A stretch of 62,171 nucleotides of DNA, counting the filler. It is 5 parts of 5 records of this genome, joined end to end, with 100 filler letters (N's around TTAATTAATTAA, not from the genome) between each part and the next. Parts side by side here need not be neighbours in the genome. Positions count along the whole stretch, not along the records: positions 1 to 30,058 come from SRR2962707_1463; 4 more parts are not named here. One strand, written 5' to 3'. Under the pieces are notes generated by a model. The model did no database searches, was not told the origin of the DNA, and was given only the letters and a program-made list of their open reading frames with translations. The first letter of the stretch is position 1; every line of letters begins with the position of its first letter. Shown here in pieces: positions 1 to 62,171 of the stretch. The translations under genes were made by a program, and so were the position numbers.

Positions 1-169
1 GATGCGCAAGTTTCTGAAACAGGTCGGCGTGACCTCTCAGCAGGCCATCGAAGAAGCCATGCGCGATGTAGATACAGCGGGAAAAACCTTTACTGCGAAG
101 GCTGTTATCACCATTGATGGTTTAGAGATGGAGCATGTTGTTCAAGGTACGATCAAAGGGCAGGAGTAA
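1..169 (+). CDS. 5'-truncated small protein, DUF6494-like (formate dehydrogenase cluster-associated)
   Basis: Open frame from base 2 reads MRKFLKQVGVTSQQAIEEAMR...HVVQGTIKGQE, stop TAA 167-169, 3 nt before mrp. Family call from recalled N-terminal motif and neighbourhood. Confidence 0.7.
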   Translation, partial: MRKFLKQVGVTSQQAIEEAMRDVDTAGKTFTAKAVITIDGLEMEHVVQGTIKGQE

Positions 170-172
170 CCC

Positions 173-1237
173 GTGGCATTAACGCGAGACGCAGTTCTGG
201 ACGTTCTAAAAGGCATTGAAGCCCCCGGCGGAGACATGGTCTCAAGCGGGGTCATCAGGGCATTGAATGTAGAGGATGATGGCACCATCCGCTTTGTGAT
301 GGAGATTGATCCCAATCAGGCAAAAATTTACGAACCTTTGCGGGATCAGGCGGAAACACAACTGGCCGCTTTGCCGGGCGCTGGGAAAGTGTCGATTGTT
401 CTGACCGGCCACAAAGCGCAACCTGAACCGCCTCAGTTGCGTCCCGCCAAGGCCGCGGATCCAACCGGTCCTCAGAAAATTCCCGGCGTGGCGCATATCA
501 TTGCGATTGCCTCGGGAAAGGGCGGTGTCGGGAAGTCCACGGTTTCGGCCAATCTGGCCTGTGCATTGGCGGCCCAAGGGCGCCGTGTTGGCCTGTTGGA
601 TGCAGATGTTTATGGCCCCAGTCAGCCCCGTATGCTTGGCGTTTCCGGGCGCCCGGCCAGCCCTGATGGCAAGACCATTTTGCCCATGCGCAATCACGGC
701 GTGACAATGATGTCGATTGGCTTGATGACAAACGAAGATCAGGCGGTCGTCTGGCGCGGCCCAATGTTGATGGGCGCCCTGCAACAAATGATGACACAGG
801 TGCAATGGGGCGCTTTGGATGTTCTGTTGGTTGACCTGCCACCGGGCACCGGCGACGTTCAGATGACCTTGTCACAAAAAGCCCATGTTGATGGAGCCAT
901 CATCGTGTCGACGCCCCAAGATGTGGCTTTGATTGATGCCCGCAAAGGCATCGATATGTTCCAACAGCTCAAGGTGCCGATCCTTGGCATGATCGAAAAC
1001 ATGAGCACACATATCTGCTCAAGTTGTGGTCACGAAGAACATGTCTTTGGTCATGGCGGAGTCGCCGCAGAAGCGGATAAACTCGGCGTGCCTTTGCTGG
1101 CTGAGATACCACTCGATTTGCAAATTCGTCTGGCCTCGGATGGCGGCGCGCCGATTGTTGTCAGTCAGCCGGACAGCAAACAAGCACAGGCGTTCCGGGA
1201 TGTCGCCAATGCGCTTGTCGCAGAAGGTATTGCATGA
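173..1237 (+). CDS. apbC: Mrp/NBP35 family Fe-S cluster carrier ATPase (ApbC)
   Basis: GKGGVGKST deviant Walker A, DADVYGPS, WRGPM, DLPPGTGD, ENMS-x-x-x-CxxC motifs; N-terminal DUF59-like domain. Confidence 0.95.
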   Translation: MALTRDAVLDVLKGIEAPGGDMVSSGVIRALNVEDDGTIRFVMEIDPNQAKIYEPLRDQAETQLAALPGAGKVSIVLTGHKAQPEPPQLRPAKAADPTGPQKIPGVAHIIAIASGKGGVGKSTVSANLACALAAQGRRVGLLDADVYGPSQPRMLGVSGRPASPDGKTILPMRNHGVTMMSIGLMTNEDQAVVWRGPMLMGALQQMMTQVQWGALDVLLVDLPPGTGDVQMTLSQKAHVDGAIIVSTPQDVALIDARKGIDMFQQLKVPILGMIENMSTHICSSCGHEEHVFGHGGVAAEADKLGVPLLAEIPLDLQIRLASDGGAPIVVSQPDSKQAQAFRDVANALVAEGIA

Positions 1238-1938
1238 ACGACCTGACCTTCCCACCATTGATGTCCGGAGAAGCGGTGACAGAGGGGCAAGACCCCTTTG
1301 AAACCGCATGCTTGCGGGCCGTTCAAGGCTGCGATGCTGGACTGGTTGTTTATAACCTTGGCAAGTCCACTGTCAGTGCGGCACTGGTTTTTGCCCCCGA
1401 AGTCGCATTGAAAGATGCGATGGCCATGATGCCGCTCTGCGGTATTGGGTTTCAGAATGCACTTGGGGCTTTGGCTCCACCCGAAGTCTCAGTGCATCTG
1501 GAATGGGCCGGCGGTCTTAGGATCAACGGCGGAAAATGCGGCAGCCTGAAAGTCATGGCATCTGACAGTACCCCGGATGAAACGCCCGACTGGCTTGTGG
1601 TTGGGTTTACCCTGCCGCTTTTACCTGCAAGTGATCGGCCAGGTGACACCCCGGATGAAACCGCGCTTTACGCCGAAGGCTGTGCGGATGTTCAGGCCCC
1701 GGACTTGGTTGAGGCTTGGGCCCGGCACACGCTTAACTGGATCGGACGCTGGGAAGACAGCGGCAACGCAACCTTGCATGAAGAATGGCGCGGCTTGGCC
1801 CATGGTGTAGGTGAAAACGTCACACAGGCCGAAATGTCCGGTGTCTATCTGGGGGTCGATGAGCGTTTTGGCATGTTGCTGCGCGACGAAACCACCACAC
1901 ATCTGATCCCGCTCACCACCTTGTTGGAGACCCCCTAA
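1234..1938 (+). CDS. Biotin/lipoate protein-ligase-like protein (DUF4444-type C-terminus)
   Basis: ATGA overlap with mrp; EWAGGLRINGGKCG sits where BirA has KWPND...K; C-terminal GVDERFGMLL resembles the BPL C-terminal domain. Confidence 0.75.
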   Translation: MNDLTFPPLMSGEAVTEGQDPFETACLRAVQGCDAGLVVYNLGKSTVSAALVFAPEVALKDAMAMMPLCGIGFQNALGALAPPEVSVHLEWAGGLRINGGKCGSLKVMASDSTPDETPDWLVVGFTLPLLPASDRPGDTPDETALYAEGCADVQAPDLVEAWARHTLNWIGRWEDSGNATLHEEWRGLAHGVGENVTQAEMSGVYLGVDERFGMLLRDETTTHLIPLTTLLETP

Positions 1939-2417
1939 TGAACTTAGCGCGCGCCATTCATTTCGACGAAAGCGACCAGAATGTTTTCCATTCCCCAGCC
2001 CGTACCGGGGAATGGTGCATATCCGGTGGTTTTGAGTTCTCAAACTGGTCCGAGGGCGATCTGACTGGAAAGGCACGACAGGCCTTTGCCAACGGGTGGT
2101 TTGGTCTGGAAACCAGTGGTCGGGTTACCTTTGTCGCGGTCACTCAAATCGAAGCTTCCGAAGTTGAAACGCTGACACAGATGTTAGCTCAGCATTTTGT
2201 CACCTACTACGGTGCACCCGATCTGGACGCCGCGCGCCCCGTCGCTGCCGAAGAAATCGCCCAGATGGGGGAACTATGTGACGACCATGAACCCAACACG
2301 CTTTTGACGGTGTCCCGCGAATTAACGGACTCAGGTGTGCGCGAAGCTTTCCGTGTGATCCAGCCGCAAAACGCTGATTTGGACCAATTCGCCATCCATG
2401 GGTCGCTAGACGAATAA
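1938..2417 (+). CDS. DUF6505-like conserved hypothetical protein
   Basis: 159-aa ORF with TAATG overlap; MNLARAIHFDESD...GEWCISGGFEF...RQAFANGW recalled as this family. Confidence 0.7.
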   Translation: MNLARAIHFDESDQNVFHSPARTGEWCISGGFEFSNWSEGDLTGKARQAFANGWFGLETSGRVTFVAVTQIEASEVETLTQMLAQHFVTYYGAPDLDAARPVAAEEIAQMGELCDDHEPNTLLTVSRELTDSGVREAFRVIQPQNADLDQFAIHGSLDE

Positions 2418-2473
2418 CTGTTGCAGCGGTTGGCAGCCTGCCTAAAGCGCAAAGGAGTCGGCCCAAGCAGGCT

Positions 2474-2869
2474 TTAGTCCACCGTTTCGTCTCCATAAGG
2501 CAGGTCCGTCAGCGCAACATTCTTAAAGTCTGGTGCTGGCGTCGTTTCAAATCGCACTGCACCAATAGACGGCCGTCCCTCTAACATTGCTTTGACGGCG
2601 CGATGCATGCCGTCCATGAGACGTCCTTTCTCACACAGAATAAGCGGATGCGCCAAACTGGTCTTTTGCACCAACGCCATGTGCTCAGCCAGCGAACGTG
2701 GTGTCGGCACCTGGGTTGGCTCCGGATACCACCAGTTTTCATCTAGTTCGGCCAGATCGGACAAAGCGATCAATTCGGGCTTGATGTGTTTCGAAAGACG
2801 CACAAGCCTGTGGACGTCCCAAATAAGCGTGTCCGATCCCACATCGCGCGAATGATATTGTTTCCTCAT
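2474..2869 (-). CDS. Small hypothetical protein with ParB/Srx-like motif
   Basis: Likely start MRKQYHSR (ATG 2869); PLIL...GRLMDGMHR resembles the ParB/sulfiredoxin DGxHR motif. Confidence 0.65.
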   Translation of the reverse strand: MRKQYHSRDVGSDTLIWDVHRLVRLSKHIKPELIALSDLAELDENWWYPEPTQVPTPRSLAEHMALVQKTSLAHPLILCEKGRLMDGMHRAVKAMLEGRPSIGAVRFETTPAPDFKNVALTDLPYGDETVD

Positions 2870-3113
2870 ACGTCTTAGTATCCGAAAGCCCTGTTCGAAT
2901 GGGAACCCGAAAAATGCCAATTTTGGCATTAGGGGACCTAGGAAGACGTCGGCAAAGCTGTGGCTTGATTAGAAATACTGTCGCTGTATCGGCGAAAGGC
3001 ACAAAAGTGCCTCTCGCCCGCTTTGCGACCTAAAGTGCAATTCTTACTACGCATATGCGCAGTCACATAAGACCTGCTGGCAAAAGGCTCGTTTCAGACA
3101 AAACCGTGTTTAT

Positions 3114-3920
3114 CTACTGCGACGTCGCATTGAAGACGAACAGCGTTTCACCGTTGATCTTATATGTATCGATCAGCTCTTTCGCACGATCAGACACCAA
3201 CCAGCCCTCCAGCTTTTCCACCAAACCCGTTTTGACATGACTGTGTTGTTCAGGGTTCACAGGCAGGTAGGCATATTGATTAAACAGCACTGGATCACCG
3301 GCATAAAGCAGAGCCAAATCCCCCTTATTGCCAAAGTTCAACCAGCTGGCCCGGTCCGACATGATATAGCCGTTCATTCCCGAAGCCGTGTTCAAAGCAG
3401 CGCCCATGCCAGCACCAACAGCGTTGTACCAACCGCCAAAACTATCAACATCCAGACCCGCGCCAGCCCAAAGGCTTAGCTCTTTCTTATGTGTGCCACT
3501 GTCGTCGCCCCGACTGACAAACGCGCTTTCTTGGGCCGCGATTTTTTGCAGCGCGTCGACCGCATTTTCGGATCCCGAGATACCCGCGTCATCTGTATTT
3601 GGCCCAATAAAGACAAAGTCGTTGTACATGATTTCCCGGCGATGCGTGCCATAACCCTCAGCCAAAAACGCGTCTTCCGATTTGCGGGAATGCACAAGGA
3701 TCGCGTCAACGTCACCCTGACGTCCCAGTTTCAGGGCCTGACCTGTTCCGACAACCAAAAGCTGCACTTCAAGACCAAGGTCGTCTTTGACCGCGGGCAG
3801 CAAAATATCCGCCAGTCCAGAATTGTGGAAAGACGTGGTCACCGCCATGCGCATCGTATCGGCCTGAGCCTCTGCGGTCGTCATCATAAAAACCAAAAGG
3901 CAGAGTAATTTCCGTTTCAT
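3114..3920 (-). CDS. tupA: Tungstate ABC transporter substrate-binding protein
   Basis: Signal peptide then VTTSFHNSGL, VGTGQAL, MYNDFV, FVSRGDDSGTH motifs typical of TupA. Confidence 0.92.
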   Translation of the reverse strand: MKRKLLCLLVFMMTTAEAQADTMRMAVTTSFHNSGLADILLPAVKDDLGLEVQLLVVGTGQALKLGRQGDVDAILVHSRKSEDAFLAEGYGTHRREIMYNDFVFIGPNTDDAGISGSENAVDALQKIAAQESAFVSRGDDSGTHKKELSLWAGAGLDVDSFGGWYNAVGAGMGAALNTASGMNGYIMSDRASWLNFGNKGDLALLYAGDPVLFNQYAYLPVNPEQHSHVKTGLVEKLEGWLVSDRAKELIDTYKINGETLFVFNATSQ

Positions 3921-4624
3921 TCTACGATATCCCCTCTGAGGAAAGCTTGCGCCTGCATCGTTGTAGGTGCTTCAAAAAATGATTTGGCATCCGTTGCTTC
4001 GTGGACTTTGCCGCCCAACAGAAACAACACATCATCGGCCAGACGACGAGCCTGTCCCATGTCATGCGTGGACATGATCAACTTGGTGCCCCCCGCTTTG
4101 GCCGCTGCGAGAATGTCTTCGATCTCCCGCGTGGCGCGCCCATCAAGTGAGGCGCAGGGTTCATCCAGAAACAGGACTTTGGGTTCGCGGATCAAGGCGC
4201 GTGCAAGGGCCAGTTTTTGCTGTTCTCCGCCAGACAGGACCAATGCAGAGCGCGTCAGAGCGTCCTCCAGACCAACCCGATTGGCCCATATCTCAGCCTT
4301 TACTCGGGCAGCCCGTCGTGACACACCCGCCAATTGCAAGGGATAGGCCAGGTTATCAAGAACCGAGCGGCGCAACATGACAGGGCGTTGAAAGACAAAG
4401 GCCTGTTCACGACGGGCGATTTCAGTCGGACAGGCCCAGGCGATTGTCCCGCCATTTAAGCGCGCTGCACCATGCAGCATTCGAAGCAAGCTGGTTTTTC
4501 CAGATCCATTCGGGCCAACAACAATTGTCGTGCCTTCGTCATCAATCTTAAGGTCAACCGGACCCACCAGAACTTTGCCTCGGCGTCGGGTTATCGCGCT
4601 CGTCACAGTCAAGGGAAACAGCAT
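3917..4624 (-). CDS. tupC: Tungstate ABC transporter ATP-binding protein
   Basis: GPNGSGKT, LSGGEQQ, LFLDEP, STHD; ATG at 4624 just after the tupB stop. Confidence 0.9.
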   Translation of the reverse strand: MLFPLTVTSAITRRRGKVLVGPVDLKIDDEGTTIVVGPNGSGKTSLLRMLHGAARLNGGTIAWACPTEIARREQAFVFQRPVMLRRSVLDNLAYPLQLAGVSRRAARVKAEIWANRVGLEDALTRSALVLSGGEQQKLALARALIREPKVLFLDEPCASLDGRATREIEDILAAAKAGGTKLIMSTHDMGQARRLADDVLFLLGGKVHEATDAKSFFEAPTTMQAQAFLRGDIVE

Positions 4625-4625
4625 C

Positions 4626-5330
4626 TTACCAGCGCCCCTCTGTTTCCGTCTTACTAATCCAGTGGATCGTAAGATTGACTGAGATCGCGAGAGCAATCAA
4701 AACAAACCCAAGCCCCAAAGCCAGAGCAAAGTCCCCTTTCCCGGTTTCCAAAGCAATGGCTGTGGTCAAGACGCGGGTCGCATGATCAATATTGCCTCCC
4801 ACAATCATAATGGCGCCGACTTCGCCAATGGCCCGCCCAAACCCAGCCAGCGCCGCCGTCAGCAAAGCGCGCCGCGCGTCCCAAAGCAATGTGGTGATAC
4901 GTTGCCTCTGCGTGGCATTCATCGAGATCAGCAGGTCATGGTACTCTGACCAAAGATCGCGCAACGACTGATGTGCGATTGAGGCAATCAAGGGAACTAC
5001 AATCACAACTTGGGCAATGATCATTGCGCTTGGCGTAAAGAGCAACCCAAGCACACCGAAAGGCCCAGAGCGTGACAGCAACACATAGACCACAAGGCCA
5101 ACAACCACGGGCGGAAGCCCCATAAGCGCATTTAGAACCGCAATCGTGCTGCGCCGAAATCGAAACCGGCGCACGGCAAGCAACGCCGCCATCGGAAGCG
5201 CGATAATGCAGGCAATCAACAACGCGCTGACCGTCACCTGAAGGGACCGCAGCGTGATCTCAACCAGCTCTGCGTCCAATGTCAGGACGAGCCAGATAGC
5301 ACGGGACAAGCCGTCCCACAGATCAGTCAT
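4626..5330 (-). CDS. tupB: Tungstate ABC transporter permease
   Basis: NALMGLPPVVVGL, FGRAIGEVGA, TRVLTTAIALET motifs; hydrophobic helices. Confidence 0.92.
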   Translation of the reverse strand: MTDLWDGLSRAIWLVLTLDAELVEITLRSLQVTVSALLIACIIALPMAALLAVRRFRFRRSTIAVLNALMGLPPVVVGLVVYVLLSRSGPFGVLGLLFTPSAMIIAQVVIVVPLIASIAHQSLRDLWSEYHDLLISMNATQRQRITTLLWDARRALLTAALAGFGRAIGEVGAIMIVGGNIDHATRVLTTAIALETGKGDFALALGLGFVLIALAISVNLTIHWISKTETEGRW

Positions 5331-5583
5331 GTGTTGTTTACCTTCCTCGTCCCCTTAAGCGCATTCTGTCAGGGCAATTCAGGCGGGTGTACCGAAAAAT
5401 GACGTCTTTTCTGGCCTCTGAGAGATTTTTATTGGGGGCCTCAACTACGTCGGGACACGCTGGGACATATTGACAGCATGGCGCTTTGCATTAGGGACAT
5501 TTTGTCTAAACCGACATTTTTGGTGCAGTTTATAGCGGAATGAATTTCGACCGTCTTACGACAACCAACGACTCACCCAATCC

Positions 5584-6339
5584 TTAACCGCGCCGCGCAG
5601 ATAGTTTTTCTGATAGAATTTCGGCAAGCGTTGCTGGCGCGACCAGTTGCGGGGCGTGGCCGGTGTTCATCGAAACCACATCAATCTCGGGAACCAAGCT
5701 CTGCATAAAGCGCTGCGCCTCAATCGGGATAGACTGGTCCGCAGTGGCTTCTATATAGAGTTTGGGCACGCTCTCGAACCTGTCTTTCGTCGTTGCGATG
5801 CGCAAGCGATGTCCGACCATGGGTTGTGGGGTTAACTGCGCCGCCGCTGCAGCCGCCATTTCAACCTCAGCATCCTGATAGAAATGCTGAATTGCTTTAT
5901 CTTCGGGGACAGAACAGGTCAGCCCATCCGGTGCCATTTGAATAAAGGGTGTGATCCCAAATTGACCGAGCGCAGGCGCCACATGCTGTTGCACCTCATC
6001 AAAGCCGCGTTCGTCTGGTAAAAGCATGCCCGCAAGATACACGGCCAGCGAGACTTTCTCTGGGTAAGCCTCGGCCCCGGCGGTAGTGAGCATGCCCCCG
6101 CCCGAATGTCCGACAAGAACGACGGGTCCAGGACTGTCCTCAATCGCGGCTTTCAACGCAGTATGATAATCGGCCTCTGTGACACTTTGAGCGGGAACGG
6201 GATGGTGCCCATTCCCCGGCAAGTCCAAGGCAACAGCCTCAAGCCCGCGTTTTTCGAGTTCGGGCAAAAGCCGCCCCCATCCCCACGCGCCTTGCCATGC
6301 GCCGTGGATCAGGATCAATCGCTCAGGATTTTGTGACAT
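5584..6339 (-). CDS. Alpha/beta fold hydrolase (methylesterase/SABP2-like)
   Basis: LIHGAWQG, GHSGG nucleophile elbow, D (ADQSIP) and H (TGHAPQL) triad; start MSQNPE overlaps upstream gene. Confidence 0.88.
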   Translation of the reverse strand: MSQNPERLILIHGAWQGAWGWGRLLPELEKRGLEAVALDLPGNGHHPVPAQSVTEADYHTALKAAIEDSPGPVVLVGHSGGGMLTTAGAEAYPEKVSLAVYLAGMLLPDERGFDEVQQHVAPALGQFGITPFIQMAPDGLTCSVPEDKAIQHFYQDAEVEMAAAAAAQLTPQPMVGHRLRIATTKDRFESVPKLYIEATADQSIPIEAQRFMQSLVPEIDVVSMNTGHAPQLVAPATLAEILSEKLSARRG

Positions 6340-7279
6340 AGGTCCGCGCATACATGGCTTTCAAATGATCCTGCACTTTGATCGGCGGGTATTTCGGCGT
6401 TTCGCCCTCAGCCAAGCAAGTATCAATGCATTCCACCTCGTGCATTGGATTACCGGAATAAAAGAACGGAATGGAATACCGTTCGCGTCCAGAACGATTG
6501 ATCACCCGGTGCAGGGTCGAGCGATAGCGGTCATTTGTCCAACGCGCGATCATGTCGCCAAGATTAACGATATAGGCCCCCGGCACGGGCGGTGCTTCGA
6601 TCCACGTTTCGTTGACGATATCCCAGACCTGCAGCCCCCCCACGTCATCCTGCAACAGCATTGTGAGACCGCCAAAATCGGTATGCGCCCCTGCGCCCAT
6701 TTCGGACGGCACATCAGGGCGCGATGGGGGATAGTGCAAAAGCCTCAGAGTCGCGGCAGGGTCCCTCGTAAACGCTGAAAAATGGTCTTCGGCAAGGTTA
6801 AGCGACAAGGCCAACCCCAACATCAATCGCTCTGCAACGATATTAAGCGCGGCAAAATAGGCGACCATCACAGGACGAAACGCCGGCAAATCATCCGGCC
6901 ATTGGTTCGCTCCGGCGTTAAACTCTCCTGCCAGAACGCGCGGATGGGTCGGCGCCAAGTCTTCGCCGATATAAAACCCTTCTTTGCGGTCCGGCAATGC
7001 ACCGGGTTGCAGCGTCTGACCACCCAAAGTTTCATACCCTCGGGTCGCGGGTGACTTGGATTTATCGAGGGCATCCTTGGCTTCATTCGGCAAATCGAAC
7101 AAGGCGCGGGTCTGATCCATCGCCGCCGAGATCAGTCCTTCGGGCACCCCATGCCCGGTACAATAGAAAAACCCATGTTCCGAGCAAGCCTGCCGCAAAG
7201 CATCCCCGACAGCAGCGCGTGCTGCCGGGTCTGATGAAGATAGGTTGGACATATCAATGATCGGAAGCCCCATGGTCAC
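6323..7279 (-). CDS. 2OG-Fe(II) oxygenase, isopenicillin N synthase-like family (copy 2)
   Basis: LPIIDMS N-terminus, LRLLHYPP, GAHTDFG (HxD), NLGDM, STLHRV, RYSIPFF (RxS). Confidence 0.93.
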   Translation of the reverse strand: MTMGLPIIDMSNLSSSDPAARAAVGDALRQACSEHGFFYCTGHGVPEGLISAAMDQTRALFDLPNEAKDALDKSKSPATRGYETLGGQTLQPGALPDRKEGFYIGEDLAPTHPRVLAGEFNAGANQWPDDLPAFRPVMVAYFAALNIVAERLMLGLALSLNLAEDHFSAFTRDPAATLRLLHYPPSRPDVPSEMGAGAHTDFGGLTMLLQDDVGGLQVWDIVNETWIEAPPVPGAYIVNLGDMIARWTNDRYRSTLHRVINRSGRERYSIPFFYSGNPMHEVECIDTCLAEGETPKYPPIKVQDHLKAMYARTYVTKS

Positions 7280-8274
7280 TTCTTCCCGAAATTCGCGCCA
7301 AGGCGCATTTGGATATACTCATGCGCGGTCATGGCCTCGTATTTCTTTTCCGGACCTTCCAGGACCGTGTCCATATTGGCCTGACAGAAGAACGCCATCG
7401 AATAGCGTGGCCCTAAATAGCTGTCCGGCTTGGGCATCCGCACACGGTGCAAGTTTGACAACAGCTTATCATCAGACCAGCGCATCAACATGTCTCCGAT
7501 GTTGCACGTTATCACCCCGCCCAAAGGTGGCACATCTGTCCAGGCGATCGCGCGGCCTTTGGTATCTTTGCCCGGACAGACCTGCAGCCCCCCCTGCCCT
7601 TCGCGTTGATGAAGCAAGGTCAGGCAATCAAAGTCTGTATGCGCCCCGGCGCGCCAAAATCGAAAATCTTCCTCTTTGGCGTCTTCCATACCCAGATAGT
7701 GCAACAGACGAAGGGTCGATTGATACTCTGGCACCATGGGGTCATGACCATCGGTGAAAAAGTCGTCAGGAAAGCCCAGCTTGTCTGCGAAACACGACAG
7801 CACTTTCATCCCTAGCGCCCAGTTGTGCCGCTCAAAGGCCAACATGGTGGCTTTAAACCCCGGCAGCTCTGCACCTGTGGGCCACAAGGCAGACATACGC
7901 GGTAAAGTGATCTGATAACTTTCCTTGCGATCCGCCGTCCCTGTCGAGGGACGCACTTGCGCCATATATTCCCATCCGGAATTGGTGCCGGGTTTAAGGG
8001 GGTATTGCGCTTTGGTCTCATTTGGCAGATCGAAAAAGCCTGCGGACAAGGAAAATGCCTCGTCGATCAGCTCTTCTGGAATACCGTGATTGGCCAGTTG
8101 GAAAAACCCGATCCCTGTGGCTGCCTCCCAGAGCTCCTCTGTAATCTCCGCTTTCCGATTAAAAAAATCGGACATGTCGATCTGCGGAATGTCCCGTTCA
8201 ACTTCTTCGCCAAGCCCACCAAACCCGGTCTCTTTGTTCAGCTCTTTCAACTCATAATTTGTTTCTGTGCTCAT
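7276..8274 (-). CDS. 2OG-Fe(II) oxygenase, isopenicillin N synthase-like family (copy 1)
   Basis: IPQIDMS, LRLLHY, AGAHTDFD, NIGDM, SNLHRV, RYSMAFF; ATG 8274 preceded by GGAG. Confidence 0.93.
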   Translation of the reverse strand: MSTETNYELKELNKETGFGGLGEEVERDIPQIDMSDFFNRKAEITEELWEAATGIGFFQLANHGIPEELIDEAFSLSAGFFDLPNETKAQYPLKPGTNSGWEYMAQVRPSTGTADRKESYQITLPRMSALWPTGAELPGFKATMLAFERHNWALGMKVLSCFADKLGFPDDFFTDGHDPMVPEYQSTLRLLHYLGMEDAKEEDFRFWRAGAHTDFDCLTLLHQREGQGGLQVCPGKDTKGRAIAWTDVPPLGGVITCNIGDMLMRWSDDKLLSNLHRVRMPKPDSYLGPRYSMAFFCQANMDTVLEGPEKKYEAMTAHEYIQMRLGANFGKK

Positions 8275-8316
8275 CTCTGTCTCCATACGAATTGGCCCAA
8301 GTCGGCCATGGGGTCT

Positions 8317-8361
8317 GGAGCAATGACCTACGCGTTTCACGGCGCTGACAGCTTATACTCC
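8317..8361 (-). promoter_or_regulatory. Xanthine (NMT1 motif) riboswitch-like aptamer, variant, internal to operon
   Basis: Minus strand GGAGUAUAAGCUGUCAGCGCCGUGAAACGCGUAGGUCAUUGCUCC. P1 GGAGUA/UGCUCC, conserved AAGC and AUUGCUC, CUG/UAG pairing in place of CGG/CCG of the leader copy; lies between amidohydrolase stop and oxygenase start. Confidence 0.75.
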
Positions 8362-8374
8362 GGTTGAATGACGG

Positions 8375-9754
8375 TCAGGCAGCCAAGGCAGCCTCCCGTC
8401 GGGTAATAAGTCGGGCTGTGACGCGACGGGCATCCTCAGCCAAAGTGGGAAGGTCGGTATTTGGCAAACATCCGTTCACAACCAAGGGCTTTCCACCGAT
8501 AAAGCTATGGCGCACGCGGGCGCCGCCCGTGATGATCGGCGCCACAGCTGGGTCGTGGAGGCCGAAGGCGCGCGGCTCTGTCAGGTCGAACAGCACAATA
8601 TCCGCGGCCATGCCGGGTTCAAGCCGCCCGATTTTGGGAAACCCCAAAGCGCGCGCCCCCCCGTCTGTGGCCCAATGCAAAATCGTTTCAGCCTTTGCGG
8701 CACCGACACCTTTTGTTGCCCGGTGCAGGGCAAAGGCGGAATACAGTGCCAGCCCCATATCTGCGGCTTCATTGGCTCCCGCGCCATCGACGGCCATCGA
8801 GACGATACCGCCTGCCTCGTGCAAAGCATCCGCTGGTGCAATTCCCGACCCCAAACGCGCATTTGCCTGGGGGCAATGTGCCATGGCCGTTCCGGTCTGC
8901 GCCAACAGGTCCACTTCGTCCGCGTCAATCTCGACCATATGTGCAAACCACACATCCGGCCCAAGCCATCCGTGTTTTTCCAGCCAAGGCACAGGGCGTT
9001 GCCCATGAACCTTGAGAGTGTAGTCCACATAAGCCATGTTTTCCGACAGATGGGAATGAAGCCGAAGCCCCCCCGCCCGCGCTGTCTGAGCGATTTCGGA
9101 CAGCATCCCGGCGTCGACGTTAAAAGTCGGCGTCGTCGGCGCAACAGCCAAACGCGTCATGGAAAAATCCGACGGGTCATGCCACTTGGCCGCGCTATCC
9201 TGAATACGACCAAGATACTGATCCAGCGTTTCGATGGGCGACGGTGGCAAAGTCGGATCGTCAAAGCTGCGGCCCTTTGTGCCGCCGCCTCGTGCCAGAA
9301 CCAGTCGCAAACCGCATTTCTGAGCCTCGTCAAAAAGAACCTCGACCGGATCATAATCGTAGCGATCTGAGAAAACATAATGGTGGTCGCTTACCGTCGT
9401 GACACCCGTCAGCGCCAGCTCAGCCAAGCCAATCCGAGCCGAGACACGCAGGGTCTCTTCGTCAAGCAAGGGCCACCATGTATAGGGCACCTGCATCAAC
9501 CAAGTGTCTAAAGCTTCGTTCAAGCCGTTCGGCACACCCTTCAAAACCGACTGGAACAAATGGTGATGCGTATTCACCAATCCCGGCGTGACAACACAAC
9601 CTGTGGCATCCACAACCCGCTCACCCGGCAAGGGGGTCAGATCGCCGATTTCCGCAATTGTCCCGGCCTTAACCCGTAAAGCACCAGAAAACCGCTTGCC
9701 GTCGGCATCTCCGACCAAACCATGGGCAATATTCTGGATTAGAAAATCGCTCAT
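8375..9754 (-). CDS. Amidohydrolase, 8-oxoguanine/isoxanthopterin deaminase (AtzB-like) group
   Basis: PGLVNTHHHLFQ, LHSHLSE, WFAH, AHCPQAN, AVDGAGANE metal-site motifs; start MSDFLI overlaps permease stop (ATGA). Confidence 0.88.
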   Translation of the reverse strand: MSDFLIQNIAHGLVGDADGKRFSGALRVKAGTIAEIGDLTPLPGERVVDATGCVVTPGLVNTHHHLFQSVLKGVPNGLNEALDTWLMQVPYTWWPLLDEETLRVSARIGLAELALTGVTTVSDHHYVFSDRYDYDPVEVLFDEAQKCGLRLVLARGGGTKGRSFDDPTLPPSPIETLDQYLGRIQDSAAKWHDPSDFSMTRLAVAPTTPTFNVDAGMLSEIAQTARAGGLRLHSHLSENMAYVDYTLKVHGQRPVPWLEKHGWLGPDVWFAHMVEIDADEVDLLAQTGTAMAHCPQANARLGSGIAPADALHEAGGIVSMAVDGAGANEAADMGLALYSAFALHRATKGVGAAKAETILHWATDGGARALGFPKIGRLEPGMAADIVLFDLTEPRAFGLHDPAVAPIITGGARVRHSFIGGKPLVVNGCLPNTDLPTLAEDARRVTARLITRREAALAA

Positions 9755-10593
9755 CTCTGTTCCTTTGGCAGCGACCAAGGGAAAAAGAACTTCTGCACCA
9801 AAGATACGATCTGAAACAGGATCAACGACATCGCCACCAGCAAAACAAGACCGGCCCAAGCCTGAGGCAGTTTGAACATGGAGGTCGAAAACTGAATGAA
9901 GTAGCCAATACCAGCCTCGGCCGCGACGAATTCAGAGACCACAGCGCCGATGACTGCTAAGGTGATCGAAATCTTCAGACCTGAGAAGATGTACGGTATC
10001 GCATAGGGAATCCGGATTTGAGTGAATTCCCGATAGGCCGGTGCGCGCAGACTACGGCTGAGCTCAACCAATTCCGGGGGTGTCGCCATCATACCTGTCG
10101 TCATTGAGACAACCAAGGGAAAGAACGAAATCATAAAGGTGATCACAACGCGGGGGGCATCATCCGTGCCGAGCACAACAATGATAATGGGTGCCACGGC
10201 CACAACCGGCACCGATTGAATGACCACCAGCAAGGGATAAAGACAACGCGACAATAGTTTCGACTTGGCCAAGCCAATCGCAATCGGGAGCGAGATCAGG
10301 ATCGACGCACCAAACCCCATTGCCGCAACGCGCAGGGTTGCCCAGATATGTTCAAACCAGCGCCCGGCGCTGACCGCACTATACCCTTGAACAATGCGCG
10401 AGGGCGGCGGCAGCACATAGGTCGGGACGTTGAACGCCCGTGTTCCAAACTCCCAGCACAACAGGATTAATCCGAAAGTCAAAAGCGGCAACACGGCGGG
10501 CATGGCCATCAGTCGGTCTGTCAAAGGCAGCTGGGGACTGGGCACAATGGGCGCGGCATCGGTGTTCGGCGATGGGTCAACGTCGACAGACAT
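9751..10593 (-). CDS. ABC transporter permease, NitT/TauT family
   Basis: LPPPSRI, QSVPVVAVAP, AVIGAVVSEF motifs. Confidence 0.93.
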   Translation of the reverse strand: MSVDVDPSPNTDAAPIVPSPQLPLTDRLMAMPAVLPLLTFGLILLCWEFGTRAFNVPTYVLPPPSRIVQGYSAVSAGRWFEHIWATLRVAAMGFGASILISLPIAIGLAKSKLLSRCLYPLLVVIQSVPVVAVAPIIIVVLGTDDAPRVVITFMISFFPLVVSMTTGMMATPPELVELSRSLRAPAYREFTQIRIPYAIPYIFSGLKISITLAVIGAVVSEFVAAEAGIGYFIQFSTSMFKLPQAWAGLVLLVAMSLILFQIVSLVQKFFFPWSLPKEQR

Positions 10594-10595
10594 GG

Positions 10596-11372
10596 CTACG
10601 CTGGCTCCTTGATCAGTAAGCTACGTAATTCCGCAGCAAAATCTTGAATTTCGGGGTCGCGCATACTGCGTTCGGAACGCGGACGCGGCAACGGCACTTT
10701 GTAGTCTGCGATCACCCGACCGGGGCGCTCGCTCATCACCAGAATGCGGTCGGCCAAAAGAATGGCTTCGGGAATGGAATGTGTGATGAACATCACGGTT
10801 TTCGGGCTGTCCTGCCAAAGCCGCAACAGCTCAAACCCCATGGCGTCACGGGTCAAGGCATCCAGAGCCGAAAACGGTTCGTCCATCAGCAGGATATCAG
10901 GGTTGCGGAACAGGGCGCGGGCAATCCCAACACGTTGTTGCATCCCGCCCGACAATTCACTTGGCAGGCGTTTCTCAAATCCGGCAAGCCCAACCGTTGC
11001 GATAACTTCGCGGGCGGCTTCTCGGTCGGCAGCGCCGACACGACCCTTGGTGTGCTTGACCGGGAACACAACGTTGTCTTCGACATTCGCCCAAGGCAGC
11101 AACGTGGGTTGCTGAAAGACAATACCGATGTCTTCGCGAGGACGGGTGATGGGCACGTCATACACCATCACCTGACCCGCAGTTGCCGGCATAAGGCCAG
11201 AGGTCAGCCTAAGAAGGGTCGACTTTCCGCAGCCCGACGGGCCAAGCACCGCAACAAATTCATGCTGTGCGATCGAAATGTCGACGCCACTTAGCGCCGT
11301 GAGCGGGCCGGTGTCGGTCGCAAAGACCTGACCTACCCGCTCAAAGCGTATTGCCGCAGGGGCTTCGCTCAT
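10596..11372 (-). CDS. ABC transporter ATP-binding protein, NitT/TauT family
   Basis: GPSGCGKST, LSGGMQQR, LMDEPFSALD, FITHS. Confidence 0.95.
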   Translation of the reverse strand: MSEAPAAIRFERVGQVFATDTGPLTALSGVDISIAQHEFVAVLGPSGCGKSTLLRLTSGLMPATAGQVMVYDVPITRPREDIGIVFQQPTLLPWANVEDNVVFPVKHTKGRVGAADREAAREVIATVGLAGFEKRLPSELSGGMQQRVGIARALFRNPDILLMDEPFSALDALTRDAMGFELLRLWQDSPKTVMFITHSIPEAILLADRILVMSERPGRVIADYKVPLPRPRSERSMRDPEIQDFAAELRSLLIKEPA

Positions 11373-12364
11373 GAGCCGCTCGGCAAGAAGGAACGGTCCA
11401 CAATGGCTTCGGGCTCAAGCGCTGCTGGATCTAGTCCCTGGCTTTCAGCAACCCGCGACCATGTCGCCGCCAGACGACCCGCCTCAATCGTGCCCAGACC
11501 ATCAGCATCCGTGACTTCATTGAAGATCAATTTGCTGGCATCTAACCAAGATCCCATGACATCTTCGGCACCAAGTTCAGGTACAATCGCCGACACAGCT
11601 TCACCAGCCTTCATCGGGTTTTCCTTAGCAAACTCAATGGACTTTTGCAGAGCCGCAACAAAGCGTTTTGCCACTTCGGGACGCTCTGTCAGGAACTTGT
11701 CAGAGGCAACGAGTGAGGCCGAGTAAAGCTCCAACCCGGCATCTGACCAAGGCAAGACAACAATTTCTTTGCCCGCATCAGCGGCTTGCCCCTTGTAACG
11801 CGACACGTCCGTCAGCCAAGCGATGATCGCGTCGGCCTGACCTGTCATTAAAAGCGGCCCCAATGTGCCGGGATCAGATTTGGTGAGTGAAATGTCATCT
11901 TCGCTCAGACCGTTGTCGGACAGAACCAGCGGCAGAAAGACGTTGGACGAGGTAAAGGGCGATGTGGCAATCGCCTTGCCTTTAACGTCCGCGATTGAGG
12001 AAATGCCTTTATCTGCAGTTGTATAGAAGGCGTGCGGGCCTTTGTTGAACAAAGACATCACTGCTTTGACCGGCACATTCTCAGTGGCAATCGCGGCCAT
12101 CAAAGCGCCCATGCCCGCTGAACCAATGTCCGACGATCCGGTGGCGATCTTTGTGATTGCTTCCGACGAACCGCGACCCGGTTCAATCGATACGTCCAGT
12201 CCGGCCTCGGCACAGAAGCCTTCTTGGATGCAGACATAGATCGGCGCTTTGTCTCCACCGGGCAGCCAATCGAGCTGGTAAGTAACTTTGTCTGCGGCCT
12301 GAGCCGATGTCGCCATCAACGCCGAGGCAGCAAGGCCCAAGAATTTGGGATTACGGAAAAACAC
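11369..12364 (-). CDS. ABC transporter substrate-binding protein, NMT1/THI5-like
   Basis: Signal peptide, KVTYQLDW, EAGLDVSIEPGRGS motifs; GTG start after AAGGA. Confidence 0.9.
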   Translation of the reverse strand: MFFRNPKFLGLAASALMATSAQAADKVTYQLDWLPGGDKAPIYVCIQEGFCAEAGLDVSIEPGRGSSEAITKIATGSSDIGSAGMGALMAAIATENVPVKAVMSLFNKGPHAFYTTADKGISSIADVKGKAIATSPFTSSNVFLPLVLSDNGLSEDDISLTKSDPGTLGPLLMTGQADAIIAWLTDVSRYKGQAADAGKEIVVLPWSDAGLELYSASLVASDKFLTERPEVAKRFVAALQKSIEFAKENPMKAGEAVSAIVPELGAEDVMGSWLDASKLIFNEVTDADGLGTIEAGRLAATWSRVAESQGLDPAALEPEAIVDRSFLPSGS

Positions 12365-12503
12365 AACGGTATCCTTTCAACATGGTCAAAAACAGGTGGG
12401 ATGAGCGGGCACTTGGCATAGCCAAAGTCAGGCAGTTTAGGTTTTGCGTCATCATCAGCCTCCCTGCGCATTCACAGCGCTTGTGGAAATAGGGTCCTCA
12501 GAT

Positions 12504-12542
12504 GAGCAATGTACGGGCGCTCGGCCCTACCGCTTCTACTCC
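12504..12542 (-). promoter_or_regulatory. Xanthine (NMT1 motif) riboswitch aptamer in operon leader
   Basis: Minus strand GGAGUAGAAGCGGUAGGGCCGAGCGCCCGUACAUUGCUC matches the recalled consensus GAGUAGAAGCG...CCCG-NNN-AUUGCUC; upstream of an NMT1/THI5 gene with 2OG oxygenases and deaminases, the known context of this class. Confidence 0.85.
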
Positions 12543-12754
12543 CAGTCAGGGCACCACAACGGCCGAACACGGTTAAGTATTTTCGAGGTTTTTTTGCCTG
12601 ACTCGCGATTTGGAGATCAAAATGCAGGCGTTCATTTGGCTATTTGATCAAAAAAATGGCAGAATTTGCGCAAACATTCAGAAATTCCCAAGTTTCGATT
12701 GCACCAAATGGCATCCAACGAAACCGTGACACCGATCAAATTCGGAGCACCACC

Positions 12755-13246
12755 ATGGCTATTTCTGCTGAGAAAGACCTTGAACTGTTACACCACTCGA
12801 TCGAGTTGGCCCGTCAATCCCGCGCCAGAGGGGACCACCCCTTCGGGGCACTTTTGGCAGGTCCAGACGGTGAGATCCTTTTGGAAGCCATGAATACATG
12901 TGGAACCAAGGGGGATCGTACAGGGCATGCAGAACGCAACCTAATGACCGCGGCGTCCCTCAAATATGATGTCGAATTCCTATCCCAATGCACAATGTAC
13001 ACCAGCGCAGAACCTTGTGCGATGTGTGCCGGGTCAGTCTATTGGACGGGAGTGGGCCGTGTTGTCCACGGCATGTCAGAAGCCGCGTTGAAAGAGTTGA
13101 TCGGCCCGGACCCCGAGAACCTGACAATGGATTTGCCCTGTGTGACCGTTTTCGGCTCAGGCCAACGAAAGGTTGAGGTCGTTGGCCCGCTTCTCGACGA
13201 AGAAAGCGCCACCGTTCACGACGGGTTTTGGTCCGGATTATCCTAA
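12755..13246 (+). CDS. Zn-dependent nucleoside/nucleobase deaminase (guanine deaminase-like, CDA fold)
   Basis: HPFGA, GHAE, SAEPCAMC motifs; ATG 12755 after GGAG; divergent from the ABC operon. Confidence 0.9.
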   Translation: MAISAEKDLELLHHSIELARQSRARGDHPFGALLAGPDGEILLEAMNTCGTKGDRTGHAERNLMTAASLKYDVEFLSQCTMYTSAEPCAMCAGSVYWTGVGRVVHGMSEAALKELIGPDPENLTMDLPCVTVFGSGQRKVEVVGPLLDEESATVHDGFWSGLS

Positions 13247-13258
13247 GCGCACCAAACG

Positions 13259-13282
13259 GCGGGCCTTTTTTAGGCCCGCTTT
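13259..13282. terminator. Hairpin between convergent deaminase and kefC, possible terminator
   Basis: GCGGGCCT-TTTTT-AGGCCCGC perfect 8-bp stem followed by TTT; overlaps kefC stop. Confidence 0.45.
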
Positions 13283-15135
13283 AAGATTGCTTTCATGTCT
13301 TCTATGAGTTCCTCTTCCCAAGCGGCCGACATTTCGACAACTTTTGCCACGTAGCTTTCATTATCGACCCCTGGTTCATCGGGATCATAATGCTGTGCAA
13401 GTGCGATGATTGATTTTCGATCCGTCGCGTCAAATGCCTGTTTCATTTCTTCTGCTTGTTCAGACGTTGCACCCAAGACTTCGTAAGCGGAACGCCCCAT
13501 ACGCAAAGAACTATCATACGTCTCCCGGATGATGTCGCGACACCCGGCAGCCCACAAGTCGTAGACGTGGCTCCGGTCAACGGCACGCGCGATGACATGT
13601 ACATCAGGGTATGTATGTTTAACGTATCTGACCAACTCCGTGATCTGTTCTTTGTTGTCGATTGCGACAACGAACAGCTTGGCCTCTGCCAAACCCGCAG
13701 AATGTAACAGATCAGGCCGGGTGGCATCCCCGTAATAGGCGCGGAAACCGAACTTGCTCAGCATATCGAGCTGCCTTGAGCTGAAGTCGATCACGGTTGA
13801 AGTGAACCCGGCCCCTCTGAGCATGCGGACAACAATACCACCAACCCGACCATGGCCGGCGATGACAATCTTGTTGGTTTCAGGGATTTCATCAGCCTCT
13901 CGGACTTCTTCTGCATTGTAGCGCGGGACGATGACCCGATCAAACAGGATGAACAATGCGGGTGTCAGCAACATCGACATTGCGACCACCAACAACAGCT
14001 GATCCGCAACTGCCTCGGGGATTACGCCGTTGTTGACCGTAAATGACAAAAGCACAAAGCCAAATTCACCGGCCTGCGCCAGACCAAGTGCGAAAAGCCA
14101 TTTATCGGCCCCTCGTAGCTTGAAAACCCAAGCCAAAACCAAAAGAATTGCAATTTTTGTCGCCATCAATCCGAGTGTCAGCCCCAGGATCGACGCGAAA
14201 TTACCGAACAGCAGGGCAAAGTTGATCCCTGCCCCGACGGTCATAAAGAACAGGCCCAGCAAAAGGCCCTTAAAGGGATCGATGTCGGATTCCAGCTCGT
14301 GGCGGTATTCGCTATTTGCCAAAACAACCCCGGCCAAAAACGTGCCCAGCGCCGGGGACAACCCAACCAAAGACATGAGTAACGCGATGCCGATGACAAT
14401 CATCAAGGCCGTCGCGGTGAACAATTCCCGCAACTGCGCGCTGGCGATAAAGCGAAAGATTGGCCCGGTCAGGAAGTTCCCACCCAAAACCACAGCGCCC
14501 ACTGCTGCAACTGTGACCAACGCAGTCTGCCAACCATTTAAGCCATCTACCAAGCTAAGCCCCGGCCCATGATCGCCGGTCTGGCCATGATCACCCGCAT
14601 GAGAGAGGATCTCCATCAATTCTGGCAGAGCCAACAAGGGGATAAGGGCCAACATCGGAATAACCGCAATGTCTTGGAACAGAAGGACAGAAAAGCTCGA
14701 TTGGCCACCATCGCTCTTCATTAGGCCTTTTTCGTTCAGGGTTTGCAGCACAATCGCAGTCGAGGAAAGGGCAAACACCAGACCGATCGCCAGTGAAATG
14801 CTCCAAGGTTGACCGAAAAGCATCGCGACGCCCATAACGGCGATTGTTGTCAAGCCAACCTGCCCTCCGCCAAGGCCAAGGAGCCGCGCTCGCATCGACC
14901 AAAGCAGCCGGGGTTCAAGCTCCAACCCGACCAGAAACAGCATCATAACCACACCGAATTCCGCGAAATGCTGGATCGACACCACATCGACATGCAAGAG
15001 CGCCAGAACCGGGCTGATCAGAATGCCGGCGATCAAGTATCCAAGAACAGAACCTAGCCCAAGACGAGAGGCGATCGGAACCGCAATGACGCCCGCTATC
15101 AAAAAGATGAAAGCCAGTAATAGAAAATCGGTCAT
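13270..15135 (-). CDS. kefC: Kef-type K+/H+ antiporter (CPA2) with TrkA-N domain
   Basis: LGSVLGYL, AEFGVVMMLF, LLFQDIAV, YRHELESDIDPFKGLLLGLFF, GHGRVG, YYGDATR. Confidence 0.9.
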   Translation of the reverse strand: MTDFLLLAFIFLIAGVIAVPIASRLGLGSVLGYLIAGILISPVLALLHVDVVSIQHFAEFGVVMMLFLVGLELEPRLLWSMRARLLGLGGGQVGLTTIAVMGVAMLFGQPWSISLAIGLVFALSSTAIVLQTLNEKGLMKSDGGQSSFSVLLFQDIAVIPMLALIPLLALPELMEILSHAGDHGQTGDHGPGLSLVDGLNGWQTALVTVAAVGAVVLGGNFLTGPIFRFIASAQLRELFTATALMIVIGIALLMSLVGLSPALGTFLAGVVLANSEYRHELESDIDPFKGLLLGLFFMTVGAGINFALLFGNFASILGLTLGLMATKIAILLVLAWVFKLRGADKWLFALGLAQAGEFGFVLLSFTVNNGVIPEAVADQLLLVVAMSMLLTPALFILFDRVIVPRYNAEEVREADEIPETNKIVIAGHGRVGGIVVRMLRGAGFTSTVIDFSSRQLDMLSKFGFRAYYGDATRPDLLHSAGLAEAKLFVVAIDNKEQITELVRYVKHTYPDVHVIARAVDRSHVYDLWAAGCRDIIRETYDSSLRMGRSAYEVLGATSEQAEEMKQAFDATDRKSIIALAQHYDPDEPGVDNESYVAKVVEMSAAWEEELIEDMKAILKRA

Positions 15136-15243
15136 TGGCGTTTAATCCTTTAATGAAAACCCGGGTGTCTCCAGACCCATTCCTCTGCAATTACCGTGTT
15201 TCTATAGATTGGCAAAGCAAGGCTTTGATGAATCTCCGATATA

Positions 15244-16212
15244 TTATGCTTTAGACACTCGGATGACCGTTTGCGCCCGTAACGAAGTCGGCGACAGACC
15301 AAATTCGTTCCGAAAGGCACGCGCCATGGCACTCGCGTTGGTGTACCCCGTCCGTACAGAGATTTCGGAAATCGGCATACGGGTATGTTCAAGCAAGCGT
15401 CTGGCCTCACGCAGTCGAATGCCACGATACAATTCGCGTGGGGACATCCCCAATCGCCGCTGACAAACGCTTTCCAGCATTTTTTGCGACAGCCCGAGTC
15501 TGCTTGCCACCTCTGCGATCTTCAACGGGGTCTCAATATTACGGCGCATGATCGCCGTCGCCACCTCTGGCACACGTCGTAAACTTGGCGGCGCGACAGG
15601 GTCTTGTCCGGGAAACCGTTCACCATGCATGAAAATTGACGCGACTTCGAGGCGGAGCATCGGCCCGTGATGACGTTCGATCAGACGCAAAACCATTTCA
15701 AAGGTCGTCGTTGCGCCACCGCAGGTCATTAAGTCCTCTTCGACTACTACCCGATCTTCGACCACATCAACCTCGGGAAAACGTTCCTGAAAGTTAACCA
15801 GCTCGTCCCAGTGAATGGTGGCTTTCCGCCCGTCCAACACCCCGGCGGCGGCAAGCAACCAACTTCCGGTATCCATACCAACCAAAGTCCGACAGCGATT
15901 GCGCGCAGTCCGCAAGGCCCGTGAACAGGCTTGATCTGCGAGGGTTTCGAACCCGTAGCTGGGCATAACAAACAGGTAGTCTGCGCCGGGATGCCGACCC
16001 AGCGGCATTTCTGGTTGAACCGGTAACCCGCTTGACGATGTCACAGCCTCGCCGTCGAGGCTAAGGAAACACCATCTATAGAGTTTTCGTCTTGAGAGCA
16101 TGTTGGCCGCGCGAAGGGGCTCAACTGCATTCGCAAGACAGTGATTTGAAAACGCGTCGAACAACAAGACCGAAACATCGCGGCATTTCGTAGAGCTTGT
16201 CCATACCTGCAT
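15244..16212 (-). CDS. GlxA family (DJ-1/AraC) transcriptional regulator, probable carnitine/butyrobetaine regulator
   Basis: AVEPLRAAN, ATIHW, C-terminal AraC double HTH; divergent from the carnitine operon. Confidence 0.88.
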   Translation of the reverse strand: MQVWTSSTKCRDVSVLLFDAFSNHCLANAVEPLRAANMLSRRKLYRWCFLSLDGEAVTSSSGLPVQPEMPLGRHPGADYLFVMPSYGFETLADQACSRALRTARNRCRTLVGMDTGSWLLAAAGVLDGRKATIHWDELVNFQERFPEVDVVEDRVVVEEDLMTCGGATTTFEMVLRLIERHHGPMLRLEVASIFMHGERFPGQDPVAPPSLRRVPEVATAIMRRNIETPLKIAEVASRLGLSQKMLESVCQRRLGMSPRELYRGIRLREARRLLEHTRMPISEISVRTGYTNASAMARAFRNEFGLSPTSLRAQTVIRVSKA

Positions 16213-16243
16213 GATTATTGACCAATTCTGCACGATCCTGATC
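16208..16243. promoter_or_regulatory. Candidate GlxA/AraC tandem binding site
   Basis: Imperfect direct repeats TGCATGATTATTGAC (16208) and TGCACGATCCTGATC (16229), 21 bp apart, in the divergent promoter. Confidence 0.4.
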
Positions 16244-16289
16244 GTGAAACCTTTGCACTGTTGGGTCATATCCACAAGAGGTTGGCCCC

Positions 16290-17450
16290 ATGCATTTCGG
16301 ATTGAGCGCAGAGCAAGAGATGATCGTCTCCACGGTCCGAAGCTTCGTTGAAAAGGAAATCTATCCTCACGAAGCCATGGTCGAGAAAACCGGCCACGTG
16401 CCCGCCGAGCTTGGACAAGAGATTAAACAAAAGGTCATCGACTTAGGCTTTTACGCCTGCAATTTCCCAGAGACCGTGGGCGGCGCGGGCCTTTCCCACT
16501 TAGACTTTACCTTGGTTGAGCGCGAGCTGGGACGAGGATCAATGGCCCTGACGCATTTCTTTGGTCGCCCTCAAAACATCCTGATGGCCTGTGAAGGCGA
16601 TCAAAAGGAACGTTACTTGTTACCGGCGGTGCGTGGCGAACGCATGGATGCTTTGGCCATGACCGAACCAGACGCGGGATCAGACGTGCGCGGAATGAAA
16701 TGCAGCGCCGTTCGGGATGGCGGGGATTGGGTCATCTCAGGCTCCAAGCACTTTATATCCGGCGCTGAACACGCGGATTTCTTTATTGTCTTTGTCGCCA
16801 CCGGGTCAGATGACACGCCGAAGGGCCCCAAGAAACGTATCACTTGTTTTCTGGTAGATCGCGGCACCCCCGGCTTTGACGTGCGCGACGGTTATGCCTC
16901 TGTGTCTCATCGGGGCTACAAAAACTATGTTCTGTATTTCGATCAGTGCCGCCTGCCGGATGCGCAGGTTCTGGGCGAGGTCGATGGCGGGTTCGAGGTC
17001 ATGAACGAATGGCTTTATGCCACACGGCTGACCGTTGCCGCCTTTTGTGTTGGTCGAGCGCGCCGTTGCTTTGATCATGCGCTCAGCTATGCCGCAGAAC
17101 GCAAGCAATTTGGACAGCAGATTGCCAAATTCCAGGGCATCAGCTTTCAGATCGCCGATATGATCACAGAGATCGACGCCGCTGACTATCTGACCTTGGG
17201 TGGCGCTTGGCGACTGGATCAAAACCTGCCCGCCAACCGGGAAATCGCCAGTGCCAAACTTTATGCCTCAGAAATGCTGGCCCGTGTAACCGATGCAACG
17301 CTTCAAATTCATGGCGGTATGGGCCTTATGGATGACTTCCCCATTGAGCGGTTCTGGCGCGACGCGCGGGTTGAACGGATCTGGGACGGCACCAGCGAAA
17401 TTCAACGCCATATCATCAGCCGAGACCTTTTGCGGCCTCTCGGGGCCTGA
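16290..17450 (+). CDS. Acyl-CoA dehydrogenase (gamma-butyrobetainyl-CoA dehydrogenase-like)
   Basis: AMTEPDAGSD, RKQFGQ, QIHGGMG, RIWDGTSEIQR; first gene of the carnitine operon. Confidence 0.9.
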   Translation: MHFGLSAEQEMIVSTVRSFVEKEIYPHEAMVEKTGHVPAELGQEIKQKVIDLGFYACNFPETVGGAGLSHLDFTLVERELGRGSMALTHFFGRPQNILMACEGDQKERYLLPAVRGERMDALAMTEPDAGSDVRGMKCSAVRDGGDWVISGSKHFISGAEHADFFIVFVATGSDDTPKGPKKRITCFLVDRGTPGFDVRDGYASVSHRGYKNYVLYFDQCRLPDAQVLGEVDGGFEVMNEWLYATRLTVAAFCVGRARRCFDHALSYAAERKQFGQQIAKFQGISFQIADMITEIDAADYLTLGGAWRLDQNLPANREIASAKLYASEMLARVTDATLQIHGGMGLMDDFPIERFWRDARVERIWDGTSEIQRHIISRDLLRPLGA

Positions 17451-17451
17451 C

Positions 17452-19488
17452 ATGACCCCATTGGAAAGAATGCTTCGCCCAAAATCGGTCGCTGTCATTG
17501 GGGGCGGCAGCTGGTGCGAGAATGTCATCCGGGAGTGCCGGTCTATTGGATTTGACGGGTCGATCTGGCCGGTTCATCCAAATCGGCCTTCTATCGGCGG
17601 CCTTACCGCCTATCCGTCAATCGATGCTTTACCAGCGGCCCCAGATACGGCCTTTATCGGCGTGAACCGGCGCGCGACTCTATCAGTGGTTTCGGCTTTA
17701 TCCGCAATCGACGCGGGAGGTGCGGTTTGCTTTGCCTCGGGTTTCAGCGAAGCATCGGCAGAGCTGGAGGATGCCAACGCCTTACAAACCCAGCTTTTGG
17801 CAGCAGCCGGAGAGATGCGCATTTTGGGCCCCAATTGTTATGGCTATGTCAATGCGTTGGATGGAGTCGCTCTTTGGCCCGACGTCCATGGGATGACCCG
17901 CCAAGACAGCGGCGTGGCCATTATCTGCCAATCCTCGAATATCGCGTTGAACCTGTCCATGCAGCAACGCGGTTTACCCTTGGCTTACCTCATGACCGTT
18001 GGCAATCAGGCGCAGACCAATATGGCCGAAATCGCGGATGCTCTGCTTTCAGATCACAGGGTGACGGCCTTGGGGCTGCATGTCGAAGGGTTTGGCGATC
18101 TGCGGGCGTTTGAAGCGCTGGCTGCCCGAGCCGAACGGCTGGGCAAACCGATTATCGTGCTCAAGGTCGGCACCTCAGAACAAGCCCAAGCCGCAACAAT
18201 CTCGCACACCGCGTCTTTGGCTGGAACAGGGACCGGCGCAACGGCCTTTTTGCATCGTCTGGGCTTTGGGCAAGTAGGCACCCCATCTGAGCTTATTGAG
18301 ACCCTAAAGTTGATGCATATCACGGGAAAGCTAGCCTCAAACCAAATTGCTTCGATGTCATGTTCCGGCGGAGAAGCGTCTTTGATGGCTGATGCGGTGC
18401 TAAGTACTTCGCTGGCATTTCCAACGTTGAACTGCAAACAAAAAGACGGATTGCGCGCGGCACTCGGCCCAAAGGTCGCCTTAGCCAACCCCTTGGATTA
18501 TCATACCTATATTTGGGGCAACCAAGCCGCGCTGACTACCTGTATTTCGGCGATGGCACAGGGCGACATTGCCTTGACCCTCATTGTGTTGGACCTTCCC
18601 AGAACAGACCGGTTCACCGTGCCCGATTGGCATCTGGTTCTCGAAGCCGCTGCTGAGGCCGGTCAGACCTGTAAAAGGCCCATGGCACTTATATCCAGCA
18701 TGGCCGAAGGCATGCCCGAATCCTTTGCGCAAAAGGCTTTTGATCTCGGTGTGGTGCCTTTGGCCGGGATCACTGAGGCCCTTGTCGCAATTGATGTCGC
18801 GGCCAACACCCGTGGGGTTGCGCATAACTTACCCCTATTTCTTCCTTCGACCGTTACCAAGCCAAGGCTTGTGCCAGAAGACGCCGCCAAAACGATGCTG
18901 GCTGAATTTGGCCTGTCAGTACCGATTTCACGGTCTGTAACTGGAGTCGCAGCGGCCCAAAACGCCGCCAGCGATGTCGGCTTTCCCGTGGTACTCAAAG
19001 GTCTGGGGCTAGCCCACAAGACCGAAGCAGGCGCAGTCGCTGTGAACTTGACCACCCCGGATACGGTCCTGAGCGCTGCGCAATCCATGCCAACCAAGGA
19101 TTTTCTGGTCGAAGAAATGATCACCCCGACCACCGCAGAATTGCTGATTGGCGTTGTCTGCGATCCCGCCCATGGGTTTTTGATGACACTTGGCGCTGGC
19201 GGTGTTCTGACAGAACTTATGGTAGACTCAGTATCATTCCTATTGCCGGTATCCGCCTCCGAGATCGAGGGCGCTCTGCGGAAGTTGCGGATATTCCCTC
19301 TGTTAAACGGTTATCGCGGTGCGCGAAGCGCCAATTTAAGCTCGGTGATCGACGCCGCGTTGGCAGTTCAAGCTTTCGTTAAGGCCCATCGCGAGACCTT
19401 ATATGAGGTAGAGATAAACCCATTGTTGTGCACGCCCGACAGAGCCGTTGCAGCGGATGCATTGATCAGAATTGGAGACGCAGAATGA
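17452..19488 (+). CDS. NDP-forming acyl-CoA synthetase (acetate-CoA ligase family; butyrobetainyl-CoA synthetase-like)
   Basis: LRPKSVAV, LGPNCYG, SHTASLAG phospho-His, NPLD, AHKTEAG and EINPL ATP-grasp; ATG 17452. Confidence 0.88.
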   Translation: MTPLERMLRPKSVAVIGGGSWCENVIRECRSIGFDGSIWPVHPNRPSIGGLTAYPSIDALPAAPDTAFIGVNRRATLSVVSALSAIDAGGAVCFASGFSEASAELEDANALQTQLLAAAGEMRILGPNCYGYVNALDGVALWPDVHGMTRQDSGVAIICQSSNIALNLSMQQRGLPLAYLMTVGNQAQTNMAEIADALLSDHRVTALGLHVEGFGDLRAFEALAARAERLGKPIIVLKVGTSEQAQAATISHTASLAGTGTGATAFLHRLGFGQVGTPSELIETLKLMHITGKLASNQIASMSCSGGEASLMADAVLSTSLAFPTLNCKQKDGLRAALGPKVALANPLDYHTYIWGNQAALTTCISAMAQGDIALTLIVLDLPRTDRFTVPDWHLVLEAAAEAGQTCKRPMALISSMAEGMPESFAQKAFDLGVVPLAGITEALVAIDVAANTRGVAHNLPLFLPSTVTKPRLVPEDAAKTMLAEFGLSVPISRSVTGVAAAQNAASDVGFPVVLKGLGLAHKTEAGAVAVNLTTPDTVLSAAQSMPTKDFLVEEMITPTTAELLIGVVCDPAHGFLMTLGAGGVLTELMVDSVSFLLPVSASEIEGALRKLRIFPLLNGYRGARSANLSSVIDAALAVQAFVKAHRETLYEVEINPLLCTPDRAVAADALIRIGDAE

Positions 19489-20270
19489 CACAATCCCCCC
19501 TAAGGGTAGAGCGCAATGGCGCGGTGCTTGAGGTAACGCTGGACCGCCCAAAAGCCAACGCCATCGATCTGGTCACCAGCCGTATTATGGGAGAGGTCTT
19601 TACCGATTTTCGAGATGATCCAGACCTGCGCGTCGCCATTATTACCGGAGCGGGCAACAAATTCTTTTGCCCCGGATGGGATCTAAAAGCCGCTGCGGAC
19701 GGTGATGCCGTCGACGGGGATTATGGCAAAGGCGGGTTCGGCGGGCTGCAAGAATTACGCGGACTGAACAAACCCGTGATCGCGGCCATCAACGGTATAG
19801 CCTGCGGCGGTGGATTGGAACTTGCCCTTAGCGCCGACATCCTACTTGCCTCAGATGGGGCAAGTTTTGCCCTGCCCGAAATTCGCTCTGGCACGGTTGC
19901 GGATGCCGCCTCGATCAAACTACCGAAACGCATCCCCTATCATATCGCGATGGAAATGCTGCTGACCGGACGCTGGCTTGACGCCGAAGAGGCCGCCCGC
20001 TGGGGGTTGATCAATCGCATTGTGCCACAAGATCAGCTGATGACAGAGGCGCGCAAGCTTGCTGCCGATATCGCCGCGGGCCCACCCTTGGTCTTTGCCG
20101 CGATCAAAGAAGTTGTCCGCGAAGCCGAAGGCATGAAGTTTCAAGATGCCATGAACCGGATCACCAAAAGCCAGTTTGAAACCGTTGAGCGGTTATATCG
20201 CTCAGAAGACCAGCTCGAAGGCGCACGCGCCTTTGCCGAAAAACGCGATCCTGTCTGGAAAGGACGCTGA
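19485..20270 (+). CDS. caiD: Carnitinyl-CoA dehydratase / crotonobetainyl-CoA hydratase
   Basis: DRPKANAID, FCPGWDLKAAA, DYGKGGFGG, GGGLEL; ATGA overlap. Confidence 0.88.
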   Translation: MTQSPLRVERNGAVLEVTLDRPKANAIDLVTSRIMGEVFTDFRDDPDLRVAIITGAGNKFFCPGWDLKAAADGDAVDGDYGKGGFGGLQELRGLNKPVIAAINGIACGGGLELALSADILLASDGASFALPEIRSGTVADAASIKLPKRIPYHIAMEMLLTGRWLDAEEAARWGLINRIVPQDQLMTEARKLAADIAAGPPLVFAAIKEVVREAEGMKFQDAMNRITKSQFETVERLYRSEDQLEGARAFAEKRDPVWKGR

Positions 20271-20352
20271 CCCCAATTCCGGCCTTTGACGCGACACATC
20301 TAAAAGACCTGCCCATAGAAATATGGCCACACAAGACCCACCGGAGACACCC

Positions 20353-21276
20353 ATGCCATTGACCATGAACAAAGAGGTTTTCATCACCTGCGCGGTGACA
20401 GGATCGGGAGGCACTCAGGACCGCTCGCCCCATGTTCCCCGCAGTCCGAAGGACATCGCCGACAGTGCCATTGCCGCCGCCAAGGCCGGGGCGGCGGTAG
20501 TGCATTGCCATGTACGTGACCCCGACTCTGGCGCGCCATCACGGCGCCCTGACCTTTACCGGGAAGTGACGGATCGTATCCGCGACGCAGAGGTCGACGT
20601 GGTTTTGAACCTTACCGCCGGTATGGGAGGCGACATTTCCTTTGGCTCAACAGAAGCCCCCTTGCCGGTTAATCCTGCTGGGACCGACATGGCCGGAGCG
20701 ACCGAACGTCTGTTGCATATTGCTGAATGCCTTCCCGAAATCTGTACGTTAGATTGCGGGACAATGAATTTTGCCGAGGCCGACTACGTCATGGTGAACA
20801 CGCCCGGCATGCTGCGCGCGATGGGCGCGATGATGACGGAATTAGGCGTAAAGCCAGAAATCGAAGCCTTTGACACCGGCCATCTCTGGTTTGCCAAGCA
20901 ACTGGTGAAAGAGGGCATCTTGGATGCCCCAGCGCTGGTTCAGCTTTGCATGGGCGTGCCGTGGGGCGCTCCGAATGATCTCAATACCTTGATGGCAATG
21001 GTCAACGCTGTCCCACAAGACTGGACGTGGTCCGCCTTCAGTCTGGGACGGGATCAAATGCCCTATGTGGCGGCCTCTGTGTTGGCCGGAGGGAATGTCC
21101 GCGTTGGGTTGGAAGATAATTTGTACCTGGATAAAGGCGTGTTGGCGACCAACGCACAGCTGGTCGAGCGCTCTGTCTCTTTGATTGAAAACATGGGCGC
21201 GCGGGTCATTGGCCCTCAGGCTGTTCGTGACAGGTTAGGTCTGCAAAAACGGGCAGCACAAGGACCAAGCCAATGA
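20353..21276 (+). CDS. Beta-keto acid cleavage enzyme (3-dehydrocarnitine cleavage, CdhC-like)
   Basis: ITCAVTG, HCHVRD, PEICTLDCG, NVRVGLEDN; GGAGA RBS. Confidence 0.9.
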   Translation: MPLTMNKEVFITCAVTGSGGTQDRSPHVPRSPKDIADSAIAAAKAGAAVVHCHVRDPDSGAPSRRPDLYREVTDRIRDAEVDVVLNLTAGMGGDISFGSTEAPLPVNPAGTDMAGATERLLHIAECLPEICTLDCGTMNFAEADYVMVNTPGMLRAMGAMMTELGVKPEIEAFDTGHLWFAKQLVKEGILDAPALVQLCMGVPWGAPNDLNTLMAMVNAVPQDWTWSAFSLGRDQMPYVAASVLAGGNVRVGLEDNLYLDKGVLATNAQLVERSVSLIENMGARVIGPQAVRDRLGLQKRAAQGPSQ

Positions 21277-22706
21277 CCTCCTCTGCCCGTAAGGCGGCCA
21301 TTATCGGCGGCGGTGTCATTGGCGGCGGTTGGGCCGCTCGGTTTTTGCTGAACGGTTGGGACGTCGCTGTTTTTGACCCCGACCCCGAGGCCGAGCGAAA
21401 AATCAGCGAAGTGCTCAGTAATGCACGCCGTGCCCTTCCGGCCTTATACAATCGCGCCTTGCCTGCCGAAGGTGTTTTGACCTTTATCGATGACTTAACC
21501 CAAGCCGTCGCCGAAGCGGATTGGGTGCAAGAAAGCGTTCCGGAGCGGCTGGACTTAAAGCACAAGGTCTTAGCCGCAATATACGCCGCCGCGCCAAGCC
21601 ATGCTGTTATCGGCTCGTCCACCTCGGGATTCAAACCTTCAGAGCTCAACGCGAAAGGCGCACGGGCGATCGTCGCGCACCCCTTTAACCCAGTCTATCT
21701 ATTGCCCTTGATCGAGCTGGTTGGTTCTGCAGACGTTTGCCAAAACGCCGCTGATATCCTGCGCGGGATTGGTATGTTTCCTTTAACCCTGCGCAAAGAA
21801 ATTGATGCGCATATCGCCGATCGCCTAATGGAGGCCGTTTGGCGTGAAAGCCTTTGGCTGGTCAAAGACGGTATCGCATCCACCGAAGAAATCGACGAAG
21901 CCATCCGAATGGCCTTTGGTATCCGTTGGGCTCAGATGGGTCTGTTTGAAACATTCCGTGTGGCCGGCGGCGAAGCGGGAATGAAACACTTTATGGAACA
22001 ATTCGGACCTGCGCTGTCTTGGCCCTGGACCAAGCTTATGGACGTGCCCGAATTCAACGATGACTTGGTCGATCTGATTTCAAGCCAATCAGACGCACAG
22101 TCCGGCCATATGTCCATCCGAGAGCTGGAGCGCCTGCGTGACGATAATCTGGTCGGGATCATCCGCGCGCTACGCCAAAACAAGAGCGGTGCAGGAGGCG
22201 TGGTCAGCACGCATGAGGAAACCCTGCCGGATTTGGGCGAACGCGACGGACTTCCTGTGACGGTGCGGCGTCAGGTGCCGATCACCTGGACGGACTACAA
22301 TGGCCATATGAACGAAACCTATTACCTTGAGGCCGCGTCCTTGGCCTCGGACCACTTCATGGCAATGATCGGTGCCGATGCAGACTATATCGCATCCGGG
22401 AAAAGCTATTTCACGGTTGAAAACCACATCCGGTATCTGGATGAAATCCTTGCAGGAGATGAAATCACCATCACTTCTCAGGTGACATTGGCGGTCGGGA
22501 AAAAGCTACAGTTGTTCCAACGCATTTGGCGTTCTGATGGGACGCTTGCAGCCACCGTCGAAAGCCTGTTGTTGCATACAGACCTGAAGACACGGCGGTC
22601 CTGCCCGCCTGACGCAAAGGTGGCTGAAAAGCTTCAGGCCTATGCAACGGCCCATGGCGCAATGGACGCAGAGGGCAGCGGTCGCTTTGTCGGGCAGCCA
22701 CGGTAA
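21273..22706 (+). CDS. lcdH: L-carnitine 3-dehydrogenase fused to thioesterase (betainyl-CoA thioesterase-like)
   Basis: GGGVIGGGW Rossmann, QESVPE, SSTSG, HPFNPVYLLP; C-terminal WTDYNGHMNE hot-dog thioesterase. Confidence 0.92.
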   Translation: MTSSARKAAIIGGGVIGGGWAARFLLNGWDVAVFDPDPEAERKISEVLSNARRALPALYNRALPAEGVLTFIDDLTQAVAEADWVQESVPERLDLKHKVLAAIYAAAPSHAVIGSSTSGFKPSELNAKGARAIVAHPFNPVYLLPLIELVGSADVCQNAADILRGIGMFPLTLRKEIDAHIADRLMEAVWRESLWLVKDGIASTEEIDEAIRMAFGIRWAQMGLFETFRVAGGEAGMKHFMEQFGPALSWPWTKLMDVPEFNDDLVDLISSQSDAQSGHMSIRELERLRDDNLVGIIRALRQNKSGAGGVVSTHEETLPDLGERDGLPVTVRRQVPITWTDYNGHMNETYYLEAASLASDHFMAMIGADADYIASGKSYFTVENHIRYLDEILAGDEITITSQVTLAVGKKLQLFQRIWRSDGTLAATVESLLLHTDLKTRRSCPPDAKVAEKLQAYATAHGAMDAEGSGRFVGQPR

Positions 22707-22717
22707 AGGACCCCGTG

Positions 22718-22747
22718 AAAAAGCCCGCGCTATTTCTTTGCGCGGGC
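22718..22747 (-). terminator. Rho-independent terminator after gmaS
   Basis: Minus strand GCCCGCGC-9 nt loop-GCGCGGGC followed by TTTTT. Confidence 0.7.
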
Positions 22748-22824
22748 CAAATCTTAGCAGAATGGCGCTTCCATCCGGCTTCGAAAGGATGTGCAAGACT
22801 GGCTAGAAGGACAAAACACCCAAT

Positions 22825-24132
22825 TTAGATATCGAGGGTTGTGTCCCGTTCCCATTGCGAGAAATGCGTGACGAATGAATTCCATTCCTGCATTTTCATC
22901 TTGATGAAGGACGCACCAAACTCGGCTCCCATGGCGGCCTTCAGCTCCGTATCTTTGTCAAATTCCCGGATCGCATCCAGTAGGTTGAGCGGAAGACGTG
23001 GCGCATCTTTCACAAGATGACCTTCGGCATACATATCAATATCATAGCGCGGGCCGGGGTCCGCTTTGCTGCGAATTCCCGATAGGCCTGCCGCGATGAT
23101 CACCGCCTGCAAAAGATAGGGGTTTACCGCACCATCCGGCAACCGCAATTCAAACCGGCCGGGGCCCGGAACGCGCACCATGTGGGTGCGGTTATTGCCC
23201 GTCCATGTGACGGTATTCGGGGCCCAAGTCGCGCCGGACATGGTGCGCGGTGCGTTAATCCGCTTGTAGCTGTTCACGGTCGGGTTTGTAATCGCTGCCA
23301 AGGCCGAGGCATGCTTCATGATGCCCCCCAAAAACGTCATGCCTTGATCAGACAGGCCTAAGTCCTTGGACATATCCGCAAAGGCATTTTCTGTCCCATC
23401 CATGTTCCAAACTGAAACGTGGGCGTGGCACCCATTGCCCGTCAGACCTTCGATTGGCTTGGGCATAAAGGTCGCCCGCAGTCCGTGCTTTTCAGCGACC
23501 GATTTCACCATAAACTTAAAGAAAGAATGCCGATCCGCCGTCACCAGCGCATCCGCAAATTCCCAGTTCATTTCAAATTGCCCATTGGCATCTTCGTGAT
23601 CGTTTTGATACGGACCCCAGCCCAGATCGAGCATGTAGTCGCAGATTTCTGCGATCACGTCATAGCGGCGCATCACCGCCTGTTGATCGTAACACGGTTT
23701 TTCCGCCGTATCGGCTGCGTCTGAAATCGCATCTCCGGCGGGGGTCAGCAAAAAGAACTCGGCTTCGATCCCGGTTTTGACCCGCAACCCGGCGTCCGTC
23801 GCCTCAGCCACCAATTTCCGCAGAACATTGCGCGGCGCTTGCGCCACATCTTCGCCTTCCATAACGCAATTGGCCGCAACCCAAGCGACCTCGGGCTTCC
23901 AAGGAAGCTGGATCACCGTCGAGGGGTCTGGAACGGCCAGCATGTCGGGATGCGCTGGGGTCATGTCAAGCCAGGTGGCAAACCCGGCAAAGCCTGCCCC
24001 GTCTTCTTGCATCTCTGCAATCGCCTGCGCGGGGACCAGTTTGGCGCGCTGGCCGCCGAACAAATCGGTGAAGGAAATCATGAAGTATTTGACGCCCTTT
24101 TCCTGGGCAAAGGCTGCAAGATCCAGTGTCAT
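22825..24132 (-). CDS. gmaS: Type III glutamate-ammonia ligase / gamma-glutamylmethylamide synthetase
   Basis: RAKLVPA, GFAGFATW, DHEDANGQFE, ATFMPKP, GNNRTHM; downstream of mgsABC. Confidence 0.92.
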   Translation of the reverse strand: MTLDLAAFAQEKGVKYFMISFTDLFGGQRAKLVPAQAIAEMQEDGAGFAGFATWLDMTPAHPDMLAVPDPSTVIQLPWKPEVAWVAANCVMEGEDVAQAPRNVLRKLVAEATDAGLRVKTGIEAEFFLLTPAGDAISDAADTAEKPCYDQQAVMRRYDVIAEICDYMLDLGWGPYQNDHEDANGQFEMNWEFADALVTADRHSFFKFMVKSVAEKHGLRATFMPKPIEGLTGNGCHAHVSVWNMDGTENAFADMSKDLGLSDQGMTFLGGIMKHASALAAITNPTVNSYKRINAPRTMSGATWAPNTVTWTGNNRTHMVRVPGPGRFELRLPDGAVNPYLLQAVIIAAGLSGIRSKADPGPRYDIDMYAEGHLVKDAPRLPLNLLDAIREFDKDTELKAAMGAEFGASFIKMKMQEWNSFVTHFSQWERDTTLDI

Positions 24133-24174
24133 CGTTCTTCCCCTGATAGAGTTTTCTTTTTCGTCGTCCGCACG

Positions 24175-25506
24175 TTAGTAGCCACCTTTCCCCGGTATCC
24201 AATCTGTTCCGGCCAAAGGAACCCCCGCCATAGCGGCCGCTTCGATTGTCAAAGCGCAAAGGTCTTCTGGTTCAAGATTGAGAACGTGGTTGTGGCCACA
24301 AGCCCGTGCAATTGTCTGCGCTTCGAGCGTTAGAACTGACAAATAGTTCCGAAGCCGCCGACCCGCGGCAATCGGATCAAGCCGGGCCATCAAGTCTGGA
24401 TCCTGCGTTGTAATACCCGCCGGATCGCGACCTTCGTGCCAGTCATCATACGCCCCGGCTGTGCTGCCTAGTTTGTTATATTCGGCTTCCCATTGAGGAT
24501 CATTGTCGCCCAAGGCAATCAACGCCGCAGAGCCGATCGAGACAGCATCAGCTCCCAATGCCAGTGCCTTGGCGACATCCGCTCCAGAGCGAATGCCGCC
24601 AGAGACGACCAGCTGCACCTCGCGGTGCATCCCCAAATCTTGAAGCGCTTTGACGGCGGGACGGATACAAGCCAAGGTTGGCTGGCCGACGTGTTCGATA
24701 AACACGTCTTGCGTCGCAGCTGTGCCGCCTTGCATGCCATCCAGAACAACCACGTCTGCGCCTGCCTTCACGGCCAACGCCGTGTCATAATACGGCCGCG
24801 CACCGCCAATTTTGATATAGATAGGCTTTTCCCAACCGGTGATTTCCCGCAGTTCCAGAATTTTGATTTCAAGATCATCCGGACCCGTCCAATCGGGATG
24901 ACGACAGGCCGACCGCTGATCGATGCCAACCGGCAGGTCTCTCATTCCAGCCACGCGTTCGGTAATTTTCTGGCCCAACAACATGCCGCCACCGCCAGGT
25001 TTTGCCCCCTGCCCGACGACGATTTCGATGGCATCCGCCCGACGTAAATCATCTGGGTTCATCCCGTAACGAGACGGCAGGTACTGATAGACCAATTGTT
25101 TGGAATGGCCGCGTTCCTCTTCGGTCATACCGCCGTCACCCGTGGTCGTTGAGGTCCCGGCGGCCGTTGCCCCACGGCCCAGTGCTTCTTTGGCAGGGCC
25201 CGACAAAGAACCGAAACTCATCCCGGCAATTGTGATTGGAATATCAAGCTCAATCGGCTTTTTGGCAAACCGTGTCCCCAGTGTGACTTTGGTTTCGCAT
25301 TTCTCTCGGTAGCCTTCCAACGGGTAGCGCGACATCGAAGCCCCCAAGAACAGCAGGTCATCAAAATGTGGGACTTTGCGTTTGGCTCCGCCGCCCCGGA
25401 TGTCATAAATCCCGGTTGCCGCCGCCCGGCGGATTTCTGAATTTATGTCGTTGCTAAAGGTGGCCGACTGACGTGGCAAAGTTTGCGGCGTGGTTTTCTC
25501 AGTCAT
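24175..25506 (-). CDS. mgsC: N-methylglutamate synthase FMN-binding subunit
   Basis: RYPLEGYRE, AGMSFG, GQGAKPGGGG, RHPDW, DGMQGGT; ATG 25506 after GAGGG. Confidence 0.9.
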   Translation of the reverse strand: MTEKTTPQTLPRQSATFSNDINSEIRRAAATGIYDIRGGGAKRKVPHFDDLLFLGASMSRYPLEGYREKCETKVTLGTRFAKKPIELDIPITIAGMSFGSLSGPAKEALGRGATAAGTSTTTGDGGMTEEERGHSKQLVYQYLPSRYGMNPDDLRRADAIEIVVGQGAKPGGGGMLLGQKITERVAGMRDLPVGIDQRSACRHPDWTGPDDLEIKILELREITGWEKPIYIKIGGARPYYDTALAVKAGADVVVLDGMQGGTAATQDVFIEHVGQPTLACIRPAVKALQDLGMHREVQLVVSGGIRSGADVAKALALGADAVSIGSAALIALGDNDPQWEAEYNKLGSTAGAYDDWHEGRDPAGITTQDPDLMARLDPIAAGRRLRNYLSVLTLEAQTIARACGHNHVLNLEPEDLCALTIEAAAMAGVPLAGTDWIPGKGGY

Positions 25507-25516
25507 ATCCATACCC

Positions 25517-26200
25517 TCAATAAGCCGACGCGTTGTCGATGTTAAAATGATAGAGCTCCCGAGCCGAGCCATAGCGCTTGAACTCTTCTGGTTTGGCGTC
25601 TGCGCCTGCGCGTTCCAGCAAGTTCGCCAAAAGCTCGATATGTTCCGGTCGCATTTCTTTTTCCACACAATCGGCCCCAAGAGACTTAACCGCCCCCCGG
25701 ACAAACAACCGCGCTTCGTACAAGGAATCCCCCAAAGCATCTCCGGCATCGCCAAGAACAACCAGGTTGCCCTTTTGCGCCATAAACGCGGACATGTGGC
25801 CGATGTTGCCATGGACGACGATATCAATGCCTTTCATCGAAATCCCACATCGAGAACTGGCGTTTCCTTTGATGACCAACAACCCACCATGGCCTGTTGC
25901 GCCGGCGTATTGGCTGGCATCGCCATCGATCACCACGGTTCCGGACATCATGTTTTCTGCGACACCTGGCCCCGCCGACCCTTTGACATAGACAGAGGCT
26001 TGCTTGTTCATCCCACCGCAATAATATCCGGTAGAGCCTTTGATCGTGACTTCGATCGGGGCGTCCAGACCAACGGCAAGCGCGTGCGAACCACGCGGGT
26101 TCAGCACTTCCCAAGCGGTTTCCTTTGTGTGTTGCGACTGCGCTTGCAAGGACGCGTTCAGGCTCCGCAACTCTGTTGTCGCCAAATCAATTGTCTGCAT
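25517..26200 (-). CDS. mgsB: N-methylglutamate synthase GXGXG subunit
   Basis: GYYCGGMN, ENMMSG, RCGISMKG beta-helix motifs. Confidence 0.9.
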   Translation of the reverse strand: MQTIDLATTELRSLNASLQAQSQHTKETAWEVLNPRGSHALAVGLDAPIEVTIKGSTGYYCGGMNKQASVYVKGSAGPGVAENMMSGTVVIDGDASQYAGATGHGGLLVIKGNASSRCGISMKGIDIVVHGNIGHMSAFMAQKGNLVVLGDAGDALGDSLYEARLFVRGAVKSLGADCVEKEMRPEHIELLANLLERAGADAKPEEFKRYGSARELYHFNIDNASAY

Positions 26201-26201
26201 T

Positions 26202-27089
26202 TCAGCGCTCCCAGAAATAGACTGTTGCGGGTTCAGGTTCCCAAACCTTGGCGGTCTCAATGCCCGGCAAATCGACCAAAGCACGGTATTCGCTGCCGAA
26301 GGCGACGTAGTCTTCTGTTTCGGCTAAAACCGCCGGCTTGCAGGCAATCGGGTCGCGCAGAACGCCAAAACCGTTCTTGGTTCCGACAACAAAGGTATAA
26401 AACCCATCCAGATCACTAAGGCCCGCTTCTAACGCTTCACCCAAGTTTGCCCCCTCACGCATTTTCCACGTCAAATACGCGGCGGCCACTTCGCTGTCAT
26501 TCTGGCTGGAAACAGTCACGTTTTCCCTGGCAAGCTTGCGGCGTAATGTGTTGTGGTTGGACAAAGAACCATTGTGCACAAGGCATTGGTCAGATCCCGT
26601 TGAAAACGGGTGCGCACCATCTGTGGTAACCGCACTTTCCGTCGCCATCCGAGTGTGTCCGATGCCATGCGTCCCGGCCATTTCACGCACAGCAAAACGG
26701 CGCGCGACATCCTTTGGCAACCCAACTTCTTTGAAAATCTCCATGGACGTCCCGCCGCCCATCACGCGGATACCTTCAAACTTGTCGTTTAACGAAGACG
26801 TCAGGGTGTCCGCTTGCTCCAATGGCATCGAAATAACGGCATGAGTATCAATCGCCCGCAATGTTGCGCCCGTGCCCGTCTCTGCCAACCAAGCCGCGAC
26901 CAACGGAAAGATCGCAGCGGGATGATCGCTTTGAATTGTCAGCTTGTAAGCTTCGCTTTCCCCGTAGATCGCAAGACCTGCGCTGTCAGGTCCACGGTCG
27001 GTCATCGTAATCAACATATCCGACAACAGATCACCGAGCTGAGGTCGCAACCTATCCGTTTTGAGGAATAATCCGACAATCCCGCACAT
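26202..27089 (-). CDS. mgsA: N-methylglutamate synthase class II glutamine amidotransferase subunit
   Basis: MCGIVG Ntn N-terminus, RGPDSAG, GHTRMATES, HNGSLSN. Confidence 0.9.
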   Translation of the reverse strand: MCGIVGLFLKTDRLRPQLGDLLSDMLITMTDRGPDSAGLAIYGESEAYKLTIQSDHPAAIFPLVAAWLAETGTGATLRAIDTHAVISMPLEQADTLTSSLNDKFEGIRVMGGGTSMEIFKEVGLPKDVARRFAVREMAGTHGIGHTRMATESAVTTDGAHPFSTGSDQCLVHNGSLSNHNTLRRKLARENVTVSSQNDSEVAAAYLTWKMREGANLGEALEAGLSDLDGFYTFVVGTKNGFGVLRDPIACKPAVLAETEDYVAFGSEYRALVDLPGIETAKVWEPEPATVYFWER

Positions 27090-27145
27090 TCCAATCTCCA
27101 TCCTTGGCATACCGAACGCCCGCTCTGAGTCGGGGCTTTAGAATA

Positions 27146-27215
27146 TGCCTATCGTGAAAATATAGTTCCCCATAGGAATTTTCATATCATTGTAGGAAAA
27201 CCTGCCTCCCCGGAA
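27146..27215. promoter_or_regulatory. Array of candidate XRE-cupin operators upstream of mgsA
   Basis: 13-bp pseudo-palindromes TGCC-N5-TGAA (27146), TTCC-N5-GGAA (27166), ATCA-N5-GGAA (27186), TGCC-N5-GGAA (27203). Confidence 0.5.
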
Positions 27216-27268
27216 TAAAAATCGGAAGGCCTGCAAATTTTTTGTGCAACGAGGCCGTTAGAGCGCTG

Positions 27269-27919
27269 TCAGCCCGTCTGCGGATAGCTGATGATCGACA
27301 GATACCGGATCGGCAGGTCAATCAGCCCTTCTGGGCCATGCACCGCATCCGCGTCAAAAAACAAACTGTCCCCGGGTTCGAGGCGGAAAAGCTTGTCGCC
27401 ATGGCGATAATCTACCGTTCCGTCCAACATATAGATCGTTTCGATGCCCTCATGTTGAAAGGCCGGAAACACATCTGACTCGCCGGTCAGTGTGATTAAG
27501 TAAGGTTCCACGACCACACCGCTGTTATTCGATCCGATATGGCCCAAAAGGCTGTATTGGTGCCCTGCCCGCGTGCCAGAGCGTTGAACTTCGACTCCCT
27601 CGCCTGCTTTGACATGCATAACGCCGCGCGCTTCATCATACCCTTGAAACAAAGAAACCAACGGCACGCCCAAAGCGTTGGCCAATGTCTGAATGGTCGT
27701 CAACGAGGGGGACGTCGCGCCGTTTTCAATCTTGGACAGCATCCCGGCAGAGATCCCGGTTTTCTCCGAAAGCTCATTCACGGTCAGCCGTTGGCGTTTT
27801 CGCTGGGTTCGCACTTCGCGCCCAATGGCCAGCTCAAGATTGTTTTCCCGTCGCTCGCGAATTTTATGTGGATTTTGTTTTAGTGCGGCGAACTCAGGCG
27901 CGGATTTATTAACGGTCAT
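27269..27919 (-). CDS. XRE family HTH regulator with C-terminal cupin
   Basis: GISAGMLSKIENGATSPSL HTH; FQHEG...PGDSLFFDADAVHGP cupin. Confidence 0.92.
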   Translation of the reverse strand: MTVNKSAPEFAALKQNPHKIRERRENNLELAIGREVRTQRKRQRLTVNELSEKTGISAGMLSKIENGATSPSLTTIQTLANALGVPLVSLFQGYDEARGVMHVKAGEGVEVQRSGTRAGHQYSLLGHIGSNNSGVVVEPYLITLTGESDVFPAFQHEGIETIYMLDGTVDYRHGDKLFRLEPGDSLFFDADAVHGPEGLIDLPIRYLSIISYPQTG

Positions 27920-28945
27920 TCAAATCCCTTTCATCACAGGAATATTGCGACCCCCTTCCGTTTTGACAAGCTGATTACGCTCAAATCGCACCTGCCGAGG
28001 AGAAACCCCAAAGTGCTCACGAAAACTTGCTGCAAAATGTGACGGATTGGAAAATCCCGTCACCTGACCGACGTCGGTCAGCAAAATAGAAGTGTCCTGT
28101 AGCAAACGTTTCGCGGCTTCCAGTCGAATACGGCGGTAAAACCTCATCGCGGATTGCCCCAGTTCGTTCTGAAACAGGCGCTGAAGCTGACGGTCACCCA
28201 GCCCCACCAACCCCGAAATTTGGCGAAGACTTAGCGGATCCGCCAAATGGCTTTCCATCAACCCGACAGCCGCCACAAGGTCGCCATTGCGCAGGCCATA
28301 ACGGGCGCCCGGCCCCGACTGTTGTGGGTCATTGGCCTCTCTGACCTGTGTGTGAATAAACCAATCCGAGATACGTCTGGCAAATTGTGCCCCGTGATGC
28401 GCGGAAACAAGAGCATGCATCATGTCCAACGGCGCCGCACCCCCCGCGCAGGTATACCGATCTCGGTCAATCACAAAAAGACGACGCTCCATCAAGAAGG
28501 CATCCGAGAGGGCCCTAAGAGCCTCAAAATGTTGCCAGTGAACGGTAAACCGTCGTCCCGTCATCAATCCGGCCTCTGCCAGAACGACCGACCCACCAGA
28601 GATACCCCCCAAAGGTACGCCATGCGCAGACAACGCCCTTAGAAAGTTACTCAATCCCGCATGATGAAAGCCCAACGGCTCCCCTCCGGCAACAACAAAC
28701 ACGAGGTCAAAATTGCGCCCTGCGGTGGCTAATGGCTGAGTGTCAAAGCACCCACCGACTGTGGATCGGGCGACTGCGCCATCAATCGACAAAAACACGA
28801 GGTCATAAAGACCCCGCTCCGCTAACAGATTTGCAGCGCGCAACGGTTCCACCGCCGCGGCCATCGACATCAACGCGAAACCGTCCAGCAAAACAAACCC
28901 AATACGTTTTGACCGCTCAAAGCTGTGCTTCACTGATTCCGTCAT
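27920..28945 (-). CDS. GlxA family transcriptional regulator
   Basis: AVEPLRAAN, FTVHW, TCAGG, AraC HTH; divergent from soxB/mgdA. Confidence 0.9.
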   Translation of the reverse strand: MTESVKHSFERSKRIGFVLLDGFALMSMAAAVEPLRAANLLAERGLYDLVFLSIDGAVARSTVGGCFDTQPLATAGRNFDLVFVVAGGEPLGFHHAGLSNFLRALSAHGVPLGGISGGSVVLAEAGLMTGRRFTVHWQHFEALRALSDAFLMERRLFVIDRDRYTCAGGAAPLDMMHALVSAHHGAQFARRISDWFIHTQVREANDPQQSGPGARYGLRNGDLVAAVGLMESHLADPLSLRQISGLVGLGDRQLQRLFQNELGQSAMRFYRRIRLEAAKRLLQDTSILLTDVGQVTGFSNPSHFAASFREHFGVSPRQVRFERNQLVKTEGGRNIPVMKGI

Positions 28946-28976
28946 TTTTGGAACACTTTCTGTCTGTTTTTCGACA
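28941..28976. promoter_or_regulatory. Candidate GlxA/AraC tandem binding site
   Basis: GTCATTTTTGGAACA (28941) and GTCTGTTTTTCGACA (28962), direct repeats 21 bp apart. Confidence 0.45.
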
Positions 28977-29029
28977 CATCCAAGATGTAGCAAACTGCTA
29001 GTCTTTGGACAACAATTGCTGAGGGCTCC

Positions 29030-30058
29030 ATGCGTTATTCCGCTTTACGTGTACTCAAAGAGGGCCTGACCGGGCACAAAGGATGGAAACCCGTTTGGCG
29101 CGACCCGCCTCCTCAACCCGGTTATGACATCGTGATTGTCGGCGGCGGTGGCCATGGTCTTGCGACGGCGCATTATCTGGCAAAGACCTTTCGGAAAAAG
29201 CGCATCGCGGTCTTGGAAAAGGGCTGGATCGGCGGCGGGAACGTTGGCCGCAATACAACAATTATCCGCTCGAACTACCTCTTGGACGGCAACGAACCCT
29301 TTTACGAATTTTCGCTCAAGCTTTGGGAAGGTTTGGAGCAAGACCTCAACTACAACGCCATGGTCAGTCAACGCGGCGTCTTAAACCTGTGCCATACGGA
29401 CGGCCAGCGCGACGCCTTTCGACGGCGCGGCAATGCCATGTTGCTCAATGGGGCGGATGCCGAGTTACTTGATACCAAGGCCGTCCGCAAAATGGCGCCC
29501 TTCCTGAATTTCGACAACGCCCGGTTTCCTATCAAAGGCGGATTGCTGCAACGGCGTGGCGGAACTGTGCGTCATGATGCCGTCGCTTGGGGATATGCCC
29601 GTTCGGCAGATTCACACGATGTCGACATCATTCAAAACTGCGAAGTCACCGGTTTTCGGACCGAAGACGGGCGAATCAAAGGCGTCGAAACCACACGCGG
29701 ATACATCGCAGCCGGCAAAGTTGGCGTCAGCGTTGCTGGCAGTTCCAGCCGTGTGTTGGCCATGGCAGGTTTACGTTTGCCAATTGAAAGTCACGTATTG
29801 CAAGCCTTTGTCAGCGAAGGGCTGAAGCCTGTTCTTCCCGGCGTTATCACCTTTGGCGCCGGTCATTTCTATGTCAGTCAATCCGACAAAGGCGGACTTG
29901 TGTTCGGAGGCGACATTGACGGGTACAACTCATATGCCCAGCGCGGCAACTTACCTGTCGTTGAAGACGTTGCCGAAGGCGGTATGGCGTTAATGCCAAT
30001 GATTGGCCGCGCGCGCCTGTTACGGATGTGGGGCGGCATCATGGACATGTCGATGGAC
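29030..30058 (+). CDS. soxB: Sarcosine oxidase beta subunit family / N-methylglutamate dehydrogenase MgdA, 3'-truncated
   Basis: GGGGHGLATA, GRNTTIIRSNY, RHDAVAWGYAR, ESHVLQAFVSE; runs into linker. Confidence 0.9.
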
Positions 30059-30158
30059 NNNNNNNNNNNNNNNNNNNNNNNNNNNNNNNNNNNNNNNNNN
30101 NNTTAATTAATTAANNNNNNNNNNNNNNNNNNNNNNNNNNNNNNNNNNNNNNNNNNNN
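30059..30158. other. Artificial contig linker
   Basis: 44 N + TTAATTAATTAA (stops in six frames) + 44 N. Confidence 0.99.
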
Positions 30159-30234
30159 AGACGAAGGGGATGAGCAGCACGCACATCAGCCCGTAAAGGG
30201 CCACCTTCATGCGGGGGCTGAGGTCAGTTTTCAT
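30159..30234 (-). CDS. Carbohydrate ABC permease 2, N-terminal fragment
   Basis: ATG 30234 gives MKTDLSPRMKVALYGLMCVLLIPFV, overlapping the preceding permease stop; truncated by contig end. Confidence 0.7.
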
Positions 30235-31141
30235 AAAAGACGATCCGCTTGCGCAGTTGCCACTGGGCGAAGGTCAGCACCGCGACGATTGTGAACAGCA
30301 GGATCGACAGGGTCGAGCCATAGCCGAAGAAGTGGAACTGGAAGGCCTGCTGATAGAGGTAATAGACCAGTACCGTCGTGGTCATGCCCGGCCCGCCCTG
30401 GGTCAGCACGGCGATCTGCGCAAACACCTGCAGCGACCCCACAATGGTGATGATCGAAGTCAGCAGAATTGTCGGCGAGATCATTGGCAGGGTGATGCGG
30501 CGGAACTGTTTGAAGCGCCCGGCGCCATCGACGCGGGCGGCCTCATAGAGTTCCTTGGGAACGCCCTGCAACGCTGCCAGGAACAGCACCATGTTGAGCC
30601 CGACATTCTTGAACACCTGCACCACGACCACCGAAATCATCGCCGTCGTGGGGGTGCGCAGCCAGTTCGGCCCTTCAATGCCGATGAGCGAGAGCAGCCC
30701 GTTAATGCCGCCATTGGCCTGCAACAGGAAGCTCCAGACAATCGTCCAGGCGACCAGCGATACGACCACGGGCGAAAAGAACAGGGTGCGGAAGACGACC
30801 ATGCCTTTCAGCTTCTGGTCGAGAAGCACGGCCAGCAGCAGGGCCAGCGCCATGTTGAAAATAACCAGGCCCGCCGAAAAGATCGCCGAGGCGAGCAGCA
30901 CGGCCGGCAGGTTCGGGTCATTGAGCAGCATCTGGTAGTTGGCGGCGCCCACAAAGTTGAAACTGGACGCCAACACGTTCCACTCATGCAGCGAATACCA
31001 GAACACCAGCCCCAACGGCACGAGCACGAAGGTGATGATGCCGATCAGTTGCGGCGCGATGAACACATAGCCCGCCGCCGCATCGCGCCGGTTCATGGTC
31101 CAGAAGGGAGGCTTGTGCGGGGCTTGAGAGGATTGAGACAT
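30224..31141 (-). CDS. Carbohydrate ABC transporter permease
   Basis: FVGAANY, FLAALQGVPKELYEAARVDGA EAA loop, TQGGPG. Confidence 0.95.
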   Translation of the reverse strand: MSQSSQAPHKPPFWTMNRRDAAAGYVFIAPQLIGIITFVLVPLGLVFWYSLHEWNVLASSFNFVGAANYQMLLNDPNLPAVLLASAIFSAGLVIFNMALALLLAVLLDQKLKGMVVFRTLFFSPVVVSLVAWTIVWSFLLQANGGINGLLSLIGIEGPNWLRTPTTAMISVVVVQVFKNVGLNMVLFLAALQGVPKELYEAARVDGAGRFKQFRRITLPMISPTILLTSIITIVGSLQVFAQIAVLTQGGPGMTTTVLVYYLYQQAFQFHFFGYGSTLSILLFTIVAVLTFAQWQLRKRIVFYEN

Positions 31142-31198
31142 GGCGGTTCCTGCGTCTCCCTCCCCGCAAGGGGGAGGGAGGGGGCGGTCGTTGTTGGT

Positions 31199-32470
31199 TC
31201 AGCGTGCCAAAAGCGGGCTCACGCTGGAACACACATTTCCGAGCACGGCGGCCACGTCGGCTTCCGGCACCCAGAGCGCGTCCAGACCCGAGCGGATGGT
31301 CTGCTGGATCTGGGCGAAATTGGTGTGGCCCGGCAGGACCACGCCACGCGAAATCCCATCGACCACGACGGTCTGGATCTGCTCGACGGAAAGCAGCGGA
31401 TTTGTGGTGGAGAGCGTGTCGGCATTGAGCAGGCTCTCGCGGGCCGGCGGGAAGAACTGGGCCAGTTTCTCGCTGTTTTCCGGATTGGTCATATAGGCCA
31501 GGAATTCCACGGCAACGTCCTTGTTGGCGCTGCGCTCGAACACGCCGACACCGGCCTGGCCGATGACGTAATACTCGCCGGCCGGACCGGCGGGCAGCGG
31601 CACCAGATCCCAGTCGAACGGGTCTTCCTTGGGCAGCAGCGAGGCGCGCGAAATCTGGGTGATGGTCATGGCCGCATCACCAGCAAAGAAATCGACTGTC
31701 TCGCCCGGACCGGGCATGCCGCCATCAACGAAGATCGCGTTGTGGATGGCGCTCATGGCGTCGACCATGGGCTGGTCGGCCAGGGCGCAGCTCTTGCCAT
31801 CGGCGCTCCAGGGATCGGCACCCCAGCCACGCCAGATCGAGGCCAGGTTCTGCCAGGTCTGGAAATTGAAGTCGCGCACCACCAGGCCATCGGCCTCGCC
31901 GGCATCTGCCACGGCCTTGGCAGTGGCAAAGGCATTGTCCCAATTCCATTCGCCCGCTTCGATCAGCTCGGCCGGGGTCCTGGCACCGGCAGCGGCGATC
32001 AGGTCATTATTGGCAAACATCGCAAAGGGCGAGGTGGAGAAGGGATAGGCGTAAAGCTGCCCGTCCCGGGTCCACAGCTCGCTTGCCGGGATCGAAAGGT
32101 CCCACAGATCATAGCCTTCAATGGTCGAAAAGGTTTCGTTCAGGGGCGCCAGGGCGCCGGAATTGACGAAGTCGGCCGCAGAGGTTTCCAGGATCCAGGC
32201 CAGATCCGGCGGATTGCCGCCCGCGATCTGGGTGGTCAGGGTCGTGGTATAGCTGTCGAAGGGAATGGAATCGAAGCTGACCGTCACATTGGGATGGCTT
32301 TGGGTAAAGCCGGCGGCAATCTCGTTGAACATGGCCAGATGCGCCTCATTGGCACTCCAGATCGTCATGCGCAGTTCGACGCTGTCCTGCGCCCAGGCGG
32401 TGCCGGCGGCAGCCAGCCCCAATAGAATGCCCAGGCTTGCGGCCGAGGTCTTGAGATATCTCGTTTTCAT
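31199..32470 (-). CDS. Carbohydrate ABC transporter substrate-binding protein
   Basis: Signal peptide, AGGNPPDL, DGQLYAYP, WNWD, WDLVPLP typical of family 1 SBPs. Confidence 0.92.
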   Translation of the reverse strand: MKTRYLKTSAASLGILLGLAAAGTAWAQDSVELRMTIWSANEAHLAMFNEIAAGFTQSHPNVTVSFDSIPFDSYTTTLTTQIAGGNPPDLAWILETSAADFVNSGALAPLNETFSTIEGYDLWDLSIPASELWTRDGQLYAYPFSTSPFAMFANNDLIAAAGARTPAELIEAGEWNWDNAFATAKAVADAGEADGLVVRDFNFQTWQNLASIWRGWGADPWSADGKSCALADQPMVDAMSAIHNAIFVDGGMPGPGETVDFFAGDAAMTITQISRASLLPKEDPFDWDLVPLPAGPAGEYYVIGQAGVGVFERSANKDVAVEFLAYMTNPENSEKLAQFFPPARESLLNADTLSTTNPLLSVEQIQTVVVDGISRGVVLPGHTNFAQIQQTIRSGLDALWVPEADVAAVLGNVCSSVSPLLAR

Positions 32471-32490
32471 GGTTTCTCCTCCTGATGATT

Positions 32491-34104
32491 TCAGTATCCG
32501 CGCACGTCGGGCCAGCGGATCTCGATCCCTTCCGCATACAGACGTGCCTGGAATTGGGTGAGCAGGGCATCGTCCGCCTGCACCTGATGCGGCGTCAGCC
32601 CGTTATTGAGGCAGTGGGCGGCCAATAGTCCGGCCACTTCGCCGACATTCCACTCCACCGGATGCAGGCGATAACAGCCATTGGTGATGTGGGTGGTGCC
32701 CAAATTCTTGCCACCGGGCAGCAGGTTCTTGACACGCCTGGGCAGCAGCGCGCCGAGCGGAATTTCGAACGGCGCTGATTCCACATCGACATAATTGTCG
32801 CCGCCCGTGGAGGGGTGCAGGTCGATGCGGTACATGCCGACCCCGACGCTGTCGCGGTAGTGCCTGGACAGATTGTTGCCATGGATGGTCATGGACACAT
32901 CCTGCTCGACGATCCGGGTGACCGGCAGGATGCGGCGGCTTTCGCGGATATAGGGGGCCATGGCCAGCCCATGATCGGTGCCGGTCACATCGCCGCGCAG
33001 CCGCAGGCCAGGGAAGCCCTGGCCGCCATCGACGCGCGGCGCCTCGGTCTGCAGCCAATAGAAGACGGAATAGGAGAGGTCTGCCGCGCTCTTGAGATGG
33101 GCGGCCTTTTCCTCGTCGGACACGTCGATGATGGAGCCTTCCATATAGTCGATCATCGGCCAGTTCGCGAGGCAGATATCCGAGCCATAGGCGCTGGGCA
33201 CGAAATTGCGGCGGGCGGCAATGCGCCGGAAGGTCCAGAGATTGCCATCGCCCGCATTGCGACGCTGATCGGCATCGACCAGCAGCGGATCGTCATCAGG
33301 ATTGGGCGTGAAGCTGCGCTCGGTGATTTCCAGCGTGCGTGGATGCGGCGCCTTGAAGCCGAGTAGCGGGCCGCCCCAGAAATCGGGCTGGTACTGGCGC
33401 CAGAAATCGTAATTGGCCGGTTTGTCGATCACGTGATTGCCATCGACATGGTCCATGGCAAAGCAGATCGAGACGGCCTGCACATTGTCCGGCTGCGCTT
33501 CGGCGGGCGCGCTGGGTTCGCTGGTATCGGACTGCGCCTCAAAACCGGTGGCATATTCGGTGCCGGTCAGTGGCAGCAGGTCGCCCAGTTCGGTGGCGTC
33601 GACCACGAAGGGCGCCGAGACCACGATACGGTCAGTGCTGTCGCGGTGTTGCAAGGTCACGGCGCGGACGATGTCGCCATCCATTTCGGCCGCGACCGGC
33701 CGCCAGGGTTGCAGCACGCTCAATTGCCCACCGCCGCGCCAGGGGGCGAGCATGGCCTCGATCACCGCCACGCCAACGCGCGGTTCGGCGCAGAGCCGGC
33801 TGACCCAGCCGGCGCCGGGATTGAGATCGCCCCAGGCGCGGCTGGCCTCGGTCAATGGGAAGTGGTCGCGGTAATATTGCCGGATGCCATTGCGGAGCTG
33901 GCGATAGGAACGGGTGATGCCGAATTGCTCGACCCAGCTATGTTCGTCCGGCGGCACGGCCTGGCTGGTGAGCTGGCCACCCAGCCAGTCGAATTCTTCG
34001 GTGAGGATGACGGTGCGTCCGGCCCGCAGGGCGCCAAGGGCCGCGGCAACGCCGCCCAGGCCACCACCAACAACGAGCAGGTCGGCAGAATAGTCTTTGG
34101 TCAT
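32491..34104 (-). CDS. FAD-dependent oxidoreductase of unknown substrate
   Basis: GGGLGGVAAA, WLGGQLTSQ, DATELGD, PYIRESRR, YRIDLH, IPLGALLP, THITNGCYRLHPVEWNVGE. Confidence 0.88.
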   Translation of the reverse strand: MTKDYSADLLVVGGGLGGVAAALGALRAGRTVILTEEFDWLGGQLTSQAVPPDEHSWVEQFGITRSYRQLRNGIRQYYRDHFPLTEASRAWGDLNPGAGWVSRLCAEPRVGVAVIEAMLAPWRGGGQLSVLQPWRPVAAEMDGDIVRAVTLQHRDSTDRIVVSAPFVVDATELGDLLPLTGTEYATGFEAQSDTSEPSAPAEAQPDNVQAVSICFAMDHVDGNHVIDKPANYDFWRQYQPDFWGGPLLGFKAPHPRTLEITERSFTPNPDDDPLLVDADQRRNAGDGNLWTFRRIAARRNFVPSAYGSDICLANWPMIDYMEGSIIDVSDEEKAAHLKSAADLSYSVFYWLQTEAPRVDGGQGFPGLRLRGDVTGTDHGLAMAPYIRESRRILPVTRIVEQDVSMTIHGNNLSRHYRDSVGVGMYRIDLHPSTGGDNYVDVESAPFEIPLGALLPRRVKNLLPGGKNLGTTHITNGCYRLHPVEWNVGEVAGLLAAHCLNNGLTPHQVQADDALLTQFQARLYAEGIEIRWPDVRGY

Positions 34105-35135
34105 GGGGTCTTCTTGGTTTTGGAGGAGGGCGCGCCAAGGGTGTCACCCTCGAGCGGTTCGCAGGGCAGCAGGAGCTGCTCGACCGGCGCATCGTGCTCG
34201 ACACGGCGCACCAGCATTTCGGTGGCGGCGCGCGCCATGGCCTCGCGCGGAATGGCAAAGGAGGTGAACCGGCGGCCCGGTTCGTCGGCGCGGATATGGT
34301 TGCCCAAAACGACGATCGAGAGATCGCCAGGCACCGACAGCCCGCGTTCACGGGCCGCCTGTTCGACCCGCACGGCATCGGCCAGTTCGGTAAAGAACAG
34401 GCAGGTCGCACCGGCGGCGGTCAGAATGTCGAGCGTTTCACCGGCCGGCCGGCCGACATCGAAAATGCTGGCGACCAGTTCGTCTTCGCCCACGCTCCGG
34501 CTGAAGCCGTACCAGCGGTCGAGTGTGGATTCGGCGCCTTCATTGAGGCCGACATAGGCAAGCCGGCTATGGCCCAGCGAACGGGCGCGTTCGACCAGCG
34601 CGGCGGTGGCCGGCGCATAGTCGCCACCGACATAGGGCACGGGCCCGCCGGCATCGTCGCGGCGGCCCACGGCGACGAAGGGAAAATCACCGGCCACCAA
34701 GCGCGCCAGTTCGGTATTGTCGAATTTGCGGCCCAGGATCAGGCAGCCATCGGCCAGGCGGAGCCTCGCATTCTCGCCAAAGATCTTGCGTTCCTTGCCC
34801 GCTCCAGTGAGCAACAGCAGGTCGTAGCCCTTATCCTGGGCGGCCTCTTCGATGCCGAACAGGAACGGGGTGAAGAAATCGGCCTGGCCTGAGGGGAAGG
34901 CCGGCTCATAGGTGAACACACCCAGAATGCGGTTGAGGCCCTTGACCATGCGGCGGGCGACAGGGTCGGCCACATAGCCAGTGTCGCGAATGGCTTTTTC
35001 GACGCGCTCGCGCGTTTCGGCGGGGATGCGGTTGCGGCTGTCAGGCGTGCCATTGAGCACCAGGGACACGGTCGCCTGGCTGACGCCGGCAAGTTGTGCA
35101 ATGTCCTTCTGGGTCAGCCGTTTCGTCGGCGCCAT
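34101..35135 (-). CDS. LacI family transcriptional regulator
   Basis: TQKDIAQLAGVSQATVSLVLN HTH; VPGDLSIV; GGAGG RBS. Confidence 0.95.
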   Translation of the reverse strand: MAPTKRLTQKDIAQLAGVSQATVSLVLNGTPDSRNRIPAETRERVEKAIRDTGYVADPVARRMVKGLNRILGVFTYEPAFPSGQADFFTPFLFGIEEAAQDKGYDLLLLTGAGKERKIFGENARLRLADGCLILGRKFDNTELARLVAGDFPFVAVGRRDDAGGPVPYVGGDYAPATAALVERARSLGHSRLAYVGLNEGAESTLDRWYGFSRSVGEDELVASIFDVGRPAGETLDILTAAGATCLFFTELADAVRVEQAARERGLSVPGDLSIVVLGNHIRADEPGRRFTSFAIPREAMARAATEMLVRRVEHDAPVEQLLLPCEPLEGDTLGAPSSKTKKTP

Positions 35136-35150
35136 GCTATCCTCCCTCGC

Positions 35151-35205
35151 TGCTAATGCGTATTATCGCTGATACGTATTAGCAAGCTTGGAACCGTGAT
35201 GTCAA
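35151..35205 (-). promoter_or_regulatory. Sigma70-type promoter overlapped by tandem LacI-type operators
   Basis: TTGACA on minus strand at 35205-35200; near-palindromes TAATGCGTATTA (35154-35165) and TGATACGTATTA (35170-35181) with central CG. Confidence 0.7.
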
Positions 35206-35313
35206 TCCGGCGCCGGGAGTCGGGAGCAGGCGGGGCAATTGCCCGCGCCCATTCCCGGATCAGGGGGAGATGAAGACCCCGGCCGCCCGCAGCTCAGCGG
35301 GTTCGGCCCGAGC

Positions 35314-35733
35314 CTATAATGTCTTGGACAGAAAGCTGCGGGTCCGACCCTTGGGAAAGTCCGGCAGGCTGCCGAATGCCGTATAGCCGGAGCGCTGATA
35401 GGTCTTCAGCGCCTGGGGATTGAAGGTGTCGATATAGGCGCCGTGGCAGCCCCGGCCCCTTGCTTCGGCCTCGGCCAGCTCCAGCATGCGTCCGGCCAGC
35501 TTGCGGCCGCGCTGACCTTCTGCCACCCAGAGCCATTGCACATAGAGCCAGCCCCAGGCGGTATAGCCGGAAAGGCCCGCCACCACGTCGCCGTCGACAT
35601 CGCGCACAAAGACTGCCAAAGCCTGGCGCTCGGACGGCCCGACATCGCTCTGGTTGAACGCAGCAAGGGACGCGCCCAGGACCTCAAGGTCCTCAGCCCG
35701 CGGTGTGCCGGTGATTTCAAGCGCCAGAACCAC
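35314..35733 (-). CDS. GNAT family N-acetyltransferase
   Basis: WLYVQWLWVAEGQRGRKLA, DTFNPQALKTYQRSGY; GTG start 2 nt after anmK stop. Confidence 0.88.
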   Translation of the reverse strand: MVLALEITGTPRAEDLEVLGASLAAFNQSDVGPSERQALAVFVRDVDGDVVAGLSGYTAWGWLYVQWLWVAEGQRGRKLAGRMLELAEAEARGRGCHGAYIDTFNPQALKTYQRSGYTAFGSLPDFPKGRTRSFLSKTL

Positions 35734-35735
35734 GC

Positions 35736-36872
35736 TCAGGCCGCCAGCAGGCCGCCGGTCAGCGCATGGGGGGCACCGGTCGTGGTGGGAAAACTGATCG
35801 GCAGGCCGCGCAGCACCCGCACGGCAAGGAGCGCAAAGCATTCTGCCTCGACGGCATCGCCCCGCCAGCCCACCGCCTCGGCGGGGATAGCCTCGACATT
35901 GGCGCGCGTCTGCAACATGGCCATGATGGCCGGATTGTGCCGGCCGCCACCGCAGACGATCAGCCGTTCTGGGCGCTGCGGCAAGAGGTCGAGCGCCTTG
36001 CCCACCGCGCCGGTGGTAAAGGCGGTCAGTGTCGCCGCGCCATCTTCGGCACTCAAGCCATCGGCCATGGTGGCGAGAAAGTCGAAGCGATCGAGCGATT
36101 TGGGGTAGGGGGCAGACAAATAAGGGTGGGTCAGCAGACGCGCCAGACGCTCTTCGTCCACCCTGCCGCGCAAGGCAATTTCGCCATTATGGTCCATATC
36201 GCCAAGGCCCAGGCCTTTGACGAAATCATTGATCGGTGCATTGGCAGGGCCGGTGTCGAAGGCGATCAACTGGTCGGCGCCATCCCAATAGGTGACATTG
36301 GCCACCCCGCCCAGATTGAGCACGGCGGTCTTGCCATCCCTGGCATCAATCAGGCGCAGCAGCGCGCGATGATACAGCGCGGCGAGCGGCGCGCCCTGCC
36401 CGCCGGCGCGCACATCGGCGGAACGGAAATCATAGGCCACCTTTATGCCGGTCAATTCGCGCATCAGCGCGCCATTGCCAAGCTGCCTTGTCGCGCCGAT
36501 GCGGCCCGGTTGCGGCGCGCGATGCAGCACGGACTGGCCGTGAAACCCGATAATACCGATGTCCTCCGGCGTGAGACCGGCCTGTTTGACCAGATCGAGC
36601 ACGGCGGCCGACTGGGCGCGGGTCAGCGCCTCTTCTGCCGCGGCAAAGATCGCCGGTTCGGGGCCATCGAAATTCCAGGTCCGCGCTTGCGCAAGAGTTT
36701 CTTCCAGCGTGTCGCGGATCGATTGCGGGTAGGGCGCCAGCGTATAGGCGCCGAAGCGCTCGATGGTGTCGCCATTCGTGCGCAGCAGCGCCACATCGAT
36801 ATTGCCGTCGAGCACGGTGCCTGTCATCAGCCCCACGGACCAGATTGGTTCGGCGGTATTGTCATGTGGCAT
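35736..36872 (-). CDS. anmK: Anhydro-N-acetylmuramic acid kinase
   Basis: [22 protein letters not shown]...[35 protein letters not shown]. Confidence 0.92.
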
Positions 36873-37854
36873 TGATGCAGTCTCCTACGGCGCGGCGCAG
36901 CGCAATGATGCCGCTGTCGAAATGGCGGGTGGGGTGGACGCGATTGGTCAGCAGCGTCCAGGCATGGCCGCGATCAAAGTCGATCCACAGGCCCGTGCCG
37001 GTGAACCCGGTATGGCCAATGGTCTGGGGCGAACAGTGTTCGCCGCCTGACCAGCCCTCATAAGGACGCTCCCAGCCATGGGTGCGGCGGCCTGAAACCG
37101 GGGTGCGGATCAAAGTGTCCGGACCGGCAGAATTCAGCTTGGCGGCCGCGAAGTCGAGCACGCTCGATACCGTGCCGAAGAGCCCGGCATGACCGGCGCC
37201 CTCGAGGGCCGAGCAATTGTCGTCATGCACCTCGCCCACCAGCACGCGATGGCGCCAGTAGCAATCCTCGGTGGCGGCGGCCTTGTCCGGATCGGCCGAC
37301 CAGGCAAAGCCCGGGCCCGGGTCCAGCTCGCGGATCCATTTGCCTTCGATGCGTTCAAGGGCAAGGCCGAGCAGGATGAAATTGATGTCCGAATAGACCG
37401 AGGGACCAGCGGCAAATTCGTGCTGCAAGAGGAACGTGCGCAGAAGGTCCGGATCGCGCCCATAGGTATAGAGCGGAAACACCGCCGGGAACGGTGTCTG
37501 ATGCCCCAGGCATTGCCGGAAGGTCACCTTGCGCTCCCAATTGTCGAGATTGTAGTGCCGGAAATCGGGCAGCACGCTCGTCAGCGGCGCATCAAGATCG
37601 ATGCGTCCCGCTTCGGCGAGCGCCAGAATGCGTTCTGTGGTGAACAGCACCTTGGTCAGCGAGGCCAGATCGAACCAGGTGTCTTCGGTAATCGGGTGGC
37701 TGGTCGGCACAGTCTGTGCCTGGCCCATGGCCTTGACGGCCCGGTTGCCGTTCCGGTCGACCACGCCCAGCACGCCGCCGGGAATGCGGCCGGCTTCAAT
37801 GGCGGCGGCCAGTGGGGCAAAGGCGCGATCCAGTTGCGCATCGACAGGCATCAT
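36862..37854 (-). CDS. Serine hydrolase, beta-lactamase family
   Basis: FDLASLTK (SxxK), YSD, GHAGLFG, GHTGFTG, LLTNRVH. Confidence 0.9.
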
Positions 37855-38901
37855 ACTGTGTCCTCAATACGAACGCGGTGGTCTTGTCCGGCCTCGCGCC
37901 ATTGCGCGGGCGGTGGTTCAAAGCCGGGCGGGCGCACCAGGGACGGAACCTGCGTCATGTCCACGGCAAAGCGCTGCTTGCGCCGCTCAATGGCCGGCAC
38001 CGCCGCGATCAGGCGTTTGGTGTAGGCGTGCTGCGGATCGGACAGTACGGCGCGCGCTTCGCCCATTTCCACGATCTGGCCGGCAAACATCACGGCGATC
38101 CGATGGGCGATCCGCTCGACCACGGCCATGTCATGCGAAATGAACAGATAAGCCAGGCCGAATTCCTGCTGCAGGTCGACCAGCAGTTCGAGCACCTTGG
38201 CCTGCACCGAGACATCGAGCGCCGACACCGCCTCGTCCAGCACCACCACATCGGGATTGAGCATCAGCGCACGGGCGATGCAGAGGCGCTGCCGCTGGCC
38301 GCCCGAAAACTGGTGCGGATAGCGGGTGAGGGCGTCCTGTGGCAGGCCGACGCGGTCGAGCAGGAAGGCCATGCGCGCGCGCAGCGTGTCATCGCGCCGC
38401 TGTCCATTGGCAAGAGCGGGTTCGGCCAGCAGCGCCTCGACAGTGAGACGGGGATTGAGCGAGGCAAACGGGTCCTGGAACACCATCTGTACCGGGCGGA
38501 CACTATGGCCGGAGCCGGTGACGATCTCGCCGCGCGTCTTGCTGTTGAGGCCCAGAAGGGCACGCGCTGTGGTGGATTTGCCGCAACCGCTTTCGCCCAC
38601 TATGGCCAGTGTTTCGCCTGGCACCAGGTCAAAGCTGACCCCATCGACGGCATGGATCGCGCCCTTGGGCTTGAACCAGGCCTTGCCGACCGGAAAGCGC
38701 ACGACCAGATCATCGACCTTGACGATCGGCTCATGCGGCTCTGCCCGGCGCCCATCATTCCGCACCGCCTTGCCAGAGGTGAAGTGCGGCACGGCGCGCA
38801 GCAGGTGTTTGGTGTAATCGTGCTGCGGATTGTCCAGCACGGCGTCGGCTTCGCCCTGCTCGACCGCCACCCCGTTCTGCATGACCATGATGCGGTCGGC
38901 G
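37851..38901 (-). CDS. Peptide/nickel-type ABC transporter dual ATPase, 5'-truncated
   Basis: End of first ATPase (PQHDYTKHLL) then GESGCGKST, FSGGQRQR, FISHD. Confidence 0.9.
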
Positions 38902-39001
38902 NNNNNNNNNNNNNNNNNNNNNNNNNNNNNNNNNNNNNNNNNNNNTTAATTAATTAANNNNNNNNNNNNNNNNNNNNNNNNNNNNNNNNNNNNNNNNNNN
39001 N
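38902..39001. other. Artificial contig linker
   Basis: 44 N + TTAATTAATTAA + 44 N. Confidence 0.99.
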
Positions 39002-39028
39002 AACAACAACAACAACCACAACAACAAC
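39002..39028 (+). repeat. (AAC/CAA)n microsatellite encoding poly-Gln
   Basis: Reads QQQQPQQQ in frame with the CMTR1 first exon; contig starts in it. Confidence 0.7.
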
Positions 39029-42000
39029 ACGCCTCAGAGGTGACTTCTGATACGAATGCTTCTGAGAAGAGTGACGAGCCTCTGAGGGCTCGCGCAGGGC
39101 TTGGCTCGCTGCTGGCGAGTAGTTCGAAGAAAAGTGATGAGCCTCCGAGGGCCCGTGCAGGACTTGGCTCGTTTCGTAAAGGAGAAACCGTGACGAGTGA
39201 CAGTGTTGCAGGGCCTGGAGGGTCTTTCGGGCTCATTGCCCCACCGCCAAAGTCCAGTGACGGTGGTTCGAAAGCGTATGGAACTAGCTTTGCAATGCCC
39301 CAAGACAAAGTGCAGTCGAAAAGTGCTGATCGCCAGACCCTCCAGGCCCCGAGTGCTGCGGGTGCTGGATCGAAGAAAATGAGCCTCGGTGAACGCCTGC
39401 TGGTTTGTCACTGCTCGCCTCTGCCGACGTGTCGATGCGGTCTGCTGTAACTGCTCTTGTTATCGACATCCAGCCTCTTGAAACATGGTCGCAGTTTGAT
39501 TCGATAAGTTGATTGCTCGGAGCCCCCGCCCTGATTGCGTGCCTTGCTATTATCATGTCCCGGTAGGCTAAAGCTGGGTTCAAAAAGGGTGTGGACACTG
39601 GGTTGGGCAAGCATGGCCAAGGCCCTGTGGACTTCATACAAGTGAAGGAGAAGTTGGGTCGTCGCGGACTGGGCTTTATGGTAAACGGTTTTGAGCCTGC
39701 GCGAGTGCAACGCAACATGGAAATTGTTGACAGCGTCTTGCAAGAACCTGACTGGCTACCGGAAGATGAAGTAGGAGTTCCATCTGAGGAAGACTTTCGC
39801 AAATGGCTGCTGGATCAGGTACGCAATTTTTGGTTTGTCAATGAGCTTGATGCAAGAACAAGAAACCAATGCACCATGTTTATGCTCTCAGACTTTCATT
39901 TTTTTCACGCATGCTGGCTGGGATACTTTATTCGTTTGAAACCCGGGCTCCCACTGGAAGGTTGGACCCAGAGATAAGGAAGTTGCCAAGTTTGAGGACT
40001 TCTGTAGCAACGGGTTGAGCCAAAAAGTCGCTGACGCCAAAGAGGTATTTGACGATGTCCCACCGCGCGAGTTTGTCGGCGCTCGCAATCGCTGCAATCC
40101 GTTTGAAGCCCTCAAGAGTGGTGAGTTGCATACCAGTTTGTTGCAAGTTGCGCGTGATGATGGCGACAGTGCTGTTCTTGCGACAGCCTTTCTCTTTTTT
40201 CACTTCCCTTGTGTTGTCACGAACTGTTGAAGGCCCTTTTTGCAGTCGGGCCGGGCTCAAGCTTGCGAATGTAGACCGCTGCTTTGAGGGGCTATTTTCC
40301 GGGATCAAGAACCCTCAAAACGCAGTCGTACCTAAAACGATTGACTTTTATGATGAAGTGACCGTGAAAGAGGTTTGGCGGTGATAGTGATTTTTTATGC
40401 TGCTGTGAAACCAACGTCGCATGCCTGGCTTGGTCACAAGCCCACTTTTTTGCACTCGTTGTTGACAGTACTTTCGCGATGTTAATTGACTTACGACAGA
40501 ATGAGCGGAAACCTCTGTATTTTGGAGATGTCTGTGGCGGACCAGGGTCTTTTTCGCAGTACCTTCTCTTTCGACGGCGATGGAGGGCAACAGGGTTTGG
40601 TTTTACCCTCGCCAAAAAGGCTGGTGGTTTCGATTTTGGACTGGACAAGTTTGGCCCCCACGCTCCTTGCGACACGTTCCACACTTACTACGGTGAAACA
40701 GGCGACGGTGATATCACTGATTCAGGGAATATTCGTGGCTACCGGAACTACATTCGACACCTTACCCCCAAGGTTTTTTGAGTGACTGCGTGTTGCTTTT
40801 GCTTTCTTTTTGCTCGTCTGCAACGCTCAATGCGTGTCTTTTTTCGCGGATGCAGGAGAACGATGGATTGTTGGATGTTGTTGTTGGAGATGGCGGTTTT
40901 GGGGTTAGTGGGGAAGAGAATCTCCAAGAGTACTATTCGCGGCAGTTGTTCCTGTGCCAGTCTACTGTTGCTCTCTCCGTCTTGCGTCCTGGCGGTAGTT
41001 ACATGTGCAAGCTGTTTGACATGTTTCTTGATGGGACAATTGGCACAATCTATATCCTATGGCGCTGCTTTCGAAAAGTCTGCGTGTTCAAACCGCACGC
41101 GTCGCGCCCAGCCAACTCAGAGGTTAGAATTTAATCAAATGTCATTGAAGGATGTCTTGCGATAGTGAGGCGTGGTTGCGCTTCGTTTGCCCCTTGTTGC
41201 GGACAACATTTTCGTACTTGTTCCCAAGAGTTGAAGAACTTGTTTGGTGCTCATGTGTTGTTCAGCGTTTTGTAGTTTGCGAGGGCTTACGTCCAGAGTT
41301 CAGCGATCCTGACGTGCGGGCGCGTGTTCTGGATTTTCTGTTGGCAACCAACGATCGTTTCAATGATTTTGGAAAACTGCAACGACGAAAAAAAGTGGCC
41401 ATTAACCCCACTGAGGATGTTGTGCGGATTGTCCCAGCGTCCATTCTTCGCTCAGTACGCAGAGTCATGAAGCATTTGACCGTCACACTGTCGCTTTTGT
41501 GTGGGACAATGTTTCTGCGCGGTTCGATCTGTGCACAGTGCTGAACTGTATATATGTTGACACTCATGTGCCCAGGAACCCTTTCGTTCGTACATCACAC
41601 GACGCAACGACGAAGTAGGCAACCGCCAAGTCGAGGTTCGATCCGTTTCATTCAACAGTTTTGTTTGCAATGTTTCATGCGTCAAATAACGTATGTCCCG
41701 TGCGGCATGCATTTTTTTGTGCAGGCACTACGCACCATTCGAGATTTTGTTCGCGATCGAACGCTGCAGTCTCAGGACCAAGTCGCACTGCGTCAATTGT
41801 GTATGCAATACTGGAACCTCCCCATTGGAGCACCACGGGTTGCACTGCCCGCACCAGTCCCCCAGGCAGTCTTGGCCAATCTGCAGCGCTTCCTTGTGCA
41901 GAAAGAGCGATCCTTGTTTTCTGCCACAACTGCGGGAGATAAAGCACGTTCTTCAGCTCTACCTGCCCATAAACTTCCGAAGCTGCTGGAATCAACATCA

Positions 42001-44190
42001 GAGATAGGAGCCCTTCGGCGCGTCCCAACTTTCAATCTTTCTGACGCTGCGTTTGTAGGGCGCGTGTTACGATCCGTTCGAGTGTTGGCAGCGCCGAGGA
42101 GACCGTATGCCGCGCAGTATTCCCTGTGCAGGGCCGCTAAGACCCCGAATAACAGTGGCCACCAACCCCAATGGAGCGCATTATGTATTCATCACCAATC
42201 GCACGGTTTGCTTGTTGGTCGAGGTCAGTTGAACGTCCTTACAGACAGGAGCAGGTTTCGCAAAAATAGTAGATGTGTTCGACGCAATAGTTTGACAAGT
42301 GCACGTGTCGAACACATCTACTATGTTACGTGTGTTAGGTCGTGGGCTTCCTTCAGCCCACCTTCCGTTTGAAGGCCATGTTTGTTTTCGCGATGCTGAT
42401 GTGGTGCTGCCGCTGGGTACAGTGCTTGAAGTGTCTTTTCCACCTATTCACTTCCCCGAGGACAGTTCGGAACTGGTTTCAGAGTTTTCAAGATATGCCA
42501 TTCTTGTGGTGGGTATCTGTTGACCCGTCGCTTGTTGTTGTTGATGTTCCAGTCATTGCAGTAGTATTTCTGTCGAGAGGGCTTGCTTGTATTCTAGCGA
42601 GGAGCTATAATGTTTTGACCGCAGATTGATCTCATTGTGCTGTTGCTGATTGGTGCAGGTCGATGCCTTAAGTCTTGGCTTTGAAGTGGTTGCCCACAAA
42701 AAACGTTCTGAGCGAGCTCGATTGGCAAACGCGTTCCTTGAAGCCACCCGGAAAGAAAATGGTTGGCCAGGTCTTGCCGCACGTGACCAGGTGCCACTCA
42801 AGAATATTTTCATCACTCAAGGGTTGCTCATAACTCAACCTGCATCGTCTCCATTGGCGGATAAACCTTCCAGTAAAGCATCTTCAGCAACGTCTCTTCA
42901 ATCCTCCGGTGGTAATACGTTGCAAGATTTCATCAAGGCTGCGGGGGTGAGTTTGTTGCATGGGTGATACTGTCCTTGTTGTTGCTTTGATCCGACCGAT
43001 GGATTATGATGCCGCCTTTCAACTGTTGACGACAGACAATTGGCGAAGCTACAGGGGTGAAAGTTGATGCGGATTGTGCTTCTTTCATGTCAAGCCACAA
43101 ACTTACGAAGCTGGTGGGTTCCAAACTCAAAGTCGAGGTGTGTTAGTTTGTTGCGTGCCCAAGCGAGTACCACAGCCGCAGAGCATTGTAATCTTCACCT
43201 TCCTTTACGTCAAAGCGTCTCGCACTTGATACGAAGACTAGCTAATGGTTGCATGTTGTTCTGTAGTTAAACGGGTTTCTGTTGGTCGACACAATTGCCG
43301 AGACCAAGGCCGGTGGTGACTACTTTGCCACAGATGTCGAGCCCGAGTGTCCACGTTTGATTTTACGCTTTGACGAAGACACGGTTGAATCACGTTCAAC
43401 TGCAAAACCTCTTGATCAAAGATGCACTCGTTTGCTTACAGCTTTTCTCCAAGCTGCAGAGTCAAACACGTGGGGTCCTGACGAAGCTGCTGTTGTTGTC
43501 TTCCCCCCCTCCACGGGCACTTCGCAGCAAAGACAAGGTAAGAACGTTCACAATGGAAGAGGTGGAAACAGCAGTATTTCAAGGTTGTCCCGGGGACCCA
43601 CAGCTGGTGGCACAAGCGGTGATAAAACACGGGTTGACAATGTCCGAGATTTCCCCACCAATACTACCACCATGGGGTTTGACCGACGGCGTAGCCACGT
43701 GCATGATCAGCGCTTATTACACGGTAGTAGCCGCGTCGAACGTGGCCGGGACCGTCGACATCACGATGACCGTGACAACTACGCTGACCGCGATGATGGT
43801 CGTGATCATCGTCGGAATCGTTCAACTGATTCTCGTCGTAACCGTGGTCATGATCATGGGCACGAACGTGCGCGCGATCACGCACACACAAGTAGCAGTG
43901 GATATGATCGTAAACGTGATCGAGACCGCGGCGATCGGCGTCGCTACGAGTCTGATCGACGACGCGGCCATGATCGTGATCGTGATCGTGATCGTGATCG
44001 TGGCCGTCGGGAATCACACCATGACACGCGCAACAGACCGCAGGACAACGAGCGAGTGGATTCAAGGCAGGGCCTCTATCACAGTGGTGGAAGTCATGTG
44101 GGCAGTAAGCGCAATCTTTCCCAGGCCGCAGCCACCGACCAATCTCAGGCTGGCAGCGGGCCATTGAATGCAAAAGTTTCGCGAAGATGA
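39002..44190 (+). CDS. CMTR1: Eukaryotic cap1 mRNA 2'-O-methyltransferase, CMTR1-like, spliced, 5'-truncated
   Basis: Manually inferred GT-AG exons: <39002-39402, 39567-39818, 39961-40120, 40233-40372, 40500-40772, 40856-41122, 41266-41454, 41576-41635, 41725-42223, 42339-42508, 42659-42946, 43036-43137, 43267-44190. Joined protein has G-patch (GERLLAKAGF...GLGKHGQG...RRGLGF), RNRCNPFE, RAGLKLAN, LYFGDVCGGPGSFSQY, GDGGF, CKLFD, SRPANSERFVVC (K-D-K-E tetrad). Later exon boundaries are less certain. Confidence 0.85.
43972..44001 (+). repeat. (GATCGT)5 coding repeat (Asp-Arg dipeptides)
   Basis: Five perfect copies within the RD-rich tail of the last CMTR1 exon. Confidence 0.9.
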
Positions 44191-44343
44191 TCGACCTTTG
44201 GTGTACCAGGTGTCCAAGCATCGAAACGACGAATTGCAAACATGCATCATCATTCACATGCCGCTAATGTTCAGTACACCTTAAATCTTACAATTTACTC
44301 TCCACTGAAAGTTCACATCACAACATGCGAGTGACCTTGAGCG

Positions 44344-47300
44344 TCAGGCTCGAATATCATGCATTTTTTTAGAGCGTCGCTCGCGAGCTTGTTGCGCCTT
44401 TTCTCGGTCGGCTGCTGCCGCAACCCCCGCGGTTTTACTGAAAATTGTCCCTTGCTTCTTGCGTGCCTCAGCCGCAAAACTAGCAGAACGAGTCAGAGCA
44501 GGCCGCTTTTTGACAGGACTTGGCGATGGCGCCGAGTGGGTGTTCGGCTTGCTGCCCAGGTCTGCAATGGCATCCAAGACGGAGCCGGGCCGCTTCGACG
44601 GGGTTTTCGAGGACTGGACACCCGTTGACGCGTGTGACGAGACATCGTTTTGAGCGAAGGGATTCACTCGGCGGATAGCCTTGCCAGACCCTGGGGTCAC
44701 AGCGGATTTTTTTTCGGCACTGCCCAGTGTTAAGTTCGCTGCTGCTGGAGTCAGTGTCGTGGCGTCTGAATTACCGTCCTGTGGATCCTTGGTCAAAGCG
44801 TCGTCCGTGGTTGTGGTTTTCGTGGATTCTCCAGTGTTGTCCTCCTCCTCGTCGGATGATGAAAGTGTGTAAGACTTCGTTACTTTTTTGGCAGCCTGTC
44901 CCGACGATGACTTTTTCGCTGGAGTGTGTTCGGTTGACGCGGCCCCAGCAGGCTTTTCGGTGACATCGGTCGAGGATATCGCAACTTTGCTGGCTGGGTT
45001 GGTGGCCCCAAAGATGGTCGGCTGCTTTTTCGTCGACTTCTGCGTTGGGCAGACACACAGCAATCAACTGGTTTCAGATCTGCCACACGCTAATTAAAAC
45101 TCCAGGGATGTTACATGAAGATGGACGGACCTTTACGTTGCGAGAGTAATTACGCGCATTTGCCCGGCGCACTTTTTTCTTTTTGCCTCCAAGTTCGTCA
45201 CTGGGAACTGGTTCGACGGCCGACAAGTCCACCTGAACATCAACAGGTCGCACGGCCAACAATAACAGCGCCATTCAGAACAACACCTACAATGCCGCCC
45301 ATCGTCGACACTGCAGAACCGCAAAACGACGAGGACTTCGCACCTCCTCCTCGTCAGACGACGATTCTGATTGCTCATCAACTGCCACAGCCCTTGACCC
45401 TGACGAGAGCGTTGCCGAATCGCCGAATTGCATGCGCATGGCCACATTGATACGCGTCGCCAAAGATTCATTGTGCACGCGCTGTGCAAGCTGAAGAAAC
45501 AACAGCCAGAAAGAGCAAAACAAAATAATCAAACTCCCACGCGCAAGTCTGACAAAAAGCACTATGGGGGTCGATACCGGCGACCAGTTGACAAAAGGGT
45601 GTGCCTTCCCACCTGCACAGCAAGCTGATACGAGCGCCGAAGCTTCAATTGCATGGCCAGGTCAAGGGCGCGCACCAAACGACCCTTTTGCGCTGCCGCA
45701 TACACTAGCTTGAGCACATTCGTGTCCATGGATGATAGCTTGGTGCGAATCTCGGGCGTGATTTCATTTTCTGATGCACGCAGCAGAGCCGCCAGTTCGA
45801 GCTCGTCCTGCAAGTGCTGTGCCTCAATACGCCCGATATCGGTATCCAAGCGCGCCAGCGGAACCGCCAGCGACACAACAGTGGGGACAGGTTTCGGTGA
45901 AGCCGACGGGACCAGACGGCCGCGATTGCTGTCCGCCTTGAGAACGACACACGTAAACCGTCCGCCAGAGACGTGGATTGGCCAGTGCAGACTACCGCGA
46001 CTCTTGAGCATCGGGTTCGTGGCTGTGTCCAACACGGGCACCCACTGCCAGTCAAAAGACCGTTGGAGAGCCATAACCAGCCCACGCGAGTCAGTAGCGT
46101 GCAAAGCACCGTTGTCCGAAAATCCCAGCCACGCGAGCGTGGCTGCCGGGCGCAGCGGCAACGTCACTCCAGACACAACATGTTTTTTCTTGCCGATGCG
46201 ATACACACACGCAGCCAGGTTTTGTGACTTTCCAACTGGTCCTGCACGATGGTACACGAACGCCACCTCATCGGCACCGTGGCCAACCATTGAGACGATT
46301 GGCCCTGGGAGCAAAATAGGGTGGTGCTGCAGTCCGGAAGTCCGGAAAATGCGAAGGTATTGCTGGTTGGTAGCAACGGCAACGAAGGTATCACAAACAG
46401 CCTGCGCGGACAAGGGAAAACAACCAAAACAAACAGAATACAGTGAGCAAGTCCAAAAAAAAAAAAAAAAACAGGAAATACGCCATCTGTGCCCCTGCAC
46501 CAACGCCTGGGGAAGCAACAGTGCCACATACCACAGCCAGTGCACTCTCTCCATCGGGGAGCTGCATAATCCATTCGCTCTTCTGCGCCCACGATGAAAA
46601 AGGTCGGAAAAAAATAGTCGAAGGAGTTGTTTTGGTCTTGTTGCTGGACGACTTTTTCTTCTTGTCACCATCATCAGCCCTTTGCATTGGACTCGCAAAC
46701 ACAACGCCCTGGGTACCAAGCGCAGCCATTGTGAACCCGTAATGGTCTGTGATCCGCACTGTGCGATTCGCAGCCTTGTCGGCAAAGTCGATTTCGATAC
46801 TTGAAAAAGTGTCTTCCTCCCGGCTGACAATACTTCCGACAGAGTTCCATGCCAAGAACCGCCGTCGGCTATCATCGCGCGGAGTGGATCCCGGCTGAAA
46901 AGGTGCCTGGGGTTTCACGCCCGCCGAAACCACCTTTGTCACAACATGCATCTCTTTGCCACCGGAAGCACCACCATAGTTTCCATGGCCAGCTGCAACG
47001 CGGTTCCGTTGCTCCCGCAAATACTCTTCAAGTTCGAGCGCCTCTTCTTGCTCTTGCAGCTCGTCGTCGTCAGATTCGACACCGTACTGAGATTTCAGAG
47101 CAGAAATGCTGAAAACGCTCCCGCCTTTTTTGTTGACTTTGTGATCCTTCGCCCGAGCCAGTCGCTGCAGTCGCTGCTTTGAAGCAGTCTGAGCCAATTG
47201 GTCATCTTCGTCGTCGTCGTCGTCGTCGTCAATGACGAATTTCGACGGCGCACTTTTGCGCGTGGGACCAGAATTTGCACCGGATGACGAGACTGTTCCA

Positions 47301-48316
47301 CCACCAGTGGAGGCTGGCGCTTTATCACTAGACCCAAGTCCAGTTTGTGGCTTGGTGGGTGCAGCACCCACGACAATGGATCCCTCCGAAGAGAACGGCA
47401 TTGCCATGTGGCTCGGGACAACCCCAGTTTCCGTTGCAACATTTCCATTGACATCAATAACAGTGAAAGCATTCTCGTTGGGGGACCAACAAATCTGGGA
47501 AATTTGCTCTTCACAAATAAACTTTCCAATACTCTCGTGAGAACCTGCATCCCACAGAAGAATTTGCTTGCCAAGGCACGCTGTCAAGAGATAATTCCCA
47601 TTCGGGGACCAGGCAATGACATCAACCGCCTCGCGATGTCCTTTCAACATGAAAGCAGTTTCCCACGAATCACGGGCCTTGACATCAACGCGGCCGCGAT
47701 CTCCGGGCATGGCGAGATAGCTGCCGCAAGGGCTCCACGCAATCTTGGAAAACTGGAAAGGAGCCCCCACGATGGGCAGATCCCGAAAAGTTGCCATCAC
47801 CATCTTGTCGCCGATGCGCCACACACGGACGCTCCCGTCCGCACTGGAAGACGCAAGGAACGTGCAGTTGGGGTCAAAGTGCACACATCGAACTGGTCCA
47901 GCGTGACCTTCGAGTTTGATGAGCTGCGTTACGTCCATCATGTTCATGAGGCGGATATCAGACTCTTCGCTGGCCACAGCAAGATAAACACCGTTGGGCG
48001 AGAAGTCAAGGTCCTGGATCGGCAGCGTCATGCGCACGATGTTCTTGTCGAACTTGCCGTCAGGCAGCGAGAAAGCCTTGACCATGTGACCCTCCGAGCC
48101 ACAGACTAACTGCTGGCCGTCCTTGCTCAACGCCAAACACGTGATGGGGTGGTCCACATCTTTAATCTCCAATGACGCCTTGCTGCCCAACTCGCTCTTG
48201 TTTCGCACTGCTATGATCTTGTCAGCACCGGCAGTGATGATGTGGGACCCGTCTGCTGTGTAGAGCAAGTCTCCGGCACCAGCAGCGTGCGCCGCGACGA
48301 AAGAAAGTTTCGACAT
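44344..48316 (-). CDS. WDHD1: Eukaryotic WDHD1/AND-1/Ctf4-like replisome hub protein, spliced
   Basis: Inferred exons 48316-46532, 46401-45613, 45490-45344, 45232-45173, 45039-44344 with GT-AG introns. N-terminal WD40 repeats, acidic linker, SepB-domain motifs PFQPGSTP...RRFLAWNSVG, YLRIF, LAWLGFS, WVPVLD, and VNPF in the tail. Confidence 0.88.
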
Positions 48317-48595
48317 TCACGCAGAAGAAAACGGAAGAAGAGCAAACGAAGAAGGAAGGAAAAAAAAAGCACAAGCACAGCAGAGGGACTTTTCGACAGC
48401 CTTCGCTGCAGAATACACCTCCAACTTTCTCACAGCAGCAGCAAACGATCTTTCTCTGGCTCCTCTCAGCACACAAACTTCGGAAGAAGATATAAGAAAC
48501 GAGAACAAAAACACCCTGAAAACCCCGTCACTGAACTGGCCTCCTCCTCCCAGCAGCCCCAACAAACTCGACCCTGGACGGCTGTGTGTGACCGT

Positions 48596-48695
48596 NNNNN
48601 NNNNNNNNNNNNNNNNNNNNNNNNNNNNNNNNNNNNNNNTTAATTAATTAANNNNNNNNNNNNNNNNNNNNNNNNNNNNNNNNNNNNNNNNNNNN
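48596..48695. other. Artificial contig linker
   Basis: 44 N + TTAATTAATTAA + 44 N. Confidence 0.99.
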
Positions 48696-48836
48696 CGGAT
48701 CGAAATGGCTCTGTGCGCCCTGGTTGCCGATCACCAGGGTCTTGTTCTGCTGAGCCATCAATGCTGACGGAAGGGCCGCGCCCGCCGTTGCAGCGATGGT
48801 GCTGAGCATGAGTTGACGTCTGTTCATTTTCAACAT
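48696..48836 (-). CDS. ABC transporter substrate-binding protein (peptide-type) with Tat-like signal, N-terminal fragment
   Basis: MLKMNRRQLML twin-Arg signal, KTLVIG...HFDP; GGAGGTG RBS; truncated. Confidence 0.75.
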
Positions 48837-48862
48837 GTGTTCACCTCCAGAAGTTGTTGCTT

Positions 48863-51800
48863 TCAGTTGGCCGCCCCGTAGGTTCCGGTCTGCTCATCGG
48901 GTCGGTAGCCGTAGTCACGCGCCGCCCCTTCGGGCGTCACGAGGCCTGCTTCGAGGTCCCGCTCGATCGCCGCGCGGTCGCGCTCCCGGGGGGGTCCATA
49001 GCCGGCGCCGCCGGCCACGATGACCTCGACCGTCTCGCCGGTTCCGTCGATTTCCACCAATGCGCCGGTGCCGCAGTCGCGCACCACCGATCCGTCATCG
49101 CCAACGATGCGGGCTGCCGCCGGAATGCATGAGCCGCCTCCGAACAGGCCCGCGGCCGGATGCGTCACCCCTTCGGGGTAGAGCGTGCTCAGCATCGTGC
49201 TGCCCGCCGCATCGAGGCGCCGGTAACGGATCTTCTGGCCGAGGCCGCCGCGATATTTTCCCGGTCCGCCGGAATCCGCGACGAACGATTTTTCCAGGAT
49301 CAGGATCGGCACACGCGACTCGAACAGCTCGATCGACGTGTTCGAGGCCGACGTTGGCCACAGGAGCCCGCTCTTGCCGTCCGAACGGACGGATGCGCCC
49401 TGGCCGCCACCGGCGAACAGCACATCGGAGTAGGTGCTGCCGTCACCCGCATCTCCATAGATGTTGGAGGTGAACGGCAGTCCCGTCGCCGACAGCACGC
49501 GGTCGGGCGCGGCCGGCGCCAAAGCGGCAAGGATGTTCGGTGCTATGTACCAGCCGGTGCGGGTGCGCAAATTGACCGACGCCGGGTAGTCGGCGTTGAG
49601 GATGGAGCCTTTTGGGGCCGAAACCGTGATCGGCCTGTAACAGCCGGCGTTGGACCGCACCCCCGGCGTGAGCATGCATTTGATCGGATAGACGCCATGC
49701 GCGGCTGTGTAGCTCATTGTGCAGTTGATGCCGCCCTGGGCGATTTGCGGCGGCGCGCCATCGAAGTCGACGCTCATCTCGTCGCCGCGCACCTCTATGC
49801 GCACGGGAAACCGCATCGGCGTTCCGAACGGATTGTTCCACGTCTCCGATTCATAGACGCCGTCGGGCAGGTCGCTGATCGCCTTGCGCATGGCGGCTTC
49901 GGACTTGCCCTGAATCAGCTTCGCGAGCGGGCCGATGTCGGGCAGCCCGTAATCGTTCATGAACGCAATCAGGCGCTGCGCGCCGATCTCGTTTGCGCCG
50001 ACAAGCGAGCCCAGGTCGCCAAGCACCTGCTCCGACGTACGCACGTTCTTGGCAAGCAGCTTGAACAGCACGCGGTTGGGCTCGCCCGCCTCGTAAAGCT
50101 TCATGGGCGGGATCTGGAACCCTTCCTCATAGACCTCGCGCGCCTTCAGCCAGTCGCGCGTGCCGCCGATGTCGTTGACGTTGCCGACGGTGCCGGCAAG
50201 CGCGACCACCCGGCCTTCAAAGAAGATCGGCGTGACGATTGCGATGTCGAACAGGTGTCCCGCGCAGAGCCACGGATCGTTGGTGATCAGGACGTCGCCG
50301 GGCGCCAGGGTCTCGACCGGGAATTCCGCCAGCAGGGCTTTCACCGCACGCGGCAATGTAAGGTTGAAGACCGGCATGGCGCGCGGCGAGTGCACCAGCG
50401 TGTCACCGTTGATGTCCAGCAGGTCGCAAGCAAAGTCCTGCGCCTCCGATATCACCAGCGAGAATGCCGTGCGGCACACGGTGTGCCACATCTCCTCGGT
50501 CACCGAGACCAGACGGCTCCACATGATTTCGAGCGTGACGGGATCGGAATCGAGCCGCGCCATGATCTCGGCCTCGCCCGCGTGCGCCTGCAATCCGAGA
50601 TCCTTGCTCGTGTCGACCGCGACCTCGATGCGCAGGCTCAACTGATCGTCGACGACCAGGCTGCAGCCGGGCGGCACAATGGTGGTCGATTCCGTCTCTT
50701 CGACGATGGCCGGGCCTGAAACCTTCTCGCCCGGCGAAAGCTGGTAGCGGTCATATACCTTGGCCTCTACATAACCGCCCGCGAACCACGCCTTGCGCGA
50801 TCCCTTCAGCGCACCGTTACCCGCGGTCATCACCTGCGGACGCGGATCGACATCGGGCGCGGCAGCCGTGCACCGGACCCGCAGGTTGGTGATTTCGGCG
50901 TTCACCCCGTCGGGCATTGCGGAGAAAAGGCGGGTGTAGTCCTTCTCGAACGTCCCGAGGATTTCCGGCAGTGTCTGCTGGCCAATCCCATCGGGCGGCA
51001 ATTCCACCGTCACCTCATGCATCTGGCCGATGAGGCGAATGTCGGCAAAGCGGGTCGTCTTCACATCGCCCGGATCGACACCCATGGCCGTGATCTGGGC
51101 ACTGCTCGCCTGCCTGAGTTCCTCCAGAACCGCGTTCGCACCGGCAAAGTCCGACGACGCGCGCAGTCTCACATTGTGCGTACGCACGGTCTCGAAGTTC
51201 GGCGCAGCGACGAGGAAGCCGAGCGCCGACGCTGCACCTGAAGCAGGCGGCACGACGACTTCGCGCACGCCAAGTGCGCGCGCGACGTCGACCGCATGCG
51301 CGGGGCCAGCGCCGCCAAAGGCGATCATGGAATAGCTGCGCGGATCCTTGCCCCTTTCGACGATGTGGACCCGGGCCGCGGCCGCCATGTTCTCCACAAC
51401 GAGATCATGAATGCCCGCCGCGGCGGCCTCGACGCTCAGTCCCAGCCTGTCGGCCAGGCCCGCCACTGCGGAACGCGCGGCGGCGACGTCGATCTTCATG
51501 CGGCCACCAAGGAAGAAACCGGGATCATAATATCCCAGCAGCAGGTTGGCGTCGGTGACGGTGGGTTCGGTTCCGCCTGCTCCATAGCATGCCGGCCCGG
51601 GAGACGATCCCGCCGATCGCGGACCGACCTTGAGAAGCCCGACCTTGTCGACCTCGGCGATGGAACCGCCACCTGCACCGATCTCGATCAGATCGATCAC
51701 AGGCGTGCGGATGGGCAGACCCGAGCCTTTGGTGAATCGGTTCACACGCGCGGCTTCTAGCTCGCTGGCGACGGCCACCTCACCGTCTTCCACAAGGCAC

Positions 51801-52777
51801 GCCTTGGCCGTTGTGCCGCCCATGTCGAATGAAAGAAGATCCTTGCGCCCGGACTTGGCTCCGAACATCGCCGAAGCCAGACCGCCGCCGGCAGGGCCGG
51901 ATTCCAGCAACCTGACCGGATTCTGGCGCGCCGCCTCGAGCGACATCAGGCCGCCGGCCGAATGCATCATGCGCAATTCGCCGCGAAAGCCGCGCGCCCT
52001 CAACTCGCGCTCCAGCGCGACAAGGTGTCGGTCGATGAGCGGCATCACATATGCATTGGCGCAGGTGGTCACCGTGCGCTGGTATTCCCACATCTCGGCG
52101 ACAACTTCGCTCGACAGCGACACGAACAGGTCGGGGAATTGCTCGCGCACGATCTGCCCCACAAGCTGTTCGTGGGCCGCATTCGCATAGGAGTGCAGCA
52201 GGCACACGGCCACCGCTTCCACGCCGGCGGCCTGCAGGACACGCAGCTGCTCGCTGATCTGGCCCGGGTCGGGCGCGCGCACGACATTGCCGCTCCTGTC
52301 CAGCCTCTCGGAAACCTCGAGCCTGAGCGCGCGCGGCACCAGCGGCTCGGGAAAGCTGAGGAACAGGTCGTAGATGTCGTAACGCTGCTCCCTGCCGGCT
52401 TCCAGAGCGTCCCGGAACCCCTCCGTCGTTAGCAAACCAAGCTTTGCGCCCTTGCGCTCGACGAGCGCGTTGGTGACGAGCGTCGTGCCGTGGAGGATTT
52501 CGGTTACATCCGCGAAAGATACGCCAGCGCCATCCAGCAGTTCGCCGAGCCCTTCGAGGGCAGCCACCGCAGGATTCGGATACGAGGTGAGCACCTTGTG
52601 GAGGCGCACCGGGTTGGCTTCATCAGCGAGCACGAAGTCCGTGAAAGTGCCGCCAATATCGAAACCAATCCGCACTGCCCTACCCGCCAATTCGTTCAGC
52701 CTGCCCGTGAGAGAGCGTCGCCGCGAATGTTCGTATAATGGACGCTCGTTCGCAGATAAACATGCTCTCTCGAGCAT
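48863..52777 (-). CDS. Fused hydantoinase A+B / 5-oxoprolinase-family ATP-dependent amidohydrolase
   Basis: DIGGTFTD, HGTTLVTN, ESGPAGG, DMGGTT, IGAGGGS in A half; TAFS..ISEAQDF, TNDPW..GHLFD, DSGGPGKYRGG, GGAGYG in B half. True start is probably about 80-90 nt downstream of 52777. Confidence 0.9.
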   Translation of the reverse strand: MLERACLSANERPLYEHSRRRSLTGRLNELAGRAVRIGFDIGGTFTDFVLADEANPVRLHKVLTSYPNPAVAALEGLGELLDGAGVSFADVTEILHGTTLVTNALVERKGAKLGLLTTEGFRDALEAGREQRYDIYDLFLSFPEPLVPRALRLEVSERLDRSGNVVRAPDPGQISEQLRVLQAAGVEAVAVCLLHSYANAAHEQLVGQIVREQFPDLFVSLSSEVVAEMWEYQRTVTTCANAYVMPLIDRHLVALERELRARGFRGELRMMHSAGGLMSLEAARQNPVRLLESGPAGGGLASAMFGAKSGRKDLLSFDMGGTTAKACLVEDGEVAVASELEAARVNRFTKGSGLPIRTPVIDLIEIGAGGGSIAEVDKVGLLKVGPRSAGSSPGPACYGAGGTEPTVTDANLLLGYYDPGFFLGGRMKIDVAAARSAVAGLADRLGLSVEAAAAGIHDLVVENMAAAARVHIVERGKDPRSYSMIAFGGAGPAHAVDVARALGVREVVVPPASGAASALGFLVAAPNFETVRTHNVRLRASSDFAGANAVLEELRQASSAQITAMGVDPGDVKTTRFADIRLIGQMHEVTVELPPDGIGQQTLPEILGTFEKDYTRLFSAMPDGVNAEITNLRVRCTAAAPDVDPRPQVMTAGNGALKGSRKAWFAGGYVEAKVYDRYQLSPGEKVSGPAIVEETESTTIVPPGCSLVVDDQLSLRIEVAVDTSKDLGLQAHAGEAEIMARLDSDPVTLEIMWSRLVSVTEEMWHTVCRTAFSLVISEAQDFACDLLDINGDTLVHSPRAMPVFNLTLPRAVKALLAEFPVETLAPGDVLITNDPWLCAGHLFDIAIVTPIFFEGRVVALAGTVGNVNDIGGTRDWLKAREVYEEGFQIPPMKLYEAGEPNRVLFKLLAKNVRTSEQVLGDLGSLVGANEIGAQRLIAFMNDYGLPDIGPLAKLIQGKSEAAMRKAISDLPDGVYESETWNNPFGTPMRFPVRIEVRGDEMSVDFDGAPPQIAQGGINCTMSYTAAHGVYPIKCMLTPGVRSNAGCYRPITVSAPKGSILNADYPASVNLRTRTGWYIAPNILAALAPAAPDRVLSATGLPFTSNIYGDAGDGSTYSDVLFAGGGQGASVRSDGKSGLLWPTSASNTSIELFESRVPILILEKSFVADSGGPGKYRGGLGQKIRYRRLDAAGSTMLSTLYPEGVTHPAAGLFGGGSCIPAAARIVGDDGSVVRDCGTGALVEIDGTGETVEVIVAGGAGYGPPRERDRAAIERDLEAGLVTPEGAARDYGYRPDEQTGTYGAAN

Positions 52778-53045
52778 TGCAAGCCTCTAATGTACCGCGG
52801 ACACACGGGGCTTCAGGACATCTCGTTCAGTGCGGCATGCATGCATGCGGAATTAGATTTATTCTGTTTTTACAATGGTTTATGTGTTGTTCTCCGTTTG
52901 CGTCCTTCCGCTTGGGAACCCGGCCAGCTCACATCAGGCGCGTCGTAGTTCGACGAAATTCCTCCCCAAAGCGATTGTTCAGAATGCGAACTAAATGCTG
53001 TGTTCCGAACAAAATCTTGACACGCGGCATGGCGCTTTCATAAGA
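52729..53045. promoter_or_regulatory. Divergent promoter region with two IclR-like boxes
   Basis: GTTCG-TATAA-TGGAC (52729-52743), GTTCA-GAATG-CGAAC (52977-52991), TTGACA at 53017-53022. Confidence 0.45.
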
Positions 53046-53134
53046 CCGCCATCGAGGCAGACGACGGCAATGCGGGATGGCCAGGCCAGAAATCCGTGCC
53101 GGCAGGTTTGATCGTCGGCGATGGAGAGCAGCAG

Positions 53135-55159
53135 ATGGCAACACGTATCGGGGTCGATATCGGCGGAACATTCACCGATCTCGTCTTCTTCGATGAGGAC
53201 ACGGGGCAGACCAGGGAGGGCAAGCTACCAACCGTCCCCTCGGCGCCGGAGCAGGGGGTTTTGCAGGCAGTCCGAGAGTTCGTTCCGCCTGAGATCATCG
53301 CGAAGGCGGCATATTTCCTTCACGGGACGACGGTCGGCCTCAACGCGCTTCTGGAGCGGCGTGGCGCCAAGGTCGGCATGGTCTGCACCAGGGGATTCCG
53401 CGACGTCCTGGAAATCCGGCGCGGCGATCGCGCCGAGATGTACAATTTGTTCTGGCAGCAGCCTGAGCCATTGGTCCCGCGCTATCTGCGCCTTGAGCTC
53501 GACGGCCGTATCCTGTTCGACGGCAGCGAGCACCGCCCGCTCGACGAAGCGACGGTTCCGTCTCTGGTGGAACGATTCAACGCCGAGGGCGTCGACAGCC
53601 TGGCGATCTGTTTCATGAACGCATACGCCAACCCGGCGCATGAATTGCGCGCGGCCGAACTTCTGCGCGAGCATGGCTTCAAGGGCGACATCTCCCTGTC
53701 GCACCAGGTGTCGCGTGAATACCGGGAGTATGAGCGCTTCTCCACGACGGCAATCGATGCATTCGTACGCACGCGCATGTCGAGCTACCTGCAGCGGCTT
53801 GAAGGAGGGCTCGGCGAGCTTGGCTTCACCGGACGCTGCCTCATAACGCGGTCAGGCTCGGGCTCGATGACCTTTGCCGAAGCCGGCGAACGCCCGTTCG
53901 AGACGATCATGTCGGGTCCGGTCGGCGGTGCCCAGGGCGGATCGGAGATCGCGCGCTCGCTCGGCATAGACGCGCTGATCACCGCGGATGTGGGCGGCAC
54001 AAGCTTTGACACCGCTCTCATCCTCGGCGGCAACGCGCAAATACTCTTCGAGGGCGAGGTGGCGGGAATGCCGGTACAGACCGCCTGGGTGGACGTGCGG
54101 TCCATCGGCTCCGGCGGCGGCTCCGTCGCCTACAAGGACATCGGCGGCCTGCTGCGTGTCGGACCCCGCAGTTCAGGCGCTGTCCCCGGCCCTGCCTGTT
54201 ATGGAAAGGGCGGCACGGAACCGACGACGACCGATGCTGCCGCGCATCTCGGCATGCTCGGCCCGGGCAAACTCGCTTCCGGGATCCAGCTCGACTTCGC
54301 CGCTTCTGAAAAGGCCATCGGCGCGGTGGGCGGACAGATCGGCAAGTCCGTTGTCGAGACCGCTGTCGGCATCATGAGGATCGCAACCTCGAGCATGGCC
54401 AACGCCATGCGCGAGATCACGGTGGAACAGGGTCTCGATCCCCGAAGCATGGCGCTGCTTCCCTTCGGCGGTGCCGGACCCATGTTCGCCACGCTGCTGG
54501 CCGACGAACTGCAGGTCGGCAAAATCGTCGTGCCGCCGCTCGCCGGCAACTTCTCGGCCTGGGGCCTTCTGGGGGCCGACATGGTCCAGACAGCCGCGCT
54601 GACGCGCATTCTGCCGCTCAATGACGAAAGCCTGGCCGAAATCGACAGCATACTCAGCGAACTGTTCAGCGAGCTGGACCGGCGCGGGGAAATCTCGGAC
54701 CCGGCGCTGGAGCGGCATGCCAATCTCGATATCCGTTACGTCGGACAGGAGCACGGCCCCTCGATTTCGGTGCCGCTCAAGGACGGCAAGCTCGCCGCTT
54801 CCGCCACCGAGATCATGTCCCTGTTCGAGCAGGACTACATGCGCACCTTCGGCAGCACGATGGAGTTCGATGCCGAGATCGTCGCCACTAGGGCCACAAA
54901 CCGGATTCCCCTGCCCCGCCGGGAGCATGCCACGCCGCCGGTACAGGCAGGCGACACGTCAACATGGTCTGCATATTCGTTCACCAGAGGCGAATACATG
55001 GACTTCGACGTCGTGGAGCGATCTTCGATCACCGACCAGATGTCGGGACCGGCGATCATTACCGAAAGCACCGCAACCCTTTATGTCGACGCGGACTGGG
55101 TCGTCCGCGCCGGATCGAAGGGCGAATTGATCCTGACGCGTGGAGCAGCCCAGAAATGA
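53135..55159 (+). CDS. Hydantoinase/oxoprolinase family subunit A
   Basis: DIGGTFTD, HGTTVGLN, REYER, SGPVGG, DVGGTS, IGSGGGS; ATG 53135 after GGAG. Confidence 0.92.
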   Translation: MATRIGVDIGGTFTDLVFFDEDTGQTREGKLPTVPSAPEQGVLQAVREFVPPEIIAKAAYFLHGTTVGLNALLERRGAKVGMVCTRGFRDVLEIRRGDRAEMYNLFWQQPEPLVPRYLRLELDGRILFDGSEHRPLDEATVPSLVERFNAEGVDSLAICFMNAYANPAHELRAAELLREHGFKGDISLSHQVSREYREYERFSTTAIDAFVRTRMSSYLQRLEGGLGELGFTGRCLITRSGSGSMTFAEAGERPFETIMSGPVGGAQGGSEIARSLGIDALITADVGGTSFDTALILGGNAQILFEGEVAGMPVQTAWVDVRSIGSGGGSVAYKDIGGLLRVGPRSSGAVPGPACYGKGGTEPTTTDAAAHLGMLGPGKLASGIQLDFAASEKAIGAVGGQIGKSVVETAVGIMRIATSSMANAMREITVEQGLDPRSMALLPFGGAGPMFATLLADELQVGKIVVPPLAGNFSAWGLLGADMVQTAALTRILPLNDESLAEIDSILSELFSELDRRGEISDPALERHANLDIRYVGQEHGPSISVPLKDGKLAASATEIMSLFEQDYMRTFGSTMEFDAEIVATRATNRIPLPRREHATPPVQAGDTSTWSAYSFTRGEYMDFDVVERSSITDQMSGPAIITESTATLYVDADWVVRAGSKGELILTRGAAQK

Positions 55160-56458
55160 AGACCTACGAACCGATCATTCACAAGGCTGCTTCCGGCGCG
55201 GGCAAGGAAACCCATGCCGATCCGATCACCACAGAGGTGGTGCGTCACGCGCTGAATTCCGCCGCGAACCAGATGAAGCATGCCCTCATGCGGACCGCCT
55301 TCTCGCCGGTGATCTACGAAGTGCTCGACTTCGCGGTCGCCCTCTACGACAAGGATGTTCGCCTGCTTGCCCAGGCGCCCAGCCTGCCGATGTTCATGGG
55401 CACGCTCGACTTCTGTATCCGCGAAGCGGTTGCGAATGTCGGCGGCGTGGAGGCTCTCGAACCCGGCGACGTGCTTCTCTACAACTGGCCCTACGGCACC
55501 GGATCGCATCCCCAGGATGTCGCCATGGTCATGCCCGTCTTCGATGAAGAGGCGGGACTGATCGGCTACACCGCCATCAAGGGTCACTGGCTCGATATCG
55601 GGGCGAAGGACGTCTATTGCACCGACACCGTCGATGTATTCCAGGAAGGAACCGTCTTCCCGGGCGTAAAGCTGTGTGCGCGCGGTGAAATCGTGCGCGA
55701 CATCTACAGGATGGTTGTCGCCAACTCGCGCATTCCCAAGATGGTCGAAGGCGACATGAACGCGACGATCGTCGCCATACGCGCCGGCGGCATTGCACTC
55801 AAGCAGGTATTCCAGCGCTTCGGGCCCGAAACATTCTGGCCCTGCATCGAGGAGATGTACAACCATGGCGAACGCGTCGTCCGGCAATATTTCGAATCCA
55901 TCCCCGACGGCACATATGTCGGCCAGGGCGTCCTCGACAACAATGGCGTCGAGGACCATCCCATCCCGTTCGAAGTCACTCTCACAGTCGAGGGATCGCA
56001 GGTCACGCTCGACTATTCCAACTCGCCGCCGGCCCAGGGCGGCCCGATCAACTGCCCGGTCCCGTCGACCCTGTCGGCAAGCCGTGTCGCGATCTCGATG
56101 CTGGCCGGGTTCGGCGAGCCTCCCAACGAGGGCATGTTCCGCGCGCTGACGGTCATCACCCGGCCTAACACGCTGTTTCATCCGCTGCCGCCCGCCCCCT
56201 GCTATCTCTATGGATGGCCGGCGCTGCAGGCGATCGAGGTGATCTACAACGCGGTCTCCAAGGCGGTTCCGGACGCGGTCCCGGCCAGCAGCGGCGGCTG
56301 TATCCTGGGTATTTCCTATTCGGGCTGGCGCGAAGGCACGGAGGAGCCGTGGGCAGACGGCGCTCCGCATCCCGTGGGCCAGGGCGCATGGAATGGCGGC
56401 GACGGCGGCACGATGCTGCACATCGCTGAATCCGCCACGCGCTTCACGCCACTGGAAG
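55156..56458 (+). CDS. Hydantoinase B/oxoprolinase family subunit B, 3'-truncated
   Basis: DPITTEVV, RTAFSPVIYEVLDF, GSHPQD, HWLDIG, FQEG; ATGA overlap with subunit A. Confidence 0.92.
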
Positions 56459-56558
56459 NNNNNNNNNNNNNNNNNNNNNNNNNNNNNNNNNNNNNNNNNN
56501 NNTTAATTAATTAANNNNNNNNNNNNNNNNNNNNNNNNNNNNNNNNNNNNNNNNNNNN
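56459..56558. other. Artificial contig linker
   Basis: 44 N + TTAATTAATTAA + 44 N. Confidence 0.99.
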
Positions 56559-56762
56559 CAGCGGCTTCGCAGTTCGGTTTGAGGGAAACGGTGAGGCAAA
56601 CGGTCCATGACTCGCCATTCCCGGCCCGCTCGTGAGCCGGATCAAGAAATCTCATGGTTTTGCATTTTTAACGGCTTGCCCACTAGTCGCCGCGGCCATG
56701 CACTCTATATGCTGAAGCTTCGTTGTTCAGATCAGAACGCAGGTCCATACCAAGGAGGCGTC

Positions 56763-57032
56763 ATGAACCAGTCAGCGGAAACCGAAGCCCTGAAAAAAGA
56801 CCTTGAGCAATTGCGCCGGGACTTCAAGGCCCTGGCCGACGCGGTCAAGCATTCCACTCAGGAACGCGCCCAGGAGCATCTCAACAGCGCCCGGGAAACC
56901 TTCGAAGGTGCGCGCCAAAGCGCCTCCCGGCAAGCGGAGCACTTGGGGGAGGAGATCAAGGCCCGCCCTTTTACCAGCGTGCTCACGGCATTCGGCGTGG
57001 GCCTGCTGCTCGGCAAACTGCTCGGCCGTTGA
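56763..57032 (+). CDS. DUF883 / ElaB-YqjD family membrane-anchored protein
   Basis: GGAGG RBS; coiled N-terminus and C-terminal RPFTSVLTAFGVGLLLGKLL anchor. Confidence 0.85.
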   Translation: MNQSAETEALKKDLEQLRRDFKALADAVKHSTQERAQEHLNSARETFEGARQSASRQAEHLGEEIKARPFTSVLTAFGVGLLLGKLLGR

Positions 57033-57514
57033 GTGTGAAACTGCGCGGCATGCTGGCCGGGCTGTTCAGTCTTAATGCGATGATCTGGCTGATCATGCTG
57101 ATCAGCCTGGCGGCCTTACTGAGCCTGACGGCGGCGGCCTGGATCGCGCTGACACCGCCGCTGGGCGCGGCGCTGGCCGCGCTGATCAGCGGCGCCGGTC
57201 TGCTGGTGGTGGCCGCCGCCCTCGGCTACGGCCTGGTTCGCGCCAACCGCGCCGGTCCAGCCCAAGACGACACACCGCCACCGGCGCCGAGCCCGACGGA
57301 AAGCGTCCTGGAGTCCGGTCTGCGTCCGTTGGTGGGCGATCAGACTCTGGCGTGGGCGCGCCGCAATAGCGGTCTGCTGATGATCGGTGCCTTCGCCGCC
57401 GGCGTGGCGATTGCCGCCAGCCCCACTTTGCGCCGCGCGCTGACCCAGGTCGCCGGCCCCGTGGTGACACGCAAGGCCGTGGACACCTGGCGGGCCTTCA
57501 ATCAGCAAGACTGA
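57029..57514 (+). CDS. Hypothetical membrane protein coupled to DUF883 gene
   Basis: Two N-terminal TM helices plus a C-terminal hydrophobic segment; overlaps upstream stop. Confidence 0.7.
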   Translation: MSVKLRGMLAGLFSLNAMIWLIMLISLAALLSLTAAAWIALTPPLGAALAALISGAGLLVVAAALGYGLVRANRAGPAQDDTPPPAPSPTESVLESGLRPLVGDQTLAWARRNSGLLMIGAFAAGVAIAASPTLRRALTQVAGPVVTRKAVDTWRAFNQQD

Positions 57515-57675
57515 CCCACGGCGCCGCTTCCTTGCGGGTTGGCGCCGACTCCCTTCCTGCATTAGCCTGTCTAAGCCTAATCCCTAGAAAACATCGCTTT
57601 TCATTAAGCAGAGCTGGTGCAATGGTACTGCTCACCGAGGGCGTCCCGGCCCGTTTTCAGAAAGGAGCAGAGCCG

Positions 57676-58137
57676 ATGTCAGAACATCACGCCGCCATTG
57701 CCTGGACCCGCGCCGACCACCCGGACGGCAACGGAAGCTACTCCCGCAACCATCTGGCCACCCTCAATGGCGGTCAGACCGTGCAAGTCTCCGCCGCGGT
57801 GGATTATCAAGGGGACGGCAACTGCGCCGACCCGGAGCAACTGCTGGTGACCTCGGTGTCCAGTTGCTACATGCTGTTCTTCCTGGCCATCGCCGACGTC
57901 AAGGGCTACCGAGTGGAGAGCTACAAGGACACACCGGTGGGCTTTCTGGAAAAGAACGAGGAAGGCCGGCTGGCGGTGACCCGGGTGGAATTGCAACCCA
58001 CCATTGAGTTCGCCGACGGCCAGACACCGGAACCGGCCGAGCTGCAACGCCTGCATGCCGGCGCTCACCGTAATTGCTTCATCGGCAATTCGCTGAAGAC
58101 CAAGGTGCGCCTGCGTACCCAGTCCGCGGCGGCCTGA
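57676..58137 (+). CDS. OsmC/Ohr family protein
   Basis: YSRNH, DPEQLL..VSSCYML, AHRNCFIGNS (two Cys); AAGGAG RBS. Confidence 0.9.
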   Translation: MSEHHAAIAWTRADHPDGNGSYSRNHLATLNGGQTVQVSAAVDYQGDGNCADPEQLLVTSVSSCYMLFFLAIADVKGYRVESYKDTPVGFLEKNEEGRLAVTRVELQPTIEFADGQTPEPAELQRLHAGAHRNCFIGNSLKTKVRLRTQSAAA

Positions 58138-58163
58138 GCGGATAACGCAAAACAAGGAGAATC

Positions 58164-58964
58164 GTGATGAGCGCGCAAGCCGATCTCAATGCCCCTCTGA
58201 TACTGCGAGAAGACCAGGATGGCCTGGTCACTTTGACCCTGAACCGGCCCCGCCACTACAACGCCTTGTCCGAGGAGATGCTGGCGGCGCTGAAAACCGA
58301 GCTGGACGCCCTGGCCACCGACGAGACCCTGCGCTGCGTGGTGTTGCGGGCGGCAGGTAAGGCGTTTTGCGCCGGCCATGACCTGCGTCAGATGTACTCT
58401 CATCTGGGCGAGGAGGATTATTACCGGCAACTGTTCGCCACCTGCAGCGGTGTAATGCAAAGCCTGCTGGCGGTACCGGTGCCGGTGATCGCGGTCATTC
58501 AAGGGGTGGCCACCGCCGCCGGCTGTCAGCTGGTGGCAAGTTGTGATCTGGCGGTGGCCACGGACAGCGCCCGCTTCGCCGTCTCCGGCATCAACGCCGG
58601 GCTATTCTGTTCCACGCCTTCGGTGGCGTTGTCACGTAATGTCTCGGCCAAGCGCGCCTTCGAAATGCTGGTGACCGCGCGCTTCATCGACGCCGCCACC
58701 GCCGCCGACTGGGGATTGATCAATCAAGCCGTGCCGGAAGCGGAACTGGGCGGCGCGGTAACCGCCCTGGCCACTTCGATCATGGAGAAAAGCCCGGCGG
58801 CGATCCGCCATGGCAAAGCCATGTTCTACCGGCAACGGCAACTGCCCCTGGACGAAGCCTATCGTTTTGCCGGAGAAGTGATGGCGCGGAACATGATGGA
58901 AGCGGACGCCGCCGAAGGTATCGACGCCTTCCTCAACAAACGGGCGGCACAATGGCAGCGCTAA
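58164..58964 (+). CDS. Enoyl-CoA hydratase/isomerase family protein
   Basis: FCAGHDL, ATAAGCQLVASCD, GLFCSTP. Confidence 0.92.
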   Translation: MMSAQADLNAPLILREDQDGLVTLTLNRPRHYNALSEEMLAALKTELDALATDETLRCVVLRAAGKAFCAGHDLRQMYSHLGEEDYYRQLFATCSGVMQSLLAVPVPVIAVIQGVATAAGCQLVASCDLAVATDSARFAVSGINAGLFCSTPSVALSRNVSAKRAFEMLVTARFIDAATAADWGLINQAVPEAELGGAVTALATSIMEKSPAAIRHGKAMFYRQRQLPLDEAYRFAGEVMARNMMEADAAEGIDAFLNKRAAQWQR

Positions 58965-58968
58965 GCGG

Positions 58969-59967
58969 ATGAACGAACACACCCGGTCCTCCTTGCCCGC
59001 CGGCTTCATGCGGCGCCTGCCGCCGCTGGCGGCGCTGGCCTATTTCGAAGTGGCGGCGCGCACCCGCAGCTTCGTCGGCGCCGCCAAGGAATTGAGCGTG
59101 ACCCCGGCGGCGGTGAGTCATCAGATCAAAGCCCTCGAGGAACAACTCGGGGTGGCGCTGTTCATTCGCCACCATCGCCGGGTCACGCCGACGGCGGCGG
59201 CGCTGAGCATCCTGCCCCGGTTACAGGACGGCTTCGCCGCGCTGGTCGATGCCGTCGATGAACTGCGCAGCCAGGGTGAAGCCAAGGACGTCATCACGGT
59301 GTGCGCCGAGCCGTTGTTCGCCACCAAATGGCTGGTGCCACGTCTGCACCGCTTCTATGCCCGCCACCCGGAGGCGGAAGTGCGTCTGCAGGCCAGCCTG
59401 CATTCCGTGGACACCGCCCCCGGAGGACCAGTCACGGCTTCCGCCTTCTCCCGCGCCGGCATCGATCTGGCGATCCGCTTTGGTTATGGCGAGTACCCGG
59501 ACATGGACAGTTCACTGCTGCTGGAAGTGGCGCTGGAGCCGGTGGTCGCTTCCGCGACGGGCCGGAGCACCATCGCCGAGGTGCTCGATGAGGGCGCCCT
59601 GCTCACCGACAATACCGCCGGCCGTTCCAATGAGCGATTCGGCTGGCGCGAATGGTGTGAAGCAGCCGGAAAACCTTTTCCCGCCGATGCCCGCGAGCAC
59701 CATTTCGGCAACGGCTTGCTGGCACTGGAAGCCACCCTCACCGGCCAGGGCGCCTGGCTGGTCTGCCCGGAGCTGGTGGAGACGGAGCTGGCCGCCGGCA
59801 CCCTGCGGCGGTTAAGTGAAGTGGCACTGCCCTGCCGGTTCCACTATTTCATCGTCAGCCCGGAGCGTGCCTCCCCTCGCGCCATCGTCACCGACTTCCG
59901 CGACTGGCTGCTGGATGAACGCCGCCTGGCCAGCGGGCAGGAACCCGAAACCGCCGTGCCCGGCTAG
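58969..59967 (+). CDS. LysR family regulator (GcvA-like)
   Basis: [35 protein letters not shown]. Confidence 0.92.
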
Positions 59968-60953
59968 TTCCCCACGGTACGCATGCCTTCCTCGCCATAA
60001 CGTTCACCGGCGGCGCCGTGGCGGGGAAAGATCGCATCCAGCCGCGCCAGTTCCTCGTCGCTCAGCCGCACCTCCAGCGCCGCCAGATTCTCCTGCAGAT
60101 AGCGGCGGCGCTTGGTACCGAACAGGGCGATCACATCATCGCCCCGGGCCAGCACCCAGGCCAGCGCCAACTGTGACGGCAATACCTGTTTCTGTTCCGC
60201 CAGGGCATGCACCTGATCCACCAGGTCCAGGTTGCGCTGGAAATTCTCGCCCTGGAAACGCGGATTGTGGCGGCGAAAATCCCCTTCCTCGAAATCCTCC
60301 GGCGAGCGGATCGCACCGGTGAGAAACCCCCGCCCCAGCGGACTGTAGGCGACAAAGCTGATGCCCAGTTCACGACAGGTGTCCAACACCCCGTCTTCCG
60401 GATCCCGCGTCCACAGGGAGTATTCACTCTGCAGGGCACTGATGGGATGTACCGCCTGCGCCCGGCGCAGGGTATCCGGCGCCGCCTCGCTCAAACCGAG
60501 GTAGCGGACCTTCCCTTCCCGCACCAGATCGGCCATGGCGCCGACGGTGTCCTCGATCGGCACTTGCGGATCCACCCGGTGCTGGTAATACAGATCGATG
60601 GTCTCCACGCCCAGACGGCGCAGGCTGCCTTCCACTGATCCGCGCACGTAATCCGGGGAGCCATTGATACCACGGGCATGCGGATCCGAAGGATCACGGA
60701 CGATGCCGAATTTGGTGGCCAGGAATACCTGATCACGCTTGCCGGCGATGGCGCGTCCCACCAGTTCTTCATTGGTGTGCGGTCCATACATGTCGGCGGT
60801 ATCGATCAGGGTGACGTCCTTCTCCAAGGCCGCGTGCAAGGTGGCGATGGATTCCCGGTCATCCCGGTCTCCATAGAAATCACTCATGCCCATGCAGCCC
60901 AGACCCAGCGCCGATACCAGCGGACCGTCCCGGCCCAGTCGTCGTTGTTGCAT
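59964..60953 (-). CDS. Aldo/keto reductase
   Basis: [45 protein letters not shown] 60953 after GAGGAG. Confidence 0.95.
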
Positions 60954-61056
60954 CTTCATGCTCCTCAACAGACACGCTCTTTGCATTGAAAGGAAACAGA
61001 CCGGCACAGTGTGTTCGTTCAGATGGTGGCCGATAAAGCGGCATTCGTGATTAACT

Positions 61057-61077
61057 CTGTTCACGATTTCTGAACAG
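61057..61077. promoter_or_regulatory. LysR-type binding box
   Basis: CTGTTCA-N7-TGAACAG perfect inverted repeat containing T-N11-A, between divergent AKR and LysR genes. Confidence 0.65.
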
Positions 61078-61089
61078 TGTTGTGTCTCT

Positions 61090-62004
61090 ATGGATCGTCT
61101 GCGCGCCATGGAAATCTTTGTCCGGGTGGTGGATGCCGGTAATTTCACCCGGGCCGCGGAAACCCTGTCACTGCCCAAGGCCACGGTGAGCACCGCGGTG
61201 CGGCAACTGGAAGATCATCTTGGTGTGCGGCTGCTGCACCGCACCACCCGGCGGGTGTCCCTGACTCTGGACGGCGGCGCCTATTACGAACGCTGCCTTC
61301 ATCTGCTGGAAGAACTGGCGGACACCGAGGCCCTGTTCACCGACGGCCACCGGCCATCCGGACGGTTGCGCGTCAATCTGCCGGCCAGGCCCGCGCGGCT
61401 GGTGATACTGCCCCGGCTGAGGGCGTTCTGTGACCGCTACCCGGAGATCCATCTGGAACTGGGCATCAACGACCGGCTGGTGGATCTGGTCCAGGAAGGT
61501 GTGGACTGCGCGCTGCGCGTTGGCGAACTGCCCGATTCCAGTCTGGTGGCCCGGCGTCTGGGTTACCTCACCGAGATCAGTTGCGCCTCGCCGGATTACC
61601 TGGCCCGGCATGGCACGCCGGAAACCCCCGGAGACCTTGCCCGTCACCAGGTCATTATCTATCACTCCGGCCGCACAGGACGACCGCTGCCCTGGGAATA
61701 CACCGAGCACGGCCGGATCCACGAATGCCAGCCGGAAGGCCGCCTTACCGTGGACAATTCCGAGGCTTACATCAGCGCCGCCCTGGCCGGCTTCGGTCTG
61801 GTGCAAGTGCCGCTGTACTCCGTTCGTCCCCATCTCAACGGCGGCGAATTGGTGGAAGTGCTGGCGGACTATCGGCCGGCGCCAAGCCCGGTGTCGGTAG
61901 TGTACGCACACCACCGGCACCGCTCGTCCAAGGTTCGCGCCTTCGTCGATTGGCTGGAGCAGACGCTGCGCGACCTCCCGGGTCTGGAACGTCATCCGCC
62001 CTAG
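61090..62004 (+). CDS. LysR family regulator (CrgA-like)
   Basis: [46 protein letters not shown]. Confidence 0.95.
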
Positions 62005-62026
62005 CGGCCGCGATCAGCGCGATCCG

Positions 62027-62171
62027 CTAACCGTGCAACAGGTTCGCCTGACGCAGGCGGTCACGGATCCGATCCAGCGCCTCGGGGTTGGCCAGGGCAT
62101 CGCGGTTATCGCCACGGGCAGCACCGTTGAGCAGCCCGGCCACCGCCAGCTCCACCTTCTTGCCACTACGG
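62027..62171 (-). CDS. Acetoacetate-CoA ligase-like AMP-binding enzyme, C-terminal fragment
   Basis: Minus frame reads RSGKKVELAV...ALANPEALD...LLHG-stop (TAG 62029-62027). Confidence 0.75.
   Translation of the reverse strand, partial: RSGKKVELAVAGLLNGAARGDNRDALANPEALDRIRDRLRQANLLHG

Follow-up and report, generated by a model that had tools for sequence, protein, structure and literature searches.

The window analysed here, a stretch of 62,171 nucleotides with filler letters included, carries a minus-strand unit in which ORF calls placed the genes for an SBP, an ABC transporter ATPase and permease, a PRK12393 amidohydrolase, two oxygenases and an alpha/beta hydrolase, with the gene for a Zn deaminase diverging from it on the plus strand. 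Two aptamers, RS1 and RS2, and a putative leader ORF complete the locus:

5584..6351, minus strand: alpha/beta hydrolase of the SABP2/hydroxynitrile-lyase/methylesterase type, GHSGGG motif (PF12697, 6.6e-25)
6323..7279, minus strand: oxygenase 2, IPNS-like Fe(II)/2OG (PF14226, 1.6e-31; PF03171, 5.6e-28)
7276..8274, minus strand: oxygenase 1, IPNS-like Fe(II)/2OG, 332 aa (PF14226, 2e-21; PF03171, 3.8e-19)
8313..8365, minus strand: RS2, internal aptamer, xanthine-I/NMT1 motif (RF03054, 44.2 bits)
8375..9754, minus strand: PRK12393 amidohydrolase (NF009059, 577.1 bits; cut-off 543)
9751..10593, minus strand: ABC transporter permease (PF00528, 4.2e-25)
10596..11372, minus strand: ABC transporter ATPase (PF00005, 3.1e-33)
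11369..12364, minus strand: NMT1/THI5-family periplasmic SBP with signal peptide (PF09084, 1.2e-41)
12351..12455, minus strand: putative leader ORF of 34 codons, GGGAGG 5 nt before ATGATG
12499..12546, minus strand: RS1, leader aptamer, xanthine-I/NMT1 motif (RF03054, 31.5 bits)
12755..13246, plus strand: CDA-fold Zn deaminase, HAE and PCxxC motifs (PF00383, 1e-18)

The ATPase and SBP genes overlap by 4 nt, as do those of oxygenases 2 and 1; the amidohydrolase start overlaps the permease stop, the hydrolase gene overlaps that of oxygenase 2, and the sole gap inside the unit, between 8375 and 8274, contains RS2. These calls and the RF03054 matches agree with the initial annotation, which had described a single compact unit with two xanthine-type aptamers, and all the gene families that it had named were found again with Pfam and NCBIfam profiles.

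The nearest solved chains to the SBP were 4nmy, THI5 and the formylaminopyrimidine-binding protein 3ix1, and the ATPase is of the taurine/nitrate/sulfonate type, yet scored under every NCBIfam cut-off. The amidohydrolase has the subtype-III deaminase fold (motifs HHHLFQS and HSHLSE) and shares the metal-binding and catalytic motifs HxH...Q and HxxE with isoxanthopterin deaminase, 8-oxoguanine deaminase and the N2,N2-dimethylguanine hydrolase NdmH, subtype III enzymes that convert a 2-amino(alkylamino)-4-oxo-pyrimidine ring into a 2,4-dioxo ring. Its family model is NF009059; against NF006055, the 8-oxoguanine deaminase model and its second-best NCBIfam match, it reached 405.8 bits, under the cut-off of 532. 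Its PDB matches were 7ww2 (2.2e-81) and 2paj (4.8e-122), the latter of which we take to be the Sargasso Sea isoxanthopterin deaminase (Hall et al. 2010). At the corresponding motif the window protein reads TT, NdmH CQ and 8-oxoguanine-deaminase-like proteins CS; the CQ signature of the dimethylguanine hydrolases is missing, and APTTP, common to the window amidohydrolase and 36 orthologues, stands instead, which speaks against such an identity. The reading frame of the Zn deaminase extends upstream to a TTG at 12644, although translation probably starts at the ATG at 12755; its PDB matches were 5xkq (3e-16), presumably together with 5xko the mycobacterial isoguanine/5-azacytosine deaminase, and the Bacillus guanine deaminase 1wkq (1.1e-12).

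Oxygenase 1, whose ATG at 8274 is preceded by the SD GGAGA, had no match among NCBIfam models, and both an identical 332-aa protein and homologues 71-85% identical bear generic names only. The two oxygenases share 32% identity, and neither has a TauD match in Pfam. The best PDB match was 9ovh (4.2e-71) for oxygenase 2 and thymine dioxygenase 5c3p (3.3e-30) for oxygenase 1, whereas the hydrolase matched 9clr, 1y7h and 2wfl (between 1e-22 and 1e-19). The likeness to thymine-7-hydroxylase (T7H) proposed initially stands as the best solved match of oxygenase 1, but it is generic to the fold: in oxygenase 1 the iron triad aligns, as do the two arginines that bind 2OG and the residues of the aromatic sandwich (5C3P; PMC4787775), yet overall similarity is low and the shared residues are family-wide, occurring also in oxygenase 2, so that they are uninformative on a nucleobase substrate. 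In addition, oxygenase 1 has Gln in place of both Glu122 and Asn294 of T7H, and its N-terminus carries a conserved extension, about 28 residues long, without counterpart in T7H. In line with the initial annotation, the searchable literature yielded no assigned substrate for either oxygenase or the hydrolase, nor any characterised close homologue.

The RF03054 score of RS2 exceeds the gathering score of 36 (whole-window search, E 1.7e-06), whereas that of RS1 lies under it (9-kb search, E 7.9e-04). Against R1, a covariance model built in this analysis from related loci, RS2 scored 53.9 bits (E 8e-13) and RS1 35.3 bits (E about 4e-07; 3.8e-07). As read from the sequence, both retain the ligand-contact nucleotides A6, G7-G10, C11, G35, A39 and U40, defined by crystal structure (Xu et al. 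2021, PMC8266621). The aptamer class binds xanthine with a Kd of about 3.7 uM and urate with one of about 25 uM, and rejects N1-, N3- and N7-methylated xanthines, as well as methylated urates (PMC7373994). In all five related genomes searched, RF03054 matches were confined to the module locus (one or two per genome).

The two aptamers are of different forms. RS1 is a short-stem 'type A' aptamer, with G12, A37 and a P1 without the GGAG/CUCC extension; RS2 is of 'type B', with U12, U37 and a P1 of GGAGUA...UGCUCC. Among related loci, SBP-proximal aptamers had G12/U14/A37 in 30/30 cases and the G1-C46 pair in none of the 30, while oxygenase-proximal ones combined U37 with a base other than G at position 12 in 58/73 and carried GGAGUA...UGCUCC in 64/73. 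G12 makes no ligand contact, and G12A lowers affinity 7-fold (PMC8266621). Leader and internal positions differ in aptamer subtype and apparently also in expression platform.

Gene neighbourhoods were compared in 80 related loci carrying oxygenase 1 homologues. An aptamer lay at most 450 nt upstream of the homologue in 71 of the 80, indicating that the placement of RS2 before oxygenase 1 is not due to chance and that this gene is the one most constantly tied to the aptamer. The importer was present in 50 loci and missing in 30; among the importer-bearing loci, 41/50 had the amidohydrolase and 36/50 had both aptamers, the RS1 position being filled in the same number (36/50). A Zn deaminase was located within 7 kb in 47/80, and the complete window architecture in 6/80. 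Oxygenase 2 and the hydrolase were adjacent in only 20/80 and 10/80 loci, respectively, and the hydrolase, detected in 16/80, occurred each time with oxygenase 2. The co-conservation expected for the unit therefore extends to the core genes, which are kept together, and not to this pair: on gene content, the conserved core is riboswitch, importer, amidohydrolase, riboswitch and oxygenase 1, with oxygenase 2 and the hydrolase as accessory genes.

Like the known xanthine-I riboswitch operons, the module has no intrinsic terminators, and control is therefore presumed to be translational. The leader ORF lies downstream of RS1 and its stop falls 11 nt beyond the GTG start of the SBP gene; RS1 would act via this short ORF, translationally coupled to the SBP gene, and may additionally act via Rho-dependent polarity on the entire transcript. 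Similar ORFs were present in 14/30 leaders, versus 5.6 +/- 2.0 expected (0/1000 dinucleotide shuffles as high), these leaders being related, non-independent sequences. As the P1 helix of RS2 contains CUCC, this aptamer would act at the oxygenase 1 ribosome-binding site. In folding predictions with P1 enforced, the probability that the SD is unpaired increased by over 0.1 in 31/60 riboswitch-oxygenase leaders, decreased in 2/60 and did not change in 27/60; at the window's RS2 it rose from 0.27 to 0.64. Native pairs of aptamer flank and SD were not more complementary than cross-locus pairs (-8.12 vs -8.21 kcal/mol; 3339/5000 permutations as low). RS2 could be an ON switch, a suggestion based only on generic CUCC:GGAG pairing; the published polarity of the class is OFF, as determined in E. 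coli with a single representative and a single point mutant of it (PMC7373994).

The unit is probably an ordinary, complete member of the Proteobacteria xanthine-I (NMT1-motif) riboswitch module. It would scavenge a guanine-like base, presumably with a second ring fused to a 2-amino-4-oxo-pyrimidine ring, and supply the xanthine/urate pool, which would throttle the unit at two points on one mRNA. It shares with xanthine-I riboswitch operons (RF03054) the aptamer fold, the contact nucleotides, the serial arrangement of genes behind the aptamer and the gene classes pcbC/DIOX_N, NMT1/tauA, PRK12393 and tadA-like, with no categorical difference from those operons as described in the main texts of PMC5737381, PMC7373994 and PMC8266621. 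The association of NMT1 RNAs with pcbC/DIOX_N, NMT1/tauA, PRK12393 and tadA genes is already in print (Weinberg 2017, PMC5737381; Yu & Breaker 2020, PMC7373994), and the unit can no longer be regarded as a candidate for an undescribed pathway. The base would be imported by the ThiY/NMT1-type ABC system, and the amidohydrolase and the CDA-fold deaminase would hydrolyse its exocyclic 2-amino (or 2-alkylamino) group, yielding a xanthine/urate-type 2,6-dioxo compound with the edge read by the aptamer. The products of NdmH (xanthine) and 8-oxoguanine deaminase (urate) are the riboswitch ligands (PMC13054789). Oxygenase 1 would act directly on, or directly make, the sensed dioxopurine, and oxygenase 2 with the esterase-type hydrolase may form an add-on pair for a further step.

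For oxygenase 1, we tentatively rank first the hydroxylation of xanthine or guanine at C8, a XanA-type reaction on a different fold; the oxidative removal of N-methyl groups from a methylated xanthine or guanine comes second and is doubtful. XanA, the fungal xanthine/alpha-ketoglutarate dioxygenase, uses Fe(II) and 2OG to hydroxylate xanthine to urate and occurs in an organism that also has a molybdenum xanthine dehydrogenase. It is a TauD-family protein, whereas both window oxygenases have the IPNS-like DIOX_N + 2OG-FeII_Oxy architecture, and a XanA-like activity, if shared, would be convergent. Klebsiella HpxDE, the analogue proposed by Yu & Breaker for riboswitch-associated dioxygenases, oxidises hypoxanthine and xanthine independently of molybdenum (PMC7373994), but it consists of a Rieske oxygenase and a reductase; the oxygenases of the window depend on 2OG instead, and ORF and Pfam calls placed no Rieske or reductase gene in the unit. 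The initial proposal of a route without a molybdenum enzyme found no support: in profile searches XdhB, as well as hydroxyisourate hydrolase, scored above cut-off in 5/5 related genomes, away from the module, and Mo-hydroxylase genes adjoin the module in 7/80 loci. With a canonical xanthine dehydrogenase in all five relatives, a second xanthine hydroxylase looks redundant.

The canonical xanthine dehydrogenase also leaves space for a feeder pathway instead of a duplicate, and a modified purine is a possible substrate, in a version of the initial proposal: a methylated or modified purine from RNA or DNA turnover would be imported and lose its 2-amino/alkylamino group, and the two oxygenases would N-demethylate it, releasing formaldehyde, with the xanthine end product sensed at both aptamers as feedback. 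In the AtzB/8-oxoguanine-deaminase cluster, several enzymes, including one of a Rhodobacteraceae bacterium, release xanthine and dimethylamine from N2,N2-dimethylguanine by hydrolysis, with kcat/KM of 1e5-1e6 (PMC13054789); given its rejection of methylated xanthines and urates, the aptamer would sense the product only after all methyl groups had been removed, and the published OFF polarity suits product feedback (PMC7373994). The hydrolase, moreover, belongs to a methylesterase-rich family. We nevertheless consider this route rather unlikely, since the window amidohydrolase and its 36 orthologues carry APTTP where dimethylguanine hydrolases have CQ (PMC13054789), the searchable literature offered no N-demethylase of the IPNS type that acts on free purines, and oxygenase 1 and its aptamer often occur without the deaminase or the importer (the latter missing in 30/80 loci). 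The neighbouring C1 genes, which the initial annotation had linked to formaldehyde release, do form a real methylamine/N-methylglutamate-type cluster from 22825 onwards, but the link itself is not supported, as the cluster lies more than 9 kb off with unrelated genes between and does not recur beside the module in the 80 loci.

Import of pterin or isoxanthopterin, with oxygenase 1 hydroxylating the pterin ring and the amidohydrolase converting isoxanthopterin into a trioxopteridine, would accord with 2paj as the best solved relative of the amidohydrolase and with the NMT1 RNAs that precede an 'ambiguous' group akin to isoxanthopterin deaminases (Weinberg 2017, PMC5737381). It is improbable, however, since the ligands sensed are xanthine and urate and pteridines are not known as ligands of the aptamer; isoxanthopterin was among the compounds bought by Yu & Breaker and is absent from the binders named in the main text (PMC7373994), and Hall 2010, in Weinberg's wording, left the natural substrate open (PMC5737381). 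Equally improbable is a damage-clearance role, in which 8-oxoguanine (or isoguanine) would be handled to urate (or xanthine) and the oxygenases would act on further oxidised purines: the second-best NCBIfam match of the amidohydrolase, an APCSP-bearing 8-oxoguanine-deaminase-like paralogue beside the deaminase, oxygenase 2 and the hydrolase in loci L009, L015, L020 and L021, urate as a ligand and 5xkq/5xko as the best solved relatives of the CDA-fold deaminase speak for it, but the amidohydrolase scores under that family cut-off, a dedicated high-capacity ABC importer is odd for a trace damage product, and no role is left for oxygenase 1, with which the aptamer is most constantly associated.

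With the unit read as a member of the xanthine-I riboswitch module, what appears new lies in its details. Judged against the main texts of PMC5737381, PMC7373994 and PMC8266621, whose supplementary figures on expression platforms and gene arrangements may show some of them, these would be the position-specific aptamer subtypes and expression platforms, the CUCC in P1 of the internal aptamer, through which it may be an ON switch, and the small ORF that follows the leader aptamer and is probably coupled to the SBP gene.

Between 12546 and 5584, the window was read as seven minus-strand ORFs with abutting or overlapping ends, preceded by one xanthine-I/NMT1 motif aptamer (RF03054) and interrupted by a second one, with a zinc deaminase gene in divergent orientation.

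Features of the operon, with the source of each gene assignment
12499-12546, minus strand: leader aptamer (RS1)
11369-12364, minus strand: NMT1/THI5-family binding protein (Pfam)
10596-11372, minus strand: ABC ATPase (Pfam)
9751-10593, minus strand: permease (Pfam)
8375-9754, minus strand: amidohydrolase (Pfam and NF009059)
8313-8365, minus strand: internal aptamer (RS2)
7276-8274, minus strand: oxygenase 1, DIOX_N and 2OG-Fe(II) domains (PF14226 and PF03171)
6323-7279, minus strand: oxygenase 2, DIOX_N and 2OG-Fe(II) domains (PF14226 and PF03171)
5584-6351, minus strand: alpha/beta hydrolase (PF12697, 6.6e-25)
12755-13246, plus strand: CDA-fold zinc deaminase, divergent (PF00383, 1e-18)

The single internal gap of the unit spans 100 nt and holds RS2. 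The doubly aptamered minus-strand unit described in the initial annotation was borne out by the ORFs, by Pfam matches for each of the named families and by the RF03054 matches. A scan of the window for promoters and terminators returned no promoter-like sites, and nine terminator-like sites, where 9.6 would be expected. The hydrolase gene is followed directly, after a 250-nt gap to the operon, by a three-gene ABC transporter (3114-5330, minus strand), whose binding protein resembles TupA, a tungstate binder, with a score of 190.8 bits that falls short of the cut-off of 400. On the plus strand, 16290-22706 holds a gene run behind a GbdR-like regulator, the regulator being assigned by family search; the translations of this run presumably resemble an acyl-CoA dehydrogenase, an acyl-CoA synthetase, an enoyl-CoA hydratase and an enzyme of the 3-keto-5-aminohexanoate-cleavage type, together with an apparent hydroxyacyl-CoA dehydrogenase-thioesterase.

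Weinberg et al. (2017, PMC5737381) placed the NMT1 motif ahead of genes for NMT1 proteins, for dioxygenases and for an 'ambiguous' group with a relationship to isoxanthopterin deaminases. According to Yu & Breaker (2020, PMC7373994), the aptamer class binds xanthine at about 3.7 uM and urate at about 25 uM, and its linked genes are pcbC, NMT1/THI5, tauA, DIOX_N, PRK12393 and tadA, at times in series behind one aptamer. In the same work no terminators were found, an OFF polarity was assigned to the class by setting a single reporter against a single point mutant, and the functions of the dioxygenases were stated not to be established. The gene set of the window is the gene list already published for NMT1 RNAs. 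The unit is confirmed as a typical, complete example of the described riboswitch-gene module and does not amount to a novel type of system.

A search over GTDB, in which each species was represented by one genome, gave at least 580 oxygenase-1 relatives among at least 600 candidate stretches. The best 80 of these loci (oxygenase-1 identity 68-84%) were retained and examined by tblastn with the eight proteins of the window, with an aptamer pattern and with a covariance model that was trained on 64 aptamers from a set of 101 distinct ones and gave 117 matches; the gene counts are tblastn-based and, as some loci end at contig ends, are lower bounds. An aptamer was located no more than 450 nt ahead of the oxygenase-1 gene in 71 of the 80 loci, and none was found at this distance in L037, L056, L065, L067, L069, L071, L072, L076 and L078. 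Importer genes were present upstream on the same strand in 50/80 loci; the amidohydrolase was found in 41 of these 50, and an aptamer preceded the binding-protein gene in 36, both aptamers being likewise present in 36/50. The deaminase was detected within 7 kb in 47/80 loci, and its orientation in the importer loci was divergent in 35 and co-directional in 11, with none in 4. Oxygenase 2 adjoined in 20/80 loci and the hydrolase in 10/80, the latter being present anywhere in the locus in 16/80 and always together with oxygenase 2; the exact architecture of the window was observed in six loci (L011, L012, L013, L019, L029 and L080).

The module core is the aptamer and oxygenase 1, mostly with the importer and the amidohydrolase upstream, and oxygenase 2 together with the hydrolase makes up an accessory pair. 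Co-conservation of the genes of the scavenging operon proposed in the initial annotation held for this core, which recurs, but not for oxygenase 2 and the hydrolase. In L009, L015, L020 and L021, oxygenase 2, the hydrolase, the deaminase and a second amidohydrolase form a divergent operon; this second amidohydrolase paralogue (L009 2690, L015 3559, L020 3554, L021 3552, L077 3512) shows 33-37% identity and carries an APCSP motif, as in the 8-oxoguanine-deaminase-like 7ww2. A fused FAD/molybdopterin hydroxylase of about 1048 aa and, separately, an aldehyde dehydrogenase were observed beside the module, upstream of the deaminase gene, in L054, L057 and L060, which belong to a Roseibium/Ahrensia group.

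The amidohydrolase passed the PRK12393 model NF009059 (577.1 bits, cut-off 543). Its best solved relative was 2paj (4.8e-122), deposited as 'putative cytosine/guanine deaminase', which we take to be the isoxanthopterin deaminase reported by Hall et al. (2010), and the second was 7ww2 (2.2e-81). The protein fell short of the 8-oxoguanine deaminase model NF006055, with 405.8 bits below the cut-off of 532. To our knowledge, the characterised members of this amidohydrolase branch all act on a 4-oxo-pyrimidine ring and strip it of a 2-amino-type group, and the 2,4-dioxo edge so created is the one that the aptamer reads. A 2026 paper (PMC13054789) reports, in its consulted sections, that relatives in the AtzB cluster hydrolyse N2,N2-dimethylguanine and yield xanthine, with an NdmH signature CQNN made up of C213, Q214, N217 and N165 of poNdmH; riboswitches and gene context go unmentioned in those sections. 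When aligned through the APCSP motif of the 7ww2-like paralogues, the window amidohydrolase and 36 orthologues presented T-T (APTTP) where NdmH has C-Q, as in 2paj, and an NdmH identity was ruled out at these C-Q positions of the signature.

The translated deaminase contains the zinc motifs GHAE and PCAMC, fitting H(C)AE / PCxxC, and its closest solved relatives are CDA-fold nucleobase deaminases, among them the Bacillus guanine deaminase 1wkq (1.1e-12). The hydrolase is of the SABP2/hydroxynitrile-lyase/methylesterase type (9clr, 1y7h and 2wfl were matched), its nucleophile elbow G-x-S-x-G reading GHSGG in translation, and the binding protein is nearest to pyrimidine binders of the ThiY/THI5 type.

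The two oxygenases are 32% identical to each other, both match PF14226 and PF03171 above gathering, and both read HTD...H...RYS, which covers the iron triad HxD...H and the 2OG site RxS; no TauD-family Pfam match was obtained for either at E <= 0.001. By this search neither has the TauD/TfdA fold of XanA, and any likeness to that enzyme would be functional only. The best solved match of oxygenase 1 was the fungal thymine-7-hydroxylase (3.3e-30); the mapping of its substrate-site residues (Arg190, Tyr217 to Phe, Phe292 and Asn87) was discarded as a clue, since the aligned residues are also found in oxygenase 2 and family-wide and do not discriminate. Residues 1-28 of oxygenase 1 (8190-8274, minus strand) form a conserved N-terminal extension (...LxELNKExxxGG...) ahead of DIOX_N, which is present in its homologues, whereas oxygenase 2 and thymine-7-hydroxylase are devoid of it. 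A protein search with oxygenase 1 matched 2448 proteins, and all 120 homologues among the matches listed bore generic names only. Later characterisation of the oxygenases or of the pathway was not found in the searchable literature, in which the works listed were, by their listing, structural or engineering studies.

XDH and the regulon were checked in five related genomes. The RF03054 matches were confined to the module locus in all of them, and XdhB and hydroxyisourate hydrolase, both above curated cut-offs, were encoded elsewhere, also in 5/5; molybdenum hydroxylase genes adjoined the module in 7/80 loci. Because of these distributions, we infer that the module supplements, and does not replace, canonical purine breakdown, and the 'without a molybdenum enzyme' part of the proposed pathway found no support. 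The neighbouring C1 genes are real and make up a cluster of the methylamine/N-methylglutamate type at 22825-30106, with a gene like type III glutamine synthetase (672 bits), pieces of glutamate-synthase-like and GATase type, a regulator resembling GbdR and an oxidase of the soxB family; however, the cluster lies more than 9 kb off, behind unrelated genes, and no comparable cluster recurred in the neighbourhoods of the 80 loci. The specific pathway put forward in the initial annotation is one of several live options.

RS2 passed the RF03054 gathering score of 36 with 44.2 bits, and RS1 fell below it (31.5 bits, E 7.9e-04); the locus-trained covariance model gave 35.3 bits for RS1 (E 3.8e-07), and on account of this score and its other features it was accepted as a xanthine-I aptamer. 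Both aptamers keep the contact and triple nucleotides of the crystal structure (A6, G7, A8, A9, G10, C11, G35, A39 and U40), except for U7 in RS2, and their core, compared with the consulted part of PMC8266621, reads GAGUA-(G/U)AAGC ... G ... CAUUGCUC. This U7 lies in the J1 purine run of RS2 (GAGUAUAAGC), and 12 related aptamers share it; in that part of the crystal study (PMC8266621), this position was tested only as a G7A-A8G swap. RS1 has a short stem, and its P2a contains a compensatory A-U pair. Five P1 pairs were invariant in 64/64 aptamers and the sixth differed on both sides in 14, and the P2a pair 17-39 was U-A in 32 and G-U in 10. For P2b, which varies in length, the MAFFT register was poor (57% of cells paired). 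The binding data in the consulted sections of PMC7373994 and PMC8266621 were obtained with a single tauA-associated aptamer and a single crystal construct, and no oxygenase-proximal aptamer of the RS2 subtype (type B: U12, U37) is reported there among the tested constructs. Paired xanthine aptamers about 230-330 nt apart were seen before a stand-alone oxygenase-1 gene in several loci (L038 at 9687 and 9915, L005 at 9560 and 9892, L050 at 9707 and 9930, and L049, L061 and L062 at about 9610-9640 and 9895, with their own short ORF after the first aptamer).

The aptamer subtypes were position-specific. All 30 aptamers before binding-protein genes carried G12 and A37, like RS1 (type A), together with U14, and a G-C pair extending P1 was present in none of them; the oxygenase-1-proximal aptamers combined A, U or C at position 12 with U37 in 58/73 cases, and their P1 was GGAGUA...UGCUCC in 64/73. 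Position 12 makes no ligand contact and G12A weakens binding 7-fold (PMC8266621, consulted sections); given this cost and the difference at position 12, the internal aptamers may respond at a higher concentration. The CUCC in the 3' strand of RS2 P1 could pair with the Shine-Dalgarno (SD) sequence of oxygenase 1. When P1 was enforced in silico in 60 aptamer-oxygenase leaders, the probability of an unpaired SD rose by more than 0.1 in 31, fell in 2 and was unchanged in 27, and in the window RS2 leader it went from 0.27 to 0.64. By this folding model, RS2 could act as an ON switch, contrary to the OFF polarity published for the class. Native flank/SD pairs were no more complementary than cross-locus pairs, the duplex energies being equal, and therefore nothing beyond generic CUCC:GGAG pairing backs the ON polarity.

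The distance from the leader aptamer to the binding-protein start was 86-204 nt in 29 of the 30 leaders and 30 nt in L068. Simple SD sequestration was rejected for RS1, as P1 enforcement altered SD accessibility in only 3/30 leaders (one up, two down). A short ORF opening soon after the leader aptamer and closing at the binding-protein start or within a few bases of it was detected in 14/30 leaders, versus 5.6 +/- 2.0 in dinucleotide shuffles, none of 1000 reaching 14, a comparison among related sequences that is not to be read as a probability. The window leader ORF (12455-12351, minus strand) has GGGAGG 5 nt upstream, and its stop codon lies 11 nt beyond the GTG at 12364; leader ORFs were also present in L023, L043, L045, L046, L060, L075, L077 and others, with ATGA-type overlaps in several, and one clade conserves both a GGCA word following P1 and, facing it, an (A/G)UGCC start. 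RS1 may control the putatively coupled leader ORF, possibly with Rho-dependent polarity.

A broader reading, which we consider unlikely, is that the two aptamers are not duplicates of each other but differently tuned devices on one mRNA acting as a push-pull on the dioxopurine pool: RS1 (G12/A37) would, by way of a coupled leader ORF, shut import and deamination at low micromolar xanthine, and RS2, with A/U12, U37 and CUCC in P1 and probably of weaker or shifted affinity, would turn oxygenase 1 ON at higher levels. In that case oxygenase 1 would be a bacterial hydroxylase of the IPNS fold that consumes xanthine (or urate) and has arisen convergently with the fungal XanA.

The additions made here are the position-specific aptamer subtypes, the leader ORF, a regulon limited to the locus and the canonical XDH encoded elsewhere; they are anatomy, not a new system. 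The aptamer subtypes and the leader ORF bear on how one ligand could govern two points of a single transcript. The module is widespread, with at least 580 of the 600 GTDB species-genome stretches scanned encoding an oxygenase-1 relative, and across the families of Alphaproteobacteria its enzymes share 70-85% identity. Assignment of the substrate would explain why a riboswitch reading xanthine and urate guards these enzymes, and would fill a gap in bacterial, especially marine, purine recycling.

Follow-up and report, generated by a model that had tools for sequence, protein, structure and literature searches.

The minus strand of the window (the whole stretch of DNA that was analysed, 62,171 nt long, filler included) carries, in this order, a leader aptamer, genes for an NMT1/THI5-type binding protein, an ABC ATPase, a permease and an amidohydrolase, an internal aptamer, and genes for two 2OG-Fe(II) dioxygenases and an alpha/beta hydrolase, with a CDA-fold deaminase gene located divergently from this operon. 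As identified with Pfam and NCBIfam, this gene set matches the known association of the NMT1 motif with pcbC-like dioxygenases, NMT1/tauA, PRK12393 and tadA, which are among the gene families listed by Yu and Breaker, the pcbC-like association corresponding to dioxygenases that display DIOX_N and 2OG-FeII_Oxy domains (PMC7373994). The amidohydrolase matches Pfam Amidohydro_1 (E 1.6e-45) and NCBIfam NF009059 PRK12393 (577 bits for a cut-off of 543). The AUG of the first dioxygenase gene is backed by orthologs that align from residue 1, and the GUG start of the second overlaps the UGA stop of the first. The order dioxygenase 1, dioxygenase 2, hydrolase recurs in many relative loci, and coupling probably brings the second dioxygenase and the alpha/beta hydrolase under the same regulation. 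The operon is directly followed, at 3114-5330 on the minus strand, by tungstate-type ABC transporter genes (a TupA-like binding protein with 190.8 bits for a cut-off of 400, an ATPase, and a TupB-like permease with 161.9 bits for a cut-off of 320), which are probably unrelated to the riboswitch unit. The features of the locus are listed below.

5584 to 7279, minus strand: second 2OG-Fe(II) dioxygenase gene (7279-6323) and alpha/beta hydrolase gene (6351-5584), from ORFs and domain matches
7276 to 8274, minus strand: first 2OG-Fe(II) dioxygenase gene (DIOX_N and 2OG-FeII_Oxy), AUG at 8274-8272, from Pfam and 80 orthologous loci with 69-84% identity
8281 to 8285, minus strand: Shine-Dalgarno (SD) region UGGAG of the dioxygenase gene, 6 nt before the AUG, from the sequence
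8293 to 8308, minus strand: spacer hairpin UGGCC-GACUUG-GGCCA, predicted in all three folding states, which would bring the P1 3' strand and the SD together
8313 to 8365, minus strand: Xanthine-I (NMT1 motif) riboswitch aptamer, from RF03054 and model R1
8317 to 8322, minus strand: P1 3' strand UGCUCC, proposed anti-SD, from alignment, folding and comparison
8323 to 8329, minus strand: 3' core side with A8329, G8328, the P2a 3' strand GUC (8327-8325), A8324 and U8323, from the RF03054 alignment and PMC8266621
8330 to 8345, minus strand: P2b hairpin GCGC...GCGU with an 8-nt loop and the closing wobble pair G8345-U8330, from alignment and folding
8347 to 8349, minus strand: P2a 5' strand GUC, pairing with 8327-8325 (GUC) as G:C, U-U mismatch and C:G, from the RF03054 alignment
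8350 to 8355, minus strand: J1 5' strand UAAGCU, from the Rfam alignment, with nucleotide roles from PMC8266621
8356 to 8361, minus strand: P1 5' strand GGAGUA, which includes the SD look-alike GGAG, from the Rfam alignment
8375 to 9754, minus strand: amidohydrolase gene (NCBIfam PRK12393 type) upstream of the switch, stop UGA at 8377-8375, from Pfam, NCBIfam and the ORF listing
12499 to 12546, minus strand: leader aptamer copy with a short P2, upstream of NMT1-type binding-protein and ABC transporter genes, with 31.5 bits for RF03054 and 44.7 bits for model R1

The initial annotation had placed a xanthine-class aptamer in the spacer between two cistrons, and this was borne out: RF03054, the Rfam Xanthine/NMT1 model, matches the minus strand at 8365-8313 over its full length (model positions 1-56) with 44.2 bits, above the gathering score of 36 (E 1.7e-6), and our own covariance model R1 scores the same segment at 51.9 bits. 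Read 5' to 3', the RNA consists of the amidohydrolase UGA stop (8377-8375), a 13-nt spacer, GGAGUA (8361-8356), UAAGCU (8355-8350), GUC, A, the P2b hairpin, AG, GUC, AU, UGCUCC (8322-8317), A, the spacer hairpin, UGGAG, 6 nt and the AUG at 8274, so that P1 begins at 8361, 13 nt past the upstream gene. All RF03054 helices are aligned (P1 - J1 - P2a - J2 - P2b) and the pocket nucleotides A6, A8, A9, G10, C11, G35, A39, U40 and U41 of the crystal structure are all present at 8356, 8354-8351, 8328 and 8324-8322 (Rfam 10, 12-15, 41 and 45-47). Within J1, the conserved pocket nucleotides are A8354, A8353, G8352 and C8351, which are preceded by the variant nucleotide U8355 (Rfam 11, crystal G7) and followed by U8350 (Rfam 16, crystal G12); on the opposite side, G8328 corresponds to crystal G35, which forms a tertiary pair with C8351, and A8324 and U8323 to crystal A39 and U40. 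The RNA at 8313-8365 is certainly a genuine member of the known xanthine-I class.

The two strings on which the earlier comparison of the copies had been built are both found on the minus strand, GAGUA-UAAGCUG...UAG-GUC-AUUGCUC at 8360-8318 for the internal copy and GAGUA-GAAGCGG...CCG-UAC-AUUGCUC at 12541-12504 for the leader copy, and the general pattern GAGTA-N20-45-CATTGCTC occurs twice in the window for 0.02 occurrences expected from 100 shuffles. The leader copy (12546-12499) scores only 31.5 bits with RF03054 (E 0.0026, below the threshold of 36) because its P2 is short, and the internal copy, with 44.2 bits, is thus the better match to the family. Contigs that are 95-99% alike, from three runs in as many studies, are identical over 8313-8365 and differ at nearby positions; since all of them display the same U at 8355, this letter is not a sequencing error. 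In one related strain (run X3), position 8307 is changed from C to T on the plus strand, which turns the G of the UGGCC arm into A and results in a mismatch in the spacer hairpin with no compensating change.

Searching with the dioxygenase as query retrieved 80 alphaproteobacterial loci with 69-84% identity and none closer, which together with the window represent 81 sources. Model R1, built from 72 aptamers found by motif search, yielded 119 matches in these sources, and in 67 of the 81 the same 2OG-Fe(II) dioxygenase gene is preceded by an aptamer at a distance of at most 115 nt (hereafter, proximal aptamers). When the window is set aside, a same-strand operon gene directly precedes the proximal aptamer in 52 of 66 loci (42 amidohydrolase, 9 permease and 1 deaminase), with a gap between stop codon and P1 of at most 20 nt in 17 of these and at most 40 nt in 34; the other 14 loci have no operon gene directly upstream, and there the aptamer is a true 5' leader. 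Because of this recurrence, the occurrence of an internal xanthine riboswitch before the dioxygenase gene is, as judged from the compared loci, a conserved arrangement of which the window copy is the local ortholog. In a phylum-wide sample, a match was found in only 3 of 151 genomes, too few for frequencies.

Proximal aptamers differ from the others in the pair that closes P1 (Rfam 5:52), which is G:C in 65 of 67 proximal copies and in none of the 52 other aptamers (Fisher p = 8e-32, a value that ignores kinship), where it varies (CA 17, CG 13, UG 5, AG 4, UA 3 and so on). In the proximal copies this results in a GGAGUA/UGCUCC P1, followed at 8-56 nt by a GGAG-type SD, and its 3' strand is therefore proposed to act as an anti-SD; the invariance of the closing pair could in part reflect shared descent. 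A single proximal aptamer among the 119 (L027:6931-6979) displays GGAGCA/UGCUCU instead, in which the P1 U-G wobble (crystal U5-G42) has become C-G and the closing pair G-U. Six loci (L005, L038, L049, L052, L059 and L060, at about 6560-6980 in each) have two same-strand xanthine-I aptamers upstream of the dioxygenase gene, ca. 190-290 nt apart and with no large gene detected between them; in the part seen of a 2022 review, xanthine-I is placed among the classes not found in tandem (PMC9481103).

Most of the letters by which the internal copy departs from the leader copy are common in proximal aptamers. At Rfam 43, where the window reads GUC instead of GAC, U occurs in 59 of the 67 proximal copies vs A in 49 of the 52 others, and this U faces either U (49/67) or G (17/67) at Rfam 18, giving a U-U or G-U pair in P2a. 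At Rfam 16, A or U is found in 59 of the 67 proximal copies (A 37, U 22, G 7 and C 1), with G in 49 of the 52 others. Among the differing letters, only the U that follows GAGUA is rare, and it is a recurrent minority polymorphism: at Rfam 11, the 118 aligned aptamers have G in 107 cases, U in 11 and neither A nor C, with U in 10 of the 67 proximal copies and in 1 of the 52 others. It recurs in Labrenzia, Mesobacterium, Pseudooceanicola, Tritonibacter, Mesorhizobium and Zhengella records and alternates with G among close relatives, as in Labrenzia sp. OB1 and sp. 011 (U) compared with three Roseibium loci and one Stappia locus (G) having the same genes, or in three Pseudooceanicola species (U) compared with P. 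endophyticus (G). The window thus lacks the G of the first J1 nucleotide, a position that is highly conserved and not strictly defining, and the occurrence of G or U but never A or C would fit a tolerated substitution. U at Rfam 11 coincides with G at Rfam 18 in 7 of the 10 proximal U-forms vs 10 of the 57 G-forms, kinship being ignored, and the window combines it with U at Rfam 18.

The architecture itself is supported by covariation. Among the 119 aptamers, 86.2% of 1794 cells are paired, both partners vary in 10 of the 16 pairs, and covariation scores 0.221 vs 0.087 in shuffles (none of 500 as high), for an alignment that was fitted to the model and so leans to structure. Covariation is real in P2b, for instance at a pair with CG 50, GC 42, UA 5 and GU 5, and among 117 distinct rows Rfam 18:43 in P2a displays UA 54, GU 17 and other combinations 42. 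Rfam C15:G41, the known and invariant tertiary C11-G35 pair, is C:G in 100 of 114 cells, the remainder being alignment shifts in forms with a short J2. The compensatory changes that had been put forward as evidence for a conserved helix are another matter. Pairing CGG with CCG, as had been done, joins Rfam 15:41, 16:40 and 17:39, of which 15:41 is the tertiary pair just named. The first of the two other pairs, Rfam 16:40, is a standard pair in 37 of 109 cells, which is about chance; in the second, Rfam 17:39, the invariant G17 has C44 as its partner (G:C in 116 of the 117 distinct rows), Rfam 39 pairing with position 21 (GC 71, GU 15, AU 9). Neither pair exists in the accepted structure, as given by Rfam and by the crystal (PMC8266621), so both were rejected and the changes lose their value as structural evidence.

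Two explanations would see in these letters something other than natural variation. The U-U mismatch in P2a and the non-consensus U at a highly conserved position might suggest that the internal copy arose by duplication of the leader aptamer and is decaying without function; this is extremely improbable, as the internal copy outscores the leader copy, U-U or G-U at this place is the norm of the subgroup, with U at Rfam 43 in 59 of 67, the aptamer is conserved in 67 of 81 sources with covariation in P2b, and it is identical in three related strains whose flanks differ. The initial annotation had instead raised a shifted affinity or ligand, in which U8355, U8350 and U8326 would adapt the pocket to a different purine derivative or concentration range. 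The systematic differences of the proximal subgroup at Rfam 16 and Rfam 43 are in line with this, and, in the portion of the crystallographic study seen, a G12A mutant bound xanthine 7-fold more weakly and, next to a tested G7A/A8G swap, no single G7 mutant is reported (PMC8266621). The same portion nevertheless describes G12 and C34 as poorly conserved and tolerant; it has xanthine clamped by G10 and U40 and stacked by A6-U41-A9 and C11-G35-A39, with A8 essential in mutants, and assigns to G7 a contact with the U5-G42 wobble and a phosphate that binds Mg (PMC8266621). The bases that contact xanthine or its Mg ions are all invariant, the pocket nucleotides being identical in 67 of 67 proximal aptamers where scored, and close relatives that share these genes have either G or U at Rfam 11. 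It is thus rather improbable that the element is a variant in specificity or affinity. Since no nucleotide that contacts the ligand has changed, the data do not support a new ligand, and on this comparative reading both the GUC junction and the U that follows GAGUA are natural variation of the subgroup, each differing letter being either the subgroup majority or a state that flips among relatives. Of the "altered core nucleotide" that had been noted, the replacement of G by U after GAGUA stands, as variation seen in 11 of 118 aptamers; its significance as the mark of a new ligand does not.

The complementarity noted earlier between the end of P1 and the ribosome-binding site exists as described: CUCCA (8320-8316) is complementary to UGGAG (8285-8281), and between them lies the small hairpin formed by UGGCC (8308-8304) and GGCCA (8297-8293). 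In the unconstrained minimum free energy fold of the window RNA (-30.5 kcal/mol), UUGCUCCA pairs with UGGAG-A-CAG beside the AUG, around this hairpin, and the SD is paired to the P1 3' strand with a probability of 0.99; enforcing P1 gives -27.3 kcal/mol. In these models P1 and the pairing of its 3' strand with the SD/AUG region are mutually exclusive, and the cost of opening the stretch from the SD through the AUG decreases from 7.03 to 4.14 kcal/mol (+2.9 kcal/mol) when P1 is locked, so that the predicted release of the SD upon P1 formation, already suggested in the initial annotation, holds in silico; the SD is nevertheless unpaired with a probability of only 0.36 in the P1-enforced ensemble. 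Under equilibrium control, a gap of ca. 3 kcal/mol would require ligand well above its Kd.

A similar tendency is predicted for the relatives. Across the 65 proximal loci in which an SD can be recognised, the site becomes easier to open by 1.38 kcal/mol on average once P1 is forced; the change is above +1 in 35 loci, below -1 in 1 and in between in 29. The test leans to ON, since an imposed helix ties up competing partners of the ribosome-binding site. The window spacer gives a pairing probability of 1.0 between the SD and the P1 3' strand vs a mean of 0.53 for 60 shuffled spacers, none of which was as high. Real spacers of at least 26 nt, nearly all of which form a hairpin of their own, exceed their shuffled versions for this pairing in 31 of 34 loci, usually via that hairpin; short spacers give less pairing than shuffles in 24 of 31 loci, several of which pair the P1 3' strand with the first codons instead, and a simple hairpin model for every locus therefore fails. 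No locus-specific covariation was detected in the sequences flanking CUCC and GGAG, where the contiguous extension is 0.49 vs 0.48 (2407 of 5000 permutations as high) and the duplex energy -8.16 vs -8.18 in permutations, nor for the long spacers (-9.11 vs -8.80, 335 of 2000 permutations as low), so that the complementarity could be a by-product of two conserved motifs.

Taken together, the fold predictions point to the architecture of a translational ON switch, with the first dioxygenase gene (7276-8274) as the gene that would be placed under its control. The P1 3' strand UGCUCC, with the A that follows it, would pair with GGAGUA in the ligand-binding fold or, alternatively, with UGGAG and on to the AUG, in which case initiation would be blocked; xanthine or urate, by locking P1, would free the ribosome-binding site and turn dioxygenase translation on, and the two tightly coupled downstream genes would probably follow. 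On the comparative and thermodynamic evidence, we give a probability of about 0.55 to the reading that the proximal aptamer is a xanthine-I riboswitch with an ON-type, often intercistronic, platform. A broader proposal, in which a distinct subgroup (GGAGUA/UGCUCC P1, U at Rfam 43, A or U at Rfam 16) acts as translational ON switches, often within operons, with the leader copy serving uptake and deamination and the internal copy feeding forward onto the oxygenases, is tentative, and we would put it at slightly less than even odds.

The ON direction is the reverse of that published for the class, which the initial annotation had correctly given as OFF (PMC7373994). The OFF call comes from E. coli, in which a lacZ fusion of a Hydrogenophaga intermedia representative was compared, as wild type and as an A-to-U J1 point mutant, in both rich and minimal medium but with no titration of ligand (PMC7373994); it is repeated in the part seen of PMC8266621. 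Our full-text literature search found no ON member of the xanthine-I class; Yu and Breaker themselves pointed to the puzzle that no member seemed to activate genes, and speculated that in some species members should do so (PMC7373994). An ordinary OFF switch at the window would have ligand lower dioxygenase translation via structure outside the models, such as pairing of the SD with the 5' flank that gains stability when P1 forms, and the P1-enforced fold of the window does pair the SD with the 5' flank. This flank is, however, the end of a translated gene, which ribosomes would be expected to keep open, and in the folding models the sign is reversed for the window and for 35 of the 65 loci, the ribosome-binding site becoming harder to open with P1 forced in only 1 of 65. 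The one representative tested genetically was moreover associated with NMT1 genes, and its call rests on the J1 mutant. An OFF switch is unlikely at this locus. Control of transcript fate by Rho-dependent termination or RNA decay, or an own transcript from a promoter inside the amidohydrolase gene, is distinctly improbable: co-transcription of the junction is presumed and 14 of 66 loci have the aptamer as a true 5' leader, but the class is reported without terminators (PMC7373994), a scan of 8100-9000, weak for Alphaproteobacteria, found no terminator-like or sigma-70-like site, and the conserved short distance to the SD and the GGAG/CUCC design point to the ribosome site. The ON-type platform is thus the reading that we retain.

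Leader-type aptamers display a layout of their own. In the window, the leader copy is 135 nt from the start of the binding-protein gene (GUG at 12364), and between the two lies a 34-codon ORF, a mechanical ORF only (12455-12351, minus strand), with a strong GGGAGG site 3 nt before its AUG and a stop that overlaps the binding-protein start by 14 nt; this layout suggests a coupled leader ORF. In other leader-type copies (L043:2684-2900, L046, L051, L053, L068, L070, L073 and others), an SD and AUG occur ca. 15-60 nt past the aptamer, immediately followed by a stretch complementary to the aptamer 5' half (P1 5' strand and J1), which in L043 amounts to 12 pairs with one bulge in a hand alignment; Rhodobacterales leaders have a second copy of the P1 3' strand in its place. 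A J1 point mutation would weaken the helix between the 5' half and the start region, which bears on how the published OFF reporter is to be read. When proximal and leader-type aptamers are pooled in the opening-energy test, the 105 rows have a mean of +1.66, a further 8 aptamers having no ribosome-binding site found; start sites near the aptamer are positive and some distant binding-protein starts are negative (L043 -2.46, L065 -1.80, L047 -1.73). A divergent aptamer pair with an AGAGUA-type P1 (L081/L084, at G030:C1:1313907-1314101) is located before a Rieske oxygenase gene and a second frame, and the spacer between SD and AUG of the Rieske gene contains CGCUUC, complementary to J1 GAAGCG.

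Neither the aptamer nor its ligand class nor its association with these genes is new. When compared with xanthine-I as described (RF03054; Yu and Breaker 2020, PMC7373994; Xu et al. 2021, PMC8266621), a class that binds xanthine and uric acid at micromolar Kd, the window element has the same P1, J1, P2a, J2, P2b fold, the same pocket nucleotides, the same neighbourhood (NMT1-type binding protein, ABC transporter, PRK12393 amidohydrolase, pcbC-like dioxygenase and tadA-like deaminase) and likewise a platform based on the ribosome site with no terminator. It differs by the U in place of G at the first J1 nucleotide (crystal G7), by a U at Rfam 16, typical of the subgroup, and another at Rfam 43 (U-U in P2a), by the G:C pair closing P1 that is invariant in the subgroup and yields GGAG/CUCC, by its location between genes rather than at a 5' end, and by a platform that is predicted to be ON whereas the class is reported as OFF. 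Xanthine-II, a variant of the guanine riboswitch, is likewise described, in the part of the source seen, as sensing xanthine, associated with dioxygenase genes and a genetic ON switch, but it is an unrelated class with a different RNA fold and platforms described as terminator stems (PMC9295807). The predicted window mechanism, with its mutually exclusive closing and sequestering helices, resembles that of a switch with a different fold. In the add adenine riboswitch of Vibrio vulnificus, the closing helix and the helix that sequesters the ribosome-binding site exclude each other, and ligand frees the SD and the start codon. The add switch is a three-way junction that binds another ligand in a 5' leader, whereas the window element is a rod-like, two-stem fold between cistrons.

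In the published literature found, neither the subgroup of dioxygenase-proximal copies, as defined by sequence, nor its predicted ON-type platform, which is often intercistronic, appears to have been described. If the subgroup reading is true, one operon would hold two copies of a single aptamer class with different platforms. The OFF logic ascribed to the whole class may need re-testing, since it relies on a single J1 point mutant and, in leader-type copies, J1 and the P1 5' strand are complementary to the downstream start region. If the pcbC-type copies are ON switches, the xanthine-I class would gain a second logic, an intercistronic riboswitch would uncouple the genes of one operon, and the dioxygenases would be expected to act on xanthine or urate, or downstream of them, rather than to produce them.
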